A DNA stretch of 64,000 bases from Nitrospirota bacterium (GTDB taxonomy: Bacteria; Nitrospirota; UBA9217): positions 736,001 through 800,000 of the forward strand of contig CAVTRN010000002.1 in NCBI GenBank assembly GCA_963737155.1. Reading direction: 5' to 3'. A model generated the notes under the pieces. That model saw only the letters and a program-made list of their open reading frames with translations, made no database searches and was not told where the DNA came from. A program made the translations under genes and the position numbers. Below, piece after piece: positions 1 to 64,000 of the stretch (the stretch's first letter is position 1; each line of letters begins with the position of its first letter).

Positions 1-1
1 G

Positions 2-178
2 TGTTATGACGACGGCAAAGCAGCCTTGCAGGGATTGAAAGGCATTCAGAAAATTGAAACAGGATTTCATTACCTTAATGAAACGGATACCGTTTATTAT
101 GACCCGAAAGTGATTACGGTTGAGGAAATGGAAGTGGCCTTGAAGAATGCCGGAACATACGTGAAAACGGGAAAATAG
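2..178 (+). CDS. 3' end of a gene truncated by the window edge; HMA/MsrA-like ferredoxin-fold C-terminal domain
   Basis: Frame 2 is open from base 2 to TAG 176-178: CYDDGKAALQGLKGIQKIETGFHYLNETDTVYYDPKVITVEEMEVALKNAGTY. The GI..V...V.YDP..IT.EE pattern is typical of HMA/MsrA-like domains. Confidence 0.55.
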   Translation, partial: CYDDGKAALQGLKGIQKIETGFHYLNETDTVYYDPKVITVEEMEVALKNAGTYVKTGK

Positions 179-665
179 TGGAAAGATGCGCTTCGAGGAA
201 ATCCCGTGACATCTATAGCCGAAGAATTCGGCCGAAAGGACATTTTAACGTCACATAAATTATCAATGTTCCAATTGCCGCAACTGTATTTGCAATTTTA
301 AGTGGAGATCCCGACCCTGACCTTGATTGAGGGCATCAGGAGTCGCTCATTGCAAAAAATGCACTGATCGGAATAGACGCAAAAAAGGGAAATATAAATG
401 AAAAGGAAATGCTATAATTATGAAGTGATGCTGCGAATCCAAAGTTTGAAAAATTGTGAGTGGGCCTTAAGCTTCCTCCGGTCATTCTGCTGGATATCCC
501 GTTGCGCCGTACTATCCTGATTATTGAAGGACTTCCACGATGCGGTGGAGCGGGAGTAATTTGTGACTGTTTCGGGGAAATAATATAAATGCGTTGAATA
601 TTATTTCAATCTATCTGGCTTGTGTTATATAAATCTGCGGGAATTGTAAAGCTGCGAGCATCGGA

Positions 666-1622
666 ATGAAGACATTCAAGGAAACAATCAGCGAGACTTC
701 TTTACAATCGTTTATGGCACTTGATCTCAAGGTCCTTCAGGCGAATGTGGGATACCGGTGCAATCTTGCATGTAAACACTGCCACGTTTCTGGCGGTCCG
801 GTCCGACAAGAAGTCATGAACGAAAAGATTGCGAGGCAAGTGATACGTGTTGTAACGGACAATCCTTTTGATATGCTTGATATCACTGGCGGGGCTCCGG
901 AAATGAACCCCTCGCTGAAGACCATCGTTCGAGAAACGAGAAGGGCTGGAAAGCGCGTGACTGTTCGTACCAACCTCACCATCTTTTTCGAGCACGGCTT
1001 TGAGGCCTTTCCGGAATGGTACCGCGATCAGGGTGTTGATTTGATCGCATCGCTCCCCTATTATCTGGAGGACGGCGTCGATCGGGTGCGAGGGAATGGT
1101 ACTTACAAAAAAAGCATAGAAGCATTAAAGATCCTGAATGGTCTGGGCTACGGAATTGATTCGACAGGTCCTTCATTGAGCCTCGTATACAACCCGCAGG
1201 GGATGTTCCTGGCGCCCTCCCAATGTTCGCTCGAAATGGAATATCGTCGCGAACTCAAGGACCGCTTCGGCATCTCTTTCACCCGTTTGTATACATTCAC
1301 AAATATGCCGCTTGGAAGGTTTCGCGAACATCTCGTGCGGACGGGGAACCTTGATAAATACATGGACAAACTCGCATGTGCATTCAACCCCGCAACGCTG
1401 GACGGCATAATGTGTCGGCATATCATAAGCGTTGGATGGGATGGAGCACTTCACGATTGTGATTTCAACCTGGTGCTTGGGCTTCCCACCGCAGCCGGCG
1501 TTCCCCAGCATATCGACGATTTCGACTATACTGTTTTGGTGAACCGATTGGTGTCGGTGGGTGACCACTGCTATGGATGCACAGCTGGACAGGGCTCCTC
1601 ATGAGTGGGAGCAGTCGCTTAG
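666..1622 (+). CDS. arsS: Arsenosugar biosynthesis radical SAM (seleno)protein ArsS-like; UGA 1602-1604 probably Sec
   Basis: CNLACKHC motif, DITGGAPE, and C-terminal GDHCYGCTAGQGSS. The ORF track stops at TGA 1602-1604, where the family has GSS[C/U]. Read-through gives U-VGAVA-TAG (1620-1622). Confidence 0.85.
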
Positions 1623-1638
1623 CAGGCGGTCGCCTGCT
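1621..1638 (+). promoter_or_regulatory. Putative bacterial SECIS hairpin for the arsS UGA
   Basis: AGCAGGC-GGTC-GCCTGCT is a perfect 7-bp stem with a G-starting loop, beginning 16 nt after the UGA. Confidence 0.6.
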
Positions 1639-1727
1639 CGGGAAACCAGTAAAGGGGAAATCACCGATATCGACCGCCCGGGTTCGTACGGCAAAACAAG
1701 AGCGGCTTTCAACACGCACGAGGCAAC

Positions 1728-2732
1728 ATGAAAAGGACGACACGTCCAACCTTGATTCTTGCCGGGGACATTGGCGGCACAAATACGCGGCTGGGATTAT
1801 TCCGTGTATCAGAGACTGTCAGCCGTCTTCTAACCTCCACTACCTATCCTAGTACAGCCTATCGCAGCCTAGAAAACATCATAGCTGAATTCCGTCAGGG
1901 GAGGGAGCGGATATCCGCAGCATGTTTCGGCTTGGCTGGTCCCGTGGTAAACGGCACTGCCGTTGCGACCAACCTTCGCTGGAAGATATCGGAAACAGCC
2001 CTCGGCAGATTCCTTGGCGTGAAAAAAATTTCCCTTATCAATGACCTTGTGGCAAACGCATACGGCATCGAAGTAATGACCAGATACGATTTTACGGTCC
2101 TGAATAAGGGCGGAAGTGCGGTCGGCAACAGAGCACTACTGTCCGCGGGAACCGGCCTCGGCGCTGCGGTCATGTATTGGAACGGCAAACGTTATTTCGT
2201 TTCCCCCTCGGAGGGAGGACACGTTGAGTTCGGCCCGAAAAACAGCCTGGAACTCGGTCTCATCCGGTATCTTCTCGAACGTTACGGACATGTGAGCTAC
2301 GAGCGGGTACTATCCGGCGCAGGACTGGTCAATATATATCAGTTCCTGCGGGACGACGGTAAATTCGGGAAGGAACCTGGCTGGCTGACCTCCCGCTTCG
2401 CTAAAGAAGACCCTGCCAAAGTTATAGCCGAATCGGCCCGGTGTAAAATGAGCAGGCTCTGTGCGGATGCTCTCGATCTTTTCGCTTCCATTTACGGCTC
2501 AGCCGCCGGCAATCTCGCCCTCCAGATCATGGCCACGGGCGGCGTATACATCGGCGGCGGGATTGCCCCGAGAATCATCTGGAAGCTTGAGGATGGAACA
2601 TTTATGAAGGCTTTCAGGGACAAAGGCCGGCTTTCCTCAATTGTCGAACGCATTCCGGTGAAGGTGATCATGAACGACCATGCTGCCCTGTTCGGCGCCG
2701 CCGCACATGCTGTCAATATGTTAAAAAAATAA
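1728..2732 (+). CDS. glk: Glucokinase
   Basis: LAGDIGGTNTR ATP motif, LINDLVANAYG, GTGLG, SEGGHVEF, GGVYIGGGIAP. Confidence 0.92.
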   Translation: MKRTTRPTLILAGDIGGTNTRLGLFRVSETVSRLLTSTTYPSTAYRSLENIIAEFRQGRERISAACFGLAGPVVNGTAVATNLRWKISETALGRFLGVKKISLINDLVANAYGIEVMTRYDFTVLNKGGSAVGNRALLSAGTGLGAAVMYWNGKRYFVSPSEGGHVEFGPKNSLELGLIRYLLERYGHVSYERVLSGAGLVNIYQFLRDDGKFGKEPGWLTSRFAKEDPAKVIAESARCKMSRLCADALDLFASIYGSAAGNLALQIMATGGVYIGGGIAPRIIWKLEDGTFMKAFRDKGRLSSIVERIPVKVIMNDHAALFGAAAHAVNMLKK

Positions 2733-2743
2733 GAAGAAACCTT

Positions 2744-3181
2744 ATGTCGGAGAAAGTAATAATTCGTCAAAAAAAGAATTATGAAACCAGTTTCATGGCG
2801 CTCAATCCTGACGAGCCAGGATCGGGCATAGCTCGTTCGGTACATAGTATTCATGAGTTGACGCCATATGGCATGGTTCTAGCGGGTCTTGGAACATGTA
2901 CGGCCTTCGTTGTGAATACCTATGCAGAACATCACAACCTCGATGTGAATGCTGTGGAACTCAAATTGGAGTACCGACGGACATTCAAGGATGATTGCGC
3001 GCACTGTGAGGAGATCGACAAATATGAGGACCAGATCCATATGTTTGTAAGTTTCGAGGGAAATCTTACAGCACAAGAGATGGATAAGTTATACAAGATT
3101 TCTCTGCAGTGTCCTGTTCATAAGATGCTGAAAAGCGGAATCCCGGTAAAATCAATGCTCACCCGGCATACTTCGGATTAG
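2744..3181 (+). CDS. OsmC/YhfA family protein
   Basis: TPYGMVLAGLGTCT and LQCPVHKML carry the conserved Cys pair; there is an extra DDCAHCEE motif. Confidence 0.82.
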   Translation: MSEKVIIRQKKNYETSFMALNPDEPGSGIARSVHSIHELTPYGMVLAGLGTCTAFVVNTYAEHHNLDVNAVELKLEYRRTFKDDCAHCEEIDKYEDQIHMFVSFEGNLTAQEMDKLYKISLQCPVHKMLKSGIPVKSMLTRHTSD

Positions 3182-3538
3182 CCATCTTCGGCTCGCGAGG
3201 TCGATTTTATCGGGAGAGGAGCGTATCCCATCGTGGATGCGTATAAGATAAACACTCATTTCGTCGATATTGGAGGTGTCTTTAAAGAGTTTGATGGGCA
3301 GGGCAAACGTTTCCTGAACGATAGGGGAAAGGGGCTACGCATCGACCGCGCTGGGGGAAAAGGTCTAACTGTCGCAGGTATTCAAGCCTGAAGAAGTATT
3401 TTGACGCCTGTCTAGGAGGAGCGATAAAGGTCATCCTCCCAATCTGCCGGAGAAGGGCCGGGAGTTCCTGCAATCAAGGAAATTTGACGAGTAATACCTG
3501 GATTACGACCGGAATGCGAACGTTTTGATAAACGCCCA

Positions 3539-5089
3539 ATGACCGAAAGAGAGGCCTTGCGAATGGAAACCCGGACGCTGGTATTTCCTCAAGACGAGAA
3601 CAACAGGACCCTTATCGAGAACGTCCACCCCGCTGTGTGGAAGAACCCAGAACCCGCACCAATGTATAATCTCGTTGTGATCGGCGCGGGGACAGCGGGA
3701 CTGGTTACTGCTGCGGGGGCAGCGGGTCTTGGTGCAAGGGTTGCGCTTATTGAGCGTAATATGCTAGGGGGCGACTGCCTCAATGTCGGCTGTGTGCCTT
3801 CCAAGGGGATCATCAGGGCAAGCCGCGCCGCCTACGACGTTAGGACAGCGGAAGAGTTTGGTATACGGTTAAGCAAGGAATTTTCCATCGACTTCGGCAA
3901 GGCAATGGAACGAATGCGCCGGATCAGAGCCGGGATCAGTTCCCATGATTCGGCGGAGCGTTTTAGTAAAGAACTGGGGGTGGACCTTTTCTTCGGCAGT
4001 GCAAAATTTGTCGGTCCGGACATCATCGAGGTTGATGGCAGGCTCCTGAAGTTTAAAAGGTCCGCGCTTTGCTCTGGCGCTCGCGCTGCTGTACCGCTCA
4101 TTCCGGGCATAGAGGAAACCGGCTACCTGACCAATGAAAACATATTCTGGCTTACGGAACTTCCGAAGAGGCTTGCAGTCATCGGCGGAGGTCCTATCGG
4201 CTGTGAGCTTGCCCAGACTTTTGCGCGCATGGGGAGCGAAGTGACGATACTCCAGCGCGGCGGTCATGTTCTCCCGAGAGAGGACGCTGATGCTGCGGAA
4301 ATTGTGCATAAGGCTCTCGCAAGGGACGGCGTCGTACTACGGCTTCAGGCAAAGATTCTCAGTGCCAATAAAAAAGGGAATGACAAAGTCGTCATTGTTG
4401 AAGAGAACGGAAAAACCACGGAGATTCCCGTAGATCAGATTCTCGTGGGTGTGGGGAGGGCTCCGAACGTTGAGGGGCTTGAGCTCGAGAAGGCGGGGAT
4501 AACATATGACCTCCGCGAGGGCGTGAAGGTGAATGAGAGGCTCCAGACCTCGAACCCGCGCGTATATGCGGCCGGCGATATTTGTTTCCCGTATAAATTC
4601 ACGCATATGGCTGACGCCCTTGCCCGCATCCTGATCGCAAACGCCCTGTTCAAGGCAAGACAATCAACATCAGCCCTCGTCGTTCCCTGGTGTACCTACA
4701 CCGACCCCGAGGTGGCCCATGTAGGGATGTATGAACAGGATGCCGCGGACAAGGGTATCAACGTGCTGACCCTTACTGTGCTGCTTTCCGATGTGGACCG
4801 GGCCCTGCTCGACGGAGAAACCGAAGGGTTTGCCCGTGTGCATCTCAAAAAGGGCGGCGATCAAATCCTTGGCGCAACGATTGTGGCTCGCCATGCGGGC
4901 GAGATGATCAATGAATTTTCCCTTGCCATGACTGCGGGTCTGGGCCTTTCGGCAATTGGCAAGACAATCCATCCTTATCCGACCCAGGCGGAGGCAATTA
5001 AGAAGCTTGCCGACGCGTATAATCGGACGCGTCTCACGCCGTTAGTAAAGAAGGTGTTTACAGCTTGGCTTAAATGGCAGCGGTCGTAA
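3539..5089 (+). CDS. Mercuric reductase/dihydrolipoamide dehydrogenase-like flavoprotein disulfide reductase
   Basis: GAGTAG FAD motif, GGDCLNVGCVPSK redox disulfide, GGGPIG, HPYPTQAE. It lacks the C-terminal Cys-Cys of true MerA. The start may be ATG 3563. Confidence 0.88.
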   Translation: MTEREALRMETRTLVFPQDENNRTLIENVHPAVWKNPEPAPMYNLVVIGAGTAGLVTAAGAAGLGARVALIERNMLGGDCLNVGCVPSKGIIRASRAAYDVRTAEEFGIRLSKEFSIDFGKAMERMRRIRAGISSHDSAERFSKELGVDLFFGSAKFVGPDIIEVDGRLLKFKRSALCSGARAAVPLIPGIEETGYLTNENIFWLTELPKRLAVIGGGPIGCELAQTFARMGSEVTILQRGGHVLPREDADAAEIVHKALARDGVVLRLQAKILSANKKGNDKVVIVEENGKTTEIPVDQILVGVGRAPNVEGLELEKAGITYDLREGVKVNERLQTSNPRVYAAGDICFPYKFTHMADALARILIANALFKARQSTSALVVPWCTYTDPEVAHVGMYEQDAADKGINVLTLTVLLSDVDRALLDGETEGFARVHLKKGGDQILGATIVARHAGEMINEFSLAMTAGLGLSAIGKTIHPYPTQAEAIKKLADAYNRTRLTPLVKKVFTAWLKWQRS

Positions 5090-5340
5090 TGCGATGCGCA
5101 TGGGGTCGGGCAGGGAAAGTATCATGGGAAGCGGTGAGCTTTAGTTCCGGCACCGTCAAGGCAAAGGTCAGCAAGCAGTCATGGGAAACGCGGGAAGCAG
5201 AGGCGACGCTGCTCAGGGCGGTTCCCTATGGTTGGGTCGACGAGGTGAACAGCGGTCGCGCCGCGGACTGACTCTCATCCGACGAGGCGGGCTATATTAC
5301 TGGAACCACGATTTTTATCGATGGCAGAGGTTCCGGTATA

Positions 5341-8004
5341 ATGGAGCAGCAGATGAGCGAGGGGCCTATTACAGCCGAAGACAAGCGGTTGTCAGATAAT
5401 GCCGCTCACAAGGTTTTCTGGAAGAAATGGGGCCCCTACTTGAGCGAACGCCAATGGGGCACGGTGCGCGAGGATTACAGCGAGGACGGGGAAGCTTGGG
5501 ACTATTTCCCTCATGATCATGCGCGCTCTCGCGTTTACCGGTGGGGTGAGGATGGCCTGGCGGGCATCTCCGACATTAACCAGAACCTTTGCTTTGGACT
5601 TGCCCTTTGGAACGGGCGCGATCCCATTCTTAAGGAACGGATATTTGGCCTCTCAAGCAACGAAGGCAACCATGGGGAAGACGTCAAGGAATTGTATTAT
5701 TATCTTGATAATACGCCCACCCATTCCTACATGAAGTACCTGTACAAATATCTCCAGACCGCATTCCCGTACCAGGATCTCATGGAAACGAACAGAAAGC
5801 GGTCCCGCCTTGATCCAGAATACGAGCTGCTGGACACTGATGCATTCACCCGGAATAGGTACTTTGACGTCTTCGTGGAATACGCGAAGGCCGGTCCAGA
5901 GGACGTCCTCATAAAGATCACTGCTCACAATCGGGGAAGAGACCGGGCTGCAATCGTCATCATGCCGACACTATGGTATCGTAACACTTGGGCTTTTGGC
6001 AAGCTGAAAAAAAGGCCGGACATCACTCGGACGGAGAGCTCAAGGGAATGGACGACGCTGGAATGCGATCATGAAGAGATGGGGCAGTATTATCTCTATG
6101 GCGAAACGGGTGATCTGGTACTATTTACCGAGAATGAAACGAACACGGAGCGGCTGTTTCACATACCCAATGCTTCACCCTTCGTAAAGGATGCCTTTCA
6201 CGACGCTGTCATAAGTGGCGATTTCGCAATTTTCAGCGATAGAACGAACGGCACGAAGTGCGCTATCCTGTATCGTTTTAATCTTGCGGGAGGAGAGGTC
6301 GGCATTGTAAAGCTTCGCCTGAGGAAAGAAAAGAGCGAACAGAACCCTTTTGGACAGGAATTCGAAGAGGTCTTGAGGCATCGGATTGACGAGGCGGATG
6401 AGTTTTATGCTCAGTTCGTGCCTGCCGTGCCGGAAAGCGATGTGATCGCGGTGCAGCGTCAGGCTTTCGCGGGATTGCTCTGGAACAAGCAGTACTACAA
6501 CTACGAGCTCGAAACCTGGCTAAACGGAGACCCCGGCCAGTCGCCTCCCCCGGAAGGCAGGAAAAAGGGACGTAATGCTGATTGGAAGTATCTCTTTAAT
6601 CGTGACGTCATCTCCATGCCTGACAAATGGGAGTACCCGTGGTACGCAAGCTGGGATCTTGCGTTTCATTGCGTCCCACTTTCCATGATCGACGCTGATT
6701 TTGCAAAAAAGCAGCTTGTCCTTTTTACGCGGGAATGGTATATGCATCCGAATGGCCAAATTCCTGCTTATGAGTGGAACCTGAGCGACGTAAATCCCCC
6801 TGTGCATGCTTGGGCGGCCTTAAAGGTTTACGAAATCGAGAAATCACGCAGCGGCAAAGGCGATATTGCGTTTCTCAAGCGGATGTTCCTCAAGCTCCTG
6901 CTTAATTTCACATGGTGGGTCAACCGAAAGGACTCGGAGGGGAAGAACATCTTTCAGGGCGGCTTTCTGGGACTCGATAACATCGGCGCTTTTGACCGGA
7001 GCAAGCCGCTCCCCGGCGGGGGGCATATTGAGCAGGCCGACGGTACGAGCTGGATGGCCATGTATGCTCTCGGCCTGATGGACATGTCACTGGAAATCGC
7101 TCATGAAGACCGGGACTATGAGGATATGGCATCCAAATTTTATGAGCACTTTGTCCACATTGCTGAATCGCTGAATCAGTTGGGAGGGCAGGGACTGTGG
7201 GACGAGGAAGACGGTTACTATTACGACGCGTTGCACATGCCTGATGGAAACATTATTCCGCTTAAGGTACGCTCCCTGGTGGGATTAACTTCCCTTTTGG
7301 CGGTGTCGATTGTGCGGAGCGACGTCCTGTCCAAAATGAAAGGGTTTAATAAAAGGATGGTCTGGTTCATGAACAACCGCGAGGACCTGGGCAAATACAT
7401 GGCGATCGAAGATTTCAAGGAGGGACAAGATGTCCTGCTATCCCTCGTACCTAAAAAGCGGTTAGTTAGGATCCTCCGGAGGATGCTTGATGAGAATGAA
7501 TTCCTGTCTCCCGGCGGCATAAGGTCAATTTCCAAGTATCATCAGGACAACCCATATATTCTGCGGCTTGACAGCATGGAGTATCGCGTCGAATACGAAC
7601 CGGCTGAGTCCAAAACGAGTTTATTTGGCGGCAACTCAAACTGGCGCGGCCCAATATGGATTCCGATCAATTATCTCTTTATCGAGGCGCTGGTAAAATA
7701 CCATCATTATTACGGCGATTCACTTCAAGTTGAGTATCCTACTGGCTCCGGGAATAACATGACTCTCATGGATGTTGCTATAAACCTTTCCCGGCGCGTA
7801 ACCGCCGTCTTCATGAAAGATGCGAAAGGCAGACGGCTCGTCAACGGCGATGAAGCAAAATATCAAGAAGATCCACACTTTAAAGACCTTGTCCAGTTCT
7901 ATGAGTATTACCACGGGGATACGTGCAAAGGTCTTGGCGCAAGCCACCAGACGGGCTGGACGGCGCTCGTTGCGGAGATGATCCAGTGGTGCTGGTGCGA
8001 CTAG
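5341..8004 (+). CDS. MGH1-like / GH63 glycoside hydrolase
   Basis: WGPYLSERQWGTVREDYS, SMPDKWEYPWYASWDLAFH, FGGNSNWRGPIW, GASHQTGWT. Confidence 0.9.
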   Translation: MEQQMSEGPITAEDKRLSDNAAHKVFWKKWGPYLSERQWGTVREDYSEDGEAWDYFPHDHARSRVYRWGEDGLAGISDINQNLCFGLALWNGRDPILKERIFGLSSNEGNHGEDVKELYYYLDNTPTHSYMKYLYKYLQTAFPYQDLMETNRKRSRLDPEYELLDTDAFTRNRYFDVFVEYAKAGPEDVLIKITAHNRGRDRAAIVIMPTLWYRNTWAFGKLKKRPDITRTESSREWTTLECDHEEMGQYYLYGETGDLVLFTENETNTERLFHIPNASPFVKDAFHDAVISGDFAIFSDRTNGTKCAILYRFNLAGGEVGIVKLRLRKEKSEQNPFGQEFEEVLRHRIDEADEFYAQFVPAVPESDVIAVQRQAFAGLLWNKQYYNYELETWLNGDPGQSPPPEGRKKGRNADWKYLFNRDVISMPDKWEYPWYASWDLAFHCVPLSMIDADFAKKQLVLFTREWYMHPNGQIPAYEWNLSDVNPPVHAWAALKVYEIEKSRSGKGDIAFLKRMFLKLLLNFTWWVNRKDSEGKNIFQGGFLGLDNIGAFDRSKPLPGGGHIEQADGTSWMAMYALGLMDMSLEIAHEDRDYEDMASKFYEHFVHIAESLNQLGGQGLWDEEDGYYYDALHMPDGNIIPLKVRSLVGLTSLLAVSIVRSDVLSKMKGFNKRMVWFMNNREDLGKYMAIEDFKEGQDVLLSLVPKKRLVRILRRMLDENEFLSPGGIRSISKYHQDNPYILRLDSMEYRVEYEPAESKTSLFGGNSNWRGPIWIPINYLFIEALVKYHHYYGDSLQVEYPTGSGNNMTLMDVAINLSRRVTAVFMKDAKGRRLVNGDEAKYQEDPHFKDLVQFYEYYHGDTCKGLGASHQTGWTALVAEMIQWCWCD

Positions 8005-8215
8005 CGCGCATAGCCGATGTTGACAGGGCAAAGTGAGTACGGCACCAGCGACAAATACACGATGTATGAATTACATACCCTGACGTGGCTATGCCGGGAT
8101 CGCACGTAGTGCTTGAAGAGATCATGACCATATTACTCAAGTCAAATAGCTGCCATGAAACAGGACGGACGCATACTGCAGCGCTCTTTGGGGCCGTTCG
8201 AGAACAGGAAATGCC

Positions 8216-8896
8216 ATGATGAATAAAAAGATTTGGGTTGCATCAGCAATTGTAATCCTGGGCGTATTGTTCTTTTATTTCGACCTGGGAAAATACCTGA
8301 CCTTGGCGTCGCTCAAGGAAAACCGTGCCGCACTCGTTGTATTCTACGAGAGCCACCAGGTTGTCATGGTCTCAGGGTTCATTACCGCCTATATCATTCA
8401 GACAGCCCTGTCTCTGCCGGGCGCGGCCGTGTTCTCGCTCGCGGCAGGGGCCGTGTTCGGCGCTGTCATGGGGACCGTGTATGTCAACATTGGCGCGACA
8501 GTCGGAGCCTCCTTGGCATTTCTTGTCGCCCGGTATCTTTTCCGTGATGTGATCCAGAATAAATTCGGACCCCGACTTGAGAAAATTAACACCGAACTCG
8601 AGACGAGGGGGTTCAACTACCTGCTTTTCTTAAGGTTGGTTCCGGTCTTTCCCTTCTTTCTCATCAACCTTGGCGCGGGCTTGACCAGAATGCCCTTGCG
8701 AACGTTTTTTTTGGGTACCATGGTGGGAATCATTCCGGGCAGTTTCGTATATTGCAACGCCGGAGCCAGCCTGGCCGCAATCAACAGCATGAGAGAGGTC
8801 GCTTCGCCCCGGGTGCTTGGGTCCTTTGCCCTGCTGGGATTATTTGCGATTGTGCCTATACTTTATCAGAAAAGTAGAAAAAAGAAGCAAATATGA
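8216..8896 (+). CDS. TVP38/TMEM64 (DedA/VTT) family membrane protein
   Basis: ALSLPGAAVFSLAAGAVFG and LFLRLVPVFPFFLINL. Confidence 0.9.
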   Translation: MMNKKIWVASAIVILGVLFFYFDLGKYLTLASLKENRAALVVFYESHQVVMVSGFITAYIIQTALSLPGAAVFSLAAGAVFGAVMGTVYVNIGATVGASLAFLVARYLFRDVIQNKFGPRLEKINTELETRGFNYLLFLRLVPVFPFFLINLGAGLTRMPLRTFFLGTMVGIIPGSFVYCNAGASLAAINSMREVASPRVLGSFALLGLFAIVPILYQKSRKKKQI

Positions 8897-9107
8897 AAGA
8901 ACTTCATATTTAATGATAAATTTGAGGAGGAATATTTTGGACTAATGTCCGCGCATTCCCCCTGCTAGTCGCGAAGCGCCAGGAAGAAGGCAAGCGGGCA
9001 GATGTGGATTTTGCCGAGTTTTTCTTTATTGCCTTAGCTGTTCTGAAACAAGCAATAAGTATGTGCGTACCGCAGTCCTTGTTTCGGAGCATCCCTTATA
9101 CCTCTTC

Positions 9108-9159
9108 TTGACACACCGCAGAATGGTGATAGAATTATGAGTATTCATCATTCATAATT
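9108..9159 (+). promoter_or_regulatory. Sigma70 promoter with overlapping inverted-repeat operator upstream of the RiPP precursor
   Basis: TTGACA 9108-9113, 16-nt spacer, TG-n-TAGAAT 9127-9135. Inverted repeat AATTATGA (9133-9140)-N11-TCATAATT (9152-9159). Confidence 0.65.
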
Positions 9160-9268
9160 AAGGCAAATGCAGATGGTTCCGTCCACAGCTTTATTCTGTG
9201 CGTTATGGTCAGGATTCGATTAGTTTTCTCCCTGTGCAAAGCGTGAATAAATGGGAAGGAGGTGAATC

Positions 9269-9541
9269 ATGGAAACCCAGGAGCTGAAAAAGTACCTTGC
9301 GAGATTCAGTATTGCCGGATTGCTTGCCGGTACTGGACTCGTGATAGGATTCGGTACGAGCAATGCCGTGGACAACTCAAATGGGGGGGGTGGCACAGGT
9401 ATTACCACTGAACAAAGTATGACAAAAAGCGGCGGGAGCGAATCAAAAGCTACTCCGACTTCAGAGCCAACCCCGACAGGCGGCTGATCCGGCTCAAAAG
9501 CTGAGCCAACGCCATCTGGTGGCGGAAGCGACAGCAAATAG
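9269..9541 (+). CDS. sbtA: SbtA-like thio(seleno)oxazole ('selenobiotic') RiPP precursor; UGA 9485-9487 probably Sec
   Basis: SD AAGGAGGT. The leader METQELKKYLARFSIAGLLAG matches the selenobiotic precursor pattern. Read-through gives GG-U-SGSKAEPTPSGGGSDSK-TAG (9539-9541). It lies directly upstream of the cognate rSAM. Confidence 0.78.
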
Positions 9542-9684
9542 TGCAGTTTGCACTATCAATGTTCCAGAAAAAATGCCGGCAGGATGAGTTTCCGGCTAAC
9601 ACGCATGGAACAAACATGGAGTTGAGCGGTCCCGGGGGTGCGAAAGAATACGCCGATCGCTCTCGGGATATTGTTTTTAGAACT

Positions 9685-11334
9685 ATGAATCCTTTGACAA
9701 ACGATAGACCTGATGACCGATACCGAGCATGCCGGTCAGTACTGGGCAATGCAGCATGGTCTCGTCTTTCCGCACGGTGTGCCAAGGCGCTTGCTGAAAA
9801 TTCGCTATCGGCTGCTCTTTCGGAGCCCGGCAAGAATAGGTTTCCTGAATTCTTGTCTGAACTTGCCAGCCTCGAGGAAGCCGTCGGCGTAGTCGGACGA
9901 GGGAAGGAATCCCTCCCAAAGGAGATAAGTCAGCCCTTAGTCAACCCAACGATCCAGATCGTGGAATTGTCCTGGAAGAACCTAGTCTCATTCCTCGGTT
10001 CTGATCGGAATATTTCTGTTGTACATCCTATTCGAGCGGATGAATGCGTTCTCCTTTGGTACAATCAGTTCACTGACCGCGTGTCAGCGCGGCCAGTGAA
10101 CGACGAGGATCTCCTGGTGCTCAAAATGGTGGTAGAAGGGATATCGTCCGAGGTCATTGCAGAACAGAACGATCTGCCGGTGGGAGCGGTTGATGCTGCG
10201 CTGTCTCGTGCCGTAGCGATTGGTCTCGTACTCACTCCGCCCTCTCACATCCGGCGAGATCCAAAGCTCTTTTCTCAGAACAATGTCATTCCCGAACGAT
10301 ACCTGTCGTCAACATCGTTCACGCTCCAGTGGCATATCACCCAGACCTGCGACCTGCACTGTAAGCATTGCTATGACCGAAGCAACCGTTCTCAAACGAC
10401 CCTTGATCAGGCTTTGCGGATCATTGAAGACCTGCGTGCATTCTGCAGGAACAAAAACGTTACCGGAGCGATCTCCTTCACAGGAGGCAATCCTCTTCTC
10501 CACCCGTCTTTTACAGAGATATACCGTGCAGCGGCGGAGCGCGGCTTTGCCACAGCTATCCTCGGTAATCCTGCTCCGGCGGAGCGAATCGCCGAGCTGA
10601 TCGCGATCCAGATGCCCGTTTTCTACCAGGTCAGCCTGGAGGGTCTCCGCGAACACAATGATACCATGCGCGGAACAGGACATTTCGACCGTGTTTTGGA
10701 ATTCCTGAAGGTCTTGAAAAGACTCAACGTTTCGTCCATGGTCATGCTTACGCTTACCAGCATGAATATCGACCAGGTCATCCCCCTAGCTAACATCCTG
10801 CGCGGAAAGGCTGATATCTTTCACTTCAACCGTCTCTCCGTGGTCGGTGAAGGCTCGCAACTTAGTCTGCCTGACGCACGCAAGTACAGAACATTTCTCG
10901 AAGCATATCTCAAAGCTGCCAAAACGAATTTAGCCATGGGCATGAAGGAGAATCTCATCAATATCCTCCGTTGGAACCAGGGTGATCCGGCATTTGGCGG
11001 CTGTACAGGCCACGGCTGTGGAGCTGCCTTTAATTTCGTAAGCCTCCTTGCCGATGGTAAGGTTTATGCCTGCCGTAAATTTCCCTCGCTTATCGGCAAC
11101 ATCTATCACCAGAGCCTGACCGAGATCTATGATTCGGATCAAGCGCATCGCTACCGTTCGGGTAGTCAAGCCTGCTGGTGTTGCACCCTTCATCCAGTCT
11201 GCGGCGGATGTCTTGCGAGCGCTCATAGCCACAATCTCGATGTCCTTAAGGATAAAGACCCTTTCTGCTTCATGCGTAACATTGAAAATGAAGCTATGAA
11301 GAGGTGGGTAAGCGGAAACACGGCTGGTGTATAA
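9685..11334 (+). CDS. sbtM: SbtM-like radical SAM/SPASM peptide maturase
   Basis: FTLQWHITQTCDLHCKHCY, FTGGNP, and SPASM cysteines GCTGHGCGAAFNF...YACRKF...CWCC...VCGGC...DPFC, with a long N-terminal extension. Start taken at ATG 9685; the frame is open from 9541. Confidence 0.85.
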   Translation: MNPLTNDRPDDRYRACRSVLGNAAWSRLSARCAKALAENSLSAALSEPGKNRFPEFLSELASLEEAVGVVGRGKESLPKEISQPLVNPTIQIVELSWKNLVSFLGSDRNISVVHPIRADECVLLWYNQFTDRVSARPVNDEDLLVLKMVVEGISSEVIAEQNDLPVGAVDAALSRAVAIGLVLTPPSHIRRDPKLFSQNNVIPERYLSSTSFTLQWHITQTCDLHCKHCYDRSNRSQTTLDQALRIIEDLRAFCRNKNVTGAISFTGGNPLLHPSFTEIYRAAAERGFATAILGNPAPAERIAELIAIQMPVFYQVSLEGLREHNDTMRGTGHFDRVLEFLKVLKRLNVSSMVMLTLTSMNIDQVIPLANILRGKADIFHFNRLSVVGEGSQLSLPDARKYRTFLEAYLKAAKTNLAMGMKENLINILRWNQGDPAFGGCTGHGCGAAFNFVSLLADGKVYACRKFPSLIGNIYHQSLTEIYDSDQAHRYRSGSQACWCCTLHPVCGGCLASAHSHNLDVLKDKDPFCFMRNIENEAMKRWVSGNTAGV

Positions 11335-11393
11335 TGTAATAGTTGACGATGCAAGCATGGCGCGGCTCTTGTGCTTCATTATTCTGAGAGAAT

Positions 11394-11672
11394 ATGCCAA
11401 ACACAACATTTAAGGTCATAGAAGCCTTTAACATCCGGGGACATGGTGTAGTTCTCGTGGGGGACAAGTCATTTTCAGATTTTCTCGAAATCAAGTCATG
11501 CGATATCGAAATCATCACACCGAACGGAGATGTCCTGAAGGGCGTTGCCTTCAAAGAATGGCTCCTTGGTTCGCCGAAAACTCAGCAGGATGAGATTGAA
11601 GCTTTCTTTGTCAGAGGAATGAAAAAAGCTGATATCCCGATAGGTTCTATGGTCAGCGTCAATCAAGAATAG
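11394..11672 (+). CDS. Small hypothetical protein with EF-Tu/SelB domain II-like beta-barrel pattern
   Basis: FKVIEAFNIRGHGVVLVG resembles the F..(I/V).D.F.I.GRG.V..G motif; C-terminal VRGMKKADIPIG resembles LRG....DI..G. Confidence 0.5.
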   Translation: MPNTTFKVIEAFNIRGHGVVLVGDKSFSDFLEIKSCDIEIITPNGDVLKGVAFKEWLLGSPKTQQDEIEAFFVRGMKKADIPIGSMVSVNQE

Positions 11673-11869
11673 GCCAGCCAGCAGCGAGTACATATCTCAT
11701 AGTTGTGCCAAGTCGTTATGCCTATTTTCTTAGAAATTCGCTATAAGTTCAAATTGCCGGAATTGCGTCTTAAAAGGGATAGAGTGCGATATTTGTTCGC
11801 GCGGCATGCTACTGATCAATGGAATGAAGCCTTTATGGTGGGTGGAAAGTACAATTTCAGGGAATTGCT

Positions 11870-11903
11870 AGAGGTCCTCGGTTCAATTCCTGCCACCGCT
11901 ACT
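11870..11903 (+). pseudogene. Degenerate 3' half of a tRNA (fMet-like), possible att-site scar
   Basis: AGAGGTCCTCGGTTCAATTCCTGCCACCGCTACT resembles GAAGGTCGTCGGTTCAAATCCGGCCCCCGCAACCA. No 5' half is present. Confidence 0.4.
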
Positions 11904-12022
11904 TCACCGAGATTATAGCACTTCAAAGAGTAGCTCTAAAATCGGAATCGGCAGCCGCAAAAAAGGCAGAAAAATTGGCAATGATTGCTGAACGGAACAC
12001 TGGGACAACAGCCAAAAATATG

Positions 12023-12949
12023 CTAATCGTACTCAAAGGTGAGCTCAAGGCCGACATAGCGCAGTCGATTGTTGTAAAATTGGCCGTAAGGTGAAAAACC
12101 ATCGTAGCCTTCAAGCAGAAAACGGATGGACCGGCCAGGATCAGTCCCGTCGAATTGCAAGCCGGCCTTAAGCGATGCGTTCAGGGGCCAATTATTCTCC
12201 TGAGTGCATTTCAGATCCAAACCTCCGACTAGCCGTCCCTCCAACAGGATTTTATCGGCACCGTAATATTCCATGCCGCCCTGTACGGTGACCGGCTTAT
12301 AGTCGCTCGGCTCCTTGTGAACCATAATTTCTCCACCAGAATAAATGCGCCATTTTGTCCATTCATATGATGCTATGAAGTTGAGCGCCTCATATTCAAA
12401 TTCGAATCGCGTAATGTTGGAATGCAGCAAGTACTGGTCTCCCACGTGGGAGCTTTGATGATAAAAGTTGAGCCGATATGATGCAGGCCCGTTCCGGAAA
12501 GTGAAAGGAATGCCGATGAAATAATCATTATCCACCAGGTAGAACTCCCGGGTATTAAGATCAAATTCGGCATAAATCGCTCCGCTAATGTTGGCCTGCC
12601 AGCTGTAACCTCCGCTGTTATTAATGAAACGATACAATCCAAACATGTCCCCTAAAGTGCCGGCAAATATTTCTGTGCTTTGAGACAGGTACTGATGAGC
12701 CTCCTGGTAGGGGCGATAACTGAGCGAAAAGCAAGGTTCCTTCGGATCAGCTATCAGCGGTTGAAAAAGGTTACCCCTTGGTAAAAATATACTTTCATCG
12801 GACTTACCCGTCTCTCCAGGTGCAATTTTACTTTCCGCAGCTAAAAGTTCTGCGGCTTTATCATCTGCTTGTGCAGCGTGACAAAAAAATAGAGACATGA
12901 ACAGGAGCAGGGCAAGAATGGGAAATATTGTGATAAAATTATGTCGCAT
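12023..12949 (-). CDS. DUF1207-like exported/outer-membrane protein
   Basis: Signal peptide ending AAQA, LFQPLIADPKEP, LVDNDYFIGIP, YHQSSHVGD, GFSPYGQF. SD GAGGTGG precedes ATG 12949. Confidence 0.75.
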   Translation of the reverse strand: MRHNFITIFPILALLLFMSLFFCHAAQADDKAAELLAAESKIAPGETGKSDESIFLPRGNLFQPLIADPKEPCFSLSYRPYQEAHQYLSQSTEIFAGTLGDMFGLYRFINNSGGYSWQANISGAIYAEFDLNTREFYLVDNDYFIGIPFTFRNGPASYRLNFYHQSSHVGDQYLLHSNITRFEFEYEALNFIASYEWTKWRIYSGGEIMVHKEPSDYKPVTVQGGMEYYGADKILLEGRLVGGLDLKCTQENNWPLNASLKAGLQFDGTDPGRSIRFLLEGYDGFSPYGQFYNNRLRYVGLELTFEYD

Positions 12950-13359
12950 TGCACCACCTCGCCCTTTGTGGCTCCATTTACAATGAAAATTTATGGGCAT
13001 AACGCTCGCGAATACAGATGGAATTTTATATATTGCCAAGAATAAAAATCAATAACAGGAAGTTTCTTGATTGCGAACTTTAAACATCAGGCTGAGTACA
13101 CTCATTTACGCGAAAGTGTGTTAGCACTACTGCGAGTATCTTGCATAGAATGAATTTATATAGAAAAAATAATTCTGACTATAAAAAACATTTGGGATGT
13201 ACAGACAATCCCGCAAAATAGGGATTCACTTCTCGTCTCGATCCGACAAAGGAGCTGTCGGCCGTGTAAATCTCTATTTTTTTACTTTGCCAATTTTTTT
13301 CGCACAATCAGGTAGACTTATATGCCATAATATAGCACAATTTTTCTCAAATTGTATTA

Positions 13360-13790
13360 TTGAGGTTTAGCAATACTCTTCGCGCAACGAATGTTATCGC
13401 CATCGCAACGACCGGCTTCGATCATCACAGAAGAGGTTGGCACCGGCTGATCCTGAGCACCAAGAGCGTGGTGAAAGACATTATTGCGGGCGCCAGCAAT
13501 GTAGGTGGCGAGTTTCTTTCCTTCGTGGAGTACACGGCCAGAGGCGCAGCGAAAGAGCCCGCGGAAGCCAGTGAGGATGTAGCTTTGGTAGTCAGGCGGG
13601 CCGTGAATGTCGTTATCGAGGCAACAAGGAAAATTGGCGGGAACACGGAGAGGTTGCTCAAGTCGCTGTAACAGGCCCCATGAAGCCGCATCGACGATCG
13701 GCAACACGGCGACCAAAGCGGTCAGGATATGCTGGTCGGGGTAGGAATAAGGGATGTAGCGGGTGGCGCAATTTCGAAATTCAGGCTGGC
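13360..13790 (+). pseudogene. Decayed Ala/Gly/Val-rich helical repeat protein gene
   Basis: KSVVKDIIAGASNVGG...VVIEATRKIGGNTE continues in shifted frames as VAVTG / EAASTIGNTATKAVR / MLVGVG. There is no good start. Confidence 0.4.
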
Positions 13791-13848
13791 TTCCTGCCTG
13801 GCCGGCTGATCGAACAAAGGATTGATTCCGGTTTCGAGGGTGTCGGTG

Positions 13849-14454
13849 TTATTCTACAATACTTGCTGCTTCTTTACTTGTTAATATCCCTTTTTTTACA
13901 AGAAGAGTAACCAATTTTTTAATTTTCGCTTCAACTTGGGGTGCTGGTGTTGCTTTGTCCCATATACTCTCTTGTTGAATCAATGTTGGTTCTTCTGGAA
14001 CATCTAGTCTTGCAGATCTTCGATGCACAAGAGTGCCACTATAATATTGTCTAATGAAAGCCTGAATTTCCGATTCAAGGGAAAGCAATGGTTTTATTTT
14101 ACAACCTAGAGCAAATTCCATATCGGTAACGACATCTAAATTAGAAGGGTAAGACATGGCAACTTCAAGAACATTGCCTACTTTTCTAACTGGGATAGCT
14201 TCGAATTTCCGTATAATTGACTCTTTTACTTTTTTCAGTTCCTCATCAGAAAAGTCTTCAGAGAATATGTCTGTATAAGGAACTTTGATATGTTGAGAAA
14301 TTGCTCTGGCTATACCAACTTCATCAACGAAGAATAATTCAGTAATGATATGCCCTAATTTACCACCGGTGTTTTTTTGATGCGCTAATGCCTCTTCTAA
14401 TTGTATTTCATTAATAAGTTTTGATTCGACGAGAATTTCACCCAATTTTTTCAT
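13849..14454 (-). CDS. Stand-alone MshEN / GspE-PilB N-terminal domain protein (putative c-di-GMP receptor)
   Basis: KKLGEILVESKLINEIQLEEALAHQ...KLGHII tandem motif and VAMSYPSNLDVV. No ATPase domain. Confidence 0.8.
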   Translation of the reverse strand: MKKLGEILVESKLINEIQLEEALAHQKNTGGKLGHIITELFFVDEVGIARAISQHIKVPYTDIFSEDFSDEELKKVKESIIRKFEAIPVRKVGNVLEVAMSYPSNLDVVTDMEFALGCKIKPLLSLESEIQAFIRQYYSGTLVHRRSARLDVPEEPTLIQQESIWDKATPAPQVEAKIKKLVTLLVKKGILTSKEAASIVE

Positions 14455-15069
14455 ATAATATTTACCTTACGCGGACAAGCCGGAACCAACAGGTTTGATA
14501 AAAATCAATGCTACTCTGAGTCTCTACTCTTTGCAGTCATTGAGGTCGAGAAGATATTGATTCTTTAGTCGCAAATACAAGGGCATAACATTTTGAATCA
14601 ATAAAAATGGATAACTTGATGATTTCATAGAGCTACTTTTGCGAGTTTGCAACAATGATCCCGCGTGTTTGTACTAATATGGCAATATCACATTATTTTG
14701 ACTATCTCAGAAGTATGTATTTTATTTAATATAAATGGTTTTGTCAAGTTAATGCATGGCAGATCTGCAATTTAAGCTGTGAGCCGAAACCAATACATTC
14801 ACGGGATTCTTTCTGAAATTAGGATTTAATAATTCCTGGACTTGATGCTTTCAGGCTCTCTTGCGTAGAAAGAAAAGGTAGTCAGTTCGGGTGATAAGGA
14901 CTTTCCTACACCACTCACGAAGAATGCCGACGGTGTAACTTCGATATTACGCGAAAACCTCCGGATTGATTGAAGAGATAATCAGGCGACATATGGAATT
15001 TTAAAAAAGGTTGACAAGGAGCAACTGAAGTTGGGTTTTTAAAAGTGCCATGGGCGTGACCGTGAGTAT

Positions 15070-16566
15070 CTACTGCCATTCAATTCCCTTTGAAGTTAAA
15101 ATGGTTTGGGCTTTTTTATATCCTAATCTTGCAGCCATCTTAAGATTTTGGACCATCATATCGTTGTTTCCTTGAGCGGCATAAGCAACCGCTCGATAAG
15201 CATATGCCTCGGCATCATTTGGGTTAAGTTCTATAGCCTTGCTATAATCATCGATAGCCTGCTGATAATCGCCTAAATCATTAAAAGCACTCCCTCGATT
15301 AATATATGCCTCGGCATCATTTGGATTTAGTTCTATAGCTTTGCTGTAATCATCGATAGCCCGCTGATGGTCGCCTAAATCGTTGTAAGCGCCGCCTCGA
15401 TTATTATATGCCTGCGACATTTTCGGATTTAGCTTTACAGCATTGTTGTAATCATCGATAGCCTTATGATGATCGCCTAAATCGTTTAACGCACTCCCTC
15501 GATTATAGTATGCCTCGGCATAATTTGGATTTAGTTCTATCGCTCTGTTGTAATCATCGACAGCCTTGTGATGGTATCCTAAGGCGTCATAAGTAACTCC
15601 CCGATTTGAGTATGCCTCCGCGTAATCTGGATTTAGTTTTATAGCTTTGCTGTAATCGTCTACGGCCTGCTGCAGATTTCCTGCAGTCTTATAAGAAAAC
15701 CCTCGATTAAAGTATGCCATTGCAAATTCCGGATTTAATCCAATAGCATTGTTGTAATCATCGATAGCCCGCTGGTGGTTGCCTAAATTCTCATAGTTGA
15801 ACCCTCGATTATTATATGCATCGGCGTTATTTGGGATCAGTTCCAGGACTTTATTGTAATCATTGATAGCCTGCTGATGGTTACCCAGTCTGGTATAAGC
15901 ATCGCCACGACCATAATATGCGAATGCAAATTTTGGGTTCAGCTCTATCGCTTTACTATATGCATCAATCGCAGTTTTAAAGTTATTTGATACATAAAAT
16001 GCCAGACCCTTATCAAACCAATCTGATGCACTTAAATCTTTAATCGCTTTTGCATATTCACGCAGTTTCTGGGTATCCCACTTGGCCGATTTCAATTCAC
16101 TCTTGAGCCTTTCAACTTCCCTCATTGCTCCTTCAGCTCTTTTCTTTGAGTCCTCAAGTTCATTTCTTTTCTGTACATCAGTTCCTAATGCATTAACTGA
16201 CTTAGCTACCTCCTTCGGGTCTGCCGTAATCTTTGCTCGGAGATAGTAGGTTCTACCATTCCAATTTTCGTCAATAACTTCTCGACTCACGACCCCTGCC
16301 GTAAGCGTTGTTACTTGGTCTTTGGTCATCTCAAAATTCTTAACTTCGGTTTCACTAATAAGGTAAACCCCAAGCTGATCCAACAAAGCCCTTTTAACTC
16401 GTTCAAGTGCAATGGCTCGGCTCGATACCTTGCTGTCGATATCGCTTGCCCTGTAGGTGTATTCTTTGATGATGGTTATGTTTTCAGCGGAAGCTATATT
16501 GGCCAGAATAAAAGAGATTATTATGCCCATAAATACTGAAGTTAATTTGGCTCTACTCATTACCAT
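15070..16566 (-). CDS. Exported tetratricopeptide repeat protein
   Basis: Signal peptide ending NIASA, a coiled coil, and about 9 TPRs (AYNNRG...AIDDYSKAIELNP). Confidence 0.9.
   Translation of the reverse strand: MVMSRAKLTSVFMGIIISFILANIASAENITIIKEYTYRASDIDSKVSSRAIALERVKRALLDQLGVYLISETEVKNFEMTKDQVTTLTAGVVSREVIDENWNGRTYYLRAKITADPKEVAKSVNALGTDVQKRNELEDSKKRAEGAMREVERLKSELKSAKWDTQKLREYAKAIKDLSASDWFDKGLAFYVSNNFKTAIDAYSKAIELNPKFAFAYYGRGDAYTRLGNHQQAINDYNKVLELIPNNADAYNNRGFNYENLGNHQRAIDDYNNAIGLNPEFAMAYFNRGFSYKTAGNLQQAVDDYSKAIKLNPDYAEAYSNRGVTYDALGYHHKAVDDYNRAIELNPNYAEAYYNRGSALNDLGDHHKAIDDYNNAVKLNPKMSQAYNNRGGAYNDLGDHQRAIDDYSKAIELNPNDAEAYINRGSAFNDLGDYQQAIDDYSKAIELNPNDAEAYAYRAVAYAAQGNNDMMVQNLKMAARLGYKKAQTILTSKGIEWQ
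15130..16030 (-). repeat. Intragenic 102-bp TPR-coding repeats
   Basis: TAATCATCGATAGCC and TATGCCTCGGCAT recur at 102-bp spacing. Confidence 0.75.
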
Positions 16567-16934
16567 CGCTCCTCCCTATAACGATAAAATTATCCCATAA
16601 TTTACAAAGCGCAGGAAGACAAAACTTGCATAGCTGCCGCAGGATGCGAAGGTGGTCATGGATGGGGTGAGAATTTGCAGAAGGCCTCATTTCTGTCTGT
16701 AGGGTAGTAGGCGAGTCACACCGTTACCTATTGTTCATGTTGCCAAAATAATCAGCCTATAATGGCAGATGCGAAAGTCAACAAGAGGGTTATAAACTAA
16801 GCAATAGTTATTATTGCCATTTGATTTTATGTGAAGTTAAATAGCTTTGGGCATCCGCGTTTGCCCGCTTCGCAACCGTTTCAAAATCTTGTATATATTT
16901 TTTATTTTCCTAATTTGTAATAAGCCATCCTCGC

Positions 16935-17110
16935 TTACTGTATGCTGGCATCTTCGGGATTCAGTTTTATAGCTTTATTGACATCATTGAGCAGCCTGAT
17001 AGCTTTCCCATGAACTTTTGTTGTTCGCGGAGGCTATATTAGTAAAAAAGAACGAGCCTATCAGACCTGAAACTTCGAAACCTAAATTGGCTCTATTCCA
17101 TACCATTAGC
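16935..17110 (-). pseudogene. Collapsed remnant of a paralog of the adjacent TPR gene
   Basis: GLIGSFFFTNIASA (compare GIIISFILANIASA) is followed, after a frameshift, by NDVNKAIKLNPEDA-stop. Confidence 0.5.
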
Positions 17111-17591
17111 CTCTTCTCCATATTAGAAAAAATATGACAGAAAGGCAAGCTGAGTTTTAAAAAGTTGAAACGGGGTATTGCATAAACGTTATGGCAAGAG
17201 ATTGCAATCCTGTCAAGTGTCGTTAGTGAGGTAGACCTAATATTAGAACGAGTGGAATCGCTGTAAAAACATGTGCACATAATAATTCCTTTTAGTGCGC
17301 GACAGTTTCATTCTTTCGAAAATTGCAGAATACATGATACATGTCGAATTCGTGGTGACGAACCAGAAAAATACTTGATTGGCCAATGCATTTGTGCAAT
17401 TACATGCCGCTATCCTTCGATTAGAGTTTTTATTAACTAAACGGGAGGACCCAGATCGCCCGAAATATCCCCATTGATCAATAGGGCTTTCAAGCTTCCG
17501 GACAGTCATGTGTTCACGGCCGGGATGCAAAATATTGTGCAGCTTTTCAGAAGAACCGCAAAACAGGCGCAGTGTCCGAAAGCTGAAAAAT

Positions 17592-17628
17592 AAAAAAAAC
17601 GCGGACAGCGTGACCTGTTTCCGCGTTT
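17592..17628 (-). terminator. Intrinsic terminator after the glycine-zipper lipoprotein gene
   Basis: AAACGCGGA...TCCGCGTTT stem, with an A-run on + that reads as a U-tract on -. Confidence 0.6.
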
Positions 17629-17679
17629 GGTGTCCTCATCATGCCGGCTGCTAAACTTCCGTTCATCCTTGAGATATCT

Positions 17680-18486
17680 TTACCGTCTTTCACCACGAAA
17701 TGCGGGACGGTGGAGTCGTCCACCATAGTGCGCTCTATCGCGATTATATCGTCCGAACTCTACGTCACGAAAATGCCGGATTTGTCCAATACGGTACATG
17801 AGTAAAGCTGGTGGTAAATATCTCCTGCCGGCAAACGACCACGGGCCGTTGTAATATGGCCCCCGAAACCAATACCCACCATAGAAGTATAAATATTCAC
17901 TCCCCGTAAAAAAAAGGTCATAAGGAATTCCGACTGCAACATACAAACCGAGTTCAGGCGAATAAACGAACTGCGGTGCTTCGTCAAGATAAAACCCTGG
18001 CGGAGGCGTGACAACATCGGGTTGGGGAGACGCGGCTGCTACGGGGCCATATCCAGGCACCTGATTCCCGTAGGCATACATGCATTGGACATACGCATTG
18101 TCATATCTGCGCTGGGCCGCCCTGCCAGAGACCTGGCCGGCGTTTGAACCGGCTGCCGTCCCAACGAGAAGCCCCCCTACGGCACCAATGAGGGCGCCTT
18201 GTCCAGCATGGCCGGAGGCTGAACCTAAGGCTGCACCCACCCCCGCTCCTACTGCTGTTCCGGCAACTGCTCCTGTGGCAACGTCACTTTCATAGGTCTG
18301 TTCAGGTGACATATTAAGATGTTGCTGCGCCCACTGTCTACACGTCGCATCTTCGGATTGGAATACGTCAAAAGGCTTTCCTGGAGCCGGCAAGACCGTG
18401 ACGCTCGGCCCCGTGGGGACAGTGGCACATCCACCCACGACCAGAAGAGCAAAAGATATCAAGATGCTTTGTTTGAAAGTTAACAT
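17680..18486 (-). CDS. Glycine-zipper lipoprotein (copy 1)
   Basis: Lipobox VGGC, GAVAGTAVGAGVGAALG glycine zipper, RRYDNAYVQCMYA, aromatic C-terminal domain. Confidence 0.82.
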   Translation of the reverse strand: MLTFKQSILISFALLVVGGCATVPTGPSVTVLPAPGKPFDVFQSEDATCRQWAQQHLNMSPEQTYESDVATGAVAGTAVGAGVGAALGSASGHAGQGALIGAVGGLLVGTAAGSNAGQVSGRAAQRRYDNAYVQCMYAYGNQVPGYGPVAAASPQPDVVTPPPGFYLDEAPQFVYSPELGLYVAVGIPYDLFFTGSEYLYFYGGYWFRGPYYNGPWSFAGRRYLPPALLMYRIGQIRHFRDVEFGRYNRDRAHYGGRLHRPAFRGERR

Positions 18487-18492
18487 TAGACT

Positions 18493-18846
18493 TCACTCCT
18501 TTCCCTTTGGCGGACCCGGGGTTGGAACAACCTTAATCCATCCGCTGGGACATTGTTTCACATATGGGTAATAGGCCTTGGATTCCTGACAGTAATACCA
18601 GTAATACTGCTGTTCCTTCACCTGAGGGGCCTGTTGTTCATATATGGGGGATTGTTGCTGTATAACAATGGGCGGCTCCGAGTAATAGTAAGGGGAGTAA
18701 TAATAAGGATAGTAAGGCGCCCCCCACCACGGCCATACCGGTCCTATCCCAATGCCTACCCTCACACCTCCATATGTAGAACCGGGTAAGAAACCCGCAA
18801 GGAGGAATATACTGACGGCCACGAAGATATAAATGCCCTTTTTCAT
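18493..18846 (-). CDS. Secreted Tyr/Pro-rich small protein (copy 1)
   Basis: Signal peptide, YYPYYY tract, YWYYCQESKAYYPYVKQCPSGW. Paralog at 63090. Confidence 0.82.
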   Translation of the reverse strand: MKKGIYIFVAVSIFLLAGFLPGSTYGGVRVGIGIGPVWPWWGAPYYPYYYSPYYYSEPPIVIQQQSPIYEQQAPQVKEQQYYWYYCQESKAYYPYVKQCPSGWIKVVPTPGPPKGKE

Positions 18847-19628
18847 GCTCCACCATCCTTATATCATTGTAGCACACCTATTATAGTGACGGTTTAATGA
18901 AATAATACTTTAGAACCGCCAATCCAATAGTGTATGTCAGATTGCAGGCTCTCAGGCTGGGCTCGTTGCCACAAAACCTCAAACAGAAATATTTGATCAA
19001 GCGTGGAGTAAATATTCAGATTTGGGTTATGCAAAAGGAAGTGCATGCTAATCTCAAGCAGTGCCCGATATCACTTGGAAATGGAAGGTTACGAAGCTAC
19101 CCGACGGAGGAAATTTCAGAAATTCCAGCTCCGATGATCGGGTATCTCGGTTCTTTCCCGCATTTTCTGGGAATCGAGCGGTCGTCCACGTTTGGGACAC
19201 AATGGTACCGCCGATTCATTATGCAGAAGTAGTTATTCATCGACCGATCCCGAGATAAAGGCAACTAGTGTTTCCAGTCCACAAGGCATCTCTCGCAAAT
19301 GTATTTTGGATAATATCGACAAGACTATATACAAGCTTCACGAGATGATTGGTATGCAGGGCAAAAGGCGAAAACTATGTCACAAATAAAAAACATAACG
19401 CTAGAATATTTCGCTTGAGTATTTAGATCATATGACTTGGTTGCTGATCGGACAGGCAGGATCATAAAAAAAGCATAGAGTATTTGTGGATGTTTATCTG
19501 TGCTATTCAGACAAGCTGTTCATGTTTATATTTTAATGAGGAATTGCTTGCTGGTAATATAATACCGGAAATACGCTGTCTGTACTGCGTAATTCGAAGA
19601 AGAGAAGTTGAGGGGATGTTTTTTCTGA

Positions 19629-20036
19629 CTAGAACCTGTACTTCAACACTATTTGGATATTCTTGATATCGTCTATCGGATTAAGACTGACTCTGTCAAA
19701 CGATGGAACAAGACTCCATATAACTTTATCGCCGTCTTTGCTCAGTGGCAATGCAGCACTGTGTTCAAAGCATTCGTTCAGAGAGCCGGAAGATATATCC
19801 TTGCCTGCAAAAGCGGCGTTCACGCCGCCGAGGTTTGTGGAATTTCCAGCGAAACATCCACTACTAATCCCTACGGATGTTTTTGTTGGCGGTTCATATG
19901 CTGGTTCCATCGCCTGAGCTATACCAGACGCAGACTGCAAGCCCACGTCATTCGCTGCAGCAAGAGAAGCAGTAGCGAAGAACATGGCGATGAAAAAAGC
20001 CGCTAAATATTTCCGGAAACCATTGAATAATAACAT
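19629..20036 (-). CDS. Hypothetical exported protein
   Basis: Signal peptide ending SLAA; C-terminal IQIVLKYRF. Confidence 0.55.
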   Translation of the reverse strand: MLLFNGFRKYLAAFFIAMFFATASLAAANDVGLQSASGIAQAMEPAYEPPTKTSVGISSGCFAGNSTNLGGVNAAFAGKDISSGSLNECFEHSAALPLSKDGDKVIWSLVPSFDRVSLNPIDDIKNIQIVLKYRF

Positions 20037-20599
20037 GAATATAATCCACCCGCTAATTCTATTTTATAATAGAATGGTTATAATTTACCTTTTTTGAGGT
20101 CGGATGTCAATAGTGAACATCAACTTTCATGCTACCAGCTGTCGTTGCAGGCTCAGAGTTCTTTTTTTTCAACCGCCAGCCATCATGGATCAACCTGTAG
20201 TATTACGTGTACAGCGCAGGACTAATCGATTCATGTCCGACTGAGGGATTTCAGCAGTTCATCCACGTAGCGCGAGGGACGAGTAGACCTCATAGCCGAA
20301 ACGTCTTCCGCTGAATTTCTACAGACATTGTGGCCGCTGCGCGACGAGCGCGGCTCGACACCTGGATCCGGCGTGGCGTGGCACTGATACGACTACATGT
20401 GCCTTGTTACTACGTCGGCCATGATCGCATTGCCATCCTGCAATGTCACGGGGCGGAGGTTGTCGAACTCCTCTCTTATGCCCCAGTCCAAGCATTTGCT
20501 AGCCGAAAAAAGGCATGCAACTGCGGTGATATAATGGAAATATCACCACGTTTGGCAGGCTTTACTGATGTGCTGCAATGTAGCATGTTTAGGGGGAAA

Positions 20600-21748
20600 A
20601 TGGCGATGCCGATCCTCGCAGCCATAGTAGGCATCACTCTTATCATTATTGTGCTGGCTGATGCCTTTGAAACCGTAGTTTTCCCGCGCCGGGTGACTAG
20701 ACGCATAAGGCTTGTGCGTCTCTTTTATCGGACCACATGGCGACTATGGACCACACTAGTCCTTGCGCTTGCGACTAGAAAACGCCAGGAAAATTACTTG
20801 AGTTACTTTGGCCCACTTTCACTCCCGTTGCTGCTGGGATTTTGGGCCAGCGTCCTGATCTCAGGTTTCGCGCTGCTCTACTGGGCGCCGGGTAACTCCT
20901 TGAAAACACCAGAGGGCATTGCAACTTTTGGCACCTGCCTCTATTTTAGCGGTACAACTTTTTTTACACTGGGCCTTGGTGATATCGCGCCCTATATTCC
21001 CCTTGCGCGGGCTCTAACCGTGATCGAAGTTGGTGTAGGCTTCGGTTTTTTAGCCATTGTAATCAGCTACCTGCCGGCGCTTAATCAATCCTTCTCGAAA
21101 AGAGAGGTTAACATCTCGCTCCTGGATGCGCGTGCGGGCTCGCCTCCCACGGCCACTGAAATGCTACGGCGCCAATCGCAGGACGCCGCAACGGAATCGC
21201 TGACGCGGCTCCTTCGAGAATGGGAACAATGGTCCGCGGAAATACTGGAAAGTCATCTCTCCTATCCGGTCCTCGTGTATTTCCGTTCCCAGCACGATAA
21301 TCAATCATGGCTCGCGGCGCTGACCTCCATCCTTGATGCCTGCGCCTTCGTTATGACCAACTTACAAGGAACGTGCGTGCGCCAGGCGCAATTGACCTTT
21401 GCCATGGCCCGCCATGCTGTCGTTGATCTCTCGCTCGTGTTGCATGTCGCGCCCGAGGACCTGCTGATCGACCGGTTGCCGCCGAGAGAACTTGCTTCGA
21501 TGCGCGCGACGCTCGCGGCTGAGGGCATGCAACTCCGGGAGGACGCGGAGGTGGCCCCGCGGCTTAAAGAACTGCGACAGATGTACGAACCCTATGTGTA
21601 TTCACTTTCCCATCGCTTGCATCTGTCAGTGCCACCCTGGGTGTCAGAAACTAGCAGGCTGGACAACTGGAAAATTAGCGCTTGGGGAAATCATAGCGGT
21701 ATGAAACGGACAGAAGGGATTGAAAAACGGGATGAAGAGCATTTCTGA
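20600..21748 (+). CDS. Potassium channel family (Ion_trans_2) protein
   Basis: DAFETVVFPRR, LYFSGTTFFTLGLGDI pore helix/filter, ESHLSYPVLVYFRSQH. Start taken at ATG 20600 after AGGGGG. Confidence 0.82.
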   Translation: MAMPILAAIVGITLIIIVLADAFETVVFPRRVTRRIRLVRLFYRTTWRLWTTLVLALATRKRQENYLSYFGPLSLPLLLGFWASVLISGFALLYWAPGNSLKTPEGIATFGTCLYFSGTTFFTLGLGDIAPYIPLARALTVIEVGVGFGFLAIVISYLPALNQSFSKREVNISLLDARAGSPPTATEMLRRQSQDAATESLTRLLREWEQWSAEILESHLSYPVLVYFRSQHDNQSWLAALTSILDACAFVMTNLQGTCVRQAQLTFAMARHAVVDLSLVLHVAPEDLLIDRLPPRELASMRATLAAEGMQLREDAEVAPRLKELRQMYEPYVYSLSHRLHLSVPPWVSETSRLDNWKISAWGNHSGMKRTEGIEKRDEEHF

Positions 21749-22381
21749 TCATGTATCTATTTGAAATAAATTAACCAGCCCAATTTGAGGTAATCAATCG
21801 AAATAATGTTGGAAAGCACGGCGAAGTTAGGGAAGCCAGCAGAAGGACAGCGGTACTGAAGCTATTTCCGTTAGCCGAGCAATCATTCAGGTGTCGACTC
21901 TGGAATACAGTAACAACGATGGTGGTCTGGACTTTATCTCATACATCAATTGCAACCATCAAGTAACGCACTAGACTCAGAGGGACAGGCAATACTGTAT
22001 TGAGAGGTTGTTGTAGCATTTTTGCAGTGCCGGATGGAATCTTGGATTCAACAATTGTAGGTATTAACGGATGCATACTCCCTGAAAGGGCTTCCTGGGT
22101 CCCTATGCGAATTCCCCTCGTACTGTGTCACTTATTTCGCAGCAGTTTCTTGATCCGTTTGGAAGACAGTAGATGTCATTATAGGGAGTTATGATGAAGA
22201 CCGAAATGACGAGGAATGCAGTTTTAACGAGATGGGGATTTTAGCGATGCTCTTCTCGATAACTTCTTAGTAGAGGATTACAATCTGTCTCAACTGAAAT
22301 GTAAAAAAGAGGAATGAAGAGGAATAGGGGTATGACAGCCATGCTAGGTTGCCTGAACATGGTCGTACGTGACTTTTCTTG

Positions 22382-22754
22382 TTAGAGCAATATTGCCAAG
22401 AATGACAAGCCCGTTCCTTGAAGGGCCATCTCAATAAAAGCCCCGGAGACAGCCTTGGTCACAACCTTGAAGGCTTTTGTCGTCGCCTGATGGACTACCT
22501 GGTCGTTGGTGACCGTTTTTGCGGGATGATAAAAGCCTGCTCTCTCAAGGGTGTTCAGGATGTCCCTGGTAATGAATCTCTGCCGGATGATAGTGAATCA
22601 AAAGACTGCCTGTTGTAGTATTGAAATCGGTGGTTCCAATGCCATGCCCCATATTCACGAGAGCTTTCTGTACATCATAATGGACGGCGCTGTTCTTAAA
22701 TAATGGATTTTTGAGACGCAACCTGCCAGGAACGTTATGAACATAACAGTTCAT
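22382..22754 (-). pseudogene. HMA2-domain (FezC-like) protein gene with a single frameshift
   Basis: SD AAGGAGGT. MNCYVHNVPGRLRLK...TTGSLLIHY shifts frame at CCC 22564-22566 and resumes DILNTLERAGFY...QGTGLSFLAILL-TAA (22382). Confidence 0.7.
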
Positions 22755-22782
22755 GTGTCCGTACCTCCTTTTCTATGGTCTA

Positions 22783-22838
22783 AGTATAAAACTGATTTGT
22801 TACAGTCATATGAAGCAAATGTTACAGTTATGTTACAT
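22783..22838 (-). promoter_or_regulatory. PhoB/OmpR-type direct-repeat promoter
   Basis: Minus strand: ATGTAAC-ataa-CTGTAAC-attt-GCTTCAT-atga-CTGTAAC (11-bp period), then 10 nt, then a TATACT -10 box. Confidence 0.65.
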
Positions 22839-23586
22839 AATTCAGGTGTGATGAGATTATTGAAAAAGACCATAAGTACCAGGTGAGAACAAAACTCAAA
22901 AACACCGGTAGCCATTAAGGAAAAGCAAGGACGGTATCAATCGCTGGACCATCCTTGGAAGAGACTCAGAAGAGCATCGGAACAACTTCCCGTTGCTTCC
23001 TAAAGGCGGACATTTTTGTTTTGCTAAGAGTAGGCAATTCTACGTTGCCTTGACAAGCTCTTGAACTCATCTTGTGTAGCTGCTATACTCACTTCGACGT
23101 TTACGAAGATACATACCGAGGAGAGGCTACGTAGACTGGAAACTACTGCTTGCTTATTATTATTGAACTGTTGATCAGGAACTGCTCCTTTTTTAATTAA
23201 TCCCTGGTGACAGAAAACCGCATATGATGCTATCAGTATCAAGTGCTTTCTCCAGATTCCCGATGGTGAGCGAATAACCTTGGCAGAGATCGGAAAGCAC
23301 TTGGGGAAACAGGCATTGGCCGATGTGATTATGGGCCAGTTCCAAATCTGATGCTTTCAAGTCGAAATAAATCGTAACCATAATCAATTGTAACTATGGC
23401 TTTATTTTGCAAAAGATTGGAGGCTGTAATCAACTCTAAGAGAGAGTATTTTTTACGCAACGTCAACATTTTGTCTCGCGGCATCTGTTTTTGCGACTGG
23501 TATGTAATTACCAATAAGCGAGACTCTAAGTATGATTCAACAGCCATGCTAATGGTCTAGTATTTTTAATTTGTATAGGAGTACTT

Positions 23587-24597
23587 ATGTCCCATGTGCT
23601 CATGCTTTTTATCGCTCTCGCTGTCATTCTTCTTGGTGCTACTGTATTTACAAACGGGCTGGAGTGGTTCGGAAAGAAGATGAACCTTTCCGATGGGGCT
23701 GTCGGAAGCATCTTCGCTGCTGTTGGCACCGCTTTGCCGGAAACCCTCATCCCCCTTATCGCGATTCTTTTCGGTACCAAAGATGCTGGTCACAAAATCG
23801 GTGTTGGTGCCATAATTGGTGCCCCGTTTATGCTAGGGACACTGGCGTACTTCATCAGTGGCCTCGCTGTGATGGTTAACAGAAAAAAACGGGATGATTA
23901 TCCCACTATGCGGGTTGATGCGATCGTTATGCGCCGGGATATCGAATATTTTCTCGTTCTCTACAGCGTTGCCATTGTCAGCACCTTCTTACTAAATCAT
24001 CCTGTTTTCAAAGTTGCTATTGCCCTCATCTTGTTACTTTCATATGGAGCTTATGTTTTAAAAACCCTTACGGGCACGAGCGGAAATCATGTGGTCGAAG
24101 AAGCAGATCTGGATCCGTGTTATTTCGCCCCAAAGTCCCACGACCCCAATTTCCCCATAATTGTAGTTCAGGTTATGAGTTCCTTACTCTTGATTGTCTG
24201 GGGAGCCTACATTTTCGTTGAGAAAGTTCAGATAATATCTGGGCAAATTGGGGTATCACCGTTTATCCTTTCCATGGTTATTGCACCGATTGCGACAGAA
24301 TTGCCGGAGAAGTTCAATAGTGTAATTTGGATTAATAAAGGAAAAGATACCCTCGCAATCGGAAACATCACTGGCGCAATGGTATTTCAAGGTTCCGTAA
24401 TTACCGCCATTGGAATCTTAATGACTGAATGGGACCTGACGCCTGCGGCGTTCATAACAGTCATTCTGACCTTTGCTTCGGTTGGTTTGGCTTATTGGCA
24501 AATACGCGCACAGAATAAGCTGACACCATATGCGCTTCTAGCTGGCGGTGCTTTTTATCTCATCTTTATTGTGCTGGTATTGATAGGAAGGATTTAA
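23587..24597 (+). CDS. Sodium:calcium (CaCA) antiporter family protein
   Basis: Alpha repeats AAVGTALPE and APIATELPEKFNS, AIGNITGAMVFQ, SD AGGAG. Confidence 0.88.
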   Translation: MSHVLMLFIALAVILLGATVFTNGLEWFGKKMNLSDGAVGSIFAAVGTALPETLIPLIAILFGTKDAGHKIGVGAIIGAPFMLGTLAYFISGLAVMVNRKKRDDYPTMRVDAIVMRRDIEYFLVLYSVAIVSTFLLNHPVFKVAIALILLLSYGAYVLKTLTGTSGNHVVEEADLDPCYFAPKSHDPNFPIIVVQVMSSLLLIVWGAYIFVEKVQIISGQIGVSPFILSMVIAPIATELPEKFNSVIWINKGKDTLAIGNITGAMVFQGSVITAIGILMTEWDLTPAAFITVILTFASVGLAYWQIRAQNKLTPYALLAGGAFYLIFIVLVLIGRI

Positions 24598-25036
24598 AAA
24601 GAGTTTATTGCGTACCATTTGCAACTCAGTGGACCCTGCCTCGCGCAGTAGTTTACTTCTGCATTCCATCAATACAAGATTCCACAAAGCACGTGCCACG
24701 TACGAACTCAAATACAACGGTCCGGTTAAGAAAATATTATTCGGAATATTGTACGTGATGAAGTGCTCGGAACTCTTACGTGCGGGGTTTCCTGGGATAA
24801 TGATCGACTTTATTATGCAAGTTAACAATATGGCTTTTGAGCATATATCCATGAACGCTGCAGCCACATACGCTTTCCCTCACGCTGCACTCATTATCTG
24901 ACGAATAAAAAGACAATTCGAACATGGATTATCCACGTTCTACTGGTCGCCATGCCGAAGAACGCGTTGTGTTTCTACTCGGCTAAGTTCAGTCCGATGA
25001 TCAGATATCCCATAGAACCGCGAATATGGTTCTAAA

Positions 25037-25065
25037 TTGACAAATATCCCGAAGCCTGATATCTT
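25037..25065 (+). promoter_or_regulatory. Possible sigma70 promoter
   Basis: TTGACA-N17-TATCTT, with an adjacent TAGAACC...GGTTCTA inverted repeat. Confidence 0.35.
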
Positions 25066-25289
25066 TTAGAATATACAGACTAAACCTTCTGCTCAAACTT
25101 TAAGTTACCTATGAATATATTCTTGGCGGCAGGTTTCTGTTTTGCGTAGGCTGTAAATAAACATATTCCCTGTTGTACTTATCCTCCCATCTATTCATTT
25201 TTACATATATATATATCTGGAGTCTGCGGCGGTTTCTTCTTTTTGAAAGAAACGCTGAATACACGGCACAATCGTCATACAGGTAATAG

Positions 25290-25500
25290 GGAAGCAGTGA
25301 ATTCTGATATTGTCTTACTCAACGATATACTCCACGATCACAGTGACCGTATTCTTTCGTGGTGGATCGCATAGGGCGTTGAAGCCTGATGGAATGCTAT
25401 TCTTTTCGGATCAACACAGGCAAGAAAAAGATATAATAGCCAAAATAACCGGCGCAGGCCTGTTCAAGCTGTAAACAGGGGGGAAAGAATAGCTATAGCT
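25290..25500 (+). pseudogene. Remnant of a class I SAM-dependent methyltransferase C-terminus
   Basis: Broken frames read SDIVLLNDILHD and HRALKPDGMLFFSD...GLFKL. Confidence 0.4.
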
Positions 25501-25629
25501 TGTGAGAACAAGATAAATATTCAAAATGGTTTTTGCCTCCTCCTCTGGCTCTTTGCCATCTGTACGATTATCTAGTTCATGCTACGATTCAGCGAGGTGT
25601 GCATTTTTGTACTTGGAGAGGAGAATTTC

Positions 25630-26385
25630 ATGGACTACTATTATAACCATGTGCCGGGCAGATTAAGAATTCAAACGCCATTCATCCACGGTAGCCCGCA
25701 AAATGCAGCCACTTTTGAAAAGAATATACTGGGCCTGGAAGGGATAACGTCGGTCGAAACCAACCCTGTTACCGGCAGCGCATTAATTCTTTTCGATGAA
25801 AAGAAGATCGAATACGGGCAGATCATCAGCTTTCTCGAAAAACAGGGTTACTTTATTCTTTCTAAAGCAAAGACGTTTGATATGGACTACTATTATAACT
25901 ATATGCCGGGCAGATTAAGAATTCAAACGCCATTCATCCACGGTAGCCCGCAAAATGCGACGATTTTTGAAAAGTATATACAGGGCTTGGAAGGGATAAC
26001 GTCGGTTGAAACCAACCCTGTTACCGGCAGCGCACTGATTCTATTCGATGAAAAGAAGATCAAATACGAGCAGATCACAAGCTTTCTCGAAAAACAGGGT
26101 TACTTTATTCTCTCTAAAGCAAAGGCGTCTGATATGGACTACTATTATCACTATGTGCCGGGCAGATTAAGAATTCAAACGCCATTCATCCGCGGTAACC
26201 CGCAAAATGCGGCGATTTTTGAAAAGAATATACAGGGCTTGGAAGGGATAACGTCGGTTGAAACCAACCCTGTTACCGGCAGCGCATTAATTCTTTTCGA
26301 TGAAAAGAGAATCAAATACGAGCAGATCACCAGCTTTCTCGAAAAACAGGGTTATTTTATTCTGTCTAAGGCTAAGACGTCTGAT
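25630..26385 (+). repeat. 3 x 252-bp near-identical tandem repeat
   Basis: ATGGACTACTATTAT units start at 25630, 25882 and 26134. Confidence 0.92.
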
Positions 26386-26475
26386 GAAGTTATCGAGCAG
26401 GCAGCGGAAAAGGTGCTTGATGTGGCAGAGAAGATAGTAGTCGACTCGGTTGATGGTGGGATTGAAGATGTTTGA
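25630..26475 (+). CDS. Protein of three tandem HMA2-type domains
   Basis: SD GGAGAGGAG. 3 x MDYYY..(V/M)PGRLRIQTP...VETNPVTGSALILFDE, then an acidic tail. Confidence 0.85.
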   Translation: MDYYYNHVPGRLRIQTPFIHGSPQNAATFEKNILGLEGITSVETNPVTGSALILFDEKKIEYGQIISFLEKQGYFILSKAKTFDMDYYYNYMPGRLRIQTPFIHGSPQNATIFEKYIQGLEGITSVETNPVTGSALILFDEKKIKYEQITSFLEKQGYFILSKAKASDMDYYYHYVPGRLRIQTPFIRGNPQNAAIFEKNIQGLEGITSVETNPVTGSALILFDEKRIKYEQITSFLEKQGYFILSKAKTSDEVIEQAAEKVLDVAEKIVVDSVDGGIEDV

Positions 26476-26648
26476 TGTAGCTGTGCTTCCACGCAAATGA
26501 CGCCAAATAATAGATTTATGGAGTGTAATTAGTCGCCCCTTCTACAATATCTACTATTAAGGTCCTCATAGTGTCCTGACGGCGTAGATAGTTAGAATTA
26601 TTTTGTAATAAAAAAATTATATTTTATTCCTCTGAAAGGAGTTCGTGC

Positions 26649-27287
26649 ATGATGATTCGGACACTTAACATCGGTCTCCCGAAAAAGGAGTTGTTTCATG
26701 GGAAGGAGTTCATTACGGGCATGTGCAAAAAGCCCGTTACAATCCCTGTTATGCTGACGAAGCAGGGCCTTGAAGGAGACGGCGTCGGCGACCTGAAGCA
26801 CCACGGTGGAAGCGACAAGGCCGTTTGTGTCTACGCCATCAATTACTACGAGTACTGGGAAAAGTTACTCGGAAGAAAAATGACCGATGCGGCATTTGGT
26901 GAGAATTTTTCCGTAACGGATATGAAAGAGGATGATGTCTGTATCGGCGATATTTACCGAGCGGGCATGGCGACTGTGCAGGTGAGTCAGCCCCGCCAGC
27001 CATGCTCGACGCTGGCGGCCCGATACGGCCGGGGGGATTTCGTGAAGCTTGTCGTCGATTCCGGCCGAACGGGTTTCTACTTCAGGGTGCTTGAAGGCGG
27101 AAGGGTAAAGGCCGGTGACGGTCTCTTCCTCGTTGAAGAGGATCCACGCCGGGTATCGATCACTTTTGCCAATCGCATCTATCATTACGATAGAAAAAAC
27201 CGCGAAGGAATCGAGAAGGTTCTTGCGGTTCCCGCTCTTTCGGAATCATGGCAGAAATCGTTTCTAGAATTAAAAGACCGGGCATAG
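26649..27287 (+). CDS. MOSC domain protein (YiiM-like)
   Basis: GLEGDGVGDLKHHGGSDKAV, FGENF, QVSQPRQPC, GRTGFYFRV. Confidence 0.9.
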   Translation: MMIRTLNIGLPKKELFHGKEFITGMCKKPVTIPVMLTKQGLEGDGVGDLKHHGGSDKAVCVYAINYYEYWEKLLGRKMTDAAFGENFSVTDMKEDDVCIGDIYRAGMATVQVSQPRQPCSTLAARYGRGDFVKLVVDSGRTGFYFRVLEGGRVKAGDGLFLVEEDPRRVSITFANRIYHYDRKNREGIEKVLAVPALSESWQKSFLELKDRA

Positions 27288-27755
27288 CGCTCCGCCCGGC
27301 CGCGGCAATACTGCTTAAAATCGGATGTTTACTGATCCCCAGCCGAAAGTACCATGTAGATTTGATTATTCAGATTGAGTATTATATGTGCCGTTCAAAT
27401 CATTTTTGGCATGCAAATATCAACTTAGGACTATCCTGCATTTACTCTTAAATTACCTTATCTCTATATATAACATTGCTTGTAACTTTTCAATAAAGTA
27501 GCATTTCAAAAAAACCTTTCCCTGTTTTCTTCTCAGGACCTGCTATGCATGCTATACTTAAATCTATTCGATCAATCATGGATTCAAGTTAGGCCACATC
27601 TAATATGAACGGCCCAGGGCTGAAAAACCGAAGTTGTTCTGCCAAGGAAAACGGCTCTGCTGAATTATCCCGTCAAAGAATGCCGCTATTCGCGAGGTAG
27701 GGGCGCTTTCTACGGCTGCGGGGCCGTATCACCCTGCGGAGAACCGAGGGAAATT

Positions 27756-30700
27756 TTGCTGAACATCCTGCCCAAGAGACAGAATGCTTCGCTACAGGAA
27801 ACGCCGCAGCCGTACTGTGTGGGCGTGAACATCGGTGCGATCACGGTGAAGGCGGTGGCCTTGCGAGGGGGCGATGCCTTCTCCACGGTGGTGACCCATC
27901 AGGGCCGTCCTCTGGAGGTGCTCGGAGAAATACTCGCTGGGAAGGAGTTCAACGGTGCCGAATATTTCGGGGTATCTGGCCACAGGGGCCACATTTCCGA
28001 TGTTGCCGCCATTCAACGGGCGTTGGACGAACTGGGGGGTGATTTTGACGCGGTCGCCTCGCTAGGCGGCGAGTCCTTCCTGGTCTATCTTCTGGTTGAC
28101 GGAAGGATCTCGAATGTGCTTTCGCACAATAAATGCGCCGCCGGAAGCGGCGAATTTTTTGTGCAGCAGATCGGCCGGATGCAGCTCACGATTGAGGATG
28201 CTATCGAGCGCTCGTTTGTCGGGAAGGTCGTGCCACTGGCAAGCCGGTGCTCGGTCCATTGTAAGTCGGACATCACTCACAAGCTTAACCGGAAGGAAGC
28301 GAGCCCCGAAGACATCTTGCATACGTTGCATGACAGTATGGCTGACAAGGTGGTCTCGCTGCTCGAAAAGGCTCAGCGCCAGATCGATCGGGTGCTCGTC
28401 ATAGGAGGCGTATCCCGGAACGCTGCTCTCCTGTACGCCTTGCGAGAGAAGCTTCCCTCCACGGAATTCATCGTCCTTCCCGAGAGTCTTTGCTGGGAGG
28501 CCTGGGGGTGCGCTTTGCTCACCCGGGAGGAGCCTCGTTACAACTCTCCGAAGATCTCTCCTCAGCCGATGCCGGACAGTTATCCCCCGCTTCATCACCA
28601 GGCAGACCGGGTGCAGGTCATTGCGCCGCTGCAGCGGCAGCCGCATCCGGACCGCTTGCTGATCCTCGGTCTCGATGCGGGATCGACGACGACCAAGGCA
28701 GTCCTGCTCGATCCTGACACGAGGTGCGTGGTAGCATCGAACTACACCCGCACGCGAAGCGATCCCGTGGCCGCAACGCGCGAGTGCCTCAGGTCTGTCG
28801 CGCGTGAAGTCGGCAATCTCAGGGTCGGGCTGACCGGAACCACCGGCTCGGCTCGGGAACTTGTCGGCGCCTACTTGGGCACGGCCCATGTTTACAACGA
28901 GATTTCGGCCCATGCGACAGGAGCGAGCCACTTCGACCCTGACGTGGACACCATCTTCGAGATCGGCGGCCAGGACTCCAAGTACATCCGTCTCCGGAAC
29001 GGCGTACCCGTCGATTATGCGATGAACAATGCCTGCTCTGCCGGTACCGGTTCATTTCTGGAAGAGAGCGCTCAGGGAGACCTCGGCATAACGGTGTCGG
29101 ATATCGCCGAAAGCGCGCTGGCCGCAGCGTCTCCGGTGCAGTTAAAGGCGACCTGCGCGGCATTCATCAATTCCGACATCCGTATCGCGTTCCAACAGGG
29201 CCAGTCGCGAGAAAACATTGTGGCTGGGCTGGTTTACGCGATCGCCGCAAACTATCTCACCAAGGTCAAGGGGCCGCGTGCTTTGGGCAAAAAGGTGTTT
29301 CTGCAAGGCGGAGTTGCCCTGAACCGCGCCGTAGGCCATGCCTTTGCTCATAGCGTGGACCGCACGGTCGTGATTCCCCCTAACCCGGAACTTATGGGAG
29401 CGCTGGGCGTCGCGCTCCTTGCCCTGGGACGCTGCAACGGTAAGCTTGATGCCGCGACGGATCTGCTTTCCCTGTCTGCCCCAGAGATGGCTTCCCCGGG
29501 GCACTTCATTTGCAAGGCATGCCGGATGCACTGCAGCATCGACCGTTTTGAGGTAGCTGGCCGGCGTTTTCCCTTTGGCGGGCGCTGCAGCCTTTATGAA
29601 AATGTATGGAAAAGAAACGCCCGCGTTGTTGCCGCGCCGGACCTAGTCGGACAACGGGCTGAGTTGATCTTTGGAAAAAACGACACCAGCGGAGAAAGAC
29701 AGGCGCTGGAGCGCGGCCGACCTCGCATTGGAATTCCGAGAGCGCTCTTAACGCACTCACTCTATCCTCTTTTCTCAACTTTTTTCTCGAGTCTGGGACT
29801 GGAGGTGGTCTTGTCCGGTCTGGACCTCCATGGCGAGCTGAAGTCCTATTCAGGCTTTTGCTATCCCGCGCAGACAGCGCATGGCGCGGTCCTGGATCTT
29901 GCCAGGCAGAGTGTGGATCTGGTCTTCCTCCCTCATGTAAAACGTATGCCCCTGCCCGGCCTGTGCGATGATTCCTATCTCTGCCCGATCACCCAGGCCA
30001 GCCCCTTTTTCCTTGCCGCGGCATTTTCGGATGTCCGCTTCCTTTCTCCGGTCCTGGATTTCACTTGTGGCTACGAATGCGGTCCGGAAATGGAAGAGAT
30101 GATTGCTCGGGAGTTGGGAATCGGTCGCGAACAGATACGGCAAGCCTGGAAAGCGGCAAGGAGCGCCCAGATACGGACTGACTGCGCGATGCAAGAGCTC
30201 GGACAGCAGTTTCTTGAGCGTGCGCTGGCGGAAGGAAAGCCAGCGATCGTGCTTGCGGGCCGAAGCTACAACGCTTACGCGCCTGAGGCTTCCCAATCAG
30301 TCGGCAAAAAGCTCTCCAGCATGGGTATGGTGGCCATCCCCGCTGATTGCCTGGCACAGACCGAAGAGGGGCCCTTTGCCTGGCACTTCTCCAACCAGGT
30401 ATTGAACGCCATGGCTCTGGCTAAGAAGCATCCCAATCTGTTTCTGGTCTGCATCAGTAATTTCAGCTGCACCGTGGACGCCTTTACGCATGCCAAAGTC
30501 GCGTCCGAGATGGGTTCCAAACCCTACCTGATTCTTGAGATCGACGCGCACACAGCCGACGCCGGCGTCCAGACCCGCCTTGAGGCTTTCCTCGACATTG
30601 TTCATAACTATCAGGGTATGCCGGCCATCCAGAGTCGACAGTTCTCATTGTGCCGGGTCGGCGCCGGTAATACGGTCATCCGTTCTTCGGGGGAGACTGT

Positions 30701-31976
30701 ATCGATGTTCGATTCACGGGTAAAGTTTTATTTTCCCAATTTCTCGGAATTCCATACACAGGCAATGGCAATGGCGTTCCGTTGGCTGGGCCTGCAAGCC
30801 GGAGAACTCACTCCGCTCGACCGGTACCAGCTCGAACTGGGGCTCCAACACACGTCAGGACGCGAGTGCCTTCCACTGCCGCTCTGCGTCGGACAACTGC
30901 TCAAGATCAACGAGCAGCGCAAGCCCGGCGAACTCGCAGGATTTTACATGCTGAAAGGTGGAGCGCCCTGCGTATTGGACGCCTATCTGGATTACCTCAG
31001 ACGTTTCATCTCGGATCAGCAATTGCCCGACATTTTTCTGTTCGTCCCGACCGAAGATTACGGACAAGGTTCAATCGACAGAATGGCGCTCGCAAAATAC
31101 TCAGCGCTCACGCTCCTTCTGGCGGACCTCCTTGTGGAGATCGAGCATGTTCTGCTGGTTGTCGGCGATCGAGGGAGCGTGGACCGACTCAGGCAGGAGT
31201 GGCAGCGATTTGTTGCCGTAGCAGACTCGGAGGGCCGTTTTCAGGACGAGTTGGCCTCATTTATCGAGCGGATCGCAGCCCTTCCACGCACGCGGGACCC
31301 AATGGCCTGTCCGCGGGTCGTTGTCATTGGTGACTTCTTTACCCGCTTTAGCCCCTTCTTCATGGACGGCGTCCGAGACCTGTATTCCGGGCAAGGCATC
31401 ATCCTGAAGCCTGTTGATATGACCGACTTGCTGCTGTATCACACCTATTACCCGGTGGCCGAAACGGCCCGCGAATGGGGTATGAAACCGGGCGGGCTGG
31501 CTTTGGCCAAAGCCTGCTCCAGGATTTTTCAAAGGGATGGAAAGCGGTATCTGCAGCACTGGCTTGCCTATATGGCGGAGAGGCATGTCGAGGAAAACTA
31601 CCGGAGGCTGTTTGCGAAGACCGGCCTTCTCGTGGCTGGTTCCAATGATGCGGCTTCCTTGTTCGAGAAGGCTTCTGATTATGTGTCACCGGGAATCTAC
31701 GGTGAGATTATATCGACCATTGGCCGGGGCTTGGAGGCCGAGGCTGAAGGCTACGATGGCATCATCTGCATCGGGCCGTTCAACTGCCTCCCATTCCGCA
31801 TTTCCGAAGCGATCCTAAAACCGTTCAGCATCCGGCAGGGGATGCCTGTCCTGACCTATGAGAGCGACGGCTACACGGTTTCGCCGTCGGTCCTTCGTCA
31901 GGTGGACGTACACATCCAGCAGGTTCTTGAACGCTCGGCCCGGATTCCGCGTTATCAAAATATTCGAACCCACTGA
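27756..31976 (+). CDS. CoA-substrate-specific enzyme activase (2 x BadF/BcrAD ATPase) fused to DUF2229/dehydratase-like domains
   Basis: NKCAAGSGEF, LGLDAGSTTTK, EIGGQDSK, MNNACSAGTGSFLEE, LILEIDAH, GRECLP, GPFNCLP. Confidence 0.88.
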   Translation: MLNILPKRQNASLQETPQPYCVGVNIGAITVKAVALRGGDAFSTVVTHQGRPLEVLGEILAGKEFNGAEYFGVSGHRGHISDVAAIQRALDELGGDFDAVASLGGESFLVYLLVDGRISNVLSHNKCAAGSGEFFVQQIGRMQLTIEDAIERSFVGKVVPLASRCSVHCKSDITHKLNRKEASPEDILHTLHDSMADKVVSLLEKAQRQIDRVLVIGGVSRNAALLYALREKLPSTEFIVLPESLCWEAWGCALLTREEPRYNSPKISPQPMPDSYPPLHHQADRVQVIAPLQRQPHPDRLLILGLDAGSTTTKAVLLDPDTRCVVASNYTRTRSDPVAATRECLRSVAREVGNLRVGLTGTTGSARELVGAYLGTAHVYNEISAHATGASHFDPDVDTIFEIGGQDSKYIRLRNGVPVDYAMNNACSAGTGSFLEESAQGDLGITVSDIAESALAAASPVQLKATCAAFINSDIRIAFQQGQSRENIVAGLVYAIAANYLTKVKGPRALGKKVFLQGGVALNRAVGHAFAHSVDRTVVIPPNPELMGALGVALLALGRCNGKLDAATDLLSLSAPEMASPGHFICKACRMHCSIDRFEVAGRRFPFGGRCSLYENVWKRNARVVAAPDLVGQRAELIFGKNDTSGERQALERGRPRIGIPRALLTHSLYPLFSTFFSSLGLEVVLSGLDLHGELKSYSGFCYPAQTAHGAVLDLARQSVDLVFLPHVKRMPLPGLCDDSYLCPITQASPFFLAAAFSDVRFLSPVLDFTCGYECGPEMEEMIARELGIGREQIRQAWKAARSAQIRTDCAMQELGQQFLERALAEGKPAIVLAGRSYNAYAPEASQSVGKKLSSMGMVAIPADCLAQTEEGPFAWHFSNQVLNAMALAKKHPNLFLVCISNFSCTVDAFTHAKVASEMGSKPYLILEIDAHTADAGVQTRLEAFLDIVHNYQGMPAIQSRQFSLCRVGAGNTVIRSSGETVSMFDSRVKFYFPNFSEFHTQAMAMAFRWLGLQAGELTPLDRYQLELGLQHTSGRECLPLPLCVGQLLKINEQRKPGELAGFYMLKGGAPCVLDAYLDYLRRFISDQQLPDIFLFVPTEDYGQGSIDRMALAKYSALTLLLADLLVEIEHVLLVVGDRGSVDRLRQEWQRFVAVADSEGRFQDELASFIERIAALPRTRDPMACPRVVVIGDFFTRFSPFFMDGVRDLYSGQGIILKPVDMTDLLLYHTYYPVAETAREWGMKPGGLALAKACSRIFQRDGKRYLQHWLAYMAERHVEENYRRLFAKTGLLVAGSNDAASLFEKASDYVSPGIYGEIISTIGRGLEAEAEGYDGIICIGPFNCLPFRISEAILKPFSIRQGMPVLTYESDGYTVSPSVLRQVDVHIQQVLERSARIPRYQNIRTH

Positions 31977-32096
31977 AATCTGACTTGGCCGTTATTCTTT
32001 CGACAGCGGGAAATCCGGGTTTATCATGAATAGACTGGATGCCCGTTTTCTCGGGCATGAAGAATTATTCTGCCACAGAAAGCTTTTTCAACAGCC

Positions 32097-32879
32097 TCAT
32101 TCCTGGAGTGTGAAGGCGGACAGAATTTCCACCAGCGAGTCCACGGCCTTTCCCAGGTTTTTCGAAGCCCTTGCGGCGTTTCTCCCGAGTTTTATGCTTA
32201 CCGGGATAAGCGTCGGCTTTGAGAGAAGGAGGCCGAAAGCCTGTGAAAAACGGTAATGGCCCGTCTTGTCCGTTACGGCGATAAGTTCCGGAGGAATATC
32301 TTCATCCAGCCGATCGGTGATCGAGCGTAACGCGAGAAAGGGCACGCGATTCTGATGCGAGAGCTTTGCGAAATAAAATGTTTCCATGTCGCATACGGGG
32401 AAGGGGAGGTCGCCGGGGATCATCTTTTTGATTTTTGATTTTGTCATCATTTCCGAGAGGGTAACAATGCCTCCCTCCCTTGCGGCGATCCTTTCATTGA
32501 GCTTGTCCCCAATTTGTCTGCCGAGGGCGGAATCGGGGACGACGTCTTCCGGGAGATGTTCTCGCTCCCGCGTTCTGTCTCCCCTGATGAGGAAGGAGCG
32601 GGAAGACCACACAATATCCCCGATACCGGCGTTTTCGTACAGGGCGCCGCCGAAACCGGCGGATAAAACAATGTCGGGGCGGCGCTCCTGGAGCACGTGC
32701 CGGAATGCGGTTTCCGCGTTCGCAGCGCCTATGCCGGTTTGTACTGCGATGACGTCACACGGGGGATGCAGCTCCCTCTCCAAGGGGAAAGGACGGTTCA
32801 CCGGATTTTGTGCTGATGGACGGTTTTTACGTATGTGCTTTAATTCCTGCGGAAAGGCCGCAAAAAGTGCCATGATCAT
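32097..32879 (-). CDS. Nucleoside phosphorylase family, hopanoid-associated HpnG-like
   Basis: QTGIG, SAGFGGAL, CDMET, LRSITD; adjacent to hpn genes. Confidence 0.75.
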   Translation of the reverse strand: MIMALFAAFPQELKHIRKNRPSAQNPVNRPFPLERELHPPCDVIAVQTGIGAANAETAFRHVLQERRPDIVLSAGFGGALYENAGIGDIVWSSRSFLIRGDRTREREHLPEDVVPDSALGRQIGDKLNERIAAREGGIVTLSEMMTKSKIKKMIPGDLPFPVCDMETFYFAKLSHQNRVPFLALRSITDRLDEDIPPELIAVTDKTGHYRFSQAFGLLLSKPTLIPVSIKLGRNAARASKNLGKAVDSLVEILSAFTLQE

Positions 32880-32927
32880 TTTGAGAAGGTGTTCTGCCTT
32901 TCTTTGAGGATCGACAGCGTGGCCTGA

Positions 32928-33495
32928 TTATATCCCTTCCTGCTCGGGAAAGTATTTCTTCCTCAACTTGTTTTGATGGCCCTGTTCGACGAATGTGTCG
33001 GAGGTCCCGTCTCGCTTGCGGTGTACGGCTTCTATTTCGCGATCAAGGAAAAGTTCAAGTAGGGCGCTGCCGAAGCCCTGGGCAAGAACATTCTCTTTAA
33101 CGGGACGAGCTTCATGCCGCTGACGCGACGAACGGATCAGCCTCGCGTCCGGCGGTTTAACGAACCGTGCATTGACGGCCGCTGCGTCGATGCCTTTCGC
33201 TTCTGGCAACGTCGCTGCCGACAGGACCGGGAGCACGGTATGGCCCAGCGCCATCAACGCAACGTCGCCGCAACTTCTCGGGAGCTCGGCCTCTCCGATG
33301 TGAAGGGACCGGGCGAACTCCCGTTCTCCGAGGGGCGTCCGGGCAGCCTTATCACTTTTTCTCTCGGATACCGGATGTCGGCAGATCCGCTGTGTTTCAG
33401 CGCCAAGCCGAGCATGGCAGACCAATTCAATGTTGTCCTTCGAGGCCTTGACCACGAGGTTCGGAATATGTCTGAGATAGGAAGGGTCCTGTATA
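32928..33495 (-). pseudogene. dxs: Truncated, degenerate 1-deoxy-D-xylulose-5-phosphate synthase (C-terminal part only)
   Basis: SYLRHIPNLVVKASKD, GDVALMALG, VNARFVKPPD, ENVLAQGFGSALLE, DTFVEQG. The N-terminal TPP-binding domain is absent. Confidence 0.7.
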
Positions 33496-33722
33496 CGTGA
33501 AGCCGATTTCGCGTGGAGAGGGTTTTTTCTCCTCTTTTTGTAGTATAGTCTTTGTCGTATAGTCCTAGTATAGCAGGGAAAATGGCGACGGCAAGTTATT
33601 TTAGGAGCGGGGACTTGAGCGAGGACTTGATTTCTGATATCATAGACCTCACGTGAGCGCGAAAGGCTGAACGGTTAAGTACACTCCCAATTGACGTCCC
33701 GCGGCGCGGGACGAGAAGCGAC

Positions 33723-34874
33723 ATGATCATCTCGATACCGGCAATTCTTATTCTACTTATCCTTTGTGCGGGAGCCTATCATCTTTTCTCTCTCTATTGC
33801 GTATGGGAATTTTTCCGGGAGGAAATAAGCGAGCCGGCGCTTCGGCCTCACATCCCCGTATCAATCATCAAACCGCTCAAGGGAATCGAACCCGGATTCG
33901 GGGAAAACCTCAGGACTTTTTGCGAGCAGGACTATCCCGAATTTGAGGTCCTGCTGGGATTTTCCGATCCGGCCGACGACGCCATCCCGCGGGTCAATGG
34001 GACGGTTGATACCCTAATGGATTGCAATGTCCGTACGGTCATCGGCGCGGGTCGCCCGGCTGTGAACCGGAAGGTGTCGAATCTTGGAGGGCTGGCGGAA
34101 TCAGCCCGGCACCCCATCCTCGCTATCAGCGACAGCGACATGAGAGTGGACCGAGCCTACCTCGGGCGAAGCATGGAGGAATACTTCAGCGCCCGAAACG
34201 TCGGCCTGGTCACGTCTCTGTACAAGATCTCAAACCCCGAATCGATCGGCGCCGCGCTGGAGTCCCTAACGATCGCGCTCGATTTTATTCCGTCCGTTCT
34301 TGTCGCCCGTCGACTGGAGGGCATTACGTTCGGATTAGGGGCATCTTTGGTGCTCTCGAAGAAGGCGTTGGAGGAGATCGGCGGCTTTGCCGCGATCGGC
34401 GACTACCTTGCAGACGATTACCAGCTCGGCAACCGGCTTTGGAAGCGGGGGTATTTGATCGTCCTTTCCCGGTATGTCATCGAGAACGTTGTGGGTCCCA
34501 TGAGCATTGCTGATTACTACAGGCATCAGCTCCGGTGGGCGCGGACCTACCGGTCATCAAGGCCCAAGGGTTTTGCCGGTTATGGCATTACGCACATGGT
34601 TCCCTTTTGCCTGCTTCTCCTCATTGCGGCAGGTCCGAACGCCCTCTCGCTGTCTGTACTTGGATCTGCCGTCATGGTGCGGTACGGCCTTGCATATGTC
34701 CTGTACAGAAAGGTAATTCACTCACGGCAGTGGCTGAAATGGATTGTGCTCGTGCCTGTAAAAGACGTCCTAGGCTTCGGTATCTGGGCCTGGAGTTTCA
34801 CGAGCCGGAAAGTCCGCTGGCGGGGCAACGAGTATCGTATCTTGAAAGACGGAAAGCTCCGGCAGACGGAGTAG
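33723..34874 (+). CDS. hpnI: Bacteriohopanetetrol glucosamine biosynthesis glycosyltransferase
   Basis: VSIIKPLKG, NRKVSNL, ISDSD, LADDYQLG, HQLRWART. Confidence 0.88.
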   Translation: MIISIPAILILLILCAGAYHLFSLYCVWEFFREEISEPALRPHIPVSIIKPLKGIEPGFGENLRTFCEQDYPEFEVLLGFSDPADDAIPRVNGTVDTLMDCNVRTVIGAGRPAVNRKVSNLGGLAESARHPILAISDSDMRVDRAYLGRSMEEYFSARNVGLVTSLYKISNPESIGAALESLTIALDFIPSVLVARRLEGITFGLGASLVLSKKALEEIGGFAAIGDYLADDYQLGNRLWKRGYLIVLSRYVIENVVGPMSIADYYRHQLRWARTYRSSRPKGFAGYGITHMVPFCLLLLIAAGPNALSLSVLGSAVMVRYGLAYVLYRKVIHSRQWLKWIVLVPVKDVLGFGIWAWSFTSRKVRWRGNEYRILKDGKLRQTE

Positions 34875-34938
34875 CCGCAGGTTAGGCTTTAAAGTGGGGC
34901 TGCCGCTAAAACCACACCTCCATTCCAGCACATAAACT

Positions 34939-36171
34939 ATGCTATCTTCGTTCCCGTTGTTTTTGCTGACAATGTCCTTGTGCTTGTTTGCTTGCACCAC
35001 CATGGTGCAAAAGCTCCCATACCCTCTGATCAACTTGGACGAGCAGGTAAAAGTGGTCACCGTGCCAGTCCCGGTCATTGCTGCCAACCCCAACGAAGGA
35101 CTCTACCGTGGCGCCATGGTTGCATTTCTTATCCACAACAAGAATGACGAAGTCAGCATGCTGCTGGCCCCGCAGGTGAATTTCAATCAGAACTTCGGTG
35201 TCTCCACTTCCCTTTTCGGCGCCTACTACCCGTCACCCGCCCAGAGCTTGGTATTCAATATCTCCAAGTCCACTTACGTGGACGATGACTACGAGTTTAG
35301 TTACGTTGACCGGTCGCTTTTCGGCGGCAAGGCAGAGGTCCGCTCCTTTTTCGACATATTTACTGATGGCTCTGCGCGTTTCTTTGGCTTCGGACCTAAC
35401 AGCCTGCAGTCGAACCAGACGAATTTCGGTGACAGGGAGTCGGGCATCACCCTATCGCTGGCTTACAGGATCGCGAAAAATCTCCAGTTGGTCGTGGGAG
35501 ACCGTTTCAGACGTGTAGATATTGAACAGGGAGCAGTGCAGTCGGTTCCCTTCATCGGCGATAAGTTCTTCGGGGCTGAGGTGCCTGGCATTGATGGCTT
35601 CTCCGTTCACGCGCAAAAGCTCGGTCTTGTTTACAGCACCCTCGACTTCCCCGACTTGCCGACTGTCGGGCTATACGCCGAGACGTCGGTCGAAGACAGC
35701 GCGAAGGACTTCGGCAGCAGCGCGAGCTTCGTTCATTACCATGCCGAGGTAAAGGGATATGTGCCGTCCGAGAGCGCACGCTGGATCAGTGTTCTCCGGG
35801 TCGCCTACAACCAGACTCCCGGCAACGATGTTCCCTTCCTTGAGCGAAGCATCCTTGGAGGGGAGACCACTTTGCGCGGGTATGGTCGCAACCGTTTTAT
35901 AGATTCCACGTCCCTGCTTCTCAACCTGGAAGAGCGAATCAGTGTCTTTCGCTGGAATGTATTCAACGTTAGGGCAGACTGGGAAGTGGCGCCGTTCGTT
36001 GATTACGGCGGAGTTATGAGAACGCTCGGAACTTTGCAGCGCGAAGATTTCAAAATCAATCCCGGCATTGGTTTCCGCGCCGTGGTTCGTCCTAATATTG
36101 TCGGTAGGTTGGATGTTGGCTTTGGTGATGAGGGGGCGGCTGTATTTGTCGGCCTCGCCTATCCATTCTAG
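34939..36171 (+). CDS. BamA/TamA (Omp85)-like outer-membrane beta-barrel protein
   Basis: LGGETTLRGYGRNRF, APFVDYG, GIGFR, terminal AYPF; possible lipobox LFAC. Confidence 0.8.
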   Translation: MLSSFPLFLLTMSLCLFACTTMVQKLPYPLINLDEQVKVVTVPVPVIAANPNEGLYRGAMVAFLIHNKNDEVSMLLAPQVNFNQNFGVSTSLFGAYYPSPAQSLVFNISKSTYVDDDYEFSYVDRSLFGGKAEVRSFFDIFTDGSARFFGFGPNSLQSNQTNFGDRESGITLSLAYRIAKNLQLVVGDRFRRVDIEQGAVQSVPFIGDKFFGAEVPGIDGFSVHAQKLGLVYSTLDFPDLPTVGLYAETSVEDSAKDFGSSASFVHYHAEVKGYVPSESARWISVLRVAYNQTPGNDVPFLERSILGGETTLRGYGRNRFIDSTSLLLNLEERISVFRWNVFNVRADWEVAPFVDYGGVMRTLGTLQREDFKINPGIGFRAVVRPNIVGRLDVGFGDEGAAVFVGLAYPF

Positions 36172-36496
36172 AAACCACTATTTTCTCGCGGAGCAAGGGA
36201 CACAGATCTTTCTAATACGGCAGTTGATGCGATGGTTTCTTATTAAATCAATAAGATGCTTTATATTCTTTTAAATCTGTTAGGTGAGGAATTAATTGCA
36301 ATTGCCGTAGTTTTTATAAATTTGATATATTATTATTAACTAAAGAATTAAGTATCATAATTGTCCACAACTGCTAAGAGTTCTGGCCAAAGTAACAATA
36401 CTTTAGTTATATTGATATTTGAGATGAACTGCGCTATCGTTTCTTTAAATATCGACGGGTGAATGGTTTAAGTGAGCGGAAAATCAAGAAAGTTGA

Positions 36497-36525
36497 TTGA
36501 CAATTTCTTTCTTTTTTACTAGAAT
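36497..36525 (+). promoter_or_regulatory. Sigma70 promoter upstream of hpnJ
   Basis: TTGACA (36497-36502)-N17-TAGAAT (36520-36525). Confidence 0.7.
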
Positions 36526-36662
36526 GCCACTCGAAAAGGGCATCGTTCGCATCTTACGAAGAAACAGGAAGCATAGAGGGGAACGGACATCTTAACACCC
36601 CGTGATCTATCCAAGCGATGGAGCATAGAGGTGGAGGAGCGTTCGGATGACATTGATTACTG

Positions 36663-36716
36663 TGAGGAGGATCTGAAGGGTGATTTTCTGCTTCAGTCGC
36701 TTCTCCTCATTTTTTT
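36663..36716 (+). terminator. Terminator-like hairpin inside the hpnJ leader
   Basis: TGAGGAG..CTGAAG pairs with CTTCAG..CTCCTCA and is followed by T7. Confidence 0.55.
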
Positions 36717-36791
36717 CTTATTTCTGGATTCCTGCCGGGGCACAGTAACGGTCTGCTCAGGTCGGGCTTCATAAAGCTGGGGGAAATAAAA

Positions 36792-38216
36792 GTGAGGACA
36801 CTGCTTCTCAACCCGCCATCATACGAGGGGATAGACGGTGGGGCCGGATCACGATATCAGGCGCGGCGTGAAATCCGCTCCTTCTGGTATCCCACCTGGT
36901 TGGCGTATGCTGCCGGACTTATTCCGGAAAGCCGTCTCGTTGATGCTCCTGCCGACAGTCTAAGCGCGGATGACGTAATCCGTCTCGCGAAGGGATACGA
37001 CTTGATTGTCATGAGCACCAGCACCCCGACTATTGCTCATGATATCGGTCTTGCTGGGGCGCTGAAGGAACACTATCCCCATGTTATGATCGGACTTGTT
37101 GGCCCTCACCCCATGGTTCTACCTATGGAAACAATGGCGATGTCGGAAGCCCTCGATTTCGTCACCACGGGAGAGTATGATTATACTCTGGCCGAAATCG
37201 CCGATGGAGTCCCGCTTAATCGCGTCAGGGGAATTGTCTATCGCTCAAATGGTAGTATGGTACGTACGCAGGACAGATCGATAATCGAAGATCTCGACGC
37301 GCTTCCCTTTGTAAGCGGGATCTACGCGCGGGACCTCACGATCGAGAATTATTACAATGGCTACTTACTCCATCCGTACGTTTCTCTCTATACCGGACGC
37401 GGGTGTCGTTCGCGGTGCACGTATTGCCTGTGGCCCCAGACGATCTCTGGGCACGTCTACCGGGCGAGAAGCGTGGACAACGTGTATGAAGAAATGGTTC
37501 TTGCCGGCCGACTGTTCCCGCAGGTGAAGGAGTTTTTCTTTGACGATGATACTTTGACCCAGGATATAGCGAGAGCCGAAAAGCTCGCCCGCAGAATAAA
37601 ACCGCTGGGGATGACATGGTCGTGCAACGCACGAGCGAACGTCAAAAAGGAAACACTCAAGGTGATGAAAGATAGCGGTTTGCGTTTGCTGACGGTGGGG
37701 TTTGAATCGGGTAACCAGAAAATACTCGACAATATGAAAAAGGGGATACATCCCGCCCAAGCCCGGGAATTTATGAAGGCGACAAAAGAACTGGGCATAC
37801 TCGTCCATGGTGCATTTATTCTGGGGTTGCCGGGCGAAACGAAAGAAACCATTGAAGAGACCGTTAGGTATGCACTGGAGCTCGACCCCTATAGTATCCA
37901 AGTCTCTCTTGTCGCCCCCTATCCTGGGACCGAGATGTATGCGCAGGGAATAAAAGAGGGTTGGATCGTGCGAGCAGGCGAAGATCTGTTGAAAAATGGG
38001 ATCCAGAACGCTGCCGTCTCCTATGATGGACTTTCCCGGGAATATATTTTTGAGGCGGTGGAGCGTTTCTACCGCCGCTTCTACCTCAGACCTCGTCCGA
38101 TCCTGAGAATCGTGAAGGAAATGCTACATGACAGGCATCTATTTGTCCGCCGCGTGAGAGAAGGGACAGAGTTTTTCTCGTTCATGGCAAAGCGGAAAGA
38201 GGTGGTCCAGTCGTAA
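36792..38216 (+). CDS. hpnJ: Hopanoid biosynthesis-associated radical SAM protein
   Basis: DGGAGSRYQARREIRSFWYPTWLA, GRGCRSRCTYCLWPQT, QVSLVAPYPGT. Confidence 0.92.
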   Translation: MRTLLLNPPSYEGIDGGAGSRYQARREIRSFWYPTWLAYAAGLIPESRLVDAPADSLSADDVIRLAKGYDLIVMSTSTPTIAHDIGLAGALKEHYPHVMIGLVGPHPMVLPMETMAMSEALDFVTTGEYDYTLAEIADGVPLNRVRGIVYRSNGSMVRTQDRSIIEDLDALPFVSGIYARDLTIENYYNGYLLHPYVSLYTGRGCRSRCTYCLWPQTISGHVYRARSVDNVYEEMVLAGRLFPQVKEFFFDDDTLTQDIARAEKLARRIKPLGMTWSCNARANVKKETLKVMKDSGLRLLTVGFESGNQKILDNMKKGIHPAQAREFMKATKELGILVHGAFILGLPGETKETIEETVRYALELDPYSIQVSLVAPYPGTEMYAQGIKEGWIVRAGEDLLKNGIQNAAVSYDGLSREYIFEAVERFYRRFYLRPRPILRIVKEMLHDRHLFVRRVREGTEFFSFMAKRKEVVQS

Positions 38217-39091
38217 TGGTGCTCGATCGCAAAAAATACGCGGTTATCGTTGCCGATGATTTCGGTAGTTCCTCTTCGGTGAATCTAGCCGTTGCCGAAG
38301 CATATGACAGGGGAATACTCTCTGCAGCAAGCCTAATGGCAGGAGGGGCTGCTTTCGAGGAGGCCGTAGAGATAGCCGGGAAGCGAAGGGGCCTCTCCGT
38401 CGGACTCCATGTGACCCTCTGCGACGGAAGGGCGGTACTGCCCTGTTCCGAAGTCCCCGGCCTCGTTGATTCGCGCGGCAGTTTCGAAATAAGCGCTTCA
38501 AGTGCCTGGATGAAATACCGCCATGTCAGTCTTTTGGGCCAGCTAGACCGTGAGATCGAAGCGCAGTTTAACCGGCTGGAAAAGGCAGGTGTCCGTCCAA
38601 CGCACATAGACGGCCACCACCACCTCCACATGCATCCCGCAATATTCGAAAAGCTTTGCGGGCACGCATCACGGCGGGGGATTCGATGGGTCCGGATACC
38701 TCGTGAGCCCCTGTCCCTCCTCCTCCGTTTTCCCTTATCGGGGCGCGGCGCCATGCCTTTCATCGAATGGGCGGTTTTTGCGGTCCTCGGGAGAATGCAT
38801 GTAAAGAAGGCGCGCGAGTACGGACTGCGCTCGCTCGAAGTAGTATACGGGTTGGCGCGGACCGGGCAGTGCGACGAGCGTTACTTGAAGCACATTTTTG
38901 GCCGGGCCGGCGGCTCTCTGGAAATTTTCATGCACCCCGACACCGCGACAGCGGCAGGGCGGCGAGAATTAGAAGCGCTGACCTCCGCCGCGACGCGCGC
39001 CGCACTTGGTGCATGCGGCGCTGTCCTTGCGGGATACCGAGAACTTTCCGCGGAAGCGGCGGTTCCGGACGGCGCGATGGAGATTGTATGA
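38216..39091 (+). CDS. hpnK: Hopanoid-associated YdjC-family deacetylase
   Basis: VADDFG, VGLHVTL, THIDGHHHLHMHP, EIFMHP; overlaps the hpnJ stop. Confidence 0.85.
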   Translation: MVLDRKKYAVIVADDFGSSSSVNLAVAEAYDRGILSAASLMAGGAAFEEAVEIAGKRRGLSVGLHVTLCDGRAVLPCSEVPGLVDSRGSFEISASSAWMKYRHVSLLGQLDREIEAQFNRLEKAGVRPTHIDGHHHLHMHPAIFEKLCGHASRRGIRWVRIPREPLSLLLRFPLSGRGAMPFIEWAVFAVLGRMHVKKAREYGLRSLEVVYGLARTGQCDERYLKHIFGRAGGSLEIFMHPDTATAAGRRELEALTSAATRAALGACGAVLAGYRELSAEAAVPDGAMEIV

Positions 39092-39615
39092 AAACGTATA
39101 TAGTCGTTACGATAGCCGCATTTTCCGCGGCAATTGGCGAAACCCTCCTGAGCTTCGGGATGAAGAGATTCGGATCGATGGACCTTGCGGATCCGTCCCA
39201 ATGGCTTGTACTCGTTTTTTCCGTGGTCCGAAATCACTACGTATTTCTGGGCGTTGTATTTCTGAGCATTTTCTTTTTTCTTTATCTCGCCGCTCTCTCA
39301 TGGGCGGACCTCAGTTTCGTCCTCCCGCTGACTGCGGTATCGTACCTTTTCGCTGCGCTGCTGGCAAAGTTTTTCCTCAAGGAAGAGGTCTCATGGTATC
39401 GCTGGACCGGCACGATAGTCATTGTGATCGGCATCGCCATAGTAGCGTTCGGCGGAAAATCAAGGTCAGTTGTCCGTATACCGGACCTCCTTACGACGGT
39501 TTCATCGGGGATCACGGGAGGGCAGACGGAAGCAGACCGTCAATCCCGTCGTTTTTTCACGCAAGGACCGTCCAACCTCGATAGGATTGCCGTGCGGGAA
39601 GAGGGGAAGCAATGA
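39088..39615 (+). CDS. EamA/DMT family small transporter
   Basis: ALSWADLSFVLPLTA, FLKEEVSWYRWTG; ATGA overlap with the hpnK stop. Confidence 0.82.
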   Translation: MKTYIVVTIAAFSAAIGETLLSFGMKRFGSMDLADPSQWLVLVFSVVRNHYVFLGVVFLSIFFFLYLAALSWADLSFVLPLTAVSYLFAALLAKFFLKEEVSWYRWTGTIVIVIGIAIVAFGGKSRSVVRIPDLLTTVSSGITGGQTEADRQSRRFFTQGPSNLDRIAVREEGKQ

Positions 39616-41639
39616 AGAGGCTATTCATCAACGAAAAAGAAAAAAACCCGGATTACCAGGGTGACTCCGGGGATGTGGCCGGCATCCTGTCGGGAATACG
39701 GGAAAACGACCCCCGTGCTTTCCTGGGACATTCGTCATCTGCAACACCGGTTTCAGAAGCCATCGGGAAAACGTTGTCCTATTACCTTGACCAGCAGCAC
39801 CCGGATGGATACTGGTGGTATGAGCTGGAATCCAACGTTACTATGGCATCGGAATACCTAATGCTTCTTCATTTCCTGGGGTTGCGGGACGAAGAACGGG
39901 ACAGAAAGATCGTTCATAACATTCTTCGAAATCAGAGGGCGGACGGGACATGGGCGCTGTTCTACGGGGGAAGAGGCGACCTTAGCACCACCATTGAGGC
40001 ATATTGCGCCCTCAAACTCGCGGGTTTTACCGCCGATGATGAGCCGCTGAAGAAGGCTGCAAAATTCATCCTCCAGGAGGGAGGGATCGAGGCAGCGAGA
40101 GTATTCACCAAAACATATCTCGCCCTTTTCGGCCTTTACGACTGGCGGGCTATCCCTTCCATTCCCGTAGAGCTCAATATATTTCCTGTATGGTTTCCTC
40201 TGAACATCTACAACTTCTCGAGCTGGGCGCGGTCTACATTCGTGCCTCTGGCAATGATCTGCGCGTTCAAGCCCGTGAGGACATTGCACCCTGCCATAAC
40301 ACTCCGGGAGTTGTACCGGACACCGGACAGGGTGCCGCCGATAACGTCCGCCAAGCTGCCGAGCTTTTCGTTCAAGAAGATATTTATCGCCTTTGACAAG
40401 CTCGTCAAGGTGTACGAGCGCCTGCCGGTCAGACCTTTCAGAAAGATGGCCCTTAAGAAGACTGAACAATGGATCCTCGACCACCAGGAGCCGACCGGAG
40501 ACTGGGGGGGCATACAGCCCGCCATGATCAACTCAATCCTCGCCCTAAGTGCGATGGGATATCCGAACTCCTCGGAGCCGGTACGAAAAGGGCTTGAAGC
40601 GCTGAAGAGATTTACCATCGAAAACGATCATGAGATCGTTCTTCAATCATGCATCTCCCCGGTATGGGATACCGCGCTCACATCTCTTGCGATGCTCTAC
40701 GCGGGAATGGACATATACCATCCTTCCCTGAAAAAGGCATGTGCCTGGCTGGCGTCGAAACAGATTTTGCAGCGGGGCGACTGGAGCGTTAAAAGGCCCT
40801 TACTCGAACCTGGAGGCTGGGCTTTTGAGTTCGAGAACAGCTGGTACCCTGATTTAGACGATTCCGCCGTCGTTCTTTTCCTCCTCAACAAGTGCGCGGA
40901 TGAGAATACTGTCAAACAGGAGAACCTCTCCCGGGGCCTGCGCTGGGTCGTGGGGATGCAGGGGAAAGATGGCGGGTGGGGCTCATTTGACGTGGACAAT
41001 AACATGAAGAGCTTGAACCAGCTTCTCTTCGGGGACTTGCAGGCCATGATAGACCCCAGCACTCCCGATGTAACGGCGAGAGTCCTCGAGTTTCTCGGTT
41101 CGATTGGATACGATCTCTCGAACGACGTGGTCATGCGTGCGAAAGCGTTCCTCATGCGGACACAGGAAAAAGAAGGCTCTTGGTGGGGGCGGTGGGGCGT
41201 CAATCACCTTTATGGAACAAGTATTGTGCTGGCAGGGTTGAAGGCGGTAGGAGAAGACATGTCCAGTCTGCACGTCCGGAGAGCGGTGCACTGGCTAAAA
41301 TCGAAGCAGAACGCCGACGGAGGATGGGGCGAGAGCTGTGAATCCTACTGTAAATGTCCCTCAAATGCCTGCACGGAGCGCAGCACGACCTCGCAGACCG
41401 CTTGGGCAATCTTGGCTCTGATTACTGCGGGCGAAGCAGGCGGCAGGGAAGTCATGAACGGGGTGACGTACCTTCTCAAGAGACAAAAAGCCGACGGTAC
41501 GTGGGACGAGAAAGAGTTTACAGGCACCGGGTTTCCTCAGTACTTCTATCTCCGGTATCATAATTACCGGAATTGCTTTCCTCTGATGGCTCTGGGCAAG
41601 TACCTGTCTGCCCTCGGGAACGGGGCGCCCGGGCAATGA
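39612..41639 (+). CDS. shc: Squalene-hopene cyclase
   Basis: YPDLDDSAVV catalytic DxDD, QW repeats (QHPDGYW, QNADGGW), CISPVWDT, FTGTGFP. Confidence 0.96.
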   Translation: MKRLFINEKEKNPDYQGDSGDVAGILSGIRENDPRAFLGHSSSATPVSEAIGKTLSYYLDQQHPDGYWWYELESNVTMASEYLMLLHFLGLRDEERDRKIVHNILRNQRADGTWALFYGGRGDLSTTIEAYCALKLAGFTADDEPLKKAAKFILQEGGIEAARVFTKTYLALFGLYDWRAIPSIPVELNIFPVWFPLNIYNFSSWARSTFVPLAMICAFKPVRTLHPAITLRELYRTPDRVPPITSAKLPSFSFKKIFIAFDKLVKVYERLPVRPFRKMALKKTEQWILDHQEPTGDWGGIQPAMINSILALSAMGYPNSSEPVRKGLEALKRFTIENDHEIVLQSCISPVWDTALTSLAMLYAGMDIYHPSLKKACAWLASKQILQRGDWSVKRPLLEPGGWAFEFENSWYPDLDDSAVVLFLLNKCADENTVKQENLSRGLRWVVGMQGKDGGWGSFDVDNNMKSLNQLLFGDLQAMIDPSTPDVTARVLEFLGSIGYDLSNDVVMRAKAFLMRTQEKEGSWWGRWGVNHLYGTSIVLAGLKAVGEDMSSLHVRRAVHWLKSKQNADGGWGESCESYCKCPSNACTERSTTSQTAWAILALITAGEAGGREVMNGVTYLLKRQKADGTWDEKEFTGTGFPQYFYLRYHNYRNCFPLMALGKYLSALGNGAPGQ

Positions 41640-42625
41640 AGGTCCTTGTCACCGGCGCAACGGGTTTTATCGGATTTCACGTTGCGAAGCTTCTGACTGA
41701 GAAGGGTTTTTATGTGAAGGCCCTGGTGCGCGATGAAAATGATGTGAAGGCTCTCAAGGATCTGGGCGTAGCACCGGTTAAAGGCGACATCAGGGATTTC
41801 GACGCGTGTAGCGACGCGCTAAAAGGCTGCCAACAGCTGTATCACCTTGCGGCAGATTACAGGCTGTGGGTTCCCGATCCTGCCGTCATGTATGCGATTA
41901 ACGTGCAGGGGACGAAAAACCTTATGCGCGCCGCCCTGATGCGTTCCGTCGAAAAAGTCGTCTATACGAGTACCGTAGGTGTCCTGGCCGCACACGCGGA
42001 CGGGGCGCCCTCGAACGAGGAATCGTCGGCAGATATACGGGACATGGTCGGCCACTATAAAAAGTCCAAGTTCCTGGCTGAAATCGAGGTGAGGCGCTGT
42101 GTCGAACAGGGCCTTCCCGCCGTCATCGTCAACCCGTCCACTCCTATCGGTCCTTTCGACCGAAAGCCCACCCCAACGGGGAAGATTATCGTCGATTTCA
42201 TGAACGGAAAGATTCCGGCATTTCTTGATACGGGATTGAATTTTGTCGACGTTGAAGACGTGGCGGACGGCCACATACTTGCGGCACAGCAGGGTAGGGT
42301 TGGGCAGCGGTACATTCTCGGCAATCGGAACATCACGCTGAGAGAATTTTTTGGAATCCTTGCGCGCATGACGGGGAAAAAGGCCCCAGGCGTGCGGCTA
42401 CCCTATTTGCCGGTACTTATGGCCGCCTACGTCAACGAGGCCCTTTCCACGTTGATAACCGGCAAGCAACCCATGATCCCACTAACCGGGGTGAAGATGG
42501 CGAAAAAGTACATGTTTTTCGATTGTTCGAAGGCAATCAAGGAGTTGCATATGCGCCAGAGCCCCGTTGAGGGGGCAATAGAGAAAGCGATACGGTGGTT
42601 TGAACGCAACGATTACATTATATAG
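41636..42625 (+). CDS. hpnA: Hopanoid-associated sugar epimerase/dehydratase
   Basis: GATGFIG, HLAADYRLW, YKKSK, KPTPTG; ATGA overlap with shc. Confidence 0.9.
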   Translation: MKVLVTGATGFIGFHVAKLLTEKGFYVKALVRDENDVKALKDLGVAPVKGDIRDFDACSDALKGCQQLYHLAADYRLWVPDPAVMYAINVQGTKNLMRAALMRSVEKVVYTSTVGVLAAHADGAPSNEESSADIRDMVGHYKKSKFLAEIEVRRCVEQGLPAVIVNPSTPIGPFDRKPTPTGKIIVDFMNGKIPAFLDTGLNFVDVEDVADGHILAAQQGRVGQRYILGNRNITLREFFGILARMTGKKAPGVRLPYLPVLMAAYVNEALSTLITGKQPMIPLTGVKMAKKYMFFDCSKAIKELHMRQSPVEGAIEKAIRWFERNDYII

Positions 42626-42757
42626 AGAAGAGTTGTCTTGACGGCTTCAAGAAAAAACCCGGATGCGTATACGGAAAACAGGAAAGACAGAAAACTCGGC
42701 AACGAGAGGATAGATTAGAACGGCGACTCCGACCCGCACCGCAGGAAGGAAAAATCA

Positions 42758-43152
42758 ATGAGAACCTTTTCACCTTCCTCTTTCTGGCACGGGCATTCTT
42801 ATCAATATTCATCGTCCTGCTGTTTCTCAGATGGTTCCTGGCTAAACCCGCATTCCAGCAGTTGAGCCCAGTGTTTGAGATTTGCGTGGGATGGGTGATT
42901 ATCGGGTTCAAGACATGCTTTGCGATCACCTCGATTTTTGAGGGTGTGCTGCTGACATTTAAAAAGTCCTTGTTTCCCTATGGTTGGATTGAAAGGATTG
43001 TTGTCTTGCTGTTTCTGCACACGATCCGGCTCGGAATAGATTTTGGCACCAACAAGAACAGAATAAGCAATTTCTTCATCAAGATGCATAATTTCGTCAC
43101 CATGAGCGCCCGTGAGCAGAGAGCTTCCGGGGCGGTGCCGTTTCATATTTGA
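42758..43152 (+). pseudogene. Unknown multi-TM membrane protein, apparently frameshifted just after the start
   Basis: SD AGGAAGG plus ATG 42758. One extra T in the T4 run (42767-42770) joins it to a hydrophobic frame that is open to TGA 43152. Confidence 0.5.
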
Positions 43153-43161
43153 GAGGTTTCC

Positions 43162-44163
43162 ATGCGCTTTCCAGTCAGTTTGTATGCGTCATTAACTTCA
43201 TTTTTCGCGAGGAACGCCCTTACAGGCGTCAAGAGGTTCCCGCTCGTCCTCATGCTTGAGCCGACACACCGGTGCAATCTTGCCTGCGCCGGCTGTGATA
43301 GGATACGGCTGTACGATCGCGACCACACCGCAGACCTCTCCCTCGACCAGTGCATCGACGCGGCTTTGGAATCACGCGCGCCGGTCGTGACGGTTACGGG
43401 AGGCGAACCACTTTTATACAAAGATTTGAAGCTTCTCGTACGGGAGCTGCTCCGGCTGAAGCGGCATGTCTATCTCTGCTCGAACGGCATCCTTACCGGT
43501 GACTTTATCGAGGACTTCACACCAAACCCGAGACTGACTCTTAATATTCATCTGGACGGGATGGAAGAGACGCATGACCGTATTACCTGCAAACCCGGAA
43601 CGTTCAAAAAGGCGACCGCTTCGATTAGGTTAGCGAAACAAAAGGGTTTCCGCGTGAGCACCAATACGTCGGTGTACAAAAACTCCGACATCGGAGAGTT
43701 GGAGAGGTTGTTCGAAACCCTCAAAGGCTTTCAGGTAGACGGCATCCTGATGTCTCCCGCCTTCAATTATGAACGGGTCGAGAACGATATCTTTCTCAGC
43801 AGAGAGGAGGCAAGGGAAAAATTCAAGCGGATGGATTTTTTTAAAAAATTCCCATTCATCAGTTCCCCCCTCTATATCGACTTTCTAAAGGGGAACAGGC
43901 ACCTACACTGTACTCCCTGGGGCAATCCGACGCGCAATCCGCTGGGTTGGAAATCCCCCTGCTACCTGATCACCGACGGTTACTATCCGTCGTTCCGCGA
44001 ATTGATGGAAAAGACCCCTTGGGACCGGTACGAGGCTGGAACCGATCCGCGGTGTCGTGACTGCATGGTACACAGCGGATATGAGGCGACCGTGCAAAGA
44101 ATCGCATTTTCCCATCCGAAGGACTTTGTCAGGCTTGTCATCTGGAACCTGGGAAAAACCTGA
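43162..44163 (+). CDS. hpnH: Adenosyl-hopene transferase (radical SAM)
   Basis: RFPLVLMLEPTHRCNLACAGC, CTPWGNPT, DPRCRDCMVHSGYE. Confidence 0.92.
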   Translation: MRFPVSLYASLTSFFARNALTGVKRFPLVLMLEPTHRCNLACAGCDRIRLYDRDHTADLSLDQCIDAALESRAPVVTVTGGEPLLYKDLKLLVRELLRLKRHVYLCSNGILTGDFIEDFTPNPRLTLNIHLDGMEETHDRITCKPGTFKKATASIRLAKQKGFRVSTNTSVYKNSDIGELERLFETLKGFQVDGILMSPAFNYERVENDIFLSREEAREKFKRMDFFKKFPFISSPLYIDFLKGNRHLHCTPWGNPTRNPLGWKSPCYLITDGYYPSFRELMEKTPWDRYEAGTDPRCRDCMVHSGYEATVQRIAFSHPKDFVRLVIWNLGKT

Positions 44164-44177
44164 GGAGGTCCGTAGTC

Positions 44178-45035
44178 ATGCTTCTCCTCAGCACGGTCCT
44201 CCTCAGGCCCTACGTGTTCGTCTTCCTTGCTGTCTACCTTGGCGGGTGCTCACTGCACTTGGGGCTGAAAAGGGCCCTCCTCTTCGCAGTCGCAGGATAC
44301 CTCATCGCGTGGCTGTCTGAATTCTCGTCCATCCACAACGGCTTTCCCTATGGGCATTATTACTATATTGACGGCACGAAGGGGAAAGAAATATGGTTCC
44401 TGGGCGTTCCGCTCATGGACTCGATCAGTTATGTCTTTCTTGCTTATGCGAGCTATTCTCTGGCGCTTCTCATCTTCTCGCCTCTTCGCCGCTCAAGATG
44501 GATGGTATACGTCCTTGAAACAAAAAAAATAAGGGACTCCGTTCAGGTGAGAATTCTCGGGGCACTCTTGCTCGTCTATCTCGATATCATCATCGACCCT
44601 GTCGCCTTGCGGGGCGATCACTGGTTTCTCGGCCGGATCTACGGCTACCCCGAACAGGGGGTTTATTTCGGCGTCCCTCTCTCAAACTTTATCGGATGGT
44701 TCGCGGTGGGCTTTTCAATGATCTACGTTCTGCAAAAGATCGATCAGTACCTGCGGAGAAAAGGAGACTCGGACCTGATCGGGTACAAATATCCCTGGCG
44801 ATTCCTGATTGGCCCCATCCTGTATTTTGGCGTAATAGTTTTCAATTTATCGATCACGTTCTTCATCCGGGAGCACATGCTCGGATGGACGGGTATCTTC
44901 ATCGTGCTGCTGCCCGCGTTCCTCCTGTACGTGATCGTGCGAGGTAAGATTTCACAGGAAAGTGTCGAGACGGCACTGGCGGATCATTACAGGGATTTCC
45001 CCCAAGCGATGGCCGGGATCTATGAGGGGCGTTAA
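44178..45035 (+). CDS. CruF-like (DUF422, carotenoid hydratase family) membrane protein
   Basis: GFPYGHYYY, LGVP, YLDIIIDPVA, YFGVPLSNFIGW. Confidence 0.8.
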   Translation: MLLLSTVLLRPYVFVFLAVYLGGCSLHLGLKRALLFAVAGYLIAWLSEFSSIHNGFPYGHYYYIDGTKGKEIWFLGVPLMDSISYVFLAYASYSLALLIFSPLRRSRWMVYVLETKKIRDSVQVRILGALLLVYLDIIIDPVALRGDHWFLGRIYGYPEQGVYFGVPLSNFIGWFAVGFSMIYVLQKIDQYLRRKGDSDLIGYKYPWRFLIGPILYFGVIVFNLSITFFIREHMLGWTGIFIVLLPAFLLYVIVRGKISQESVETALADHYRDFPQAMAGIYEGR

Positions 45036-45165
45036 AGACCAGCGCCCGCTTAGGAAATTTTCTTGAATAAATTCTCAGGAACTGGAGTTGTACAAGAATA
45101 GCAGGTGCAGTTCGGACATGTGATGGTTACTCCGGCGGACTTGCAGTTGCGACAATGATTTTTTA

Positions 45166-45477
45166 TCAATGCCCTGCCGGAAAGAATGTGTAGCTCACCC
45201 AGACGAGGATGCAGAACAGGCCGATGCCAAGGCCGATGCTCCACCCGATCGACTTCTTCTTCACGGGAAGGGGCGAACCCCTTCCATCGTTATCGCCAGT
45301 CTCAAAATCACTGCATCGTTGCCATGAAGAGAGAAACAGTTCGTGTCTGCTGCAGATTCCCGCGTCGGACCGCACGGATGCATAAGCAGAGCTGAGCACA
45401 TTCAACCCGGGAAAGGTTGCTTCGATCAGCGCGGAATCATTCGCGAAAAATCTGCAGCTGATGCACCGCTCATTCAT
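45166..45477 (-). CDS. Small four-Cys protein with C-terminal TM helix
   Basis: SD AGGAG. CISCRFF...GICSRH...RCSDF followed by a hydrophobic tail. Confidence 0.65.
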   Translation of the reverse strand: MNERCISCRFFANDSALIEATFPGLNVLSSAYASVRSDAGICSRHELFLSSWQRCSDFETGDNDGRGSPLPVKKKSIGWSIGLGIGLFCILVWVSYTFFPAGH

Positions 45478-45517
45478 AGCCTTCTCCTGACGCGCGTCAG
45501 CCCTCCGGCCCAGAATG

Positions 45518-46921
45518 CTACTTGCCGAGATTTGACCAGTAATTACCGAATACATACACCGACAGGACGAACCCAAGCAGCACGTTAATTGCCACCCCGA
45601 TAGTGAAAGCGCCGAATGGTTTCCAGCCGGCTGCTTTCAAGTCCTTAAACCGGGTAGTAAGCCCTATGCTAAGGAAGCAGAAAATAAACGCCCACGACCT
45701 GAGGGAAACGATAGGCATGATTAGGCCCGGTTTTACAACCTTACCGAAGTCCGCGGCAGAGTAGCCGGCCGTTATCATGGTCATGAAAAGCGAAGCTACG
45801 AAGAACCCGATGACGAATTTCGGGAACCTCCACCAGATTTCCATGGCGCTGGGCTTTACACCGCATTCCTCTTTTTCCCACTTCATACAGGCAATAAGCG
45901 CGAAGACGAATGACCAGATACCAATCCACATGTCCCTGCCGATGACCTTCATGAGGGTGAATGCCTGTATGGAGGCATTCTCATTGCCAGCCATCCGGCC
46001 ATAAGCGCTTGCTGCGGCAAAGCCGGCCGCGTCGGCGAACTCCGAGGTCCCCACCCAGGCGCCCGCGTCTCCCGCACTCAGATTGAGGGCCTTAGAAGCG
46101 AAGGGAATAAAAAAGATCATGATCAAGGCCCATACTACCACAAGCGTGACCGAGGTGTAGAGATCCTCTTTTTTCGCCCGTACCGAGCTTGCGATTGCCA
46201 TGGATGCGGACACGCCACAGACCGCGCCTCCCACGCCGATAACGGAGGCAAGTCGCTTGTCGAGACCGAACACCTTCGTGGCAACAAAATAGATGGTGAG
46301 GCATGTCGTCAGGGAGATTATTGTGGCCTGGAGCAGGGCGATAGGCCCTGCTGAGGCGATGAGAGTGATGGGGAACGTCGCCCCGAGCAGCACGATTCCA
46401 GTCTTGATGTAGTACTCCACCCGGAACCCCGCATCCATCCATTTGGGCAGAGGGACGATGTTTGCGATAAGAAGCCCGATGATCAGCGCGACCAGAGGCG
46501 GCTCCAGGTTGTACTTGGAAGCATTAATCCACCCGCCGATCGAGAACATGATGATGGACAGCACGTAGAGCACGATGAAGGAGGGGAGAAACTCCGAAGT
46601 CTTGATGCCTATGATTTTTGTGGAAATGCCAAAAATGACGAGCCAGAAAATCAATTGCAGGGCGTACAAGTGGATATTGCTGCGAAAGTGGTCGATCAAC
46701 TGGCCGAAGGACGACCACTTTAATCCTCCGGGATTTATGGCGAGCGACTTTACGAGGGTGCTTCCATTTAGAAAAGCGACCAGTGAGATGAGCACGATCC
46801 CAACCCCGAGATAGATCGCCCACCAGTCTTCTTTCAGGTAGAACTCTTTCCAGCCCATCTGCACCGGTTTCGGCGGAGATTCAACAACACATTGCTTTGT
46901 CTCACAATTATCGGTTGCCAT
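45518..46921 (-). CDS. YeiH / putative sulfate exporter family transporter
   Basis: KEDWWAI, YIKTGIVLLGA, GGAVCGVSA, FPKFVIGF, FLSIGLTTRF. Confidence 0.88.
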   Translation of the reverse strand: MATDNCETKQCVVESPPKPVQMGWKEFYLKEDWWAIYLGVGIVLISLVAFLNGSTLVKSLAINPGGLKWSSFGQLIDHFRSNIHLYALQLIFWLVIFGISTKIIGIKTSEFLPSFIVLYVLSIIMFSIGGWINASKYNLEPPLVALIIGLLIANIVPLPKWMDAGFRVEYYIKTGIVLLGATFPITLIASAGPIALLQATIISLTTCLTIYFVATKVFGLDKRLASVIGVGGAVCGVSASMAIASSVRAKKEDLYTSVTLVVVWALIMIFFIPFASKALNLSAGDAGAWVGTSEFADAAGFAAASAYGRMAGNENASIQAFTLMKVIGRDMWIGIWSFVFALIACMKWEKEECGVKPSAMEIWWRFPKFVIGFFVASLFMTMITAGYSAADFGKVVKPGLIMPIVSLRSWAFIFCFLSIGLTTRFKDLKAAGWKPFGAFTIGVAINVLLGFVLSVYVFGNYWSNLGK

Positions 46922-47092
46922 GCATTATACCCTCCTATTGCCTTTGAAATTTTCAAATACCGCAAAGAGCAAGGTCATGTCATTTTTCTGCGGCGCCTAT
47001 GCAGCAAGACCATGCAGCGTTATCGATAAGTTGCATGATTGAGCGCCTGGTCTACCTAGCGGGCGCTTCCGGGCAGTCAAAGTAGTGCAAGC

Positions 47093-47111
47093 GCAACATA
47101 ATGCATGTTGC
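47093..47111. promoter_or_regulatory. Palindromic candidate transcription-factor site upstream of the YeiH gene
   Basis: GCAACAT-N5-ATGTTGC perfect inverted repeat. Confidence 0.4.
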
Positions 47112-48135
47112 ACACAGGAATTGGGTTCTCCTCTCGTGTTTTTCTGAGAACCGCGTCCGCTCTGGATGGACAGGACCTTCTTTACCGGCATTGTTTTGTT
47201 TGTCACGATCACCTTGAGCGCGAGCCGTGTGCATGAGGAGCGAACAGGTTTCGCTGAACAAGTTTTTTCATTTGCAACGTGAACTTGATGCGAAAAAAAA
47301 GAAACAGAAAACACTCATCCTGGCATTTCGGTTTTCCAAAAAGTATAGAAATACGAAAGCTCAGCGTTGTTGAATCGCCGACAGTGCACTTTATTTATTA
47401 TTAGCCGTTTGTGCCCGGCAAACCGTTTAAAGAAGACTGAAATGGTGAACTTGATGCCCGTATGGCAAAAAAAGCATACAGCCGCATGTTCTTTGGTGAA
47501 ATGTGTTCGGCATGACATGAAAGTCTATCTTGATGATTCAATTGAAAGCGGAAACTTGAAATGATAAATAAGTTTATAGCTGATCGAAGGAAATGTCAAC
47601 GGGAAATTGGGGGATTCTAAGGCAATGGAAGTGTAAGGGCAAGCAGGCGAAAACTGTGACGCAAAAATAATGCAAACCGGGGAGTTTGAATATGGTATCG
47701 AGACGTATTTATCTATTGAATGGTTGATGATGTTACACTTGGCTTCTGCCAATGCTCCGCGGTCATTCATGCCCAAAATATTTCTGCCACATTCACGAAA
47801 TTATAATTTTTGACAATCCTCATATCTGTTTGTTTTCCTTAACAGACTTTTTTTACCGCATGAAACATCATGTCGCTATTTTCTTCGAAAAGCATTACTC
47901 CATACTAAATCTCAATTATATATGCAGGTATAGTAATCTCACGGCAAAATGGAACCACAGAACCCGCACCTGCTCAATGCGGTCCGCCAGTTCATCGATT
48001 TTACGGGATAGATAGAACAGGCGGGCTGACGAAACCCTGCCTGATTTAGTGTAGCATTCTTCCGAAGATACTTTGCCAGAAGAAGTCTTATAATCGGAGG
48101 GACTTCTCAATTTTAAGCATTCCTGCATTTCCCCA

Positions 48136-48981
48136 TCAAGAGCCTTTTTTTGCGACCAGAACGGCGCAGTCCGCCAGTCCAATAACCTTTTCTGTTGTAC
48201 TCCCCATCAGGAGCCTTTTGAGTCCCGTTTTCCCGTACGCGCCCATGACGACCAGATCGACGCCCATGCTTTTTGCGGTCTCTGCTATGACCTCATGGGG
48301 TTTCCCGACGAGGGCCATCGTCTCGGCGTGAATACCGGCCTGCTGTGCCGCCAGCGCGATATCGCCGGCGTTCACCCGCGCCTTGTCTTTCTCGTCTTCC
48401 GAGGGAACCACAGCAATGGCTATCAGGCGGCTTCCACAGCGTTTTGCAATTTCAATCGCCTCTGTTCCCGCTGTACGTGCATGATCCGATCCGTCCGTTG
48501 CAACCAAAACATTCTTGAACCCGATTCCCGCTGCCCGGGGAACAACCAGAACCTTGCACGGCGCGTGTCCGATGACCTTCGCGGCAGCGCTGCCGAGGAA
48601 AACCTTCTCCAGCCCGCTGCGGCCGTGCCTTCCGACTGCAATCATATCAATTTTATTTTGCGCCGCTTCTTCAACGATAAGCCGAGAGGCGCTGTCCCCG
48701 CGGCGCAAAATCGTCTCGCAGAACGGTAACTCATTTAGCGCTCTCACCTTGAGGGATGCTAGATACCGGGCGGCCTCCTCCGTTTCTTTCTGCAGAAGCT
48801 CTGCGCCGGCGGTCTCATATTCCGGATTTTTTTCTACAACCGTCATTACATAGAGCTTGCTCGAACAGTGCTTTGCAAAAGTTATTGCCGTGTTTATTGC
48901 ACCGTCGCTGAACCTCGAACGGTCCGTTGCTACAAGCAGTTTTTCAAGTTTTGACACGGGGCAGGACTGGCCGATATTCAT
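48136..48981 (-). CDS. Tandem universal stress protein
   Basis: LLVATDRS / VLVATDGS, GRHGRSGLEKVFLGS, GAYGKTGLKRLLMGS. Confidence 0.92.
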   Translation of the reverse strand: MNIGQSCPVSKLEKLLVATDRSRFSDGAINTAITFAKHCSSKLYVMTVVEKNPEYETAGAELLQKETEEAARYLASLKVRALNELPFCETILRRGDSASRLIVEEAAQNKIDMIAVGRHGRSGLEKVFLGSAAAKVIGHAPCKVLVVPRAAGIGFKNVLVATDGSDHARTAGTEAIEIAKRCGSRLIAIAVVPSEDEKDKARVNAGDIALAAQQAGIHAETMALVGKPHEVIAETAKSMGVDLVVMGAYGKTGLKRLLMGSTTEKVIGLADCAVLVAKKGS

Positions 48982-49503
48982 GGTATCATCCTCCTTGCAT
49001 TTTCAATCTTTTTTCCGGCTTTCCGGGTATCTGTTTCAAAGTATACCAACTTTTCATCGCCCTAGTTGCCTGTCGGGTTCAATGTGCAGGGCTGAATTGG
49101 CAGGGTGAAACTGTTCTACCTTAATAATAAACAGCCGGGAGAAAAAATAATTGCAAATTAAACAGGTGAAATAAATATCACAGCAATGGCCAAGTAGAAT
49201 ACTTCTTAATCACTTACCTTCAGCATTTTTCTCATTTTTGCGTGCTCTTCGTGGCTAACATGACAACTTGCCTTCCTTGAGGCGTCTGACTATGACTGCG
49301 CCCGGTGCAACCCAAGGAATCATGGCTTCCTTATTATCTTTCGTGCTCACGTCCCACAAAAACCCCACAGAATTATTTTTCCTAAGCGGAGTCGATTTGC
49401 GTTTTACCCGCTCGTCGGTATGTCGGCAAACTCCGCAGATTATTTACGAGATGCGAAATCGCATCCGCCACACACGAGTTGAACTCTCCGCATCCGAATG
49501 ATC

Positions 49504-50121
49504 TTATGTCATCCTCGGCCCGGCATATGGCGGGACATCCGAGGGGAAGGAATACCTGCCCTCCAGTTTGTCAAGTGCACACCATAGTAAATTCTGAAGA
49601 TCATCATCAGTCTTATGTCCCAAGAATGTTTTTATCAATGTCTCGCGAATGGTAAGCATCAATGGGTCTTTTTTGAGGAACCGCAGGAACGTCCGAAGGC
49701 GTTTTTCCCCATCACCTATCTTCGATGCTGCATGTGGGTTCACAGCAGTTTTATAATATTCCTGCAGATAGATCAAAAACCATAGCTGCGTCATGTCATA
49801 AAAAAATTCGAGCGTCGGATAGTATCCGTATTTTTGCCTGATGTGCGCCTCAACGGATAAGTGGTTTTCGGGGATGCTCGGAAAGACAGCTATAAGCAGA
49901 CCTTCCGCGAAGTCTTCATAGAAAAAGGGAGAATCGGAATACTGCCGATTCTGACAGTGAGGACAGATAACTATATTAAGCTCCCAGTTCTGTAGGATTG
50001 TTTTTACCCAAGGTGTCCGGGAAATATCGATCCAGGTGGCGATTCGAGCCTGAAAGCTGCGTCTACAAGAGCCACAATAAAGTAATTCATTCGTGTAAGC
50101 TGCAGTCTGAAGTGTCGGCAT
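49504..50121 (-). CDS. CpXC domain-containing protein
   Basis: CGSC...CPHC pairs and PFFYED. SD GAGGTGAG precedes ATG 50121. Confidence 0.75.
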   Translation of the reverse strand: MPTLQTAAYTNELLYCGSCRRSFQARIATWIDISRTPWVKTILQNWELNIVICPHCQNRQYSDSPFFYEDFAEGLLIAVFPSIPENHLSVEAHIRQKYGYYPTLEFFYDMTQLWFLIYLQEYYKTAVNPHAASKIGDGEKRLRTFLRFLKKDPLMLTIRETLIKTFLGHKTDDDLQNLLWCALDKLEGRYSFPSDVPPYAGPRMT

Positions 50122-50332
50122 TTGCTCACCTCTATAAATGAAATGCGTGTTTTTGTGAAGGCCGAAGACAACGCAGATACGATCGGAACCACGCCTCCTT
50201 TTCAGGAGAAGGATCACGGTGTCTGGGGGTGTCTGCACTGTCGGATTCATGCCGAGGCCGATCCGAGAGAAGGGAACGAGTTCTGATTTCGTTGTCTATC
50301 TTAGATACATGAATTTGAAAATAGAGGAGTGC

Positions 50333-50608
50333 CTACGTGGGAGGAGCGCGGGTTTCAGTCGATGAGGGAAGAACGCTCGGTAGATTACACGAAGTATCGA
50401 GTGTCGAGGAGCTTCTTGTCCAGCTGAGATGACAGTCAAAATTATAAGCGGTGTTAAACGCGGTATAGATGTGGCTATAGACGCTGTAAATAGAGGAGTC
50501 CTTGAGCGGAACCTCATCCTCAGCCGGATAGAAGGCGGGGATAAGCGCGAGAAAGAAAAGAACCACTACAATAAGAAGTGCAACTCTTTTCTGCAACAGT
50601 CCTTTCAT
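50333..50608 (-). CDS. Small exported/membrane protein ending in RAPP (candidate ribosome arrest peptide)
   Basis: N-terminal hydrophobic segment; C-terminus ...TETRAPPT-stop. Confidence 0.6.
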   Translation of the reverse strand: MKGLLQKRVALLIVVVLFFLALIPAFYPAEDEVPLKDSSIYSVYSHIYTAFNTAYNFDCHLSWTRSSSTLDTSCNLPSVLPSSTETRAPPT

Positions 50609-51031
50609 TCTCAAATTATACGTGGTAAGAATATTTTAGTCAAGTCTCTTTCCAGCAAGTGAATTGATTCATAATGAATGTCACCCAAATGGATTTTGAA
50701 ATAGATCGTTGATAATCATAACTCTTGTTGCCGAAACCTGAGCCGCAAAAGAAGGATGTGTTACCTTGAGCTTGGCCTCCTCTGCGAGGTCGAGCCTGTC
50801 GTACTTTGCTGAATTGTATTTTTTCCCCGGCCAGCCAGAGTTGTTGTGTTACTCTTTGGTTGTGCCGATGGGGAGAACGGAGATAGCGTAACTAAGGGTT
50901 AAAAAAAGTGATATCAAGTAGAAATTAACTAAAAACGATGCAAAGCAGGGGATTCCGGCAGACGGGGCATTGCAGGATGATGGTCATGGCATCACGTTGT
51001 CAGTGTCTCATTGCGCAAAGCCTGCACGGTT

Positions 51032-51409
51032 CTATTTAGCCTTATGGTACTGGATATTGACTTCATAGGCAAGACTGGCGTGTCCGAAGGAATTGTTCAT
51101 GCCGCGGCAATAGACCTTTCCCTTTGTTGTTTTCTTATGGGATTTAGCCAGGCCCGCAACCACGGGGGCCAGATCGAAACCGCCGCCCGTACACCCTTCC
51201 TCCATGCATTTCATGTGAAAACCGGCGTAATCCGCGGACGAGAAACTGAGGGTACGATTCATTAATACCGAATCGAAACCGCGCCGGTAATAGGTCATGC
51301 GAAATTCGATCTTCGAGACTTTGGCATACCGCTCGGAAATCAGGCCAAAGGCGGCCAGGGCGATCCTCTCCATCTCCATCTTTTCTCTATAACTTTGTCT
51401 GTGGTTCAT
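51032..51409 (-). CDS. Hypothetical protein with Cys motif
   Basis: SD AAGGAG; CMEEGCTGGGFDL...VYCRG; downstream of csp. Confidence 0.7.
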   Translation of the reverse strand: MNHRQSYREKMEMERIALAAFGLISERYAKVSKIEFRMTYYRRGFDSVLMNRTLSFSSADYAGFHMKCMEEGCTGGGFDLAPVVAGLAKSHKKTTKGKVYCRGMNNSFGHASLAYEVNIQYHKAK

Positions 51410-51488
51410 TGCTCTCCTTTAGGATAAAAGACAAAAGCCCCACGCGGTAAGGATTCAAGATGCGGGACGATGATTCCGGATGCGACAG

Positions 51489-51526
51489 CAAAAGAAAAAA
51501 CAGGCCCTGAAATGACCAGGGCCTGT
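51489..51526 (-). terminator. Intrinsic terminator of the cold-shock gene
   Basis: ACAGGCCCTG/CAGGGCCTGT stem with a U-tract on -. Confidence 0.75.
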
Positions 51527-51544
51527 GAAGGTCCAAACCTTTGA

Positions 51545-51745
51545 TTAGAGCTTTACAACGTTGGCTGCTTTGGGGCCTTTGGGTGAGTCGACAACGTCGA
51601 ACTGCACTGACTGGCCTTCGGCCAGCGACTTGAAGCCGCTGTCCTGAATGTCGCCGAAATGAACGAACACATCGCCGCCACTTTCACGGGAAATGAATCC
51701 AAAGCCTTTGGAATCATTGAACCACTTTACGGTGCCTGTTTCCAT
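51545..51745 (-). CDS. cspA: Cold-shock protein
   Basis: [21 protein letters not shown]. Confidence 0.95.
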
Positions 51746-52064
51746 GATGAGCTACCTCCTTCTGGTGAATTGAAGCGACGGAAAAGGACAACAAAAAAGC
51801 CGCAAAGCCTATCTGTCTTTGCGGTTTCCCTACAAGAACATCCGGAACTTCTTGATACTATAATCCCCCTTCTGCGCTGGAAAGTCAACGGTTATTATTG
51901 CCCGAGCGATATTAATGCCGACCGGGGATGCCTGAAGTGGCAGTGGTGGCGGGGAAAACATATTGATTTACAATTGGTTGCTGAAATATATTCCGAGATG
52001 CTCATCGAGTGGCCGGGATGGTAAGTCCCCTTTGGAAATAGCATCCCGAAGATGTACGGAGATG

Positions 52065-52093
52065 TTTACAATTGACTGCAAAACCCGTATAAT
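52065..52093 (+). promoter_or_regulatory. Sigma70 promoter for the RRM-rpsU genes
   Basis: TTTACA-N17-TATAAT. Confidence 0.55.
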
Positions 52094-52365
52094 AACTATA
52101 TACAACATCAACGGGGTAAGGCCCTCTCATTTTGGAGCGAGATGCCGTCCGCGCCTCATCATCGATCACTGACTCTTCCTGCTCTCACCTGTTCCTGCGT
52201 AAAAAAGCGACAGCATGCCTGGTTGGCGAACGATGCGGTTTTTGCGGACACCCCGCGCGATTCGGCGTCCCCACTTCGGGGACGCGGTGTTATGGCGGAG
52301 AAGATGTAAACGCGCTGTGCGGCAACGACCGTCAGCGCGAAAATTAAATCACACAGGGAGGCAGC

Positions 52366-52707
52366 ATGGGGAAGAAGCTTTATGTGGGGAATTTGTCATA
52401 TAACACCCACGAGGAAGATTTGCGGGATGCATTCTCGAAGATCGGCGAGGTGGTGTCTGCCACGCTGATCGTGGATCAGACGAACGGCAGGTCCAAGGGT
52501 TTCGGTTTCGTGGAAATGGCGTCGGACGAGGATGCGGCAAAGGCAATCTCATCCATGAACGGCACAATGTTCATGGACCGGACGATCACGGTGAACGAGG
52601 CCAAGCCGAAGACTGACCGCTCGGGGTCGGGCGGCGGCGGTGGCGGCGGTAGGGGTGGTCGCGGCGGATACGGCGGTGGCGGCGGAGGGGGCAGGTCGTG
52701 GAGGTAA
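52366..52707 (+). CDS. RRM RNA-binding protein with Gly-rich tail
   Basis: KLYVGNLSY (RNP2), SKGFGFVEM (RNP1), RGG tail. Confidence 0.93.
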   Translation: MGKKLYVGNLSYNTHEEDLRDAFSKIGEVVSATLIVDQTNGRSKGFGFVEMASDEDAAKAISSMNGTMFMDRTITVNEAKPKTDRSGSGGGGGGGRGGRGGYGGGGGGGRSWR

Positions 52708-52961
52708 GGGTCCTGTCCCGAGACATCGAAAAGGCCCTGCGTAATCTGAAAAAGAAACTCCAACTCGACGGAGTATTCGGGGAACTGAAGAAGCGGCGCT
52801 ATTACGAAAAGCCCTCGGTGAAGAAAAAGAGGAAGCGGCTGGAGGCTCAGAAGCGGAAGCGCAAGCTCCTCAACAAGCGACCGCGGCCATCTGGTTCGGG
52901 GCCGCGTCCGGACAGGCCGTCGCAGTCACCCGCTGCATCGAACGACCAAGCCCGAAATTGA
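52698..52961 (+). CDS. rpsU: 30S ribosomal protein bS21 with C-terminal extension
   Basis: DIEKALRNLKKK...ELKKRRYYEKPSVKKKRK. Confidence 0.85.
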   Translation: MEVRVLSRDIEKALRNLKKKLQLDGVFGELKKRRYYEKPSVKKKRKRLEAQKRKRKLLNKRPRPSGSGPRPDRPSQSPAASNDQARN

Positions 52962-53079
52962 GGGAACGCGGTAATCGAAAAGGGGCAAAGCAGTGGAGAG
53001 CAGCGGGTCGGACCGTTGTCCGGCCCGCCCTTATGAAGGCACGGTTCAGTTCGTAAATTTCTTTCCGAGGAGGCATGGA

Positions 53080-53238
53080 GTGGGGAAAGCGAATTTCAGT
53101 TTTCAAAAGCGTCAGAAGGAGATCGCGAAGCAAAAAAAGAACGAGGAAAAAAAGCAGCGCAAGCTCGATAAAAATGCAGCAAAGCCTGCTGAGGTTAAGG
53201 AGACGAGTGGTGGTCGGGATGGAGAGACAGGTGAGTGA
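53080..53238 (+). CDS. Small basic protein
   Basis: SD GAGGAGG plus GTG; NFSFQKRQKEIAKQKKNEEKKQRK. Confidence 0.6.
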   Translation: MGKANFSFQKRQKEIAKQKKNEEKKQRKLDKNAAKPAEVKETSGGRDGETGE

Positions 53239-53487
53239 TTTGCCGGGTATCGCTTTGCAGTCCTGACCCACGAATCTGCATAATACATTTCAACCGTTAA
53301 TGTCTTTATACCTCCGAAAGCGCCGTGATCCAGATTTGCATAAGTGCCAAGATGGATGGATGCCTATTTGTAACTCAAGGGAAAGAGTCCAGTAGACAGG
53401 GGGAGGGCTTGGATTTGCAGTTATGGACTGGTCGTATAAAGACGGGACAAAGCTAAAGTGTAGACCCTCTCAGACTTCGAAAGGCCA

Positions 53488-53518
53488 AATAAAAACCCGC
53501 CGCTATGACGCGGCGGGG
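53488..53518 (-). terminator. Intrinsic terminator after the Spy/CpxP gene
   Basis: CCCGCCGC/GCGGCGGG stem with an A-run on +. Confidence 0.65.
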
Positions 53519-53571
53519 TAATGGCACTCAGTCAGGAACTTTCCTTCTCTTCGCGCGGTATTCACGGCATC

Positions 53572-54174
53572 TTAGTCCATTTTGTTATCGTGCATGGGCA
53601 TGGCCTTGTGCTCTTCATTGCCGCCCTTCATGCCGCAACCTCCGCGGTGACCCGTTTCCATCATCTCTTTTAGCCTCTTCCACTGATCGGGCGTCAGTAC
53701 GGACTTCATCTCTTCACGCGCCTTGATATGAGCAATAAACATCTCTGCTCTGAGAGACTCTTTCTTTTTCACTAGAGTCTCCACTGCCTTCATATCCACC
53801 GGGTTCTTGTCGAGGAGGTCTTTAATCTCGAGGTCGGCGATTTGTTCGTCCGCTTTCTTTCTTATCATGTCTTTCATTGTCTTGCTGCGAAGCGCCTCGA
53901 GCGCATCTTTCTGTTGAGCATCGAGACCGAGATCCATGAGGTTTTTCCACATGGCATGGTGATCATCCCTCATCATTTCGCCGCCCTTCATGCCGTCCAT
54001 GCCGGGCATCATGCCCATGCCTTGGTGTCCCATTCCACCCATCATGCCGCCTTCTTGCATGCTTTCCCCTTTTTCGCCCATACAGCCGCACATCTGTGCC
54101 TGCGCAGTCGAGACCAGCGCCGCAATTGTAATAGAGATAAACACGAATAATATACTGACTAAGTTTTTTCTCAT
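53572..54174 (-). CDS. Spy/CpxP family periplasmic chaperone with Met/His-rich linker
   Basis: Signal peptide ending AQA, LGLDAQQK and VLTPDQ (LTxxQ) motifs, SD GGGAGGT. Confidence 0.82.
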   Translation of the reverse strand: MRKNLVSILFVFISITIAALVSTAQAQMCGCMGEKGESMQEGGMMGGMGHQGMGMMPGMDGMKGGEMMRDDHHAMWKNLMDLGLDAQQKDALEALRSKTMKDMIRKKADEQIADLEIKDLLDKNPVDMKAVETLVKKKESLRAEMFIAHIKAREEMKSVLTPDQWKRLKEMMETGHRGGCGMKGGNEEHKAMPMHDNKMD

Positions 54175-54759
54175 TCTCAGACCTCCCTTTCGAATTATAC
54201 ACACATATCGCTAATGGTAGCAGAGTGCGGAAGCAAATACAAGCCTTCGGACATTTAAAAATATTGGATTCTCTCCAAATATTGTAATGCATGCTGGTGC
54301 CTGTCTCAGTTCACGGGATCCAGGTGGTATTTGAACCGCAGGAAGGACCAGGGTCATGTGATTATTTAGTTTTTTATCTGCGCTGGACATCTAGAATGCG
54401 ATGACTGCGCGTCGGGCATGCCGCTATTGATGCTGATGAACCAACAATTTTAAGTATTCCCCGAGTTCTTCTATTCTTTACGCTATCAAATAATTATGAT
54501 AATCATATCGACATAGTTCTAGTCATGCCGGTCGGCCAATCAATAATTGATTATATCTTCTGCTTCCTTAATAAGCCCCTCCGCTACGACAAAAATAACC
54601 ACTTCTGATTTTATTTTGCAATTCAGATATGATACTTAAGTGGGGACAATAACACGCAACTATCAGTGCCAATGCACGGCAAACTACCTTTCCAATTTTA
54701 TGTAGTATACTAAAAATAGATTGACGGATTTGATAAAACATCTCATCGGGAGGCCATCA

Positions 54760-56220
<1,461 letters not shown>

Positions 56221-56375
56221 GAAATGAGGCTCTCGTCCTTTCTTCCTCTTGAAGATGGACAGGGAGCCCCTGATCGGGCTTGTAAAGAGAGAATGATCCC
56301 CCGACGAATGAGGGATCGGGTTTCGGAGCTAGAAGGCGGCACTAGTCGGGCCGGTCTCAAAGAATATGGTTGCTT

Positions 56376-56882
56376 ATGAAGATGATGGTTTTGCTGTTTG
56401 GCTTTACCATGTTTCTTCAAGGGTGCGTCTATCCGATTTCGAAGGATCTTGTCGAAAAAACGGACAAGACCATCACCTTTGAAATGCTGCAGGCAAACCC
56501 CGATCTGTATAAGGGGAAGTTCGTCATTCTTGGTGGGAGTATCGCCGCGGTCAGCGGCTTGGCGGAGGGTTCGCTGATCGACGTTTATCAGGCCCCCCTT
56601 GATTACTGGGGCAGGCCCCTCCGCATAAATGGAGCAAGAGGCCGGTTTCTGATATATACGCCCGTGTATCTCGACCCTGATATCTATGCGCCTGGCAGTG
56701 AGATCACGGTGGCTGGTGAAATCGAAGGTACCGCACTGAAACAGCAGGGACATACGGAACCCACTAAATACAACCATCCCGTGCTTGTTTCAAAGGAGCT
56801 CAAGCTTTGGCCGAGAACTCCGGGTCCGGAGGTGCCTAATTGGTTCGATCCGCTTTCCCCGATGTTTTATCCAGAGCAATAA
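56376..56882 (+). CDS. Slp family outer-membrane lipoprotein
   Basis: Lipobox LQGC, VILGGSI, GRFL, YLDPDIYAPG.ITVAG. Confidence 0.85.
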   Translation: MKMMVLLFGFTMFLQGCVYPISKDLVEKTDKTITFEMLQANPDLYKGKFVILGGSIAAVSGLAEGSLIDVYQAPLDYWGRPLRINGARGRFLIYTPVYLDPDIYAPGSEITVAGEIEGTALKQQGHTEPTKYNHPVLVSKELKLWPRTPGPEVPNWFDPLSPMFYPEQ

Positions 56883-57011
56883 CAGAATTATTTGCAAGAG
56901 CGTTATTATTAAAGTCAGGCTCATCGCTTTCGCGAATACCACACGGCATCATGGCGATTCTGTACTCCATAACGACGGTTGAGCCTGCTCCTCCATAGTA
57001 GAGATAATCCA

Positions 57012-57848
57012 ATGAACACTTTAGTTTTTACTATACTTATTTGGCTCGGTTCGATAGTTGCGGGTTTTTTGGGATCATTGACAGGGCTTGGCGGAGGGGT
57101 CGTTATTGTCCCACTTCTCACTTTGGCCTTTGGAGTGGATATCCGGTATGCGGTCGGCGCCTCCCTCATCTCGGTGATTGCAACATCCTCGGGGGCTGCG
57201 TCAGCCTACGTCAAGGAAGGTTTCACCAATATTCGGATTGGGATGTTCTTAGAGGTAGCAACAACCTTGGGCGCGGTGGCGGGAGCTTTTTGGGCTGCAC
57301 GCTTGCCGACCTCGACTATTGCGATTATCTTCGGGGTTATTCTGCTCTATTCGTCATATTTGTCAAGTCGACGGTGGAAGAGACGACAAGAAGACGATAG
57401 GCCCGAACCGCTGGCAACAAGTCTGAAGATGGATGGAAGTTATCCAACCCCGCAGGGAATTGAACACTACCATGCGCACTCCGTACCCTCCGGCTTCGGA
57501 TTAATGTTTCTGGCAGGCTCGATTTCCGGGTTGCTCGGGATCGGATCAGGGGCGATGAAGGTCCTGGCGATGGACCAAGTGATGCGCATCCCCTTCAAGG
57601 TTTCGACAACTACGAGTAATTTCATGATCGGCGTTACCGCTGCCGCCAGTGCAGGAGTGTATCTTAATCGAGGCTATATAGATCCAGGGCTTGCAATGCC
57701 CGTCGTACTCGGCGTGCTGATCGGTTCTCTCATAGGGACACGTCAACTTGTCATAGCAAAAACACATCGTCTGCGTATCATTTTCAGCTCTATTGTTTTG
57801 CTCCTTGCGATCGAGATGATCTATAACGGTCTGACAAAAAGGATCTAG
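57012..57848 (+). CDS. TauE/SafE (TSUP) sulfite exporter family protein
   Basis: GSLTGLGGGVVIVP, SGLLGIGSG, KVSTTTSNFMIG. Confidence 0.9.
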   Translation: MNTLVFTILIWLGSIVAGFLGSLTGLGGGVVIVPLLTLAFGVDIRYAVGASLISVIATSSGAASAYVKEGFTNIRIGMFLEVATTLGAVAGAFWAARLPTSTIAIIFGVILLYSSYLSSRRWKRRQEDDRPEPLATSLKMDGSYPTPQGIEHYHAHSVPSGFGLMFLAGSISGLLGIGSGAMKVLAMDQVMRIPFKVSTTTSNFMIGVTAAASAGVYLNRGYIDPGLAMPVVLGVLIGSLIGTRQLVIAKTHRLRIIFSSIVLLLAIEMIYNGLTKRI

Positions 57849-57849
57849 A

Positions 57850-58239
57850 ATGTCAAAAGCTAAAAGCACGTGGACAAATCAGCAGGTCGAAACGATTATC
57901 AGCAATCTCTTGAGAGGAGGGGTTATTCTTGCCGCTGTGGTAGTTTTCACCGGGGGGGTATTCTTTCTGTTTCATTATGGATCTGCTAATCCTGACTACC
58001 GGATTTTTCGAGGGGAGTCCACCGACCTGCGTACGATACATGGGATCCTGGCAGATGCTTTGTCATTTCGCAGTCGCGGAATAATCCAACTGGGACTCCT
58101 GCTGCTGATCGCAACCCCCGTCTCACGGGTTGCCTTCTCGCTGTTTGCTTTTCTCCGGCAGGGGGACCGCACCTACGTTGTCGTGACACTCCTTGTTCTC
58201 GTAATACTGCTCTCCAGTCTTTTAAGGGGGCACTTCTGA
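57850..58239 (+). CDS. DUF1634 membrane protein
   Basis: ISNLLRGGV, IIQLGLLLLIATPVSRV; the usual TSUP partner. Confidence 0.85.
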   Translation: MSKAKSTWTNQQVETIISNLLRGGVILAAVVVFTGGVFFLFHYGSANPDYRIFRGESTDLRTIHGILADALSFRSRGIIQLGLLLLIATPVSRVAFSLFAFLRQGDRTYVVVTLLVLVILLSSLLRGHF

Positions 58240-58454
58240 TGATTCAGAAATTACGATAGTCCTTCCCGCCCACGACTGCTCTTTCATCAGCACGTCAAAG
58301 CATAACCTAGCTCCCCGTGCACGTACATTATGAGACCAACCTTACTCTTTCAGAATCACCGCGTCGCATACGTCCGCGCTCTGGAGCTGGAAACGCGAAA
58401 TTGCTTTACGTCTCCATTCCCTGTCTACAATCTATACCTCCGATATTCTCATTG

Positions 58455-58634
58455 CTATCCGCACTGACATTCACACTCCTTGCCTGGGTTAGAACCAGAC
58501 GAATGCTCTTCAGAAATGTCTTGCGTATACCAGGACACAAGTCGCTCTATGCCTCCCGCAATCACAACAACGAAAGCAATTATAACTGGCCATGGCCAGC
58601 CCATTACCCATTCCAGAATCTCTGCAGATTTCAT
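58455..58634 (-). CDS. 59-aa single-TM protein with C-terminal CxCxC (not in the ORF track)
   Basis: SD AAGGAAGT; MKSAEILEWVMGWPWPVIIAFVVVIAGGIERLVSWYTQDISEEHSSGSNPGKECECQCG-stop. Confidence 0.55.
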   Translation of the reverse strand: MKSAEILEWVMGWPWPVIIAFVVVIAGGIERLVSWYTQDISEEHSSGSNPGKECECQCG

Positions 58635-59040
58635 GATGGATCACTTCCTTTTTTTTATTACGCTAATATAATTATAGCGAATCCGAACCAATAGTGCCAT
58701 TCATGCCAGGTAAGATGTCGGACATACTTAAGTTCTATCTAAAGGAAGTAAGCAAGGGATAACCTCATATAACACAGACATTTTTCTGGACGATTGATGT
58801 AAAGCATTTTGTGTTAATGACTGGTTGGCTTTATCCTGCGGGCATCTGTCCTTCGGACAAGATTGCTAACCGGCTAAGTGCCGATTTCCAGTTGCGGAGC
58901 AGCATTTCCGTTTCATTAGATATGTTTTCCGTGGCCAAGTATAGAAGTTTAGTCATGGCTTCGTAATCTTAGGAAAGACCTTGAATTTATCCATTCTCTT
59001 CAACGACTGGTTGCGGCCCTCTTCTTCGCTAGCTACTTCG

Positions 59041-59784
59041 CTATTTGAATATCTCCTCAAAAAAATCCTTCATAGCTTGCCATGACCGCTTATCCGCTAT
59101 TTCATTATAGGCAGCTCCTTTGGCATTATCGCTTCCGTTCTCAGGATTGGTGAAACCATGCACTGCGTGACCGTAGCTGACCATATACCAGTCAACGCTA
59201 GCCTTGTTCATCTCGTCTTCAAAGGCGACCACGTGCTCAGGTTTTACTGTGGGGTCATCGGCACCGGCGAGCACGGCTACTTTAGCTTTGATATTCTTTG
59301 CATCATTGGGGTTCGGCGTCGCCAGCCCGCCATGGAAACTAACGACCCCTGCGATGTTTGCACCGCTTCTGGCAAGCTCCAGCACCGTCGTGCCGCCAAA
59401 ACAATACCCGATGGCGGCAATGCGTTTCGGATCAACCAAGGGATTCTTTTTTAACACGTCAAGCCCTGCGTTTGCGCGTGCTCGGAGCAAGTTTCTGTCA
59501 TTCCCGCTGCGGTAACTCCCTGCCAGTGCCATGGCCTCCTGCGGCGTTTTCGCTCGATTGCCCTTGCCATAGATATCGGCCGCAAGTACAATGTAGCCAA
59601 GCTGCGCTATCTGTTCAGTCCGCCTTTTAATATAATCGTTTATTCCCCACCACTCATGGATCACGAGAACGCCGGGACGGATGTCTTTGATAGTATTGTC
59701 GTAGGCTAGATATCCTTCGAGAGCAACATCTCCCTGCTTATACTCAATAAGTTCCGTGCGGACAGAGGAGTAGACATTTTGCAT
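59041..59784 (-). CDS. Dienelactone hydrolase family protein
   Basis: VIHEWWG, IGYCFGG nucleophile elbow, HGFTNP. Confidence 0.92.
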   Translation of the reverse strand: MQNVYSSVRTELIEYKQGDVALEGYLAYDNTIKDIRPGVLVIHEWWGINDYIKRRTEQIAQLGYIVLAADIYGKGNRAKTPQEAMALAGSYRSGNDRNLLRARANAGLDVLKKNPLVDPKRIAAIGYCFGGTTVLELARSGANIAGVVSFHGGLATPNPNDAKNIKAKVAVLAGADDPTVKPEHVVAFEDEMNKASVDWYMVSYGHAVHGFTNPENGSDNAKGAAYNEIADKRSWQAMKDFFEEIFK

Positions 59785-60022
59785 AGTGATCTTCCTGGAC
59801 GATTTAATTTTTAGTTCCTAATGAATATTACTTCCAAATACAATGCTTAACGTTACATTGATGTAAGCAAAAGCGGCAAGAGTACAAGAAAGCTCCACTC
59901 GTTTGTCTGGGAAACTTTGCCCGCTCGGGGTAAAACAAATCCGATTAGCAGATTGAATAAAGCCCGCAAAAAATTTACGGTAAGTTATGACAACCGTTCC
60001 CTCTTCTTAAAACAGAAGCGGG

Positions 60023-60496
60023 CTATTTTTCGTTCACCTGCGTTGTCAGGAAAATAGGCAGCGTCATATGGGAAATCTGGTCCTGGAGTTCCTCGATATC
60101 GTCGATATGCTGATCCTCGTCAGTCAGGATGTGTTCGAGCACTTCGCGTGTAGCGAAATCATTTACCTCTCCCGCTATTTTTATTCCTGAATTATACGCA
60201 GCGATAGCGCCCTCTTCAGCCGTATGATCATTGGCGAGCTGCTTGGAAATGTCGCTCCCAATACGGATCTCTTTTAGGTTAGACACGACGGGAAGTCCCT
60301 CGAGAAAGAGGATTCTTCCGATAAGTTTCTCAGCATGCTTCATCTCGGCTATCGCACGCCTTTCAAGATGTTTGTGCAGTTTATCGTAGCCCCAATTTGC
60401 GCACATTTCGGAATGCACCATGTATTGGTTTATTGCGGTCAGTTCGTCGGCAAGCAGCGAATTCAAGGTCTCGACAAGTTTCGGATTTCCTTTCAT
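60023..60496 (-). CDS. bfr: Bacterioferritin
   Basis: MKGN...ELTAINQYMVH, EMKHAEKLIGRILFLEG, DEDQHID; SD AGGAGG. Confidence 0.93.
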   Translation of the reverse strand: MKGNPKLVETLNSLLADELTAINQYMVHSEMCANWGYDKLHKHLERRAIAEMKHAEKLIGRILFLEGLPVVSNLKEIRIGSDISKQLANDHTAEEGAIAAYNSGIKIAGEVNDFATREVLEHILTDEDQHIDDIEELQDQISHMTLPIFLTTQVNEK

Positions 60497-61237
60497 CTGT
60501 ATGTCCTCCTTAGGAATAATATGTTGATGCAATTTACTCAACAGGCTCGATTGTTTTATTTTGTTTCCTAATCAAGTTTCAATATCGCATACAAGCCACG
60601 GCTACGCGCGGATAAAGGGGGTCCCGATTCCCCTAATAGCTCATCTTTCTGACAGCTTTGAAGACATTGCCCTCTACTTTGCGATATTTGTCGAACTGTG
60701 ATCCGAACGTCAGGAGAATGGCCTCAAATGTGACCGCAGCCTCAGCCATGTATGTATTCAAAAAGGTCTTTGCCGAAGAAAAAGACGCCCTGGCATCTGC
60801 AGCTGCCATATTATTTGCTGTTCTCAGAGTCACTCATCCCTGCAAACCGCGACGTATTCTGTCACGGTTCCATCAAATTATATCATGCATTACGATGTTT
60901 ATGTAAATCCAAGTATTAATTTGTGCTGGGTACTATTAGAAGATTTGCAATAAACAATGACGTACTGTTTCACGTTAAGACAAAAATACAGTGAACAAGA
61001 GGGAATAGCGGTCTGTTTTGTTCGAATATGATTTACGCAGACTTTGCGCACAAAAATTCTGCTTGCGTTTCTCAATATCACGAAGACTACACCCTGAGGG
61101 CTTCCAAAAAGCGAGAAGAATAGGGGGCAGCGTCGAGCATTGTGGAAGTTGCTTCGTAATCATAACAGAAAGCATGTCGCAACGACAAGCCCCTCGATCT
61201 GTTTGGCGTAATTTGTGAGTTGGTGATAAAAATGAGG

Positions 61238-61651
61238 CTAGCTCGCACCGAGCGCCTTCGCTGCCTTGTTCACGTCCTTCGTCCCGACCCAGAGTATGGC
61301 AGCATAGTGGCCCGTACCAGACGACACGGCATCAATGGCCGTCACGTTAATTTTTTTCTCCGCCATCGTCTTGAGTAAGTCTGCTACGGCGCCCTTCCGG
61401 TCATCGCCTTGGACCAGGAACCCGAATTTCTGGGGACGTGCCTTAATTTTCGCCACCTTGACAGCATTCTTAAACGCTGCCACATCCTCTGGGATAAAGT
61501 CGAGTTGCGCCTTCCGGCCGCTTGGGAAACCCGAGAATGCTAATAGGTTCACGCCCGCATCTGCCAAAAGCCCCAGCACACGCGCCCCCTCGCCCGGCTT
61601 GTTCGGTACTTCCATCGCAAAATATGATACCTTTCTGATAATATCCACCAT
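61238..61651 (-). CDS. Tandem ACT-domain protein
   Basis: PNKPGEGARVL..LADAGVNL and DDRKGAVADLL..MAEKKINV; SD AAGGAGGT. Confidence 0.82.
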   Translation of the reverse strand: MVDIIRKVSYFAMEVPNKPGEGARVLGLLADAGVNLLAFSGFPSGRKAQLDFIPEDVAAFKNAVKVAKIKARPQKFGFLVQGDDRKGAVADLLKTMAEKKINVTAIDAVSSGTGHYAAILWVGTKDVNKAAKALGAS

Positions 61652-61973
61652 ATCTAGCACCTCCTTTTAAAAATATTATAGCAGCTTTAATCCTGTTTAT
61701 TATGCTCTTTTTCATCTTGGATCGAACTTTTTTACTATTCATTATAAACAATTATCTTATCACTCAGCGATAGAGTGAGCTTCCCTTGTATTTGTAGTTG
61801 GATAAAATATGATAAATAATGCTTTCTCTTTTGCATAGAATTCGCCCCTTTCCATCATCATTCGACGTCGAGACTATCGGTTTTTTGGTCTACTGCCACA
61901 TCCCGTTTTTCGGCAAAAGAAACGGCTTGCGAAGGCCGGCTTATTATCGGCCTATTAATGGCCCTCTAATACG

Positions 61974-62005
61974 AAAAAGGGGTTACAGCCAATGCTGTAA
62001 CCCCT
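61974..62005 (-). terminator. Terminator-like hairpin following the tRNA remnant
   Basis: AGGGGTTACAGC-caat-GCTGTAACCCCT is a perfect 12-bp stem with a U-tract on -. Confidence 0.7.
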
Positions 62006-62013
62006 GATAAATT

Positions 62014-62057
62014 TGATAGCGAGGAGCGGTTTGAACCGACCGCCTTCGGTTATGTGC
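62014..62057 (-). pseudogene. Degenerate 3' part of a tRNA-Met(CAT)
   Basis: Minus strand GCACATAACCGAAGGCGGTCGGTTCAAACCGCTCCTCGCTATCA resembles GCTCATAACCCGAAGGTCGTCGGTTCAAATCCGGCCCCCGCAACCA. No D-arm or 5' half. Confidence 0.55.
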
Positions 62058-62210
62058 TCTGGTCAAGCAATTAACTTAACCTTTTTGAAAACATGTTAAC
62101 ACGTAAATACAATATTACTCAGGGGGCCATGCAAAGTAAGAAATACATTGCGAATCTCCTAACATGCAAAAACGCTTAGAGACACCAGGCTCCCAGTGAA
62201 TACATAATGT

Positions 62211-62786
62211 TTATTCAGCCTGATTCATATGATCCTTATGCATACCATGATGATCTTGATGTGATTTTTGCATTAGTTCAATTAGTTTAGTCCGCTGTTC
62301 CGGTGTTAACTGCGATTTAATTTCTTCGCGCGCTTTAATCGCACCGAGTATCATGTTAGTTTTCAAGCCTTCCATCTTTTTTACTTGCGATTCGACAGCG
62401 CCCATGTCAACTTTGTCCTTGTGGAGCTGCTCGCTAAGCTCAATCCTTGCGATCTTGATGTCGGCTCGTTTCCGGATCATATCCTTCACCATGGTGCTCC
62501 GGATCTTCCGTATGGCAGCTTTTTGCTCGGCGGTAAGATCAAGCTGCTTAAAGGCTTTCAATAGACGATGGCGCCTGCCGTGGTGCGTCCACGCTCTTCC
62601 TTCTTCAGTCCGGTGGAACTGCGTTGGCTGGTTGCAGTGGGCCATGGGTGGGCCACCATACTCGTGACCTTCATCGGCATACGCCTTATTCGCAAGTGTA
62701 CTCTGTGTCGCAATCAATAAACCCAAAGAGAATATGCCCCCAACTAAAAAATATCCGTACTTCCGTACGTCATGCATCCCAATCAT
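62211..62786 (-). CDS. Spy/CpxP family periplasmic protein, His-rich
   Basis: LDLTAEQK and QLTPEQR motifs, signal peptide, His-rich ends. Confidence 0.82.
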   Translation of the reverse strand: MIGMHDVRKYGYFLVGGIFSLGLLIATQSTLANKAYADEGHEYGGPPMAHCNQPTQFHRTEEGRAWTHHGRRHRLLKAFKQLDLTAEQKAAIRKIRSTMVKDMIRKRADIKIARIELSEQLHKDKVDMGAVESQVKKMEGLKTNMILGAIKAREEIKSQLTPEQRTKLIELMQKSHQDHHGMHKDHMNQAE

Positions 62787-63089
62787 TGTTTTTTCCTCCC
62801 TTTCAATACACGATGATGAAGTGTCCCCATTATTCCCATAAACTCGTTTATTGCGCATTTTGTAATCAACTATTTATTAAGACACGGATTATGGGAAAAG
62901 GTTTAAATCAAGCATTAAGTGTACTAGTGTACTAGTTCGATGTAAAACGGGGATGTATTGATTTGTCGGTCTAAAGCTTTATTTATCAAACCTGTTAAAC
63001 CTTTTATTGTCAGCGCTGTCTAAATTAATATATAATTAAAATTATAAGGGGACAGTCTATATAAAATAATAGAAAAGGAGGAATTGAGC

Positions 63090-63446
63090 ATGAAAAGGGT
63101 AATTTATCTCTTTGTTGCTGTTATGGTACTCCTCCTTGCAGGCGTCTTGCCCGTATCTGCACGTGGAGGAGTTTATGTGAGGGGTGGAATCTGGATCGGA
63201 CCGTGGTGGCCGTGGTATCCAGCATATCCTTATTATTATTCGGAGCCTTATTATTCGCAGCCGCCCGTTGTCATACAGCAACAGGCCCCCGTATATGAAC
63301 AACAGGCGCCCCAGTTAGAGGATCAGCAATATTACTGGTATTACTGTAAGGAATCGAAGACCTATTACCCATATGTCAAACAATGTCCCAGCGGCTGGAT
63401 TAAGGTTGTTCCAACCCCAAGTCCTCCGCCGAAGGGAAAGGAGTAA
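63090..63446 (+). CDS. Secreted Tyr/Pro-rich small protein (copy 2)
   Basis: SD AGGAGG; YWYYCKESKTYYPYVKQCPSGWIKVVP is nearly identical to 18493-18846. Confidence 0.82.
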   Translation: MKRVIYLFVAVMVLLLAGVLPVSARGGVYVRGGIWIGPWWPWYPAYPYYYSEPYYSQPPVVIQQQAPVYEQQAPQLEDQQYYWYYCKESKTYYPYVKQCPSGWIKVVPTPSPPPKGKE

Positions 63447-63452
63447 AGGCTC

Positions 63453-64000
63453 ATGATGAAATTTAAACAAGGCATATTGATATCTTTTGCTCTTCTAGTG
63501 GTAGGCGGATGTGCGACCATTCCGGCCGGTCCTAGCGTCATGGTCATGCCGCCTCCGGGCAAGCCATTTGATGTGTTCCGGGCGGAAGACAGTATTTGCA
63601 GGCAATGGGCACGACAGCAAATCGGGCTTAATCCTCAAGAGACGGCCAATCAAAACACAGCTGCAGGGGCCGTGGTTGGAACCGTCGTAGGAGCAGGTCT
63701 CGGAGCGGCTATTGGGGCAGCATCAGGTAATGCAGGCGCCGGTGCAGCGATAGGCGGTGCAAGCGGGCTTCTCGTCGGAACAGCCGAAGGTGCCAATGCG
63801 GGACAGGTTTATGGATGGGAGGCTCAGCGTCGGTATGATATTGCATATCAGCAGTGCATGTACGCCAACGGGAATATAATTCCAGGAGAGAGACGATATT
63901 ATGGTGTTCAGAGGACTCCTCCTCCTCCTCCTCCCCCATCGGGGATGAATTCTGTACCGCCTGATGTTTCACAGCCTCATCTCGCACCACCACCACCACC
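63453..64000 (+). CDS. Glycine-zipper lipoprotein (copy 2), runs off the window
   Basis: MMKFKQGILISFALLVVGGCATIPAGPSV...GAVVGTVVGAGLGAAIG...RRYDIAYQQCMYA, then poly-Pro. No stop before the window end. Confidence 0.8.
   Translation, partial: MMKFKQGILISFALLVVGGCATIPAGPSVMVMPPPGKPFDVFRAEDSICRQWARQQIGLNPQETANQNTAAGAVVGTVVGAGLGAAIGAASGNAGAGAAIGGASGLLVGTAEGANAGQVYGWEAQRRYDIAYQQCMYANGNIIPGERRYYGVQRTPPPPPPPSGMNSVPPDVSQPHLAPPPP

Follow-up and report, generated by a model that had tools for sequence, protein, structure and literature searches.

A two-gene sbtA-sbtM cassette with a probable in-frame selenocysteine codon in a Nitrospirota bacterium

The window, i.e. the whole stretch of 64,000 nucleotides analysed here (Nitrospirota bacterium, contig CAVTRN010000002.1), carries a small precursor gene (9269-9541) located directly upstream, on the same strand, of a gene for a radical SAM/SPASM protein (9685-11334). 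The features of the locus are collected in Table 1. A 72-codon ORF starts at ATG 9269 and stops at an in-frame TGA (9485-9487), while the frame itself continues to TAG 9539-9541. The read-through product is 90 residues long, with the TGA as residue 73; all these coordinates, reported in a first-pass annotation of the window, proved correct. The read-through peptide includes three repeat units, KSGGSESK, TGGUSGSK and SGGGSDSK, with central codons GGC-GGG-AGC (9431-9439), GGC-TGA-TCC (9482-9490) and GGC-GGA-AGC (9521-9529), respectively. As had been described, the TGA is thus aligned with glycine codons of the two sister units. No cysteine occurs in the 72-residue part, confirming that it offers no thiol unless the TGA is read through. 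The protein database entry (P0122) has 72 residues, so that truncation by gene callers, as anticipated, does occur; the SbtA entries of close relatives have 69-74 residues and end at the Sec codon. Such stored entries would omit the sole residue open to the maturase.

Table 1. Features of the sbtA-sbtM locus (positions in the window)
Feature	Position	Strand	Remarks
Sigma-70-like promoter candidate, sbtA-sbtM unit	9108..9135	+	TTGACA, 16 nt, TAGAAT, TG before second hexamer; consensus match only
Shine-Dalgarno AAGGAGGTG	9256..9264	+	Read from sequence; ends 4 nt upstream of ATG 9269; conserved in L001
sbtA precursor gene, read through	9269..9541	+	90 codons and TAG, putative Sec at codon 73
Leader, residues 1-33	9269..9367	+	Signal-peptide-like; HMM match over residues 1-26
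Degenerate site 1, Gly56 (GGG)	9434..9436	+	Alignment column 57, U or Cys in relatives
In-frame TGA, taken as selenocysteine 73	9485..9487	+	Motif G-G-U-S-G-S-K; U/Cys column; coding-type downstream sequence
Hairpin 1	9491..9507	+	6 bp, loop AAAGC, -8.1 kcal/mol; begins 3 nt past TGA
Hairpin 2	9510..9524	+	5-6 bp, loop UCUGG or CUG, -5.6 to -6.7 kcal/mol
Degenerate site 3, Gly86 (GGA)	9524..9526	+	Alignment column 90; single base from TGA
Terminal hairpin	9538..9556	+	8 bp, loop GUU, overlaps TAG; SECIS type of relatives' terminal Sec sites
Conserved hairpin, sbtA-sbtM spacer	9629..9669	+	12 predicted pairs, 2 changed on both sides; ~16 nt upstream of sbtM start
sbtM, radical SAM/SPASM maturase	9685..11334	+	549 aa from ATG 9685; longest ORF from GTG 9541
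CxxxCxxC radical SAM cluster motif	10348..10371	+	C270, C274, C277 in long-ORF numbering
Terminator-like hairpin, T-rich tail, after sbtM	11359..11375	+	Consensus match only

The N-terminal leader displays K7, K8 and R12, a hydrophobic segment F13-F28 and then S-N-A ahead of V34, where these features suggest that it would be cleaved. It scored 36.9 bits against TIGR04081 (SbtA precursor; curated NCBIfam cut-off 30.5 bits), residues 1-26 matching positions 1-26 of the 27 in the profile, and the 72-residue form scored 37.5 bits. The terms 'SbtA-like' and 'atypical', previously applied to the precursor, are therefore overstated, since its leader passes the curated SbtA model. A Pfam scan of the 90-residue read-through peptide gave no match; PF27804 is the precomputed database assignment for the homologues.

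The downstream gene product matched TIGR04082 with 695.3 bits over profile positions 2-516 of 516, compared to a curated cut-off of 350 bits. Scores with other SPASM families were far under their cut-offs, the next best being the ACGX system (163.6 bits vs 400). Radical_SAM and SPASM domains were identified with Pfam, and C270, C274, C277, C488, C493, C511, C545, C548, C554, C557 and C576 are invariant among 29 SbtM proteins including that of the window. Because both genes score above the TIGR04081 and TIGR04082 cut-offs, sbtA and the gene that follows it are, as judged by these profiles, a true SbtA/SbtM pair, in agreement with the SbtA-type precursor and rSAM/SPASM maturase proposed at first. 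The longest frame of sbtM opens at GTG 9541 and overlaps the sbtA stop. We rejected this start and retained ATG 9685, because loci differ in the frame that precedes the conserved MNPL... start and SbtM homologues are mostly 520-556 residues long. No other ORF appears to belong to the unit: each of the 13 flanking ORFs of the window recurs next to sbtM in at most 4 of 80 related loci, and the cassette was thus taken as two genes. The promoter candidate matches the consensus at 11 of 12 positions and is the sole such site in 8850-11700 (shuffle mean 3.0).

To place the locus in its family, we used 75 SbtA peptides, read through, from the window and 80 related loci, in 72 of which a leader-bearing ORF adjoins sbtM. 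Six of 81 leader-bearing ORFs (L037, L079, L022, L039, L036 and L048) were kept out of the family counts as over-long on read-through, truncated or masked. Sixty-one peptides carry U only, 7 both U and Cys, and 7 Cys only. In all of them, the context of these residues is [S/G][S/G](U/C)[S/G]G, to which the G-G-U-S-G of the window conforms. Two traits presented in the first-pass annotation as peculiar turned out to be ordinary. The Sec-Ser pair belongs to the commonest context, since U is followed by SG at 76 sites, by GG at 45 and by TG at 10, and the Pro/Thr spacers are common to the whole Nitrospirota subclade of SbtA. The single Sec site is, on the other hand, truly atypical: the window peptide is the only one of the 75 with one Cys/Sec site, the other 74 having at least two. 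The locus is an ordinary member of the SbtA/SbtM family and by itself adds little, being unusual only in this single site and in the lack of a textbook insertion signal beside it.

The biochemistry of SbtA/SbtM was established by Lewis et al. 2021, as described in PMC9204691 and PMC11002830. According to PMC9204691, SbtM acts on a peptide with Gly-Cys or Gly-Sec, which loses 4 Da and becomes a thio(seleno)oxazole with an absorbance near 304-313 nm, a reaction known there for the Geobacter enzyme only. The window shares with the Geobacter system the gene pair and its order, a precursor with an in-frame UGA that is cut short by gene callers, and a glycine ahead of the Sec, the pair that SbtM converts. 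It differs by its single Sec site, compared to 'at least two' in PMC9204691 and to 2 in a review table (PMC13188914), by the context GGUS instead of the quoted GGUG or SGUG, by its Pro/Thr-rich spacers and by a UGA that is not directly followed by a canonical SECIS. The host is also of Nitrospirota type and not from Geobacter or Desulfobacteria. The window leader ends in an A-x-A-type site, in contrast to the lipobox-like Cys present at this position in at least 41 of the 75 SbtA leaders.

We then examined the identity of the TGA column among relatives. Glycine or a true stop at this codon in homologues had been named as the outcome that would speak against selenocysteine. Instead, in the eight sequences read as DNA, the column holds U in four (window, L001, L007 and L008), Cys in three (L003 and both L004 copies) and neither in one (L005). 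A Cys/Sec pair of this kind, together with TGA-containing homologues in other organisms, is among the general criteria that PMC13188914 lists for a bacterial selenoprotein gene, and both are observed here. Seven homologous protein records (P0123-P0125 and P0127-P0130; 53-88% identity) terminate exactly before this column. The sequence that follows the TGA behaves as coding. The first codon is TCC in the window and AGC in L001, both serine; the rest of the region differs between the two by 2 more synonymous and 3 non-synonymous codons and by one 9-nt indel that is in frame, and both end at the same TAG. Identity in this region is 84.3%, compared to 81.9% in the undoubted coding part, the comparison being that of one close pair (window and L001), to which the more distant L003, L004 and L007 are added.

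The other repeat units point to lost sites of the same kind. At site 1, where the window has Gly56, U is present in L003, L005, L007 and L008, Cys in L001, both L004 copies and P0128-P0130, and G, R or L in P0123-P0127. At site 3 (Gly86), U is present in L003 and L007, Cys in L004 copy 1 and Gly in L001. This distribution is consistent with an SbtA ancestor with four Cys/Sec sites, three of which would have decayed here, leaving Ser at site 0 and Gly at both site 1 and site 3.

Such decay raises the question of whether the TGA is a real stop. In that case, sbtA would be a decaying gene devoid of Cys and Sec, its 72-residue product could not be modified, and SbtM would be idle or serve another precursor. 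The degeneration of the three other ancestral sites, the position of the window as the sole single-site peptide of 75 and the lack of a model-conforming SECIS in range of the TGA (see below) all go in this direction. A second substrate elsewhere is conceivable, as sbtA is present in two copies in some genomes (L004, L016, L025, L029, L030 and L074); however, only one SbtA-like leader was found in the 64-kb window. This reading also has to face U or Cys at the TGA column in 7 of 8 sequences, and 51 nt of open frame after the TGA in which serine is kept through TCC/AGC, the indel is in frame and divergence does not exceed that of the upstream coding part. Moreover, sbtM encodes an intact enzyme that retains every invariant residue, and many family UGA sites that likewise fail the SECIS model must be read through. 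We therefore regard a real stop as rather improbable, although with three of four ancestral sites decayed sbtA could be heading for loss.

Use of selenocysteine by the host is apparent elsewhere in the window. The ArsS gene (666-1604), the second known selenoprotein gene of the window, ends at a TGA which falls at the known Sec/Cys position of its family. When this TGA was read as U, the score against TIGR04167 ('radical SAM (seleno)protein') increased from 398.2 to 407.2 bits and the match lengthened from profile positions 6-298 to 6-303 of 303. The TGA is followed by a model-conforming SECIS hairpin with loop GGUC at a spacing of 23 nt. No selA, selB, selC or selD was found among the 48 ORFs scanned in the 64-kb window, nor any tRNA gene by a tRNA scan of the same stretch. 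Two further in-frame TGA candidates (25576-26529 and 17680-18858) were discarded, having no selenoprotein signature.

These data also bear on a selenium-free passage of the UGA, whether near-cognate read-through with Trp, Cys or Arg or a general sense meaning of UGA. The alignment of the TGA with glycine codons of two sister units could suggest that UGA means Gly. However, TGA terminates 11 of 35 window ORFs, including those for a full-length squalene-hopene cyclase (shc) and HpnH (hpnH); it is a normal stop in the window, and general reassignment was rejected. In addition, the residue that alternates with U at this column in relatives is Cys rather than Gly or Trp, and the ArsS TGA is at a family Sec/Cys position with a canonical SECIS after it. 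Passage without selenium is thus highly implausible. Selenocysteine at UGA 9485 is, in contrast, well supported by the sequence comparisons, since the column is U or Cys in relatives, homologues end there, the downstream frame is kept and an ArsS selenoprotein is encoded in the window.

Which RNA element would direct insertion at this codon is less straightforward. [quoted passage not shown] Using our own implementation of this model, from which irregular local elements may escape, no conforming hairpin was obtained within 16-37 nt of UGA 9485, and the same was observed for the L001 orthologue. Two hairpins had been proposed downstream of the TGA. Their coordinates are correct, but neither can be taken as a SECIS according to the model. 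Hairpin 1 fails by its spacing of 9 nt and by a loop that lacks G at positions 1 and 2. Hairpin 2 has an acceptable spacing of 27-28 nt but no early loop G and an energy above -7.5 kcal/mol, and in L001 it is located 9 nt farther from the TGA. The idea that hairpin 1 represents another type of SECIS was also considered and rejected, since near hairpins are equally common at Cys sites (30/55, compared to 25/49 model-failing and 52/126 model-passing U sites).

Across the family, the model was satisfied at 126 of 175 in-frame UGA sites, compared to only 7 of 55 Cys sites. The remaining 49 UGA sites, that of the L001 orthologue among them, failed; many are internal, so that read-through is required to reach the later sites, and 37 of the 107 U sites that are not the last of their gene fall in this class.

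The only model-type hairpin at sbtA is the terminal one, 58 nt downstream of TGA 9485, which the first-pass annotation had not listed. It satisfies the model relative to GGA 9524 (spacing 19), which would make it a relic of the decayed site 3. Its stem is invariant in all 7 clade sequences, four of which (window, L001, L005 and L004 copy 1) have no adjacent UGA, and over the hairpin the identity of the window to L001 is 100%, compared to ~82-84% for the gene. Of 57 genes whose last 8 residues include U, 54 have a hairpin of this kind at the stop codon, compared to 7 of 11 with U upstream only and to only 2 of 7 without U. The copy of L029 at 2655 has Glu at its terminal site and retains the hairpin, and its two upstream UGAs are devoid of a local element. 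Folding of 9470-9560, a stretch which includes the terminal hairpin, was better than that of shuffled sequences (z = -2.56, 2/200 equally good).

Alternatively, the terminal hairpin may be no relic but a functional SECIS responsible for Sec insertion at UGA 9485, 58 nt away, and may likewise serve upstream UGAs in relatives whose last UGA alone has a canonical element. The hairpin fits the model in everything except distance, and its persistence where the neighbouring UGA has been lost, its distribution among genes with upstream U and the 37 failing non-last sites would all be accounted for. Action at a distance on multiple codons is known for the SECIS of eukaryotic selenoprotein P. To our knowledge, there is no such case in bacteria, nor any bacterial SECIS with a reach of about 60-100 nt. 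Retention of the hairpin in L004 copy 1, whose sites are all Cys, speaks for either a conversion that is recent or a different function, for instance in mRNA stability or processing, and our SECIS test may have missed irregular local elements. Furthermore, bacterial SECIS loops are placed 16-37 nt from the UGA (PMC13188914). We therefore consider this reading tentative and unlikely. If the terminal hairpin did serve distant codons, the accepted rule that a bacterial SECIS lies right after its UGA would change, with one terminal SECIS for several upstream UGAs in Nitrospirota-type sbtA genes. The wider interest of the family lies here, with 49 of 175 UGAs lacking an adjacent model SECIS and a stop-codon hairpin kept where the neighbouring UGA is lost. 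In a search of the whole window, no Rfam family reached its gathering score; a Mahella-1 match in 9200-9700 (E up to 10) had 19.7 bits vs the 70.7 needed and was taken as noise.

Taken together, it is likely that the locus is a two-gene sbtA-sbtM cassette in which UGA 9485 encodes selenocysteine, SbtM makes a seleno-oxazole from it and the peptide is exported. Translation of sbtA would yield a 90-residue precursor with a signal-peptide-like leader (approximately residues 1-33) and a Gly/Ser/Thr/Pro-rich core, UGA 9485 being decoded as selenocysteine to give ...T-G-G-U-S-G-S-K.... In the cytoplasm, SbtM would oxidise Gly72-Sec73 twice, with two SAM and removal of 4 H, to a 5-selenooxazole, as the Geobacter enzyme does in vitro. 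The modified peptide is probably then exported and its leader removed, leaving a flexible periplasmic peptide of ~57 residues with one selenol-bearing heterocycle. Without selenium, translation would stop at residue 72 and leave no SbtM substrate, because the other ancestral sites have decayed. As it combines a single Gly-Sec site with the absence of Cys, the peptide would be a naturally minimal substrate, which could ease studies of the seleno-oxazole reaction and of the role of the mature peptide.

The mature peptide probably binds a soft metal or performs redox chemistry. This proposal is by analogy with 5-thiooxazole peptides, which bind copper (PMC12668002). Captophorins and bufferins (PMC12668002 and PMC12538549) are copper-binding peptides whose 5-thiooxazoles are installed by MNIO (DUF692) enzymes. 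They resemble SbtA in the type of heterocycle, of which the ring predicted in the window would be the seleno analogue, in the repetition of short Cys-containing units within a small precursor, and in a UV maximum near 302-305 nm, noted there for the SbtM product too. Their ring maker is, however, a non-haem iron MNIO acting with a partner protein, unrelated to the radical SAM/SPASM enzyme SbtM, and they rely on Cys alone, without selenium. SbtM shares its radical SAM plus SPASM architecture with the anaerobic sulfatase-maturing enzyme (anSME) and other SPASM peptide maturases. It also shares with anSME the abstraction of hydrogen from the Cys beta-carbon (PMC9204691); anSME stops at formylglycine, whereas SbtM continues by closing the ring and oxidising a second time.

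The precursor gene sbtA has ATG 9269 as its start codon, with a strong Shine-Dalgarno sequence ahead of it at 9256-9264. The first-pass annotation had described 72 codons to a TGA (9485-9487) with the same frame open to TAG 9539-9541, which could be confirmed from the sequence; if the TGA is read as selenocysteine (U), the product is 90 residues long. All three units (KSGGSESK, TGGUSGSK, SGGGSDSK) are present, the TGA being in line with the central Gly codons of the two others (GGG 9434-9436 and GGA 9524-9526). Cys is indeed absent from the 72-residue part, and the read-through peptide would hold exactly one modifiable pair, Gly72-Sec73. Truncation by gene callers, as anticipated, has occurred: the window's entry in the public protein collection (P0122) has 72 residues.

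An "SbtA-like" precursor paired with a radical SAM/SPASM maturase had been proposed. The pairing holds, since the ORF following sbtA matches the whole profile TIGR04082 ("thio(seleno)oxazole modification radical SAM maturase SbtM") with 695.3 bits (cut-off 350); the reservation "-like" can be dropped, SbtA residues 1-26 scoring 36.9 bits against NCBIfam TIGR04081, above its cut-off of 30.5. SbtM carries the Pfam domains Radical_SAM and SPASM and keeps every Cys invariant across 29 aligned SbtM proteins. GTG 9541, which opens the longest ORF, was rejected as its start: related loci do not agree in the frame ahead of a conserved MNPL... start, so that ATG 9685 is most likely the true one. A promoter-like site and a terminator-like hairpin bracket the two genes (see table). 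Of 13 flanking ORFs checked, none accompanied sbtM in over 4 of the best 80 loci from our genome scan, which makes this a cassette of two genes. Just 5′ of the sbtM start, a spacer hairpin is conserved in 7 clade sequences, with two pairs changed on both sides; no Rfam family matches it.

The family is already catalogued: both genes have NCBIfam names, relatives are annotated at source as "selenobiotic family peptide" and "SbtM", and a 2026 selenoproteome review, in the part available to us, gives SGUG as the motif of TIGR04081, with 2 Sec (PMC13188914). Our scan of one genome per species gave 578 confirmed stretches encoding SbtM relatives, widespread in Nitrospirota and Desulfobacterota/Syntrophales and present besides in single MAGs that carry the labels Chloroflexota, Planctomycetota, Acidobacteria and Gammaproteobacteria. 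The range given in the accessible part of PMC9204691, "Geobacter and Desulfbacteria", is narrower.

In the best 80 loci, a profile from nine precursor homologues was searched against six-frame translations with TGA read as U. It found 81 leader-bearing ORFs, in 72 of these loci and the window; six were left out (over-run, truncated or masked). The remaining 75 peptides carry TGA only (61), TGA and motif Cys (7) or Cys only (7), and all U/Cys sites share the context [S/G][S/G](U/C)[S/G]G. The pattern is classic Cys/Sec alternation. The "Sec-Ser" context, earlier regarded as unusual, is the commonest in the family. The single Sec site is unusual as claimed, only 1 of the 75 peptides having one remaining Cys/Sec site; this and the lack of a local model-type SECIS are the real peculiarities of the window sbtA.

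Alignment of 15 subclade sequences resolved four ancestral Cys/Sec sites (see table). The comparison of homologues suggested by the first-pass annotation gave U or Cys at the TGA position in every relative listed there except L005. Seven more database homologues (53-88% identity) stop exactly before this column. Between the window and L001, its closest relative, the first codon after the TGA differs (TCC versus AGC) and is Ser in both; the other codon differences 3′ of it are 2 synonymous and 3 non-synonymous, with one in-frame 9-nt indel and an identical TAG stop. Identity is 84.3% after the TGA versus 81.9% in the undoubted coding part. In this one close pair, the sequence 3′ of the TGA behaves as expected of translated sequence.

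Features of the sbtA-sbtM region, ancestral Cys/Sec sites and neighbouring genes (positions in the window, or columns of the subclade alignment; L, related sbtM-bearing loci; P, database precursor proteins)
Feature	Position	Window	Relatives
Promoter-like site	9108-9135	11/12 consensus matches	
Hairpin 1	9491-9507		
Hairpin 2	9510-9524		
Terminal hairpin	9538-9556	8 bp, loop GUU	
Spacer hairpin	9629-9669	~12 bp, between sbtA and sbtM	
Terminator-like hairpin	11359-11375	3′ flank of sbtA-sbtM unit	
Site 0	column 37	Ser	L003-L008 U or Cys
Site 1	column 57	Gly	U: L003, L005, L007, L008; Cys: L001, both L004 copies, P0128-P0130
Site 2	column 74	TGA	U: L001, L007, L008; Cys: L003, both L004 copies; L005 neither
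Site 3	column 90	Gly (GGA)	U: L003, L007; Cys: L004 copy 1; Gly: L001
ArsS SECIS hairpin	1621-1638	7 bp, loop GGUC	
Three-unit protein	25579-26475		
Hopanoid biosynthesis cluster	32097-44163		

SECIS elements were sought with our own implementation of the PMC13188914 model, as given in the accessible part of that review (upper stem 4-16 bp, UGA-to-loop 16-37 nt, free energy -7.5 kcal/mol or lower). In the SbtA survey (best 80 loci and window), 126 of 175 U sites passed versus 7 of 55 Cys sites, and the family signal is therefore strong; its loops (AGGUG, AGGUA, GGUC, GUU or GGU) cluster at +20 to +25 from the U. With this implementation no model-type element passed for the UGA at 9485, and its L001 orthologue failed likewise. 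The two hairpins earlier reported after the UGA do exist; neither fits the model. Hairpin 1 lies too near (spacing 9 nt) and its loop is A-rich, while hairpin 2 is correctly spaced and lacks a G at the loop start and sufficient stability; in L001 it lies 9 nt farther from the TGA. Near hairpins of the first type were rejected as evidence of Sec insertion, being no commoner at failing U sites (25/49) than at passing U (52/126) or Cys sites (30/55).

Failing the model speaks only weakly against Sec, because 49 of the 175 U sites do so, among them 37 that precede a later U in the same gene; those 37 must be read through, since the later canonical sites would otherwise be pointless. The same review places a subset of real selenoprotein genes outside its model. 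Loci with failing UGA codons in sbtA include L006, L009, L010, L011, L015, L016, L025, L029 and L030, and many Nitrospirota-type genes have a model-type hairpin at the last UGA only.

The terminal hairpin overlaps the TAG stop. In L003, L007 and L008, where it lies 11 nt past the terminal Sec codon, it passes the SECIS model. In the window it is correctly spaced (19 nt) from the GGA that replaces this codon, and 58 nt from the remaining UGA. Its stem is invariant in 7/7 clade sequences, and the whole hairpin is the same in the window and in L001, against ~82-84% identity for their sbtA genes. The window, L001, L005 and L004 copy 1 keep it with no adjacent UGA, and L029 (copy at 2655) is an independent parallel, with Glu at the terminal site, the hairpin retained and two upstream UGAs without a local element. 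Several sbtA genes retain a SECIS-type stop-codon hairpin although their terminal site no longer has U. Where U falls within the last eight residues, 54 of 57 genes of the survey have a stop-codon hairpin of this kind, against 7 of 11 where every U lies farther upstream and 2 of 7 that have no U. Without an adjacent UGA, it may be a relic of recent Sec-site loss, may have some other role, or may serve upstream UGAs from a distance; the question of distant SECIS action holds most of the locus's remaining value.

Other variation was seen in the subclade. L004 has two tandem sbtA genes (4717-5670), one all-Cys with the terminal hairpin kept, the second with a single U at site 0 and no terminal hairpin. 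In L002 (1062-1370) the final unit …SGSUSGSK and its hairpin are out of frame with the remainder of the gene, pointing to a frameshift or an assembly error. The conserved peptide motif GGTGVTT (window 9386-9409; L001, L003-L008) is coded by a hairpin, GGUGGUAC...GUUACCAC, which follows the site-0 Sec codon in relatives and is decayed in the window, where site 0 is Ser (-1.6 kcal/mol versus -5 to -7 in relatives).

[quoted passage not shown] By analogy, the window SbtM would act on Gly72-Sec73. If the Sec reading is right, the sequence implies the Se-only product that had been proposed: under selenium shortage only the unmodifiable 72-residue fragment would be made, because no Cys is left. The leader (9269-9367) has K7, K8 and R12, a 16-residue hydrophobic stretch and S-N-A before V34, an A-x-A-type site; at least 41 of 75 relatives carry a lipobox-like Cys there instead. 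SbtA leaders generally resemble export signals (basic start, hydrophobic stretch, then one or other of these sites), of which we found no mention in the accessible parts of the literature on the system. The product is probably exported after modification. 5-Thiooxazole peptides from the unrelated MNIO enzymes bind copper (PMC12668002, in the part available), and by analogy the SbtA product may plausibly have a metal-binding or redox role.

No tRNA gene was found in the 64 kb, nor SelA, SelB or SelD among 48 ORFs scanned. TGA terminates 11 of 35 window ORFs, including full-length squalene-hopene cyclase and HpnH, and a general reassignment of UGA is therefore excluded. As to Sec use by the organism, the window contains, besides sbtA, another gene from a known selenoprotein family. 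This is ORF 666-1604, a match to TIGR04167 ("arsenosugar biosynthesis radical SAM (seleno)protein ArsS") whose TGA (1602-1604) falls five profile positions early. Taking this TGA as U completes the match (6-303 of 303) and lifts its score from 398.2 to 407.2 bits, the product (666-1622) ending ...GQGSSUVGAVA; a hairpin at 23 nt spacing lies within all published bacterial SECIS constraints. This ArsS-type gene is predicted to be a selenoprotein shortened by the gene call.

Elsewhere in the window, the hopanoid cluster encodes an HpnG-like phosphorylase, HpnI, an Omp85-family protein, HpnJ, HpnK, squalene-hopene cyclase, HpnA and HpnH. A further protein consists of three near-identical ~84-residue units, each matching heavy-metal-associated (CopZ-type) domains over their C-terminal two-thirds only and having no Cys, hence no usual CxxC motif; its terminal TGA is followed by 18 further in-frame codons starting U-C-S-C.
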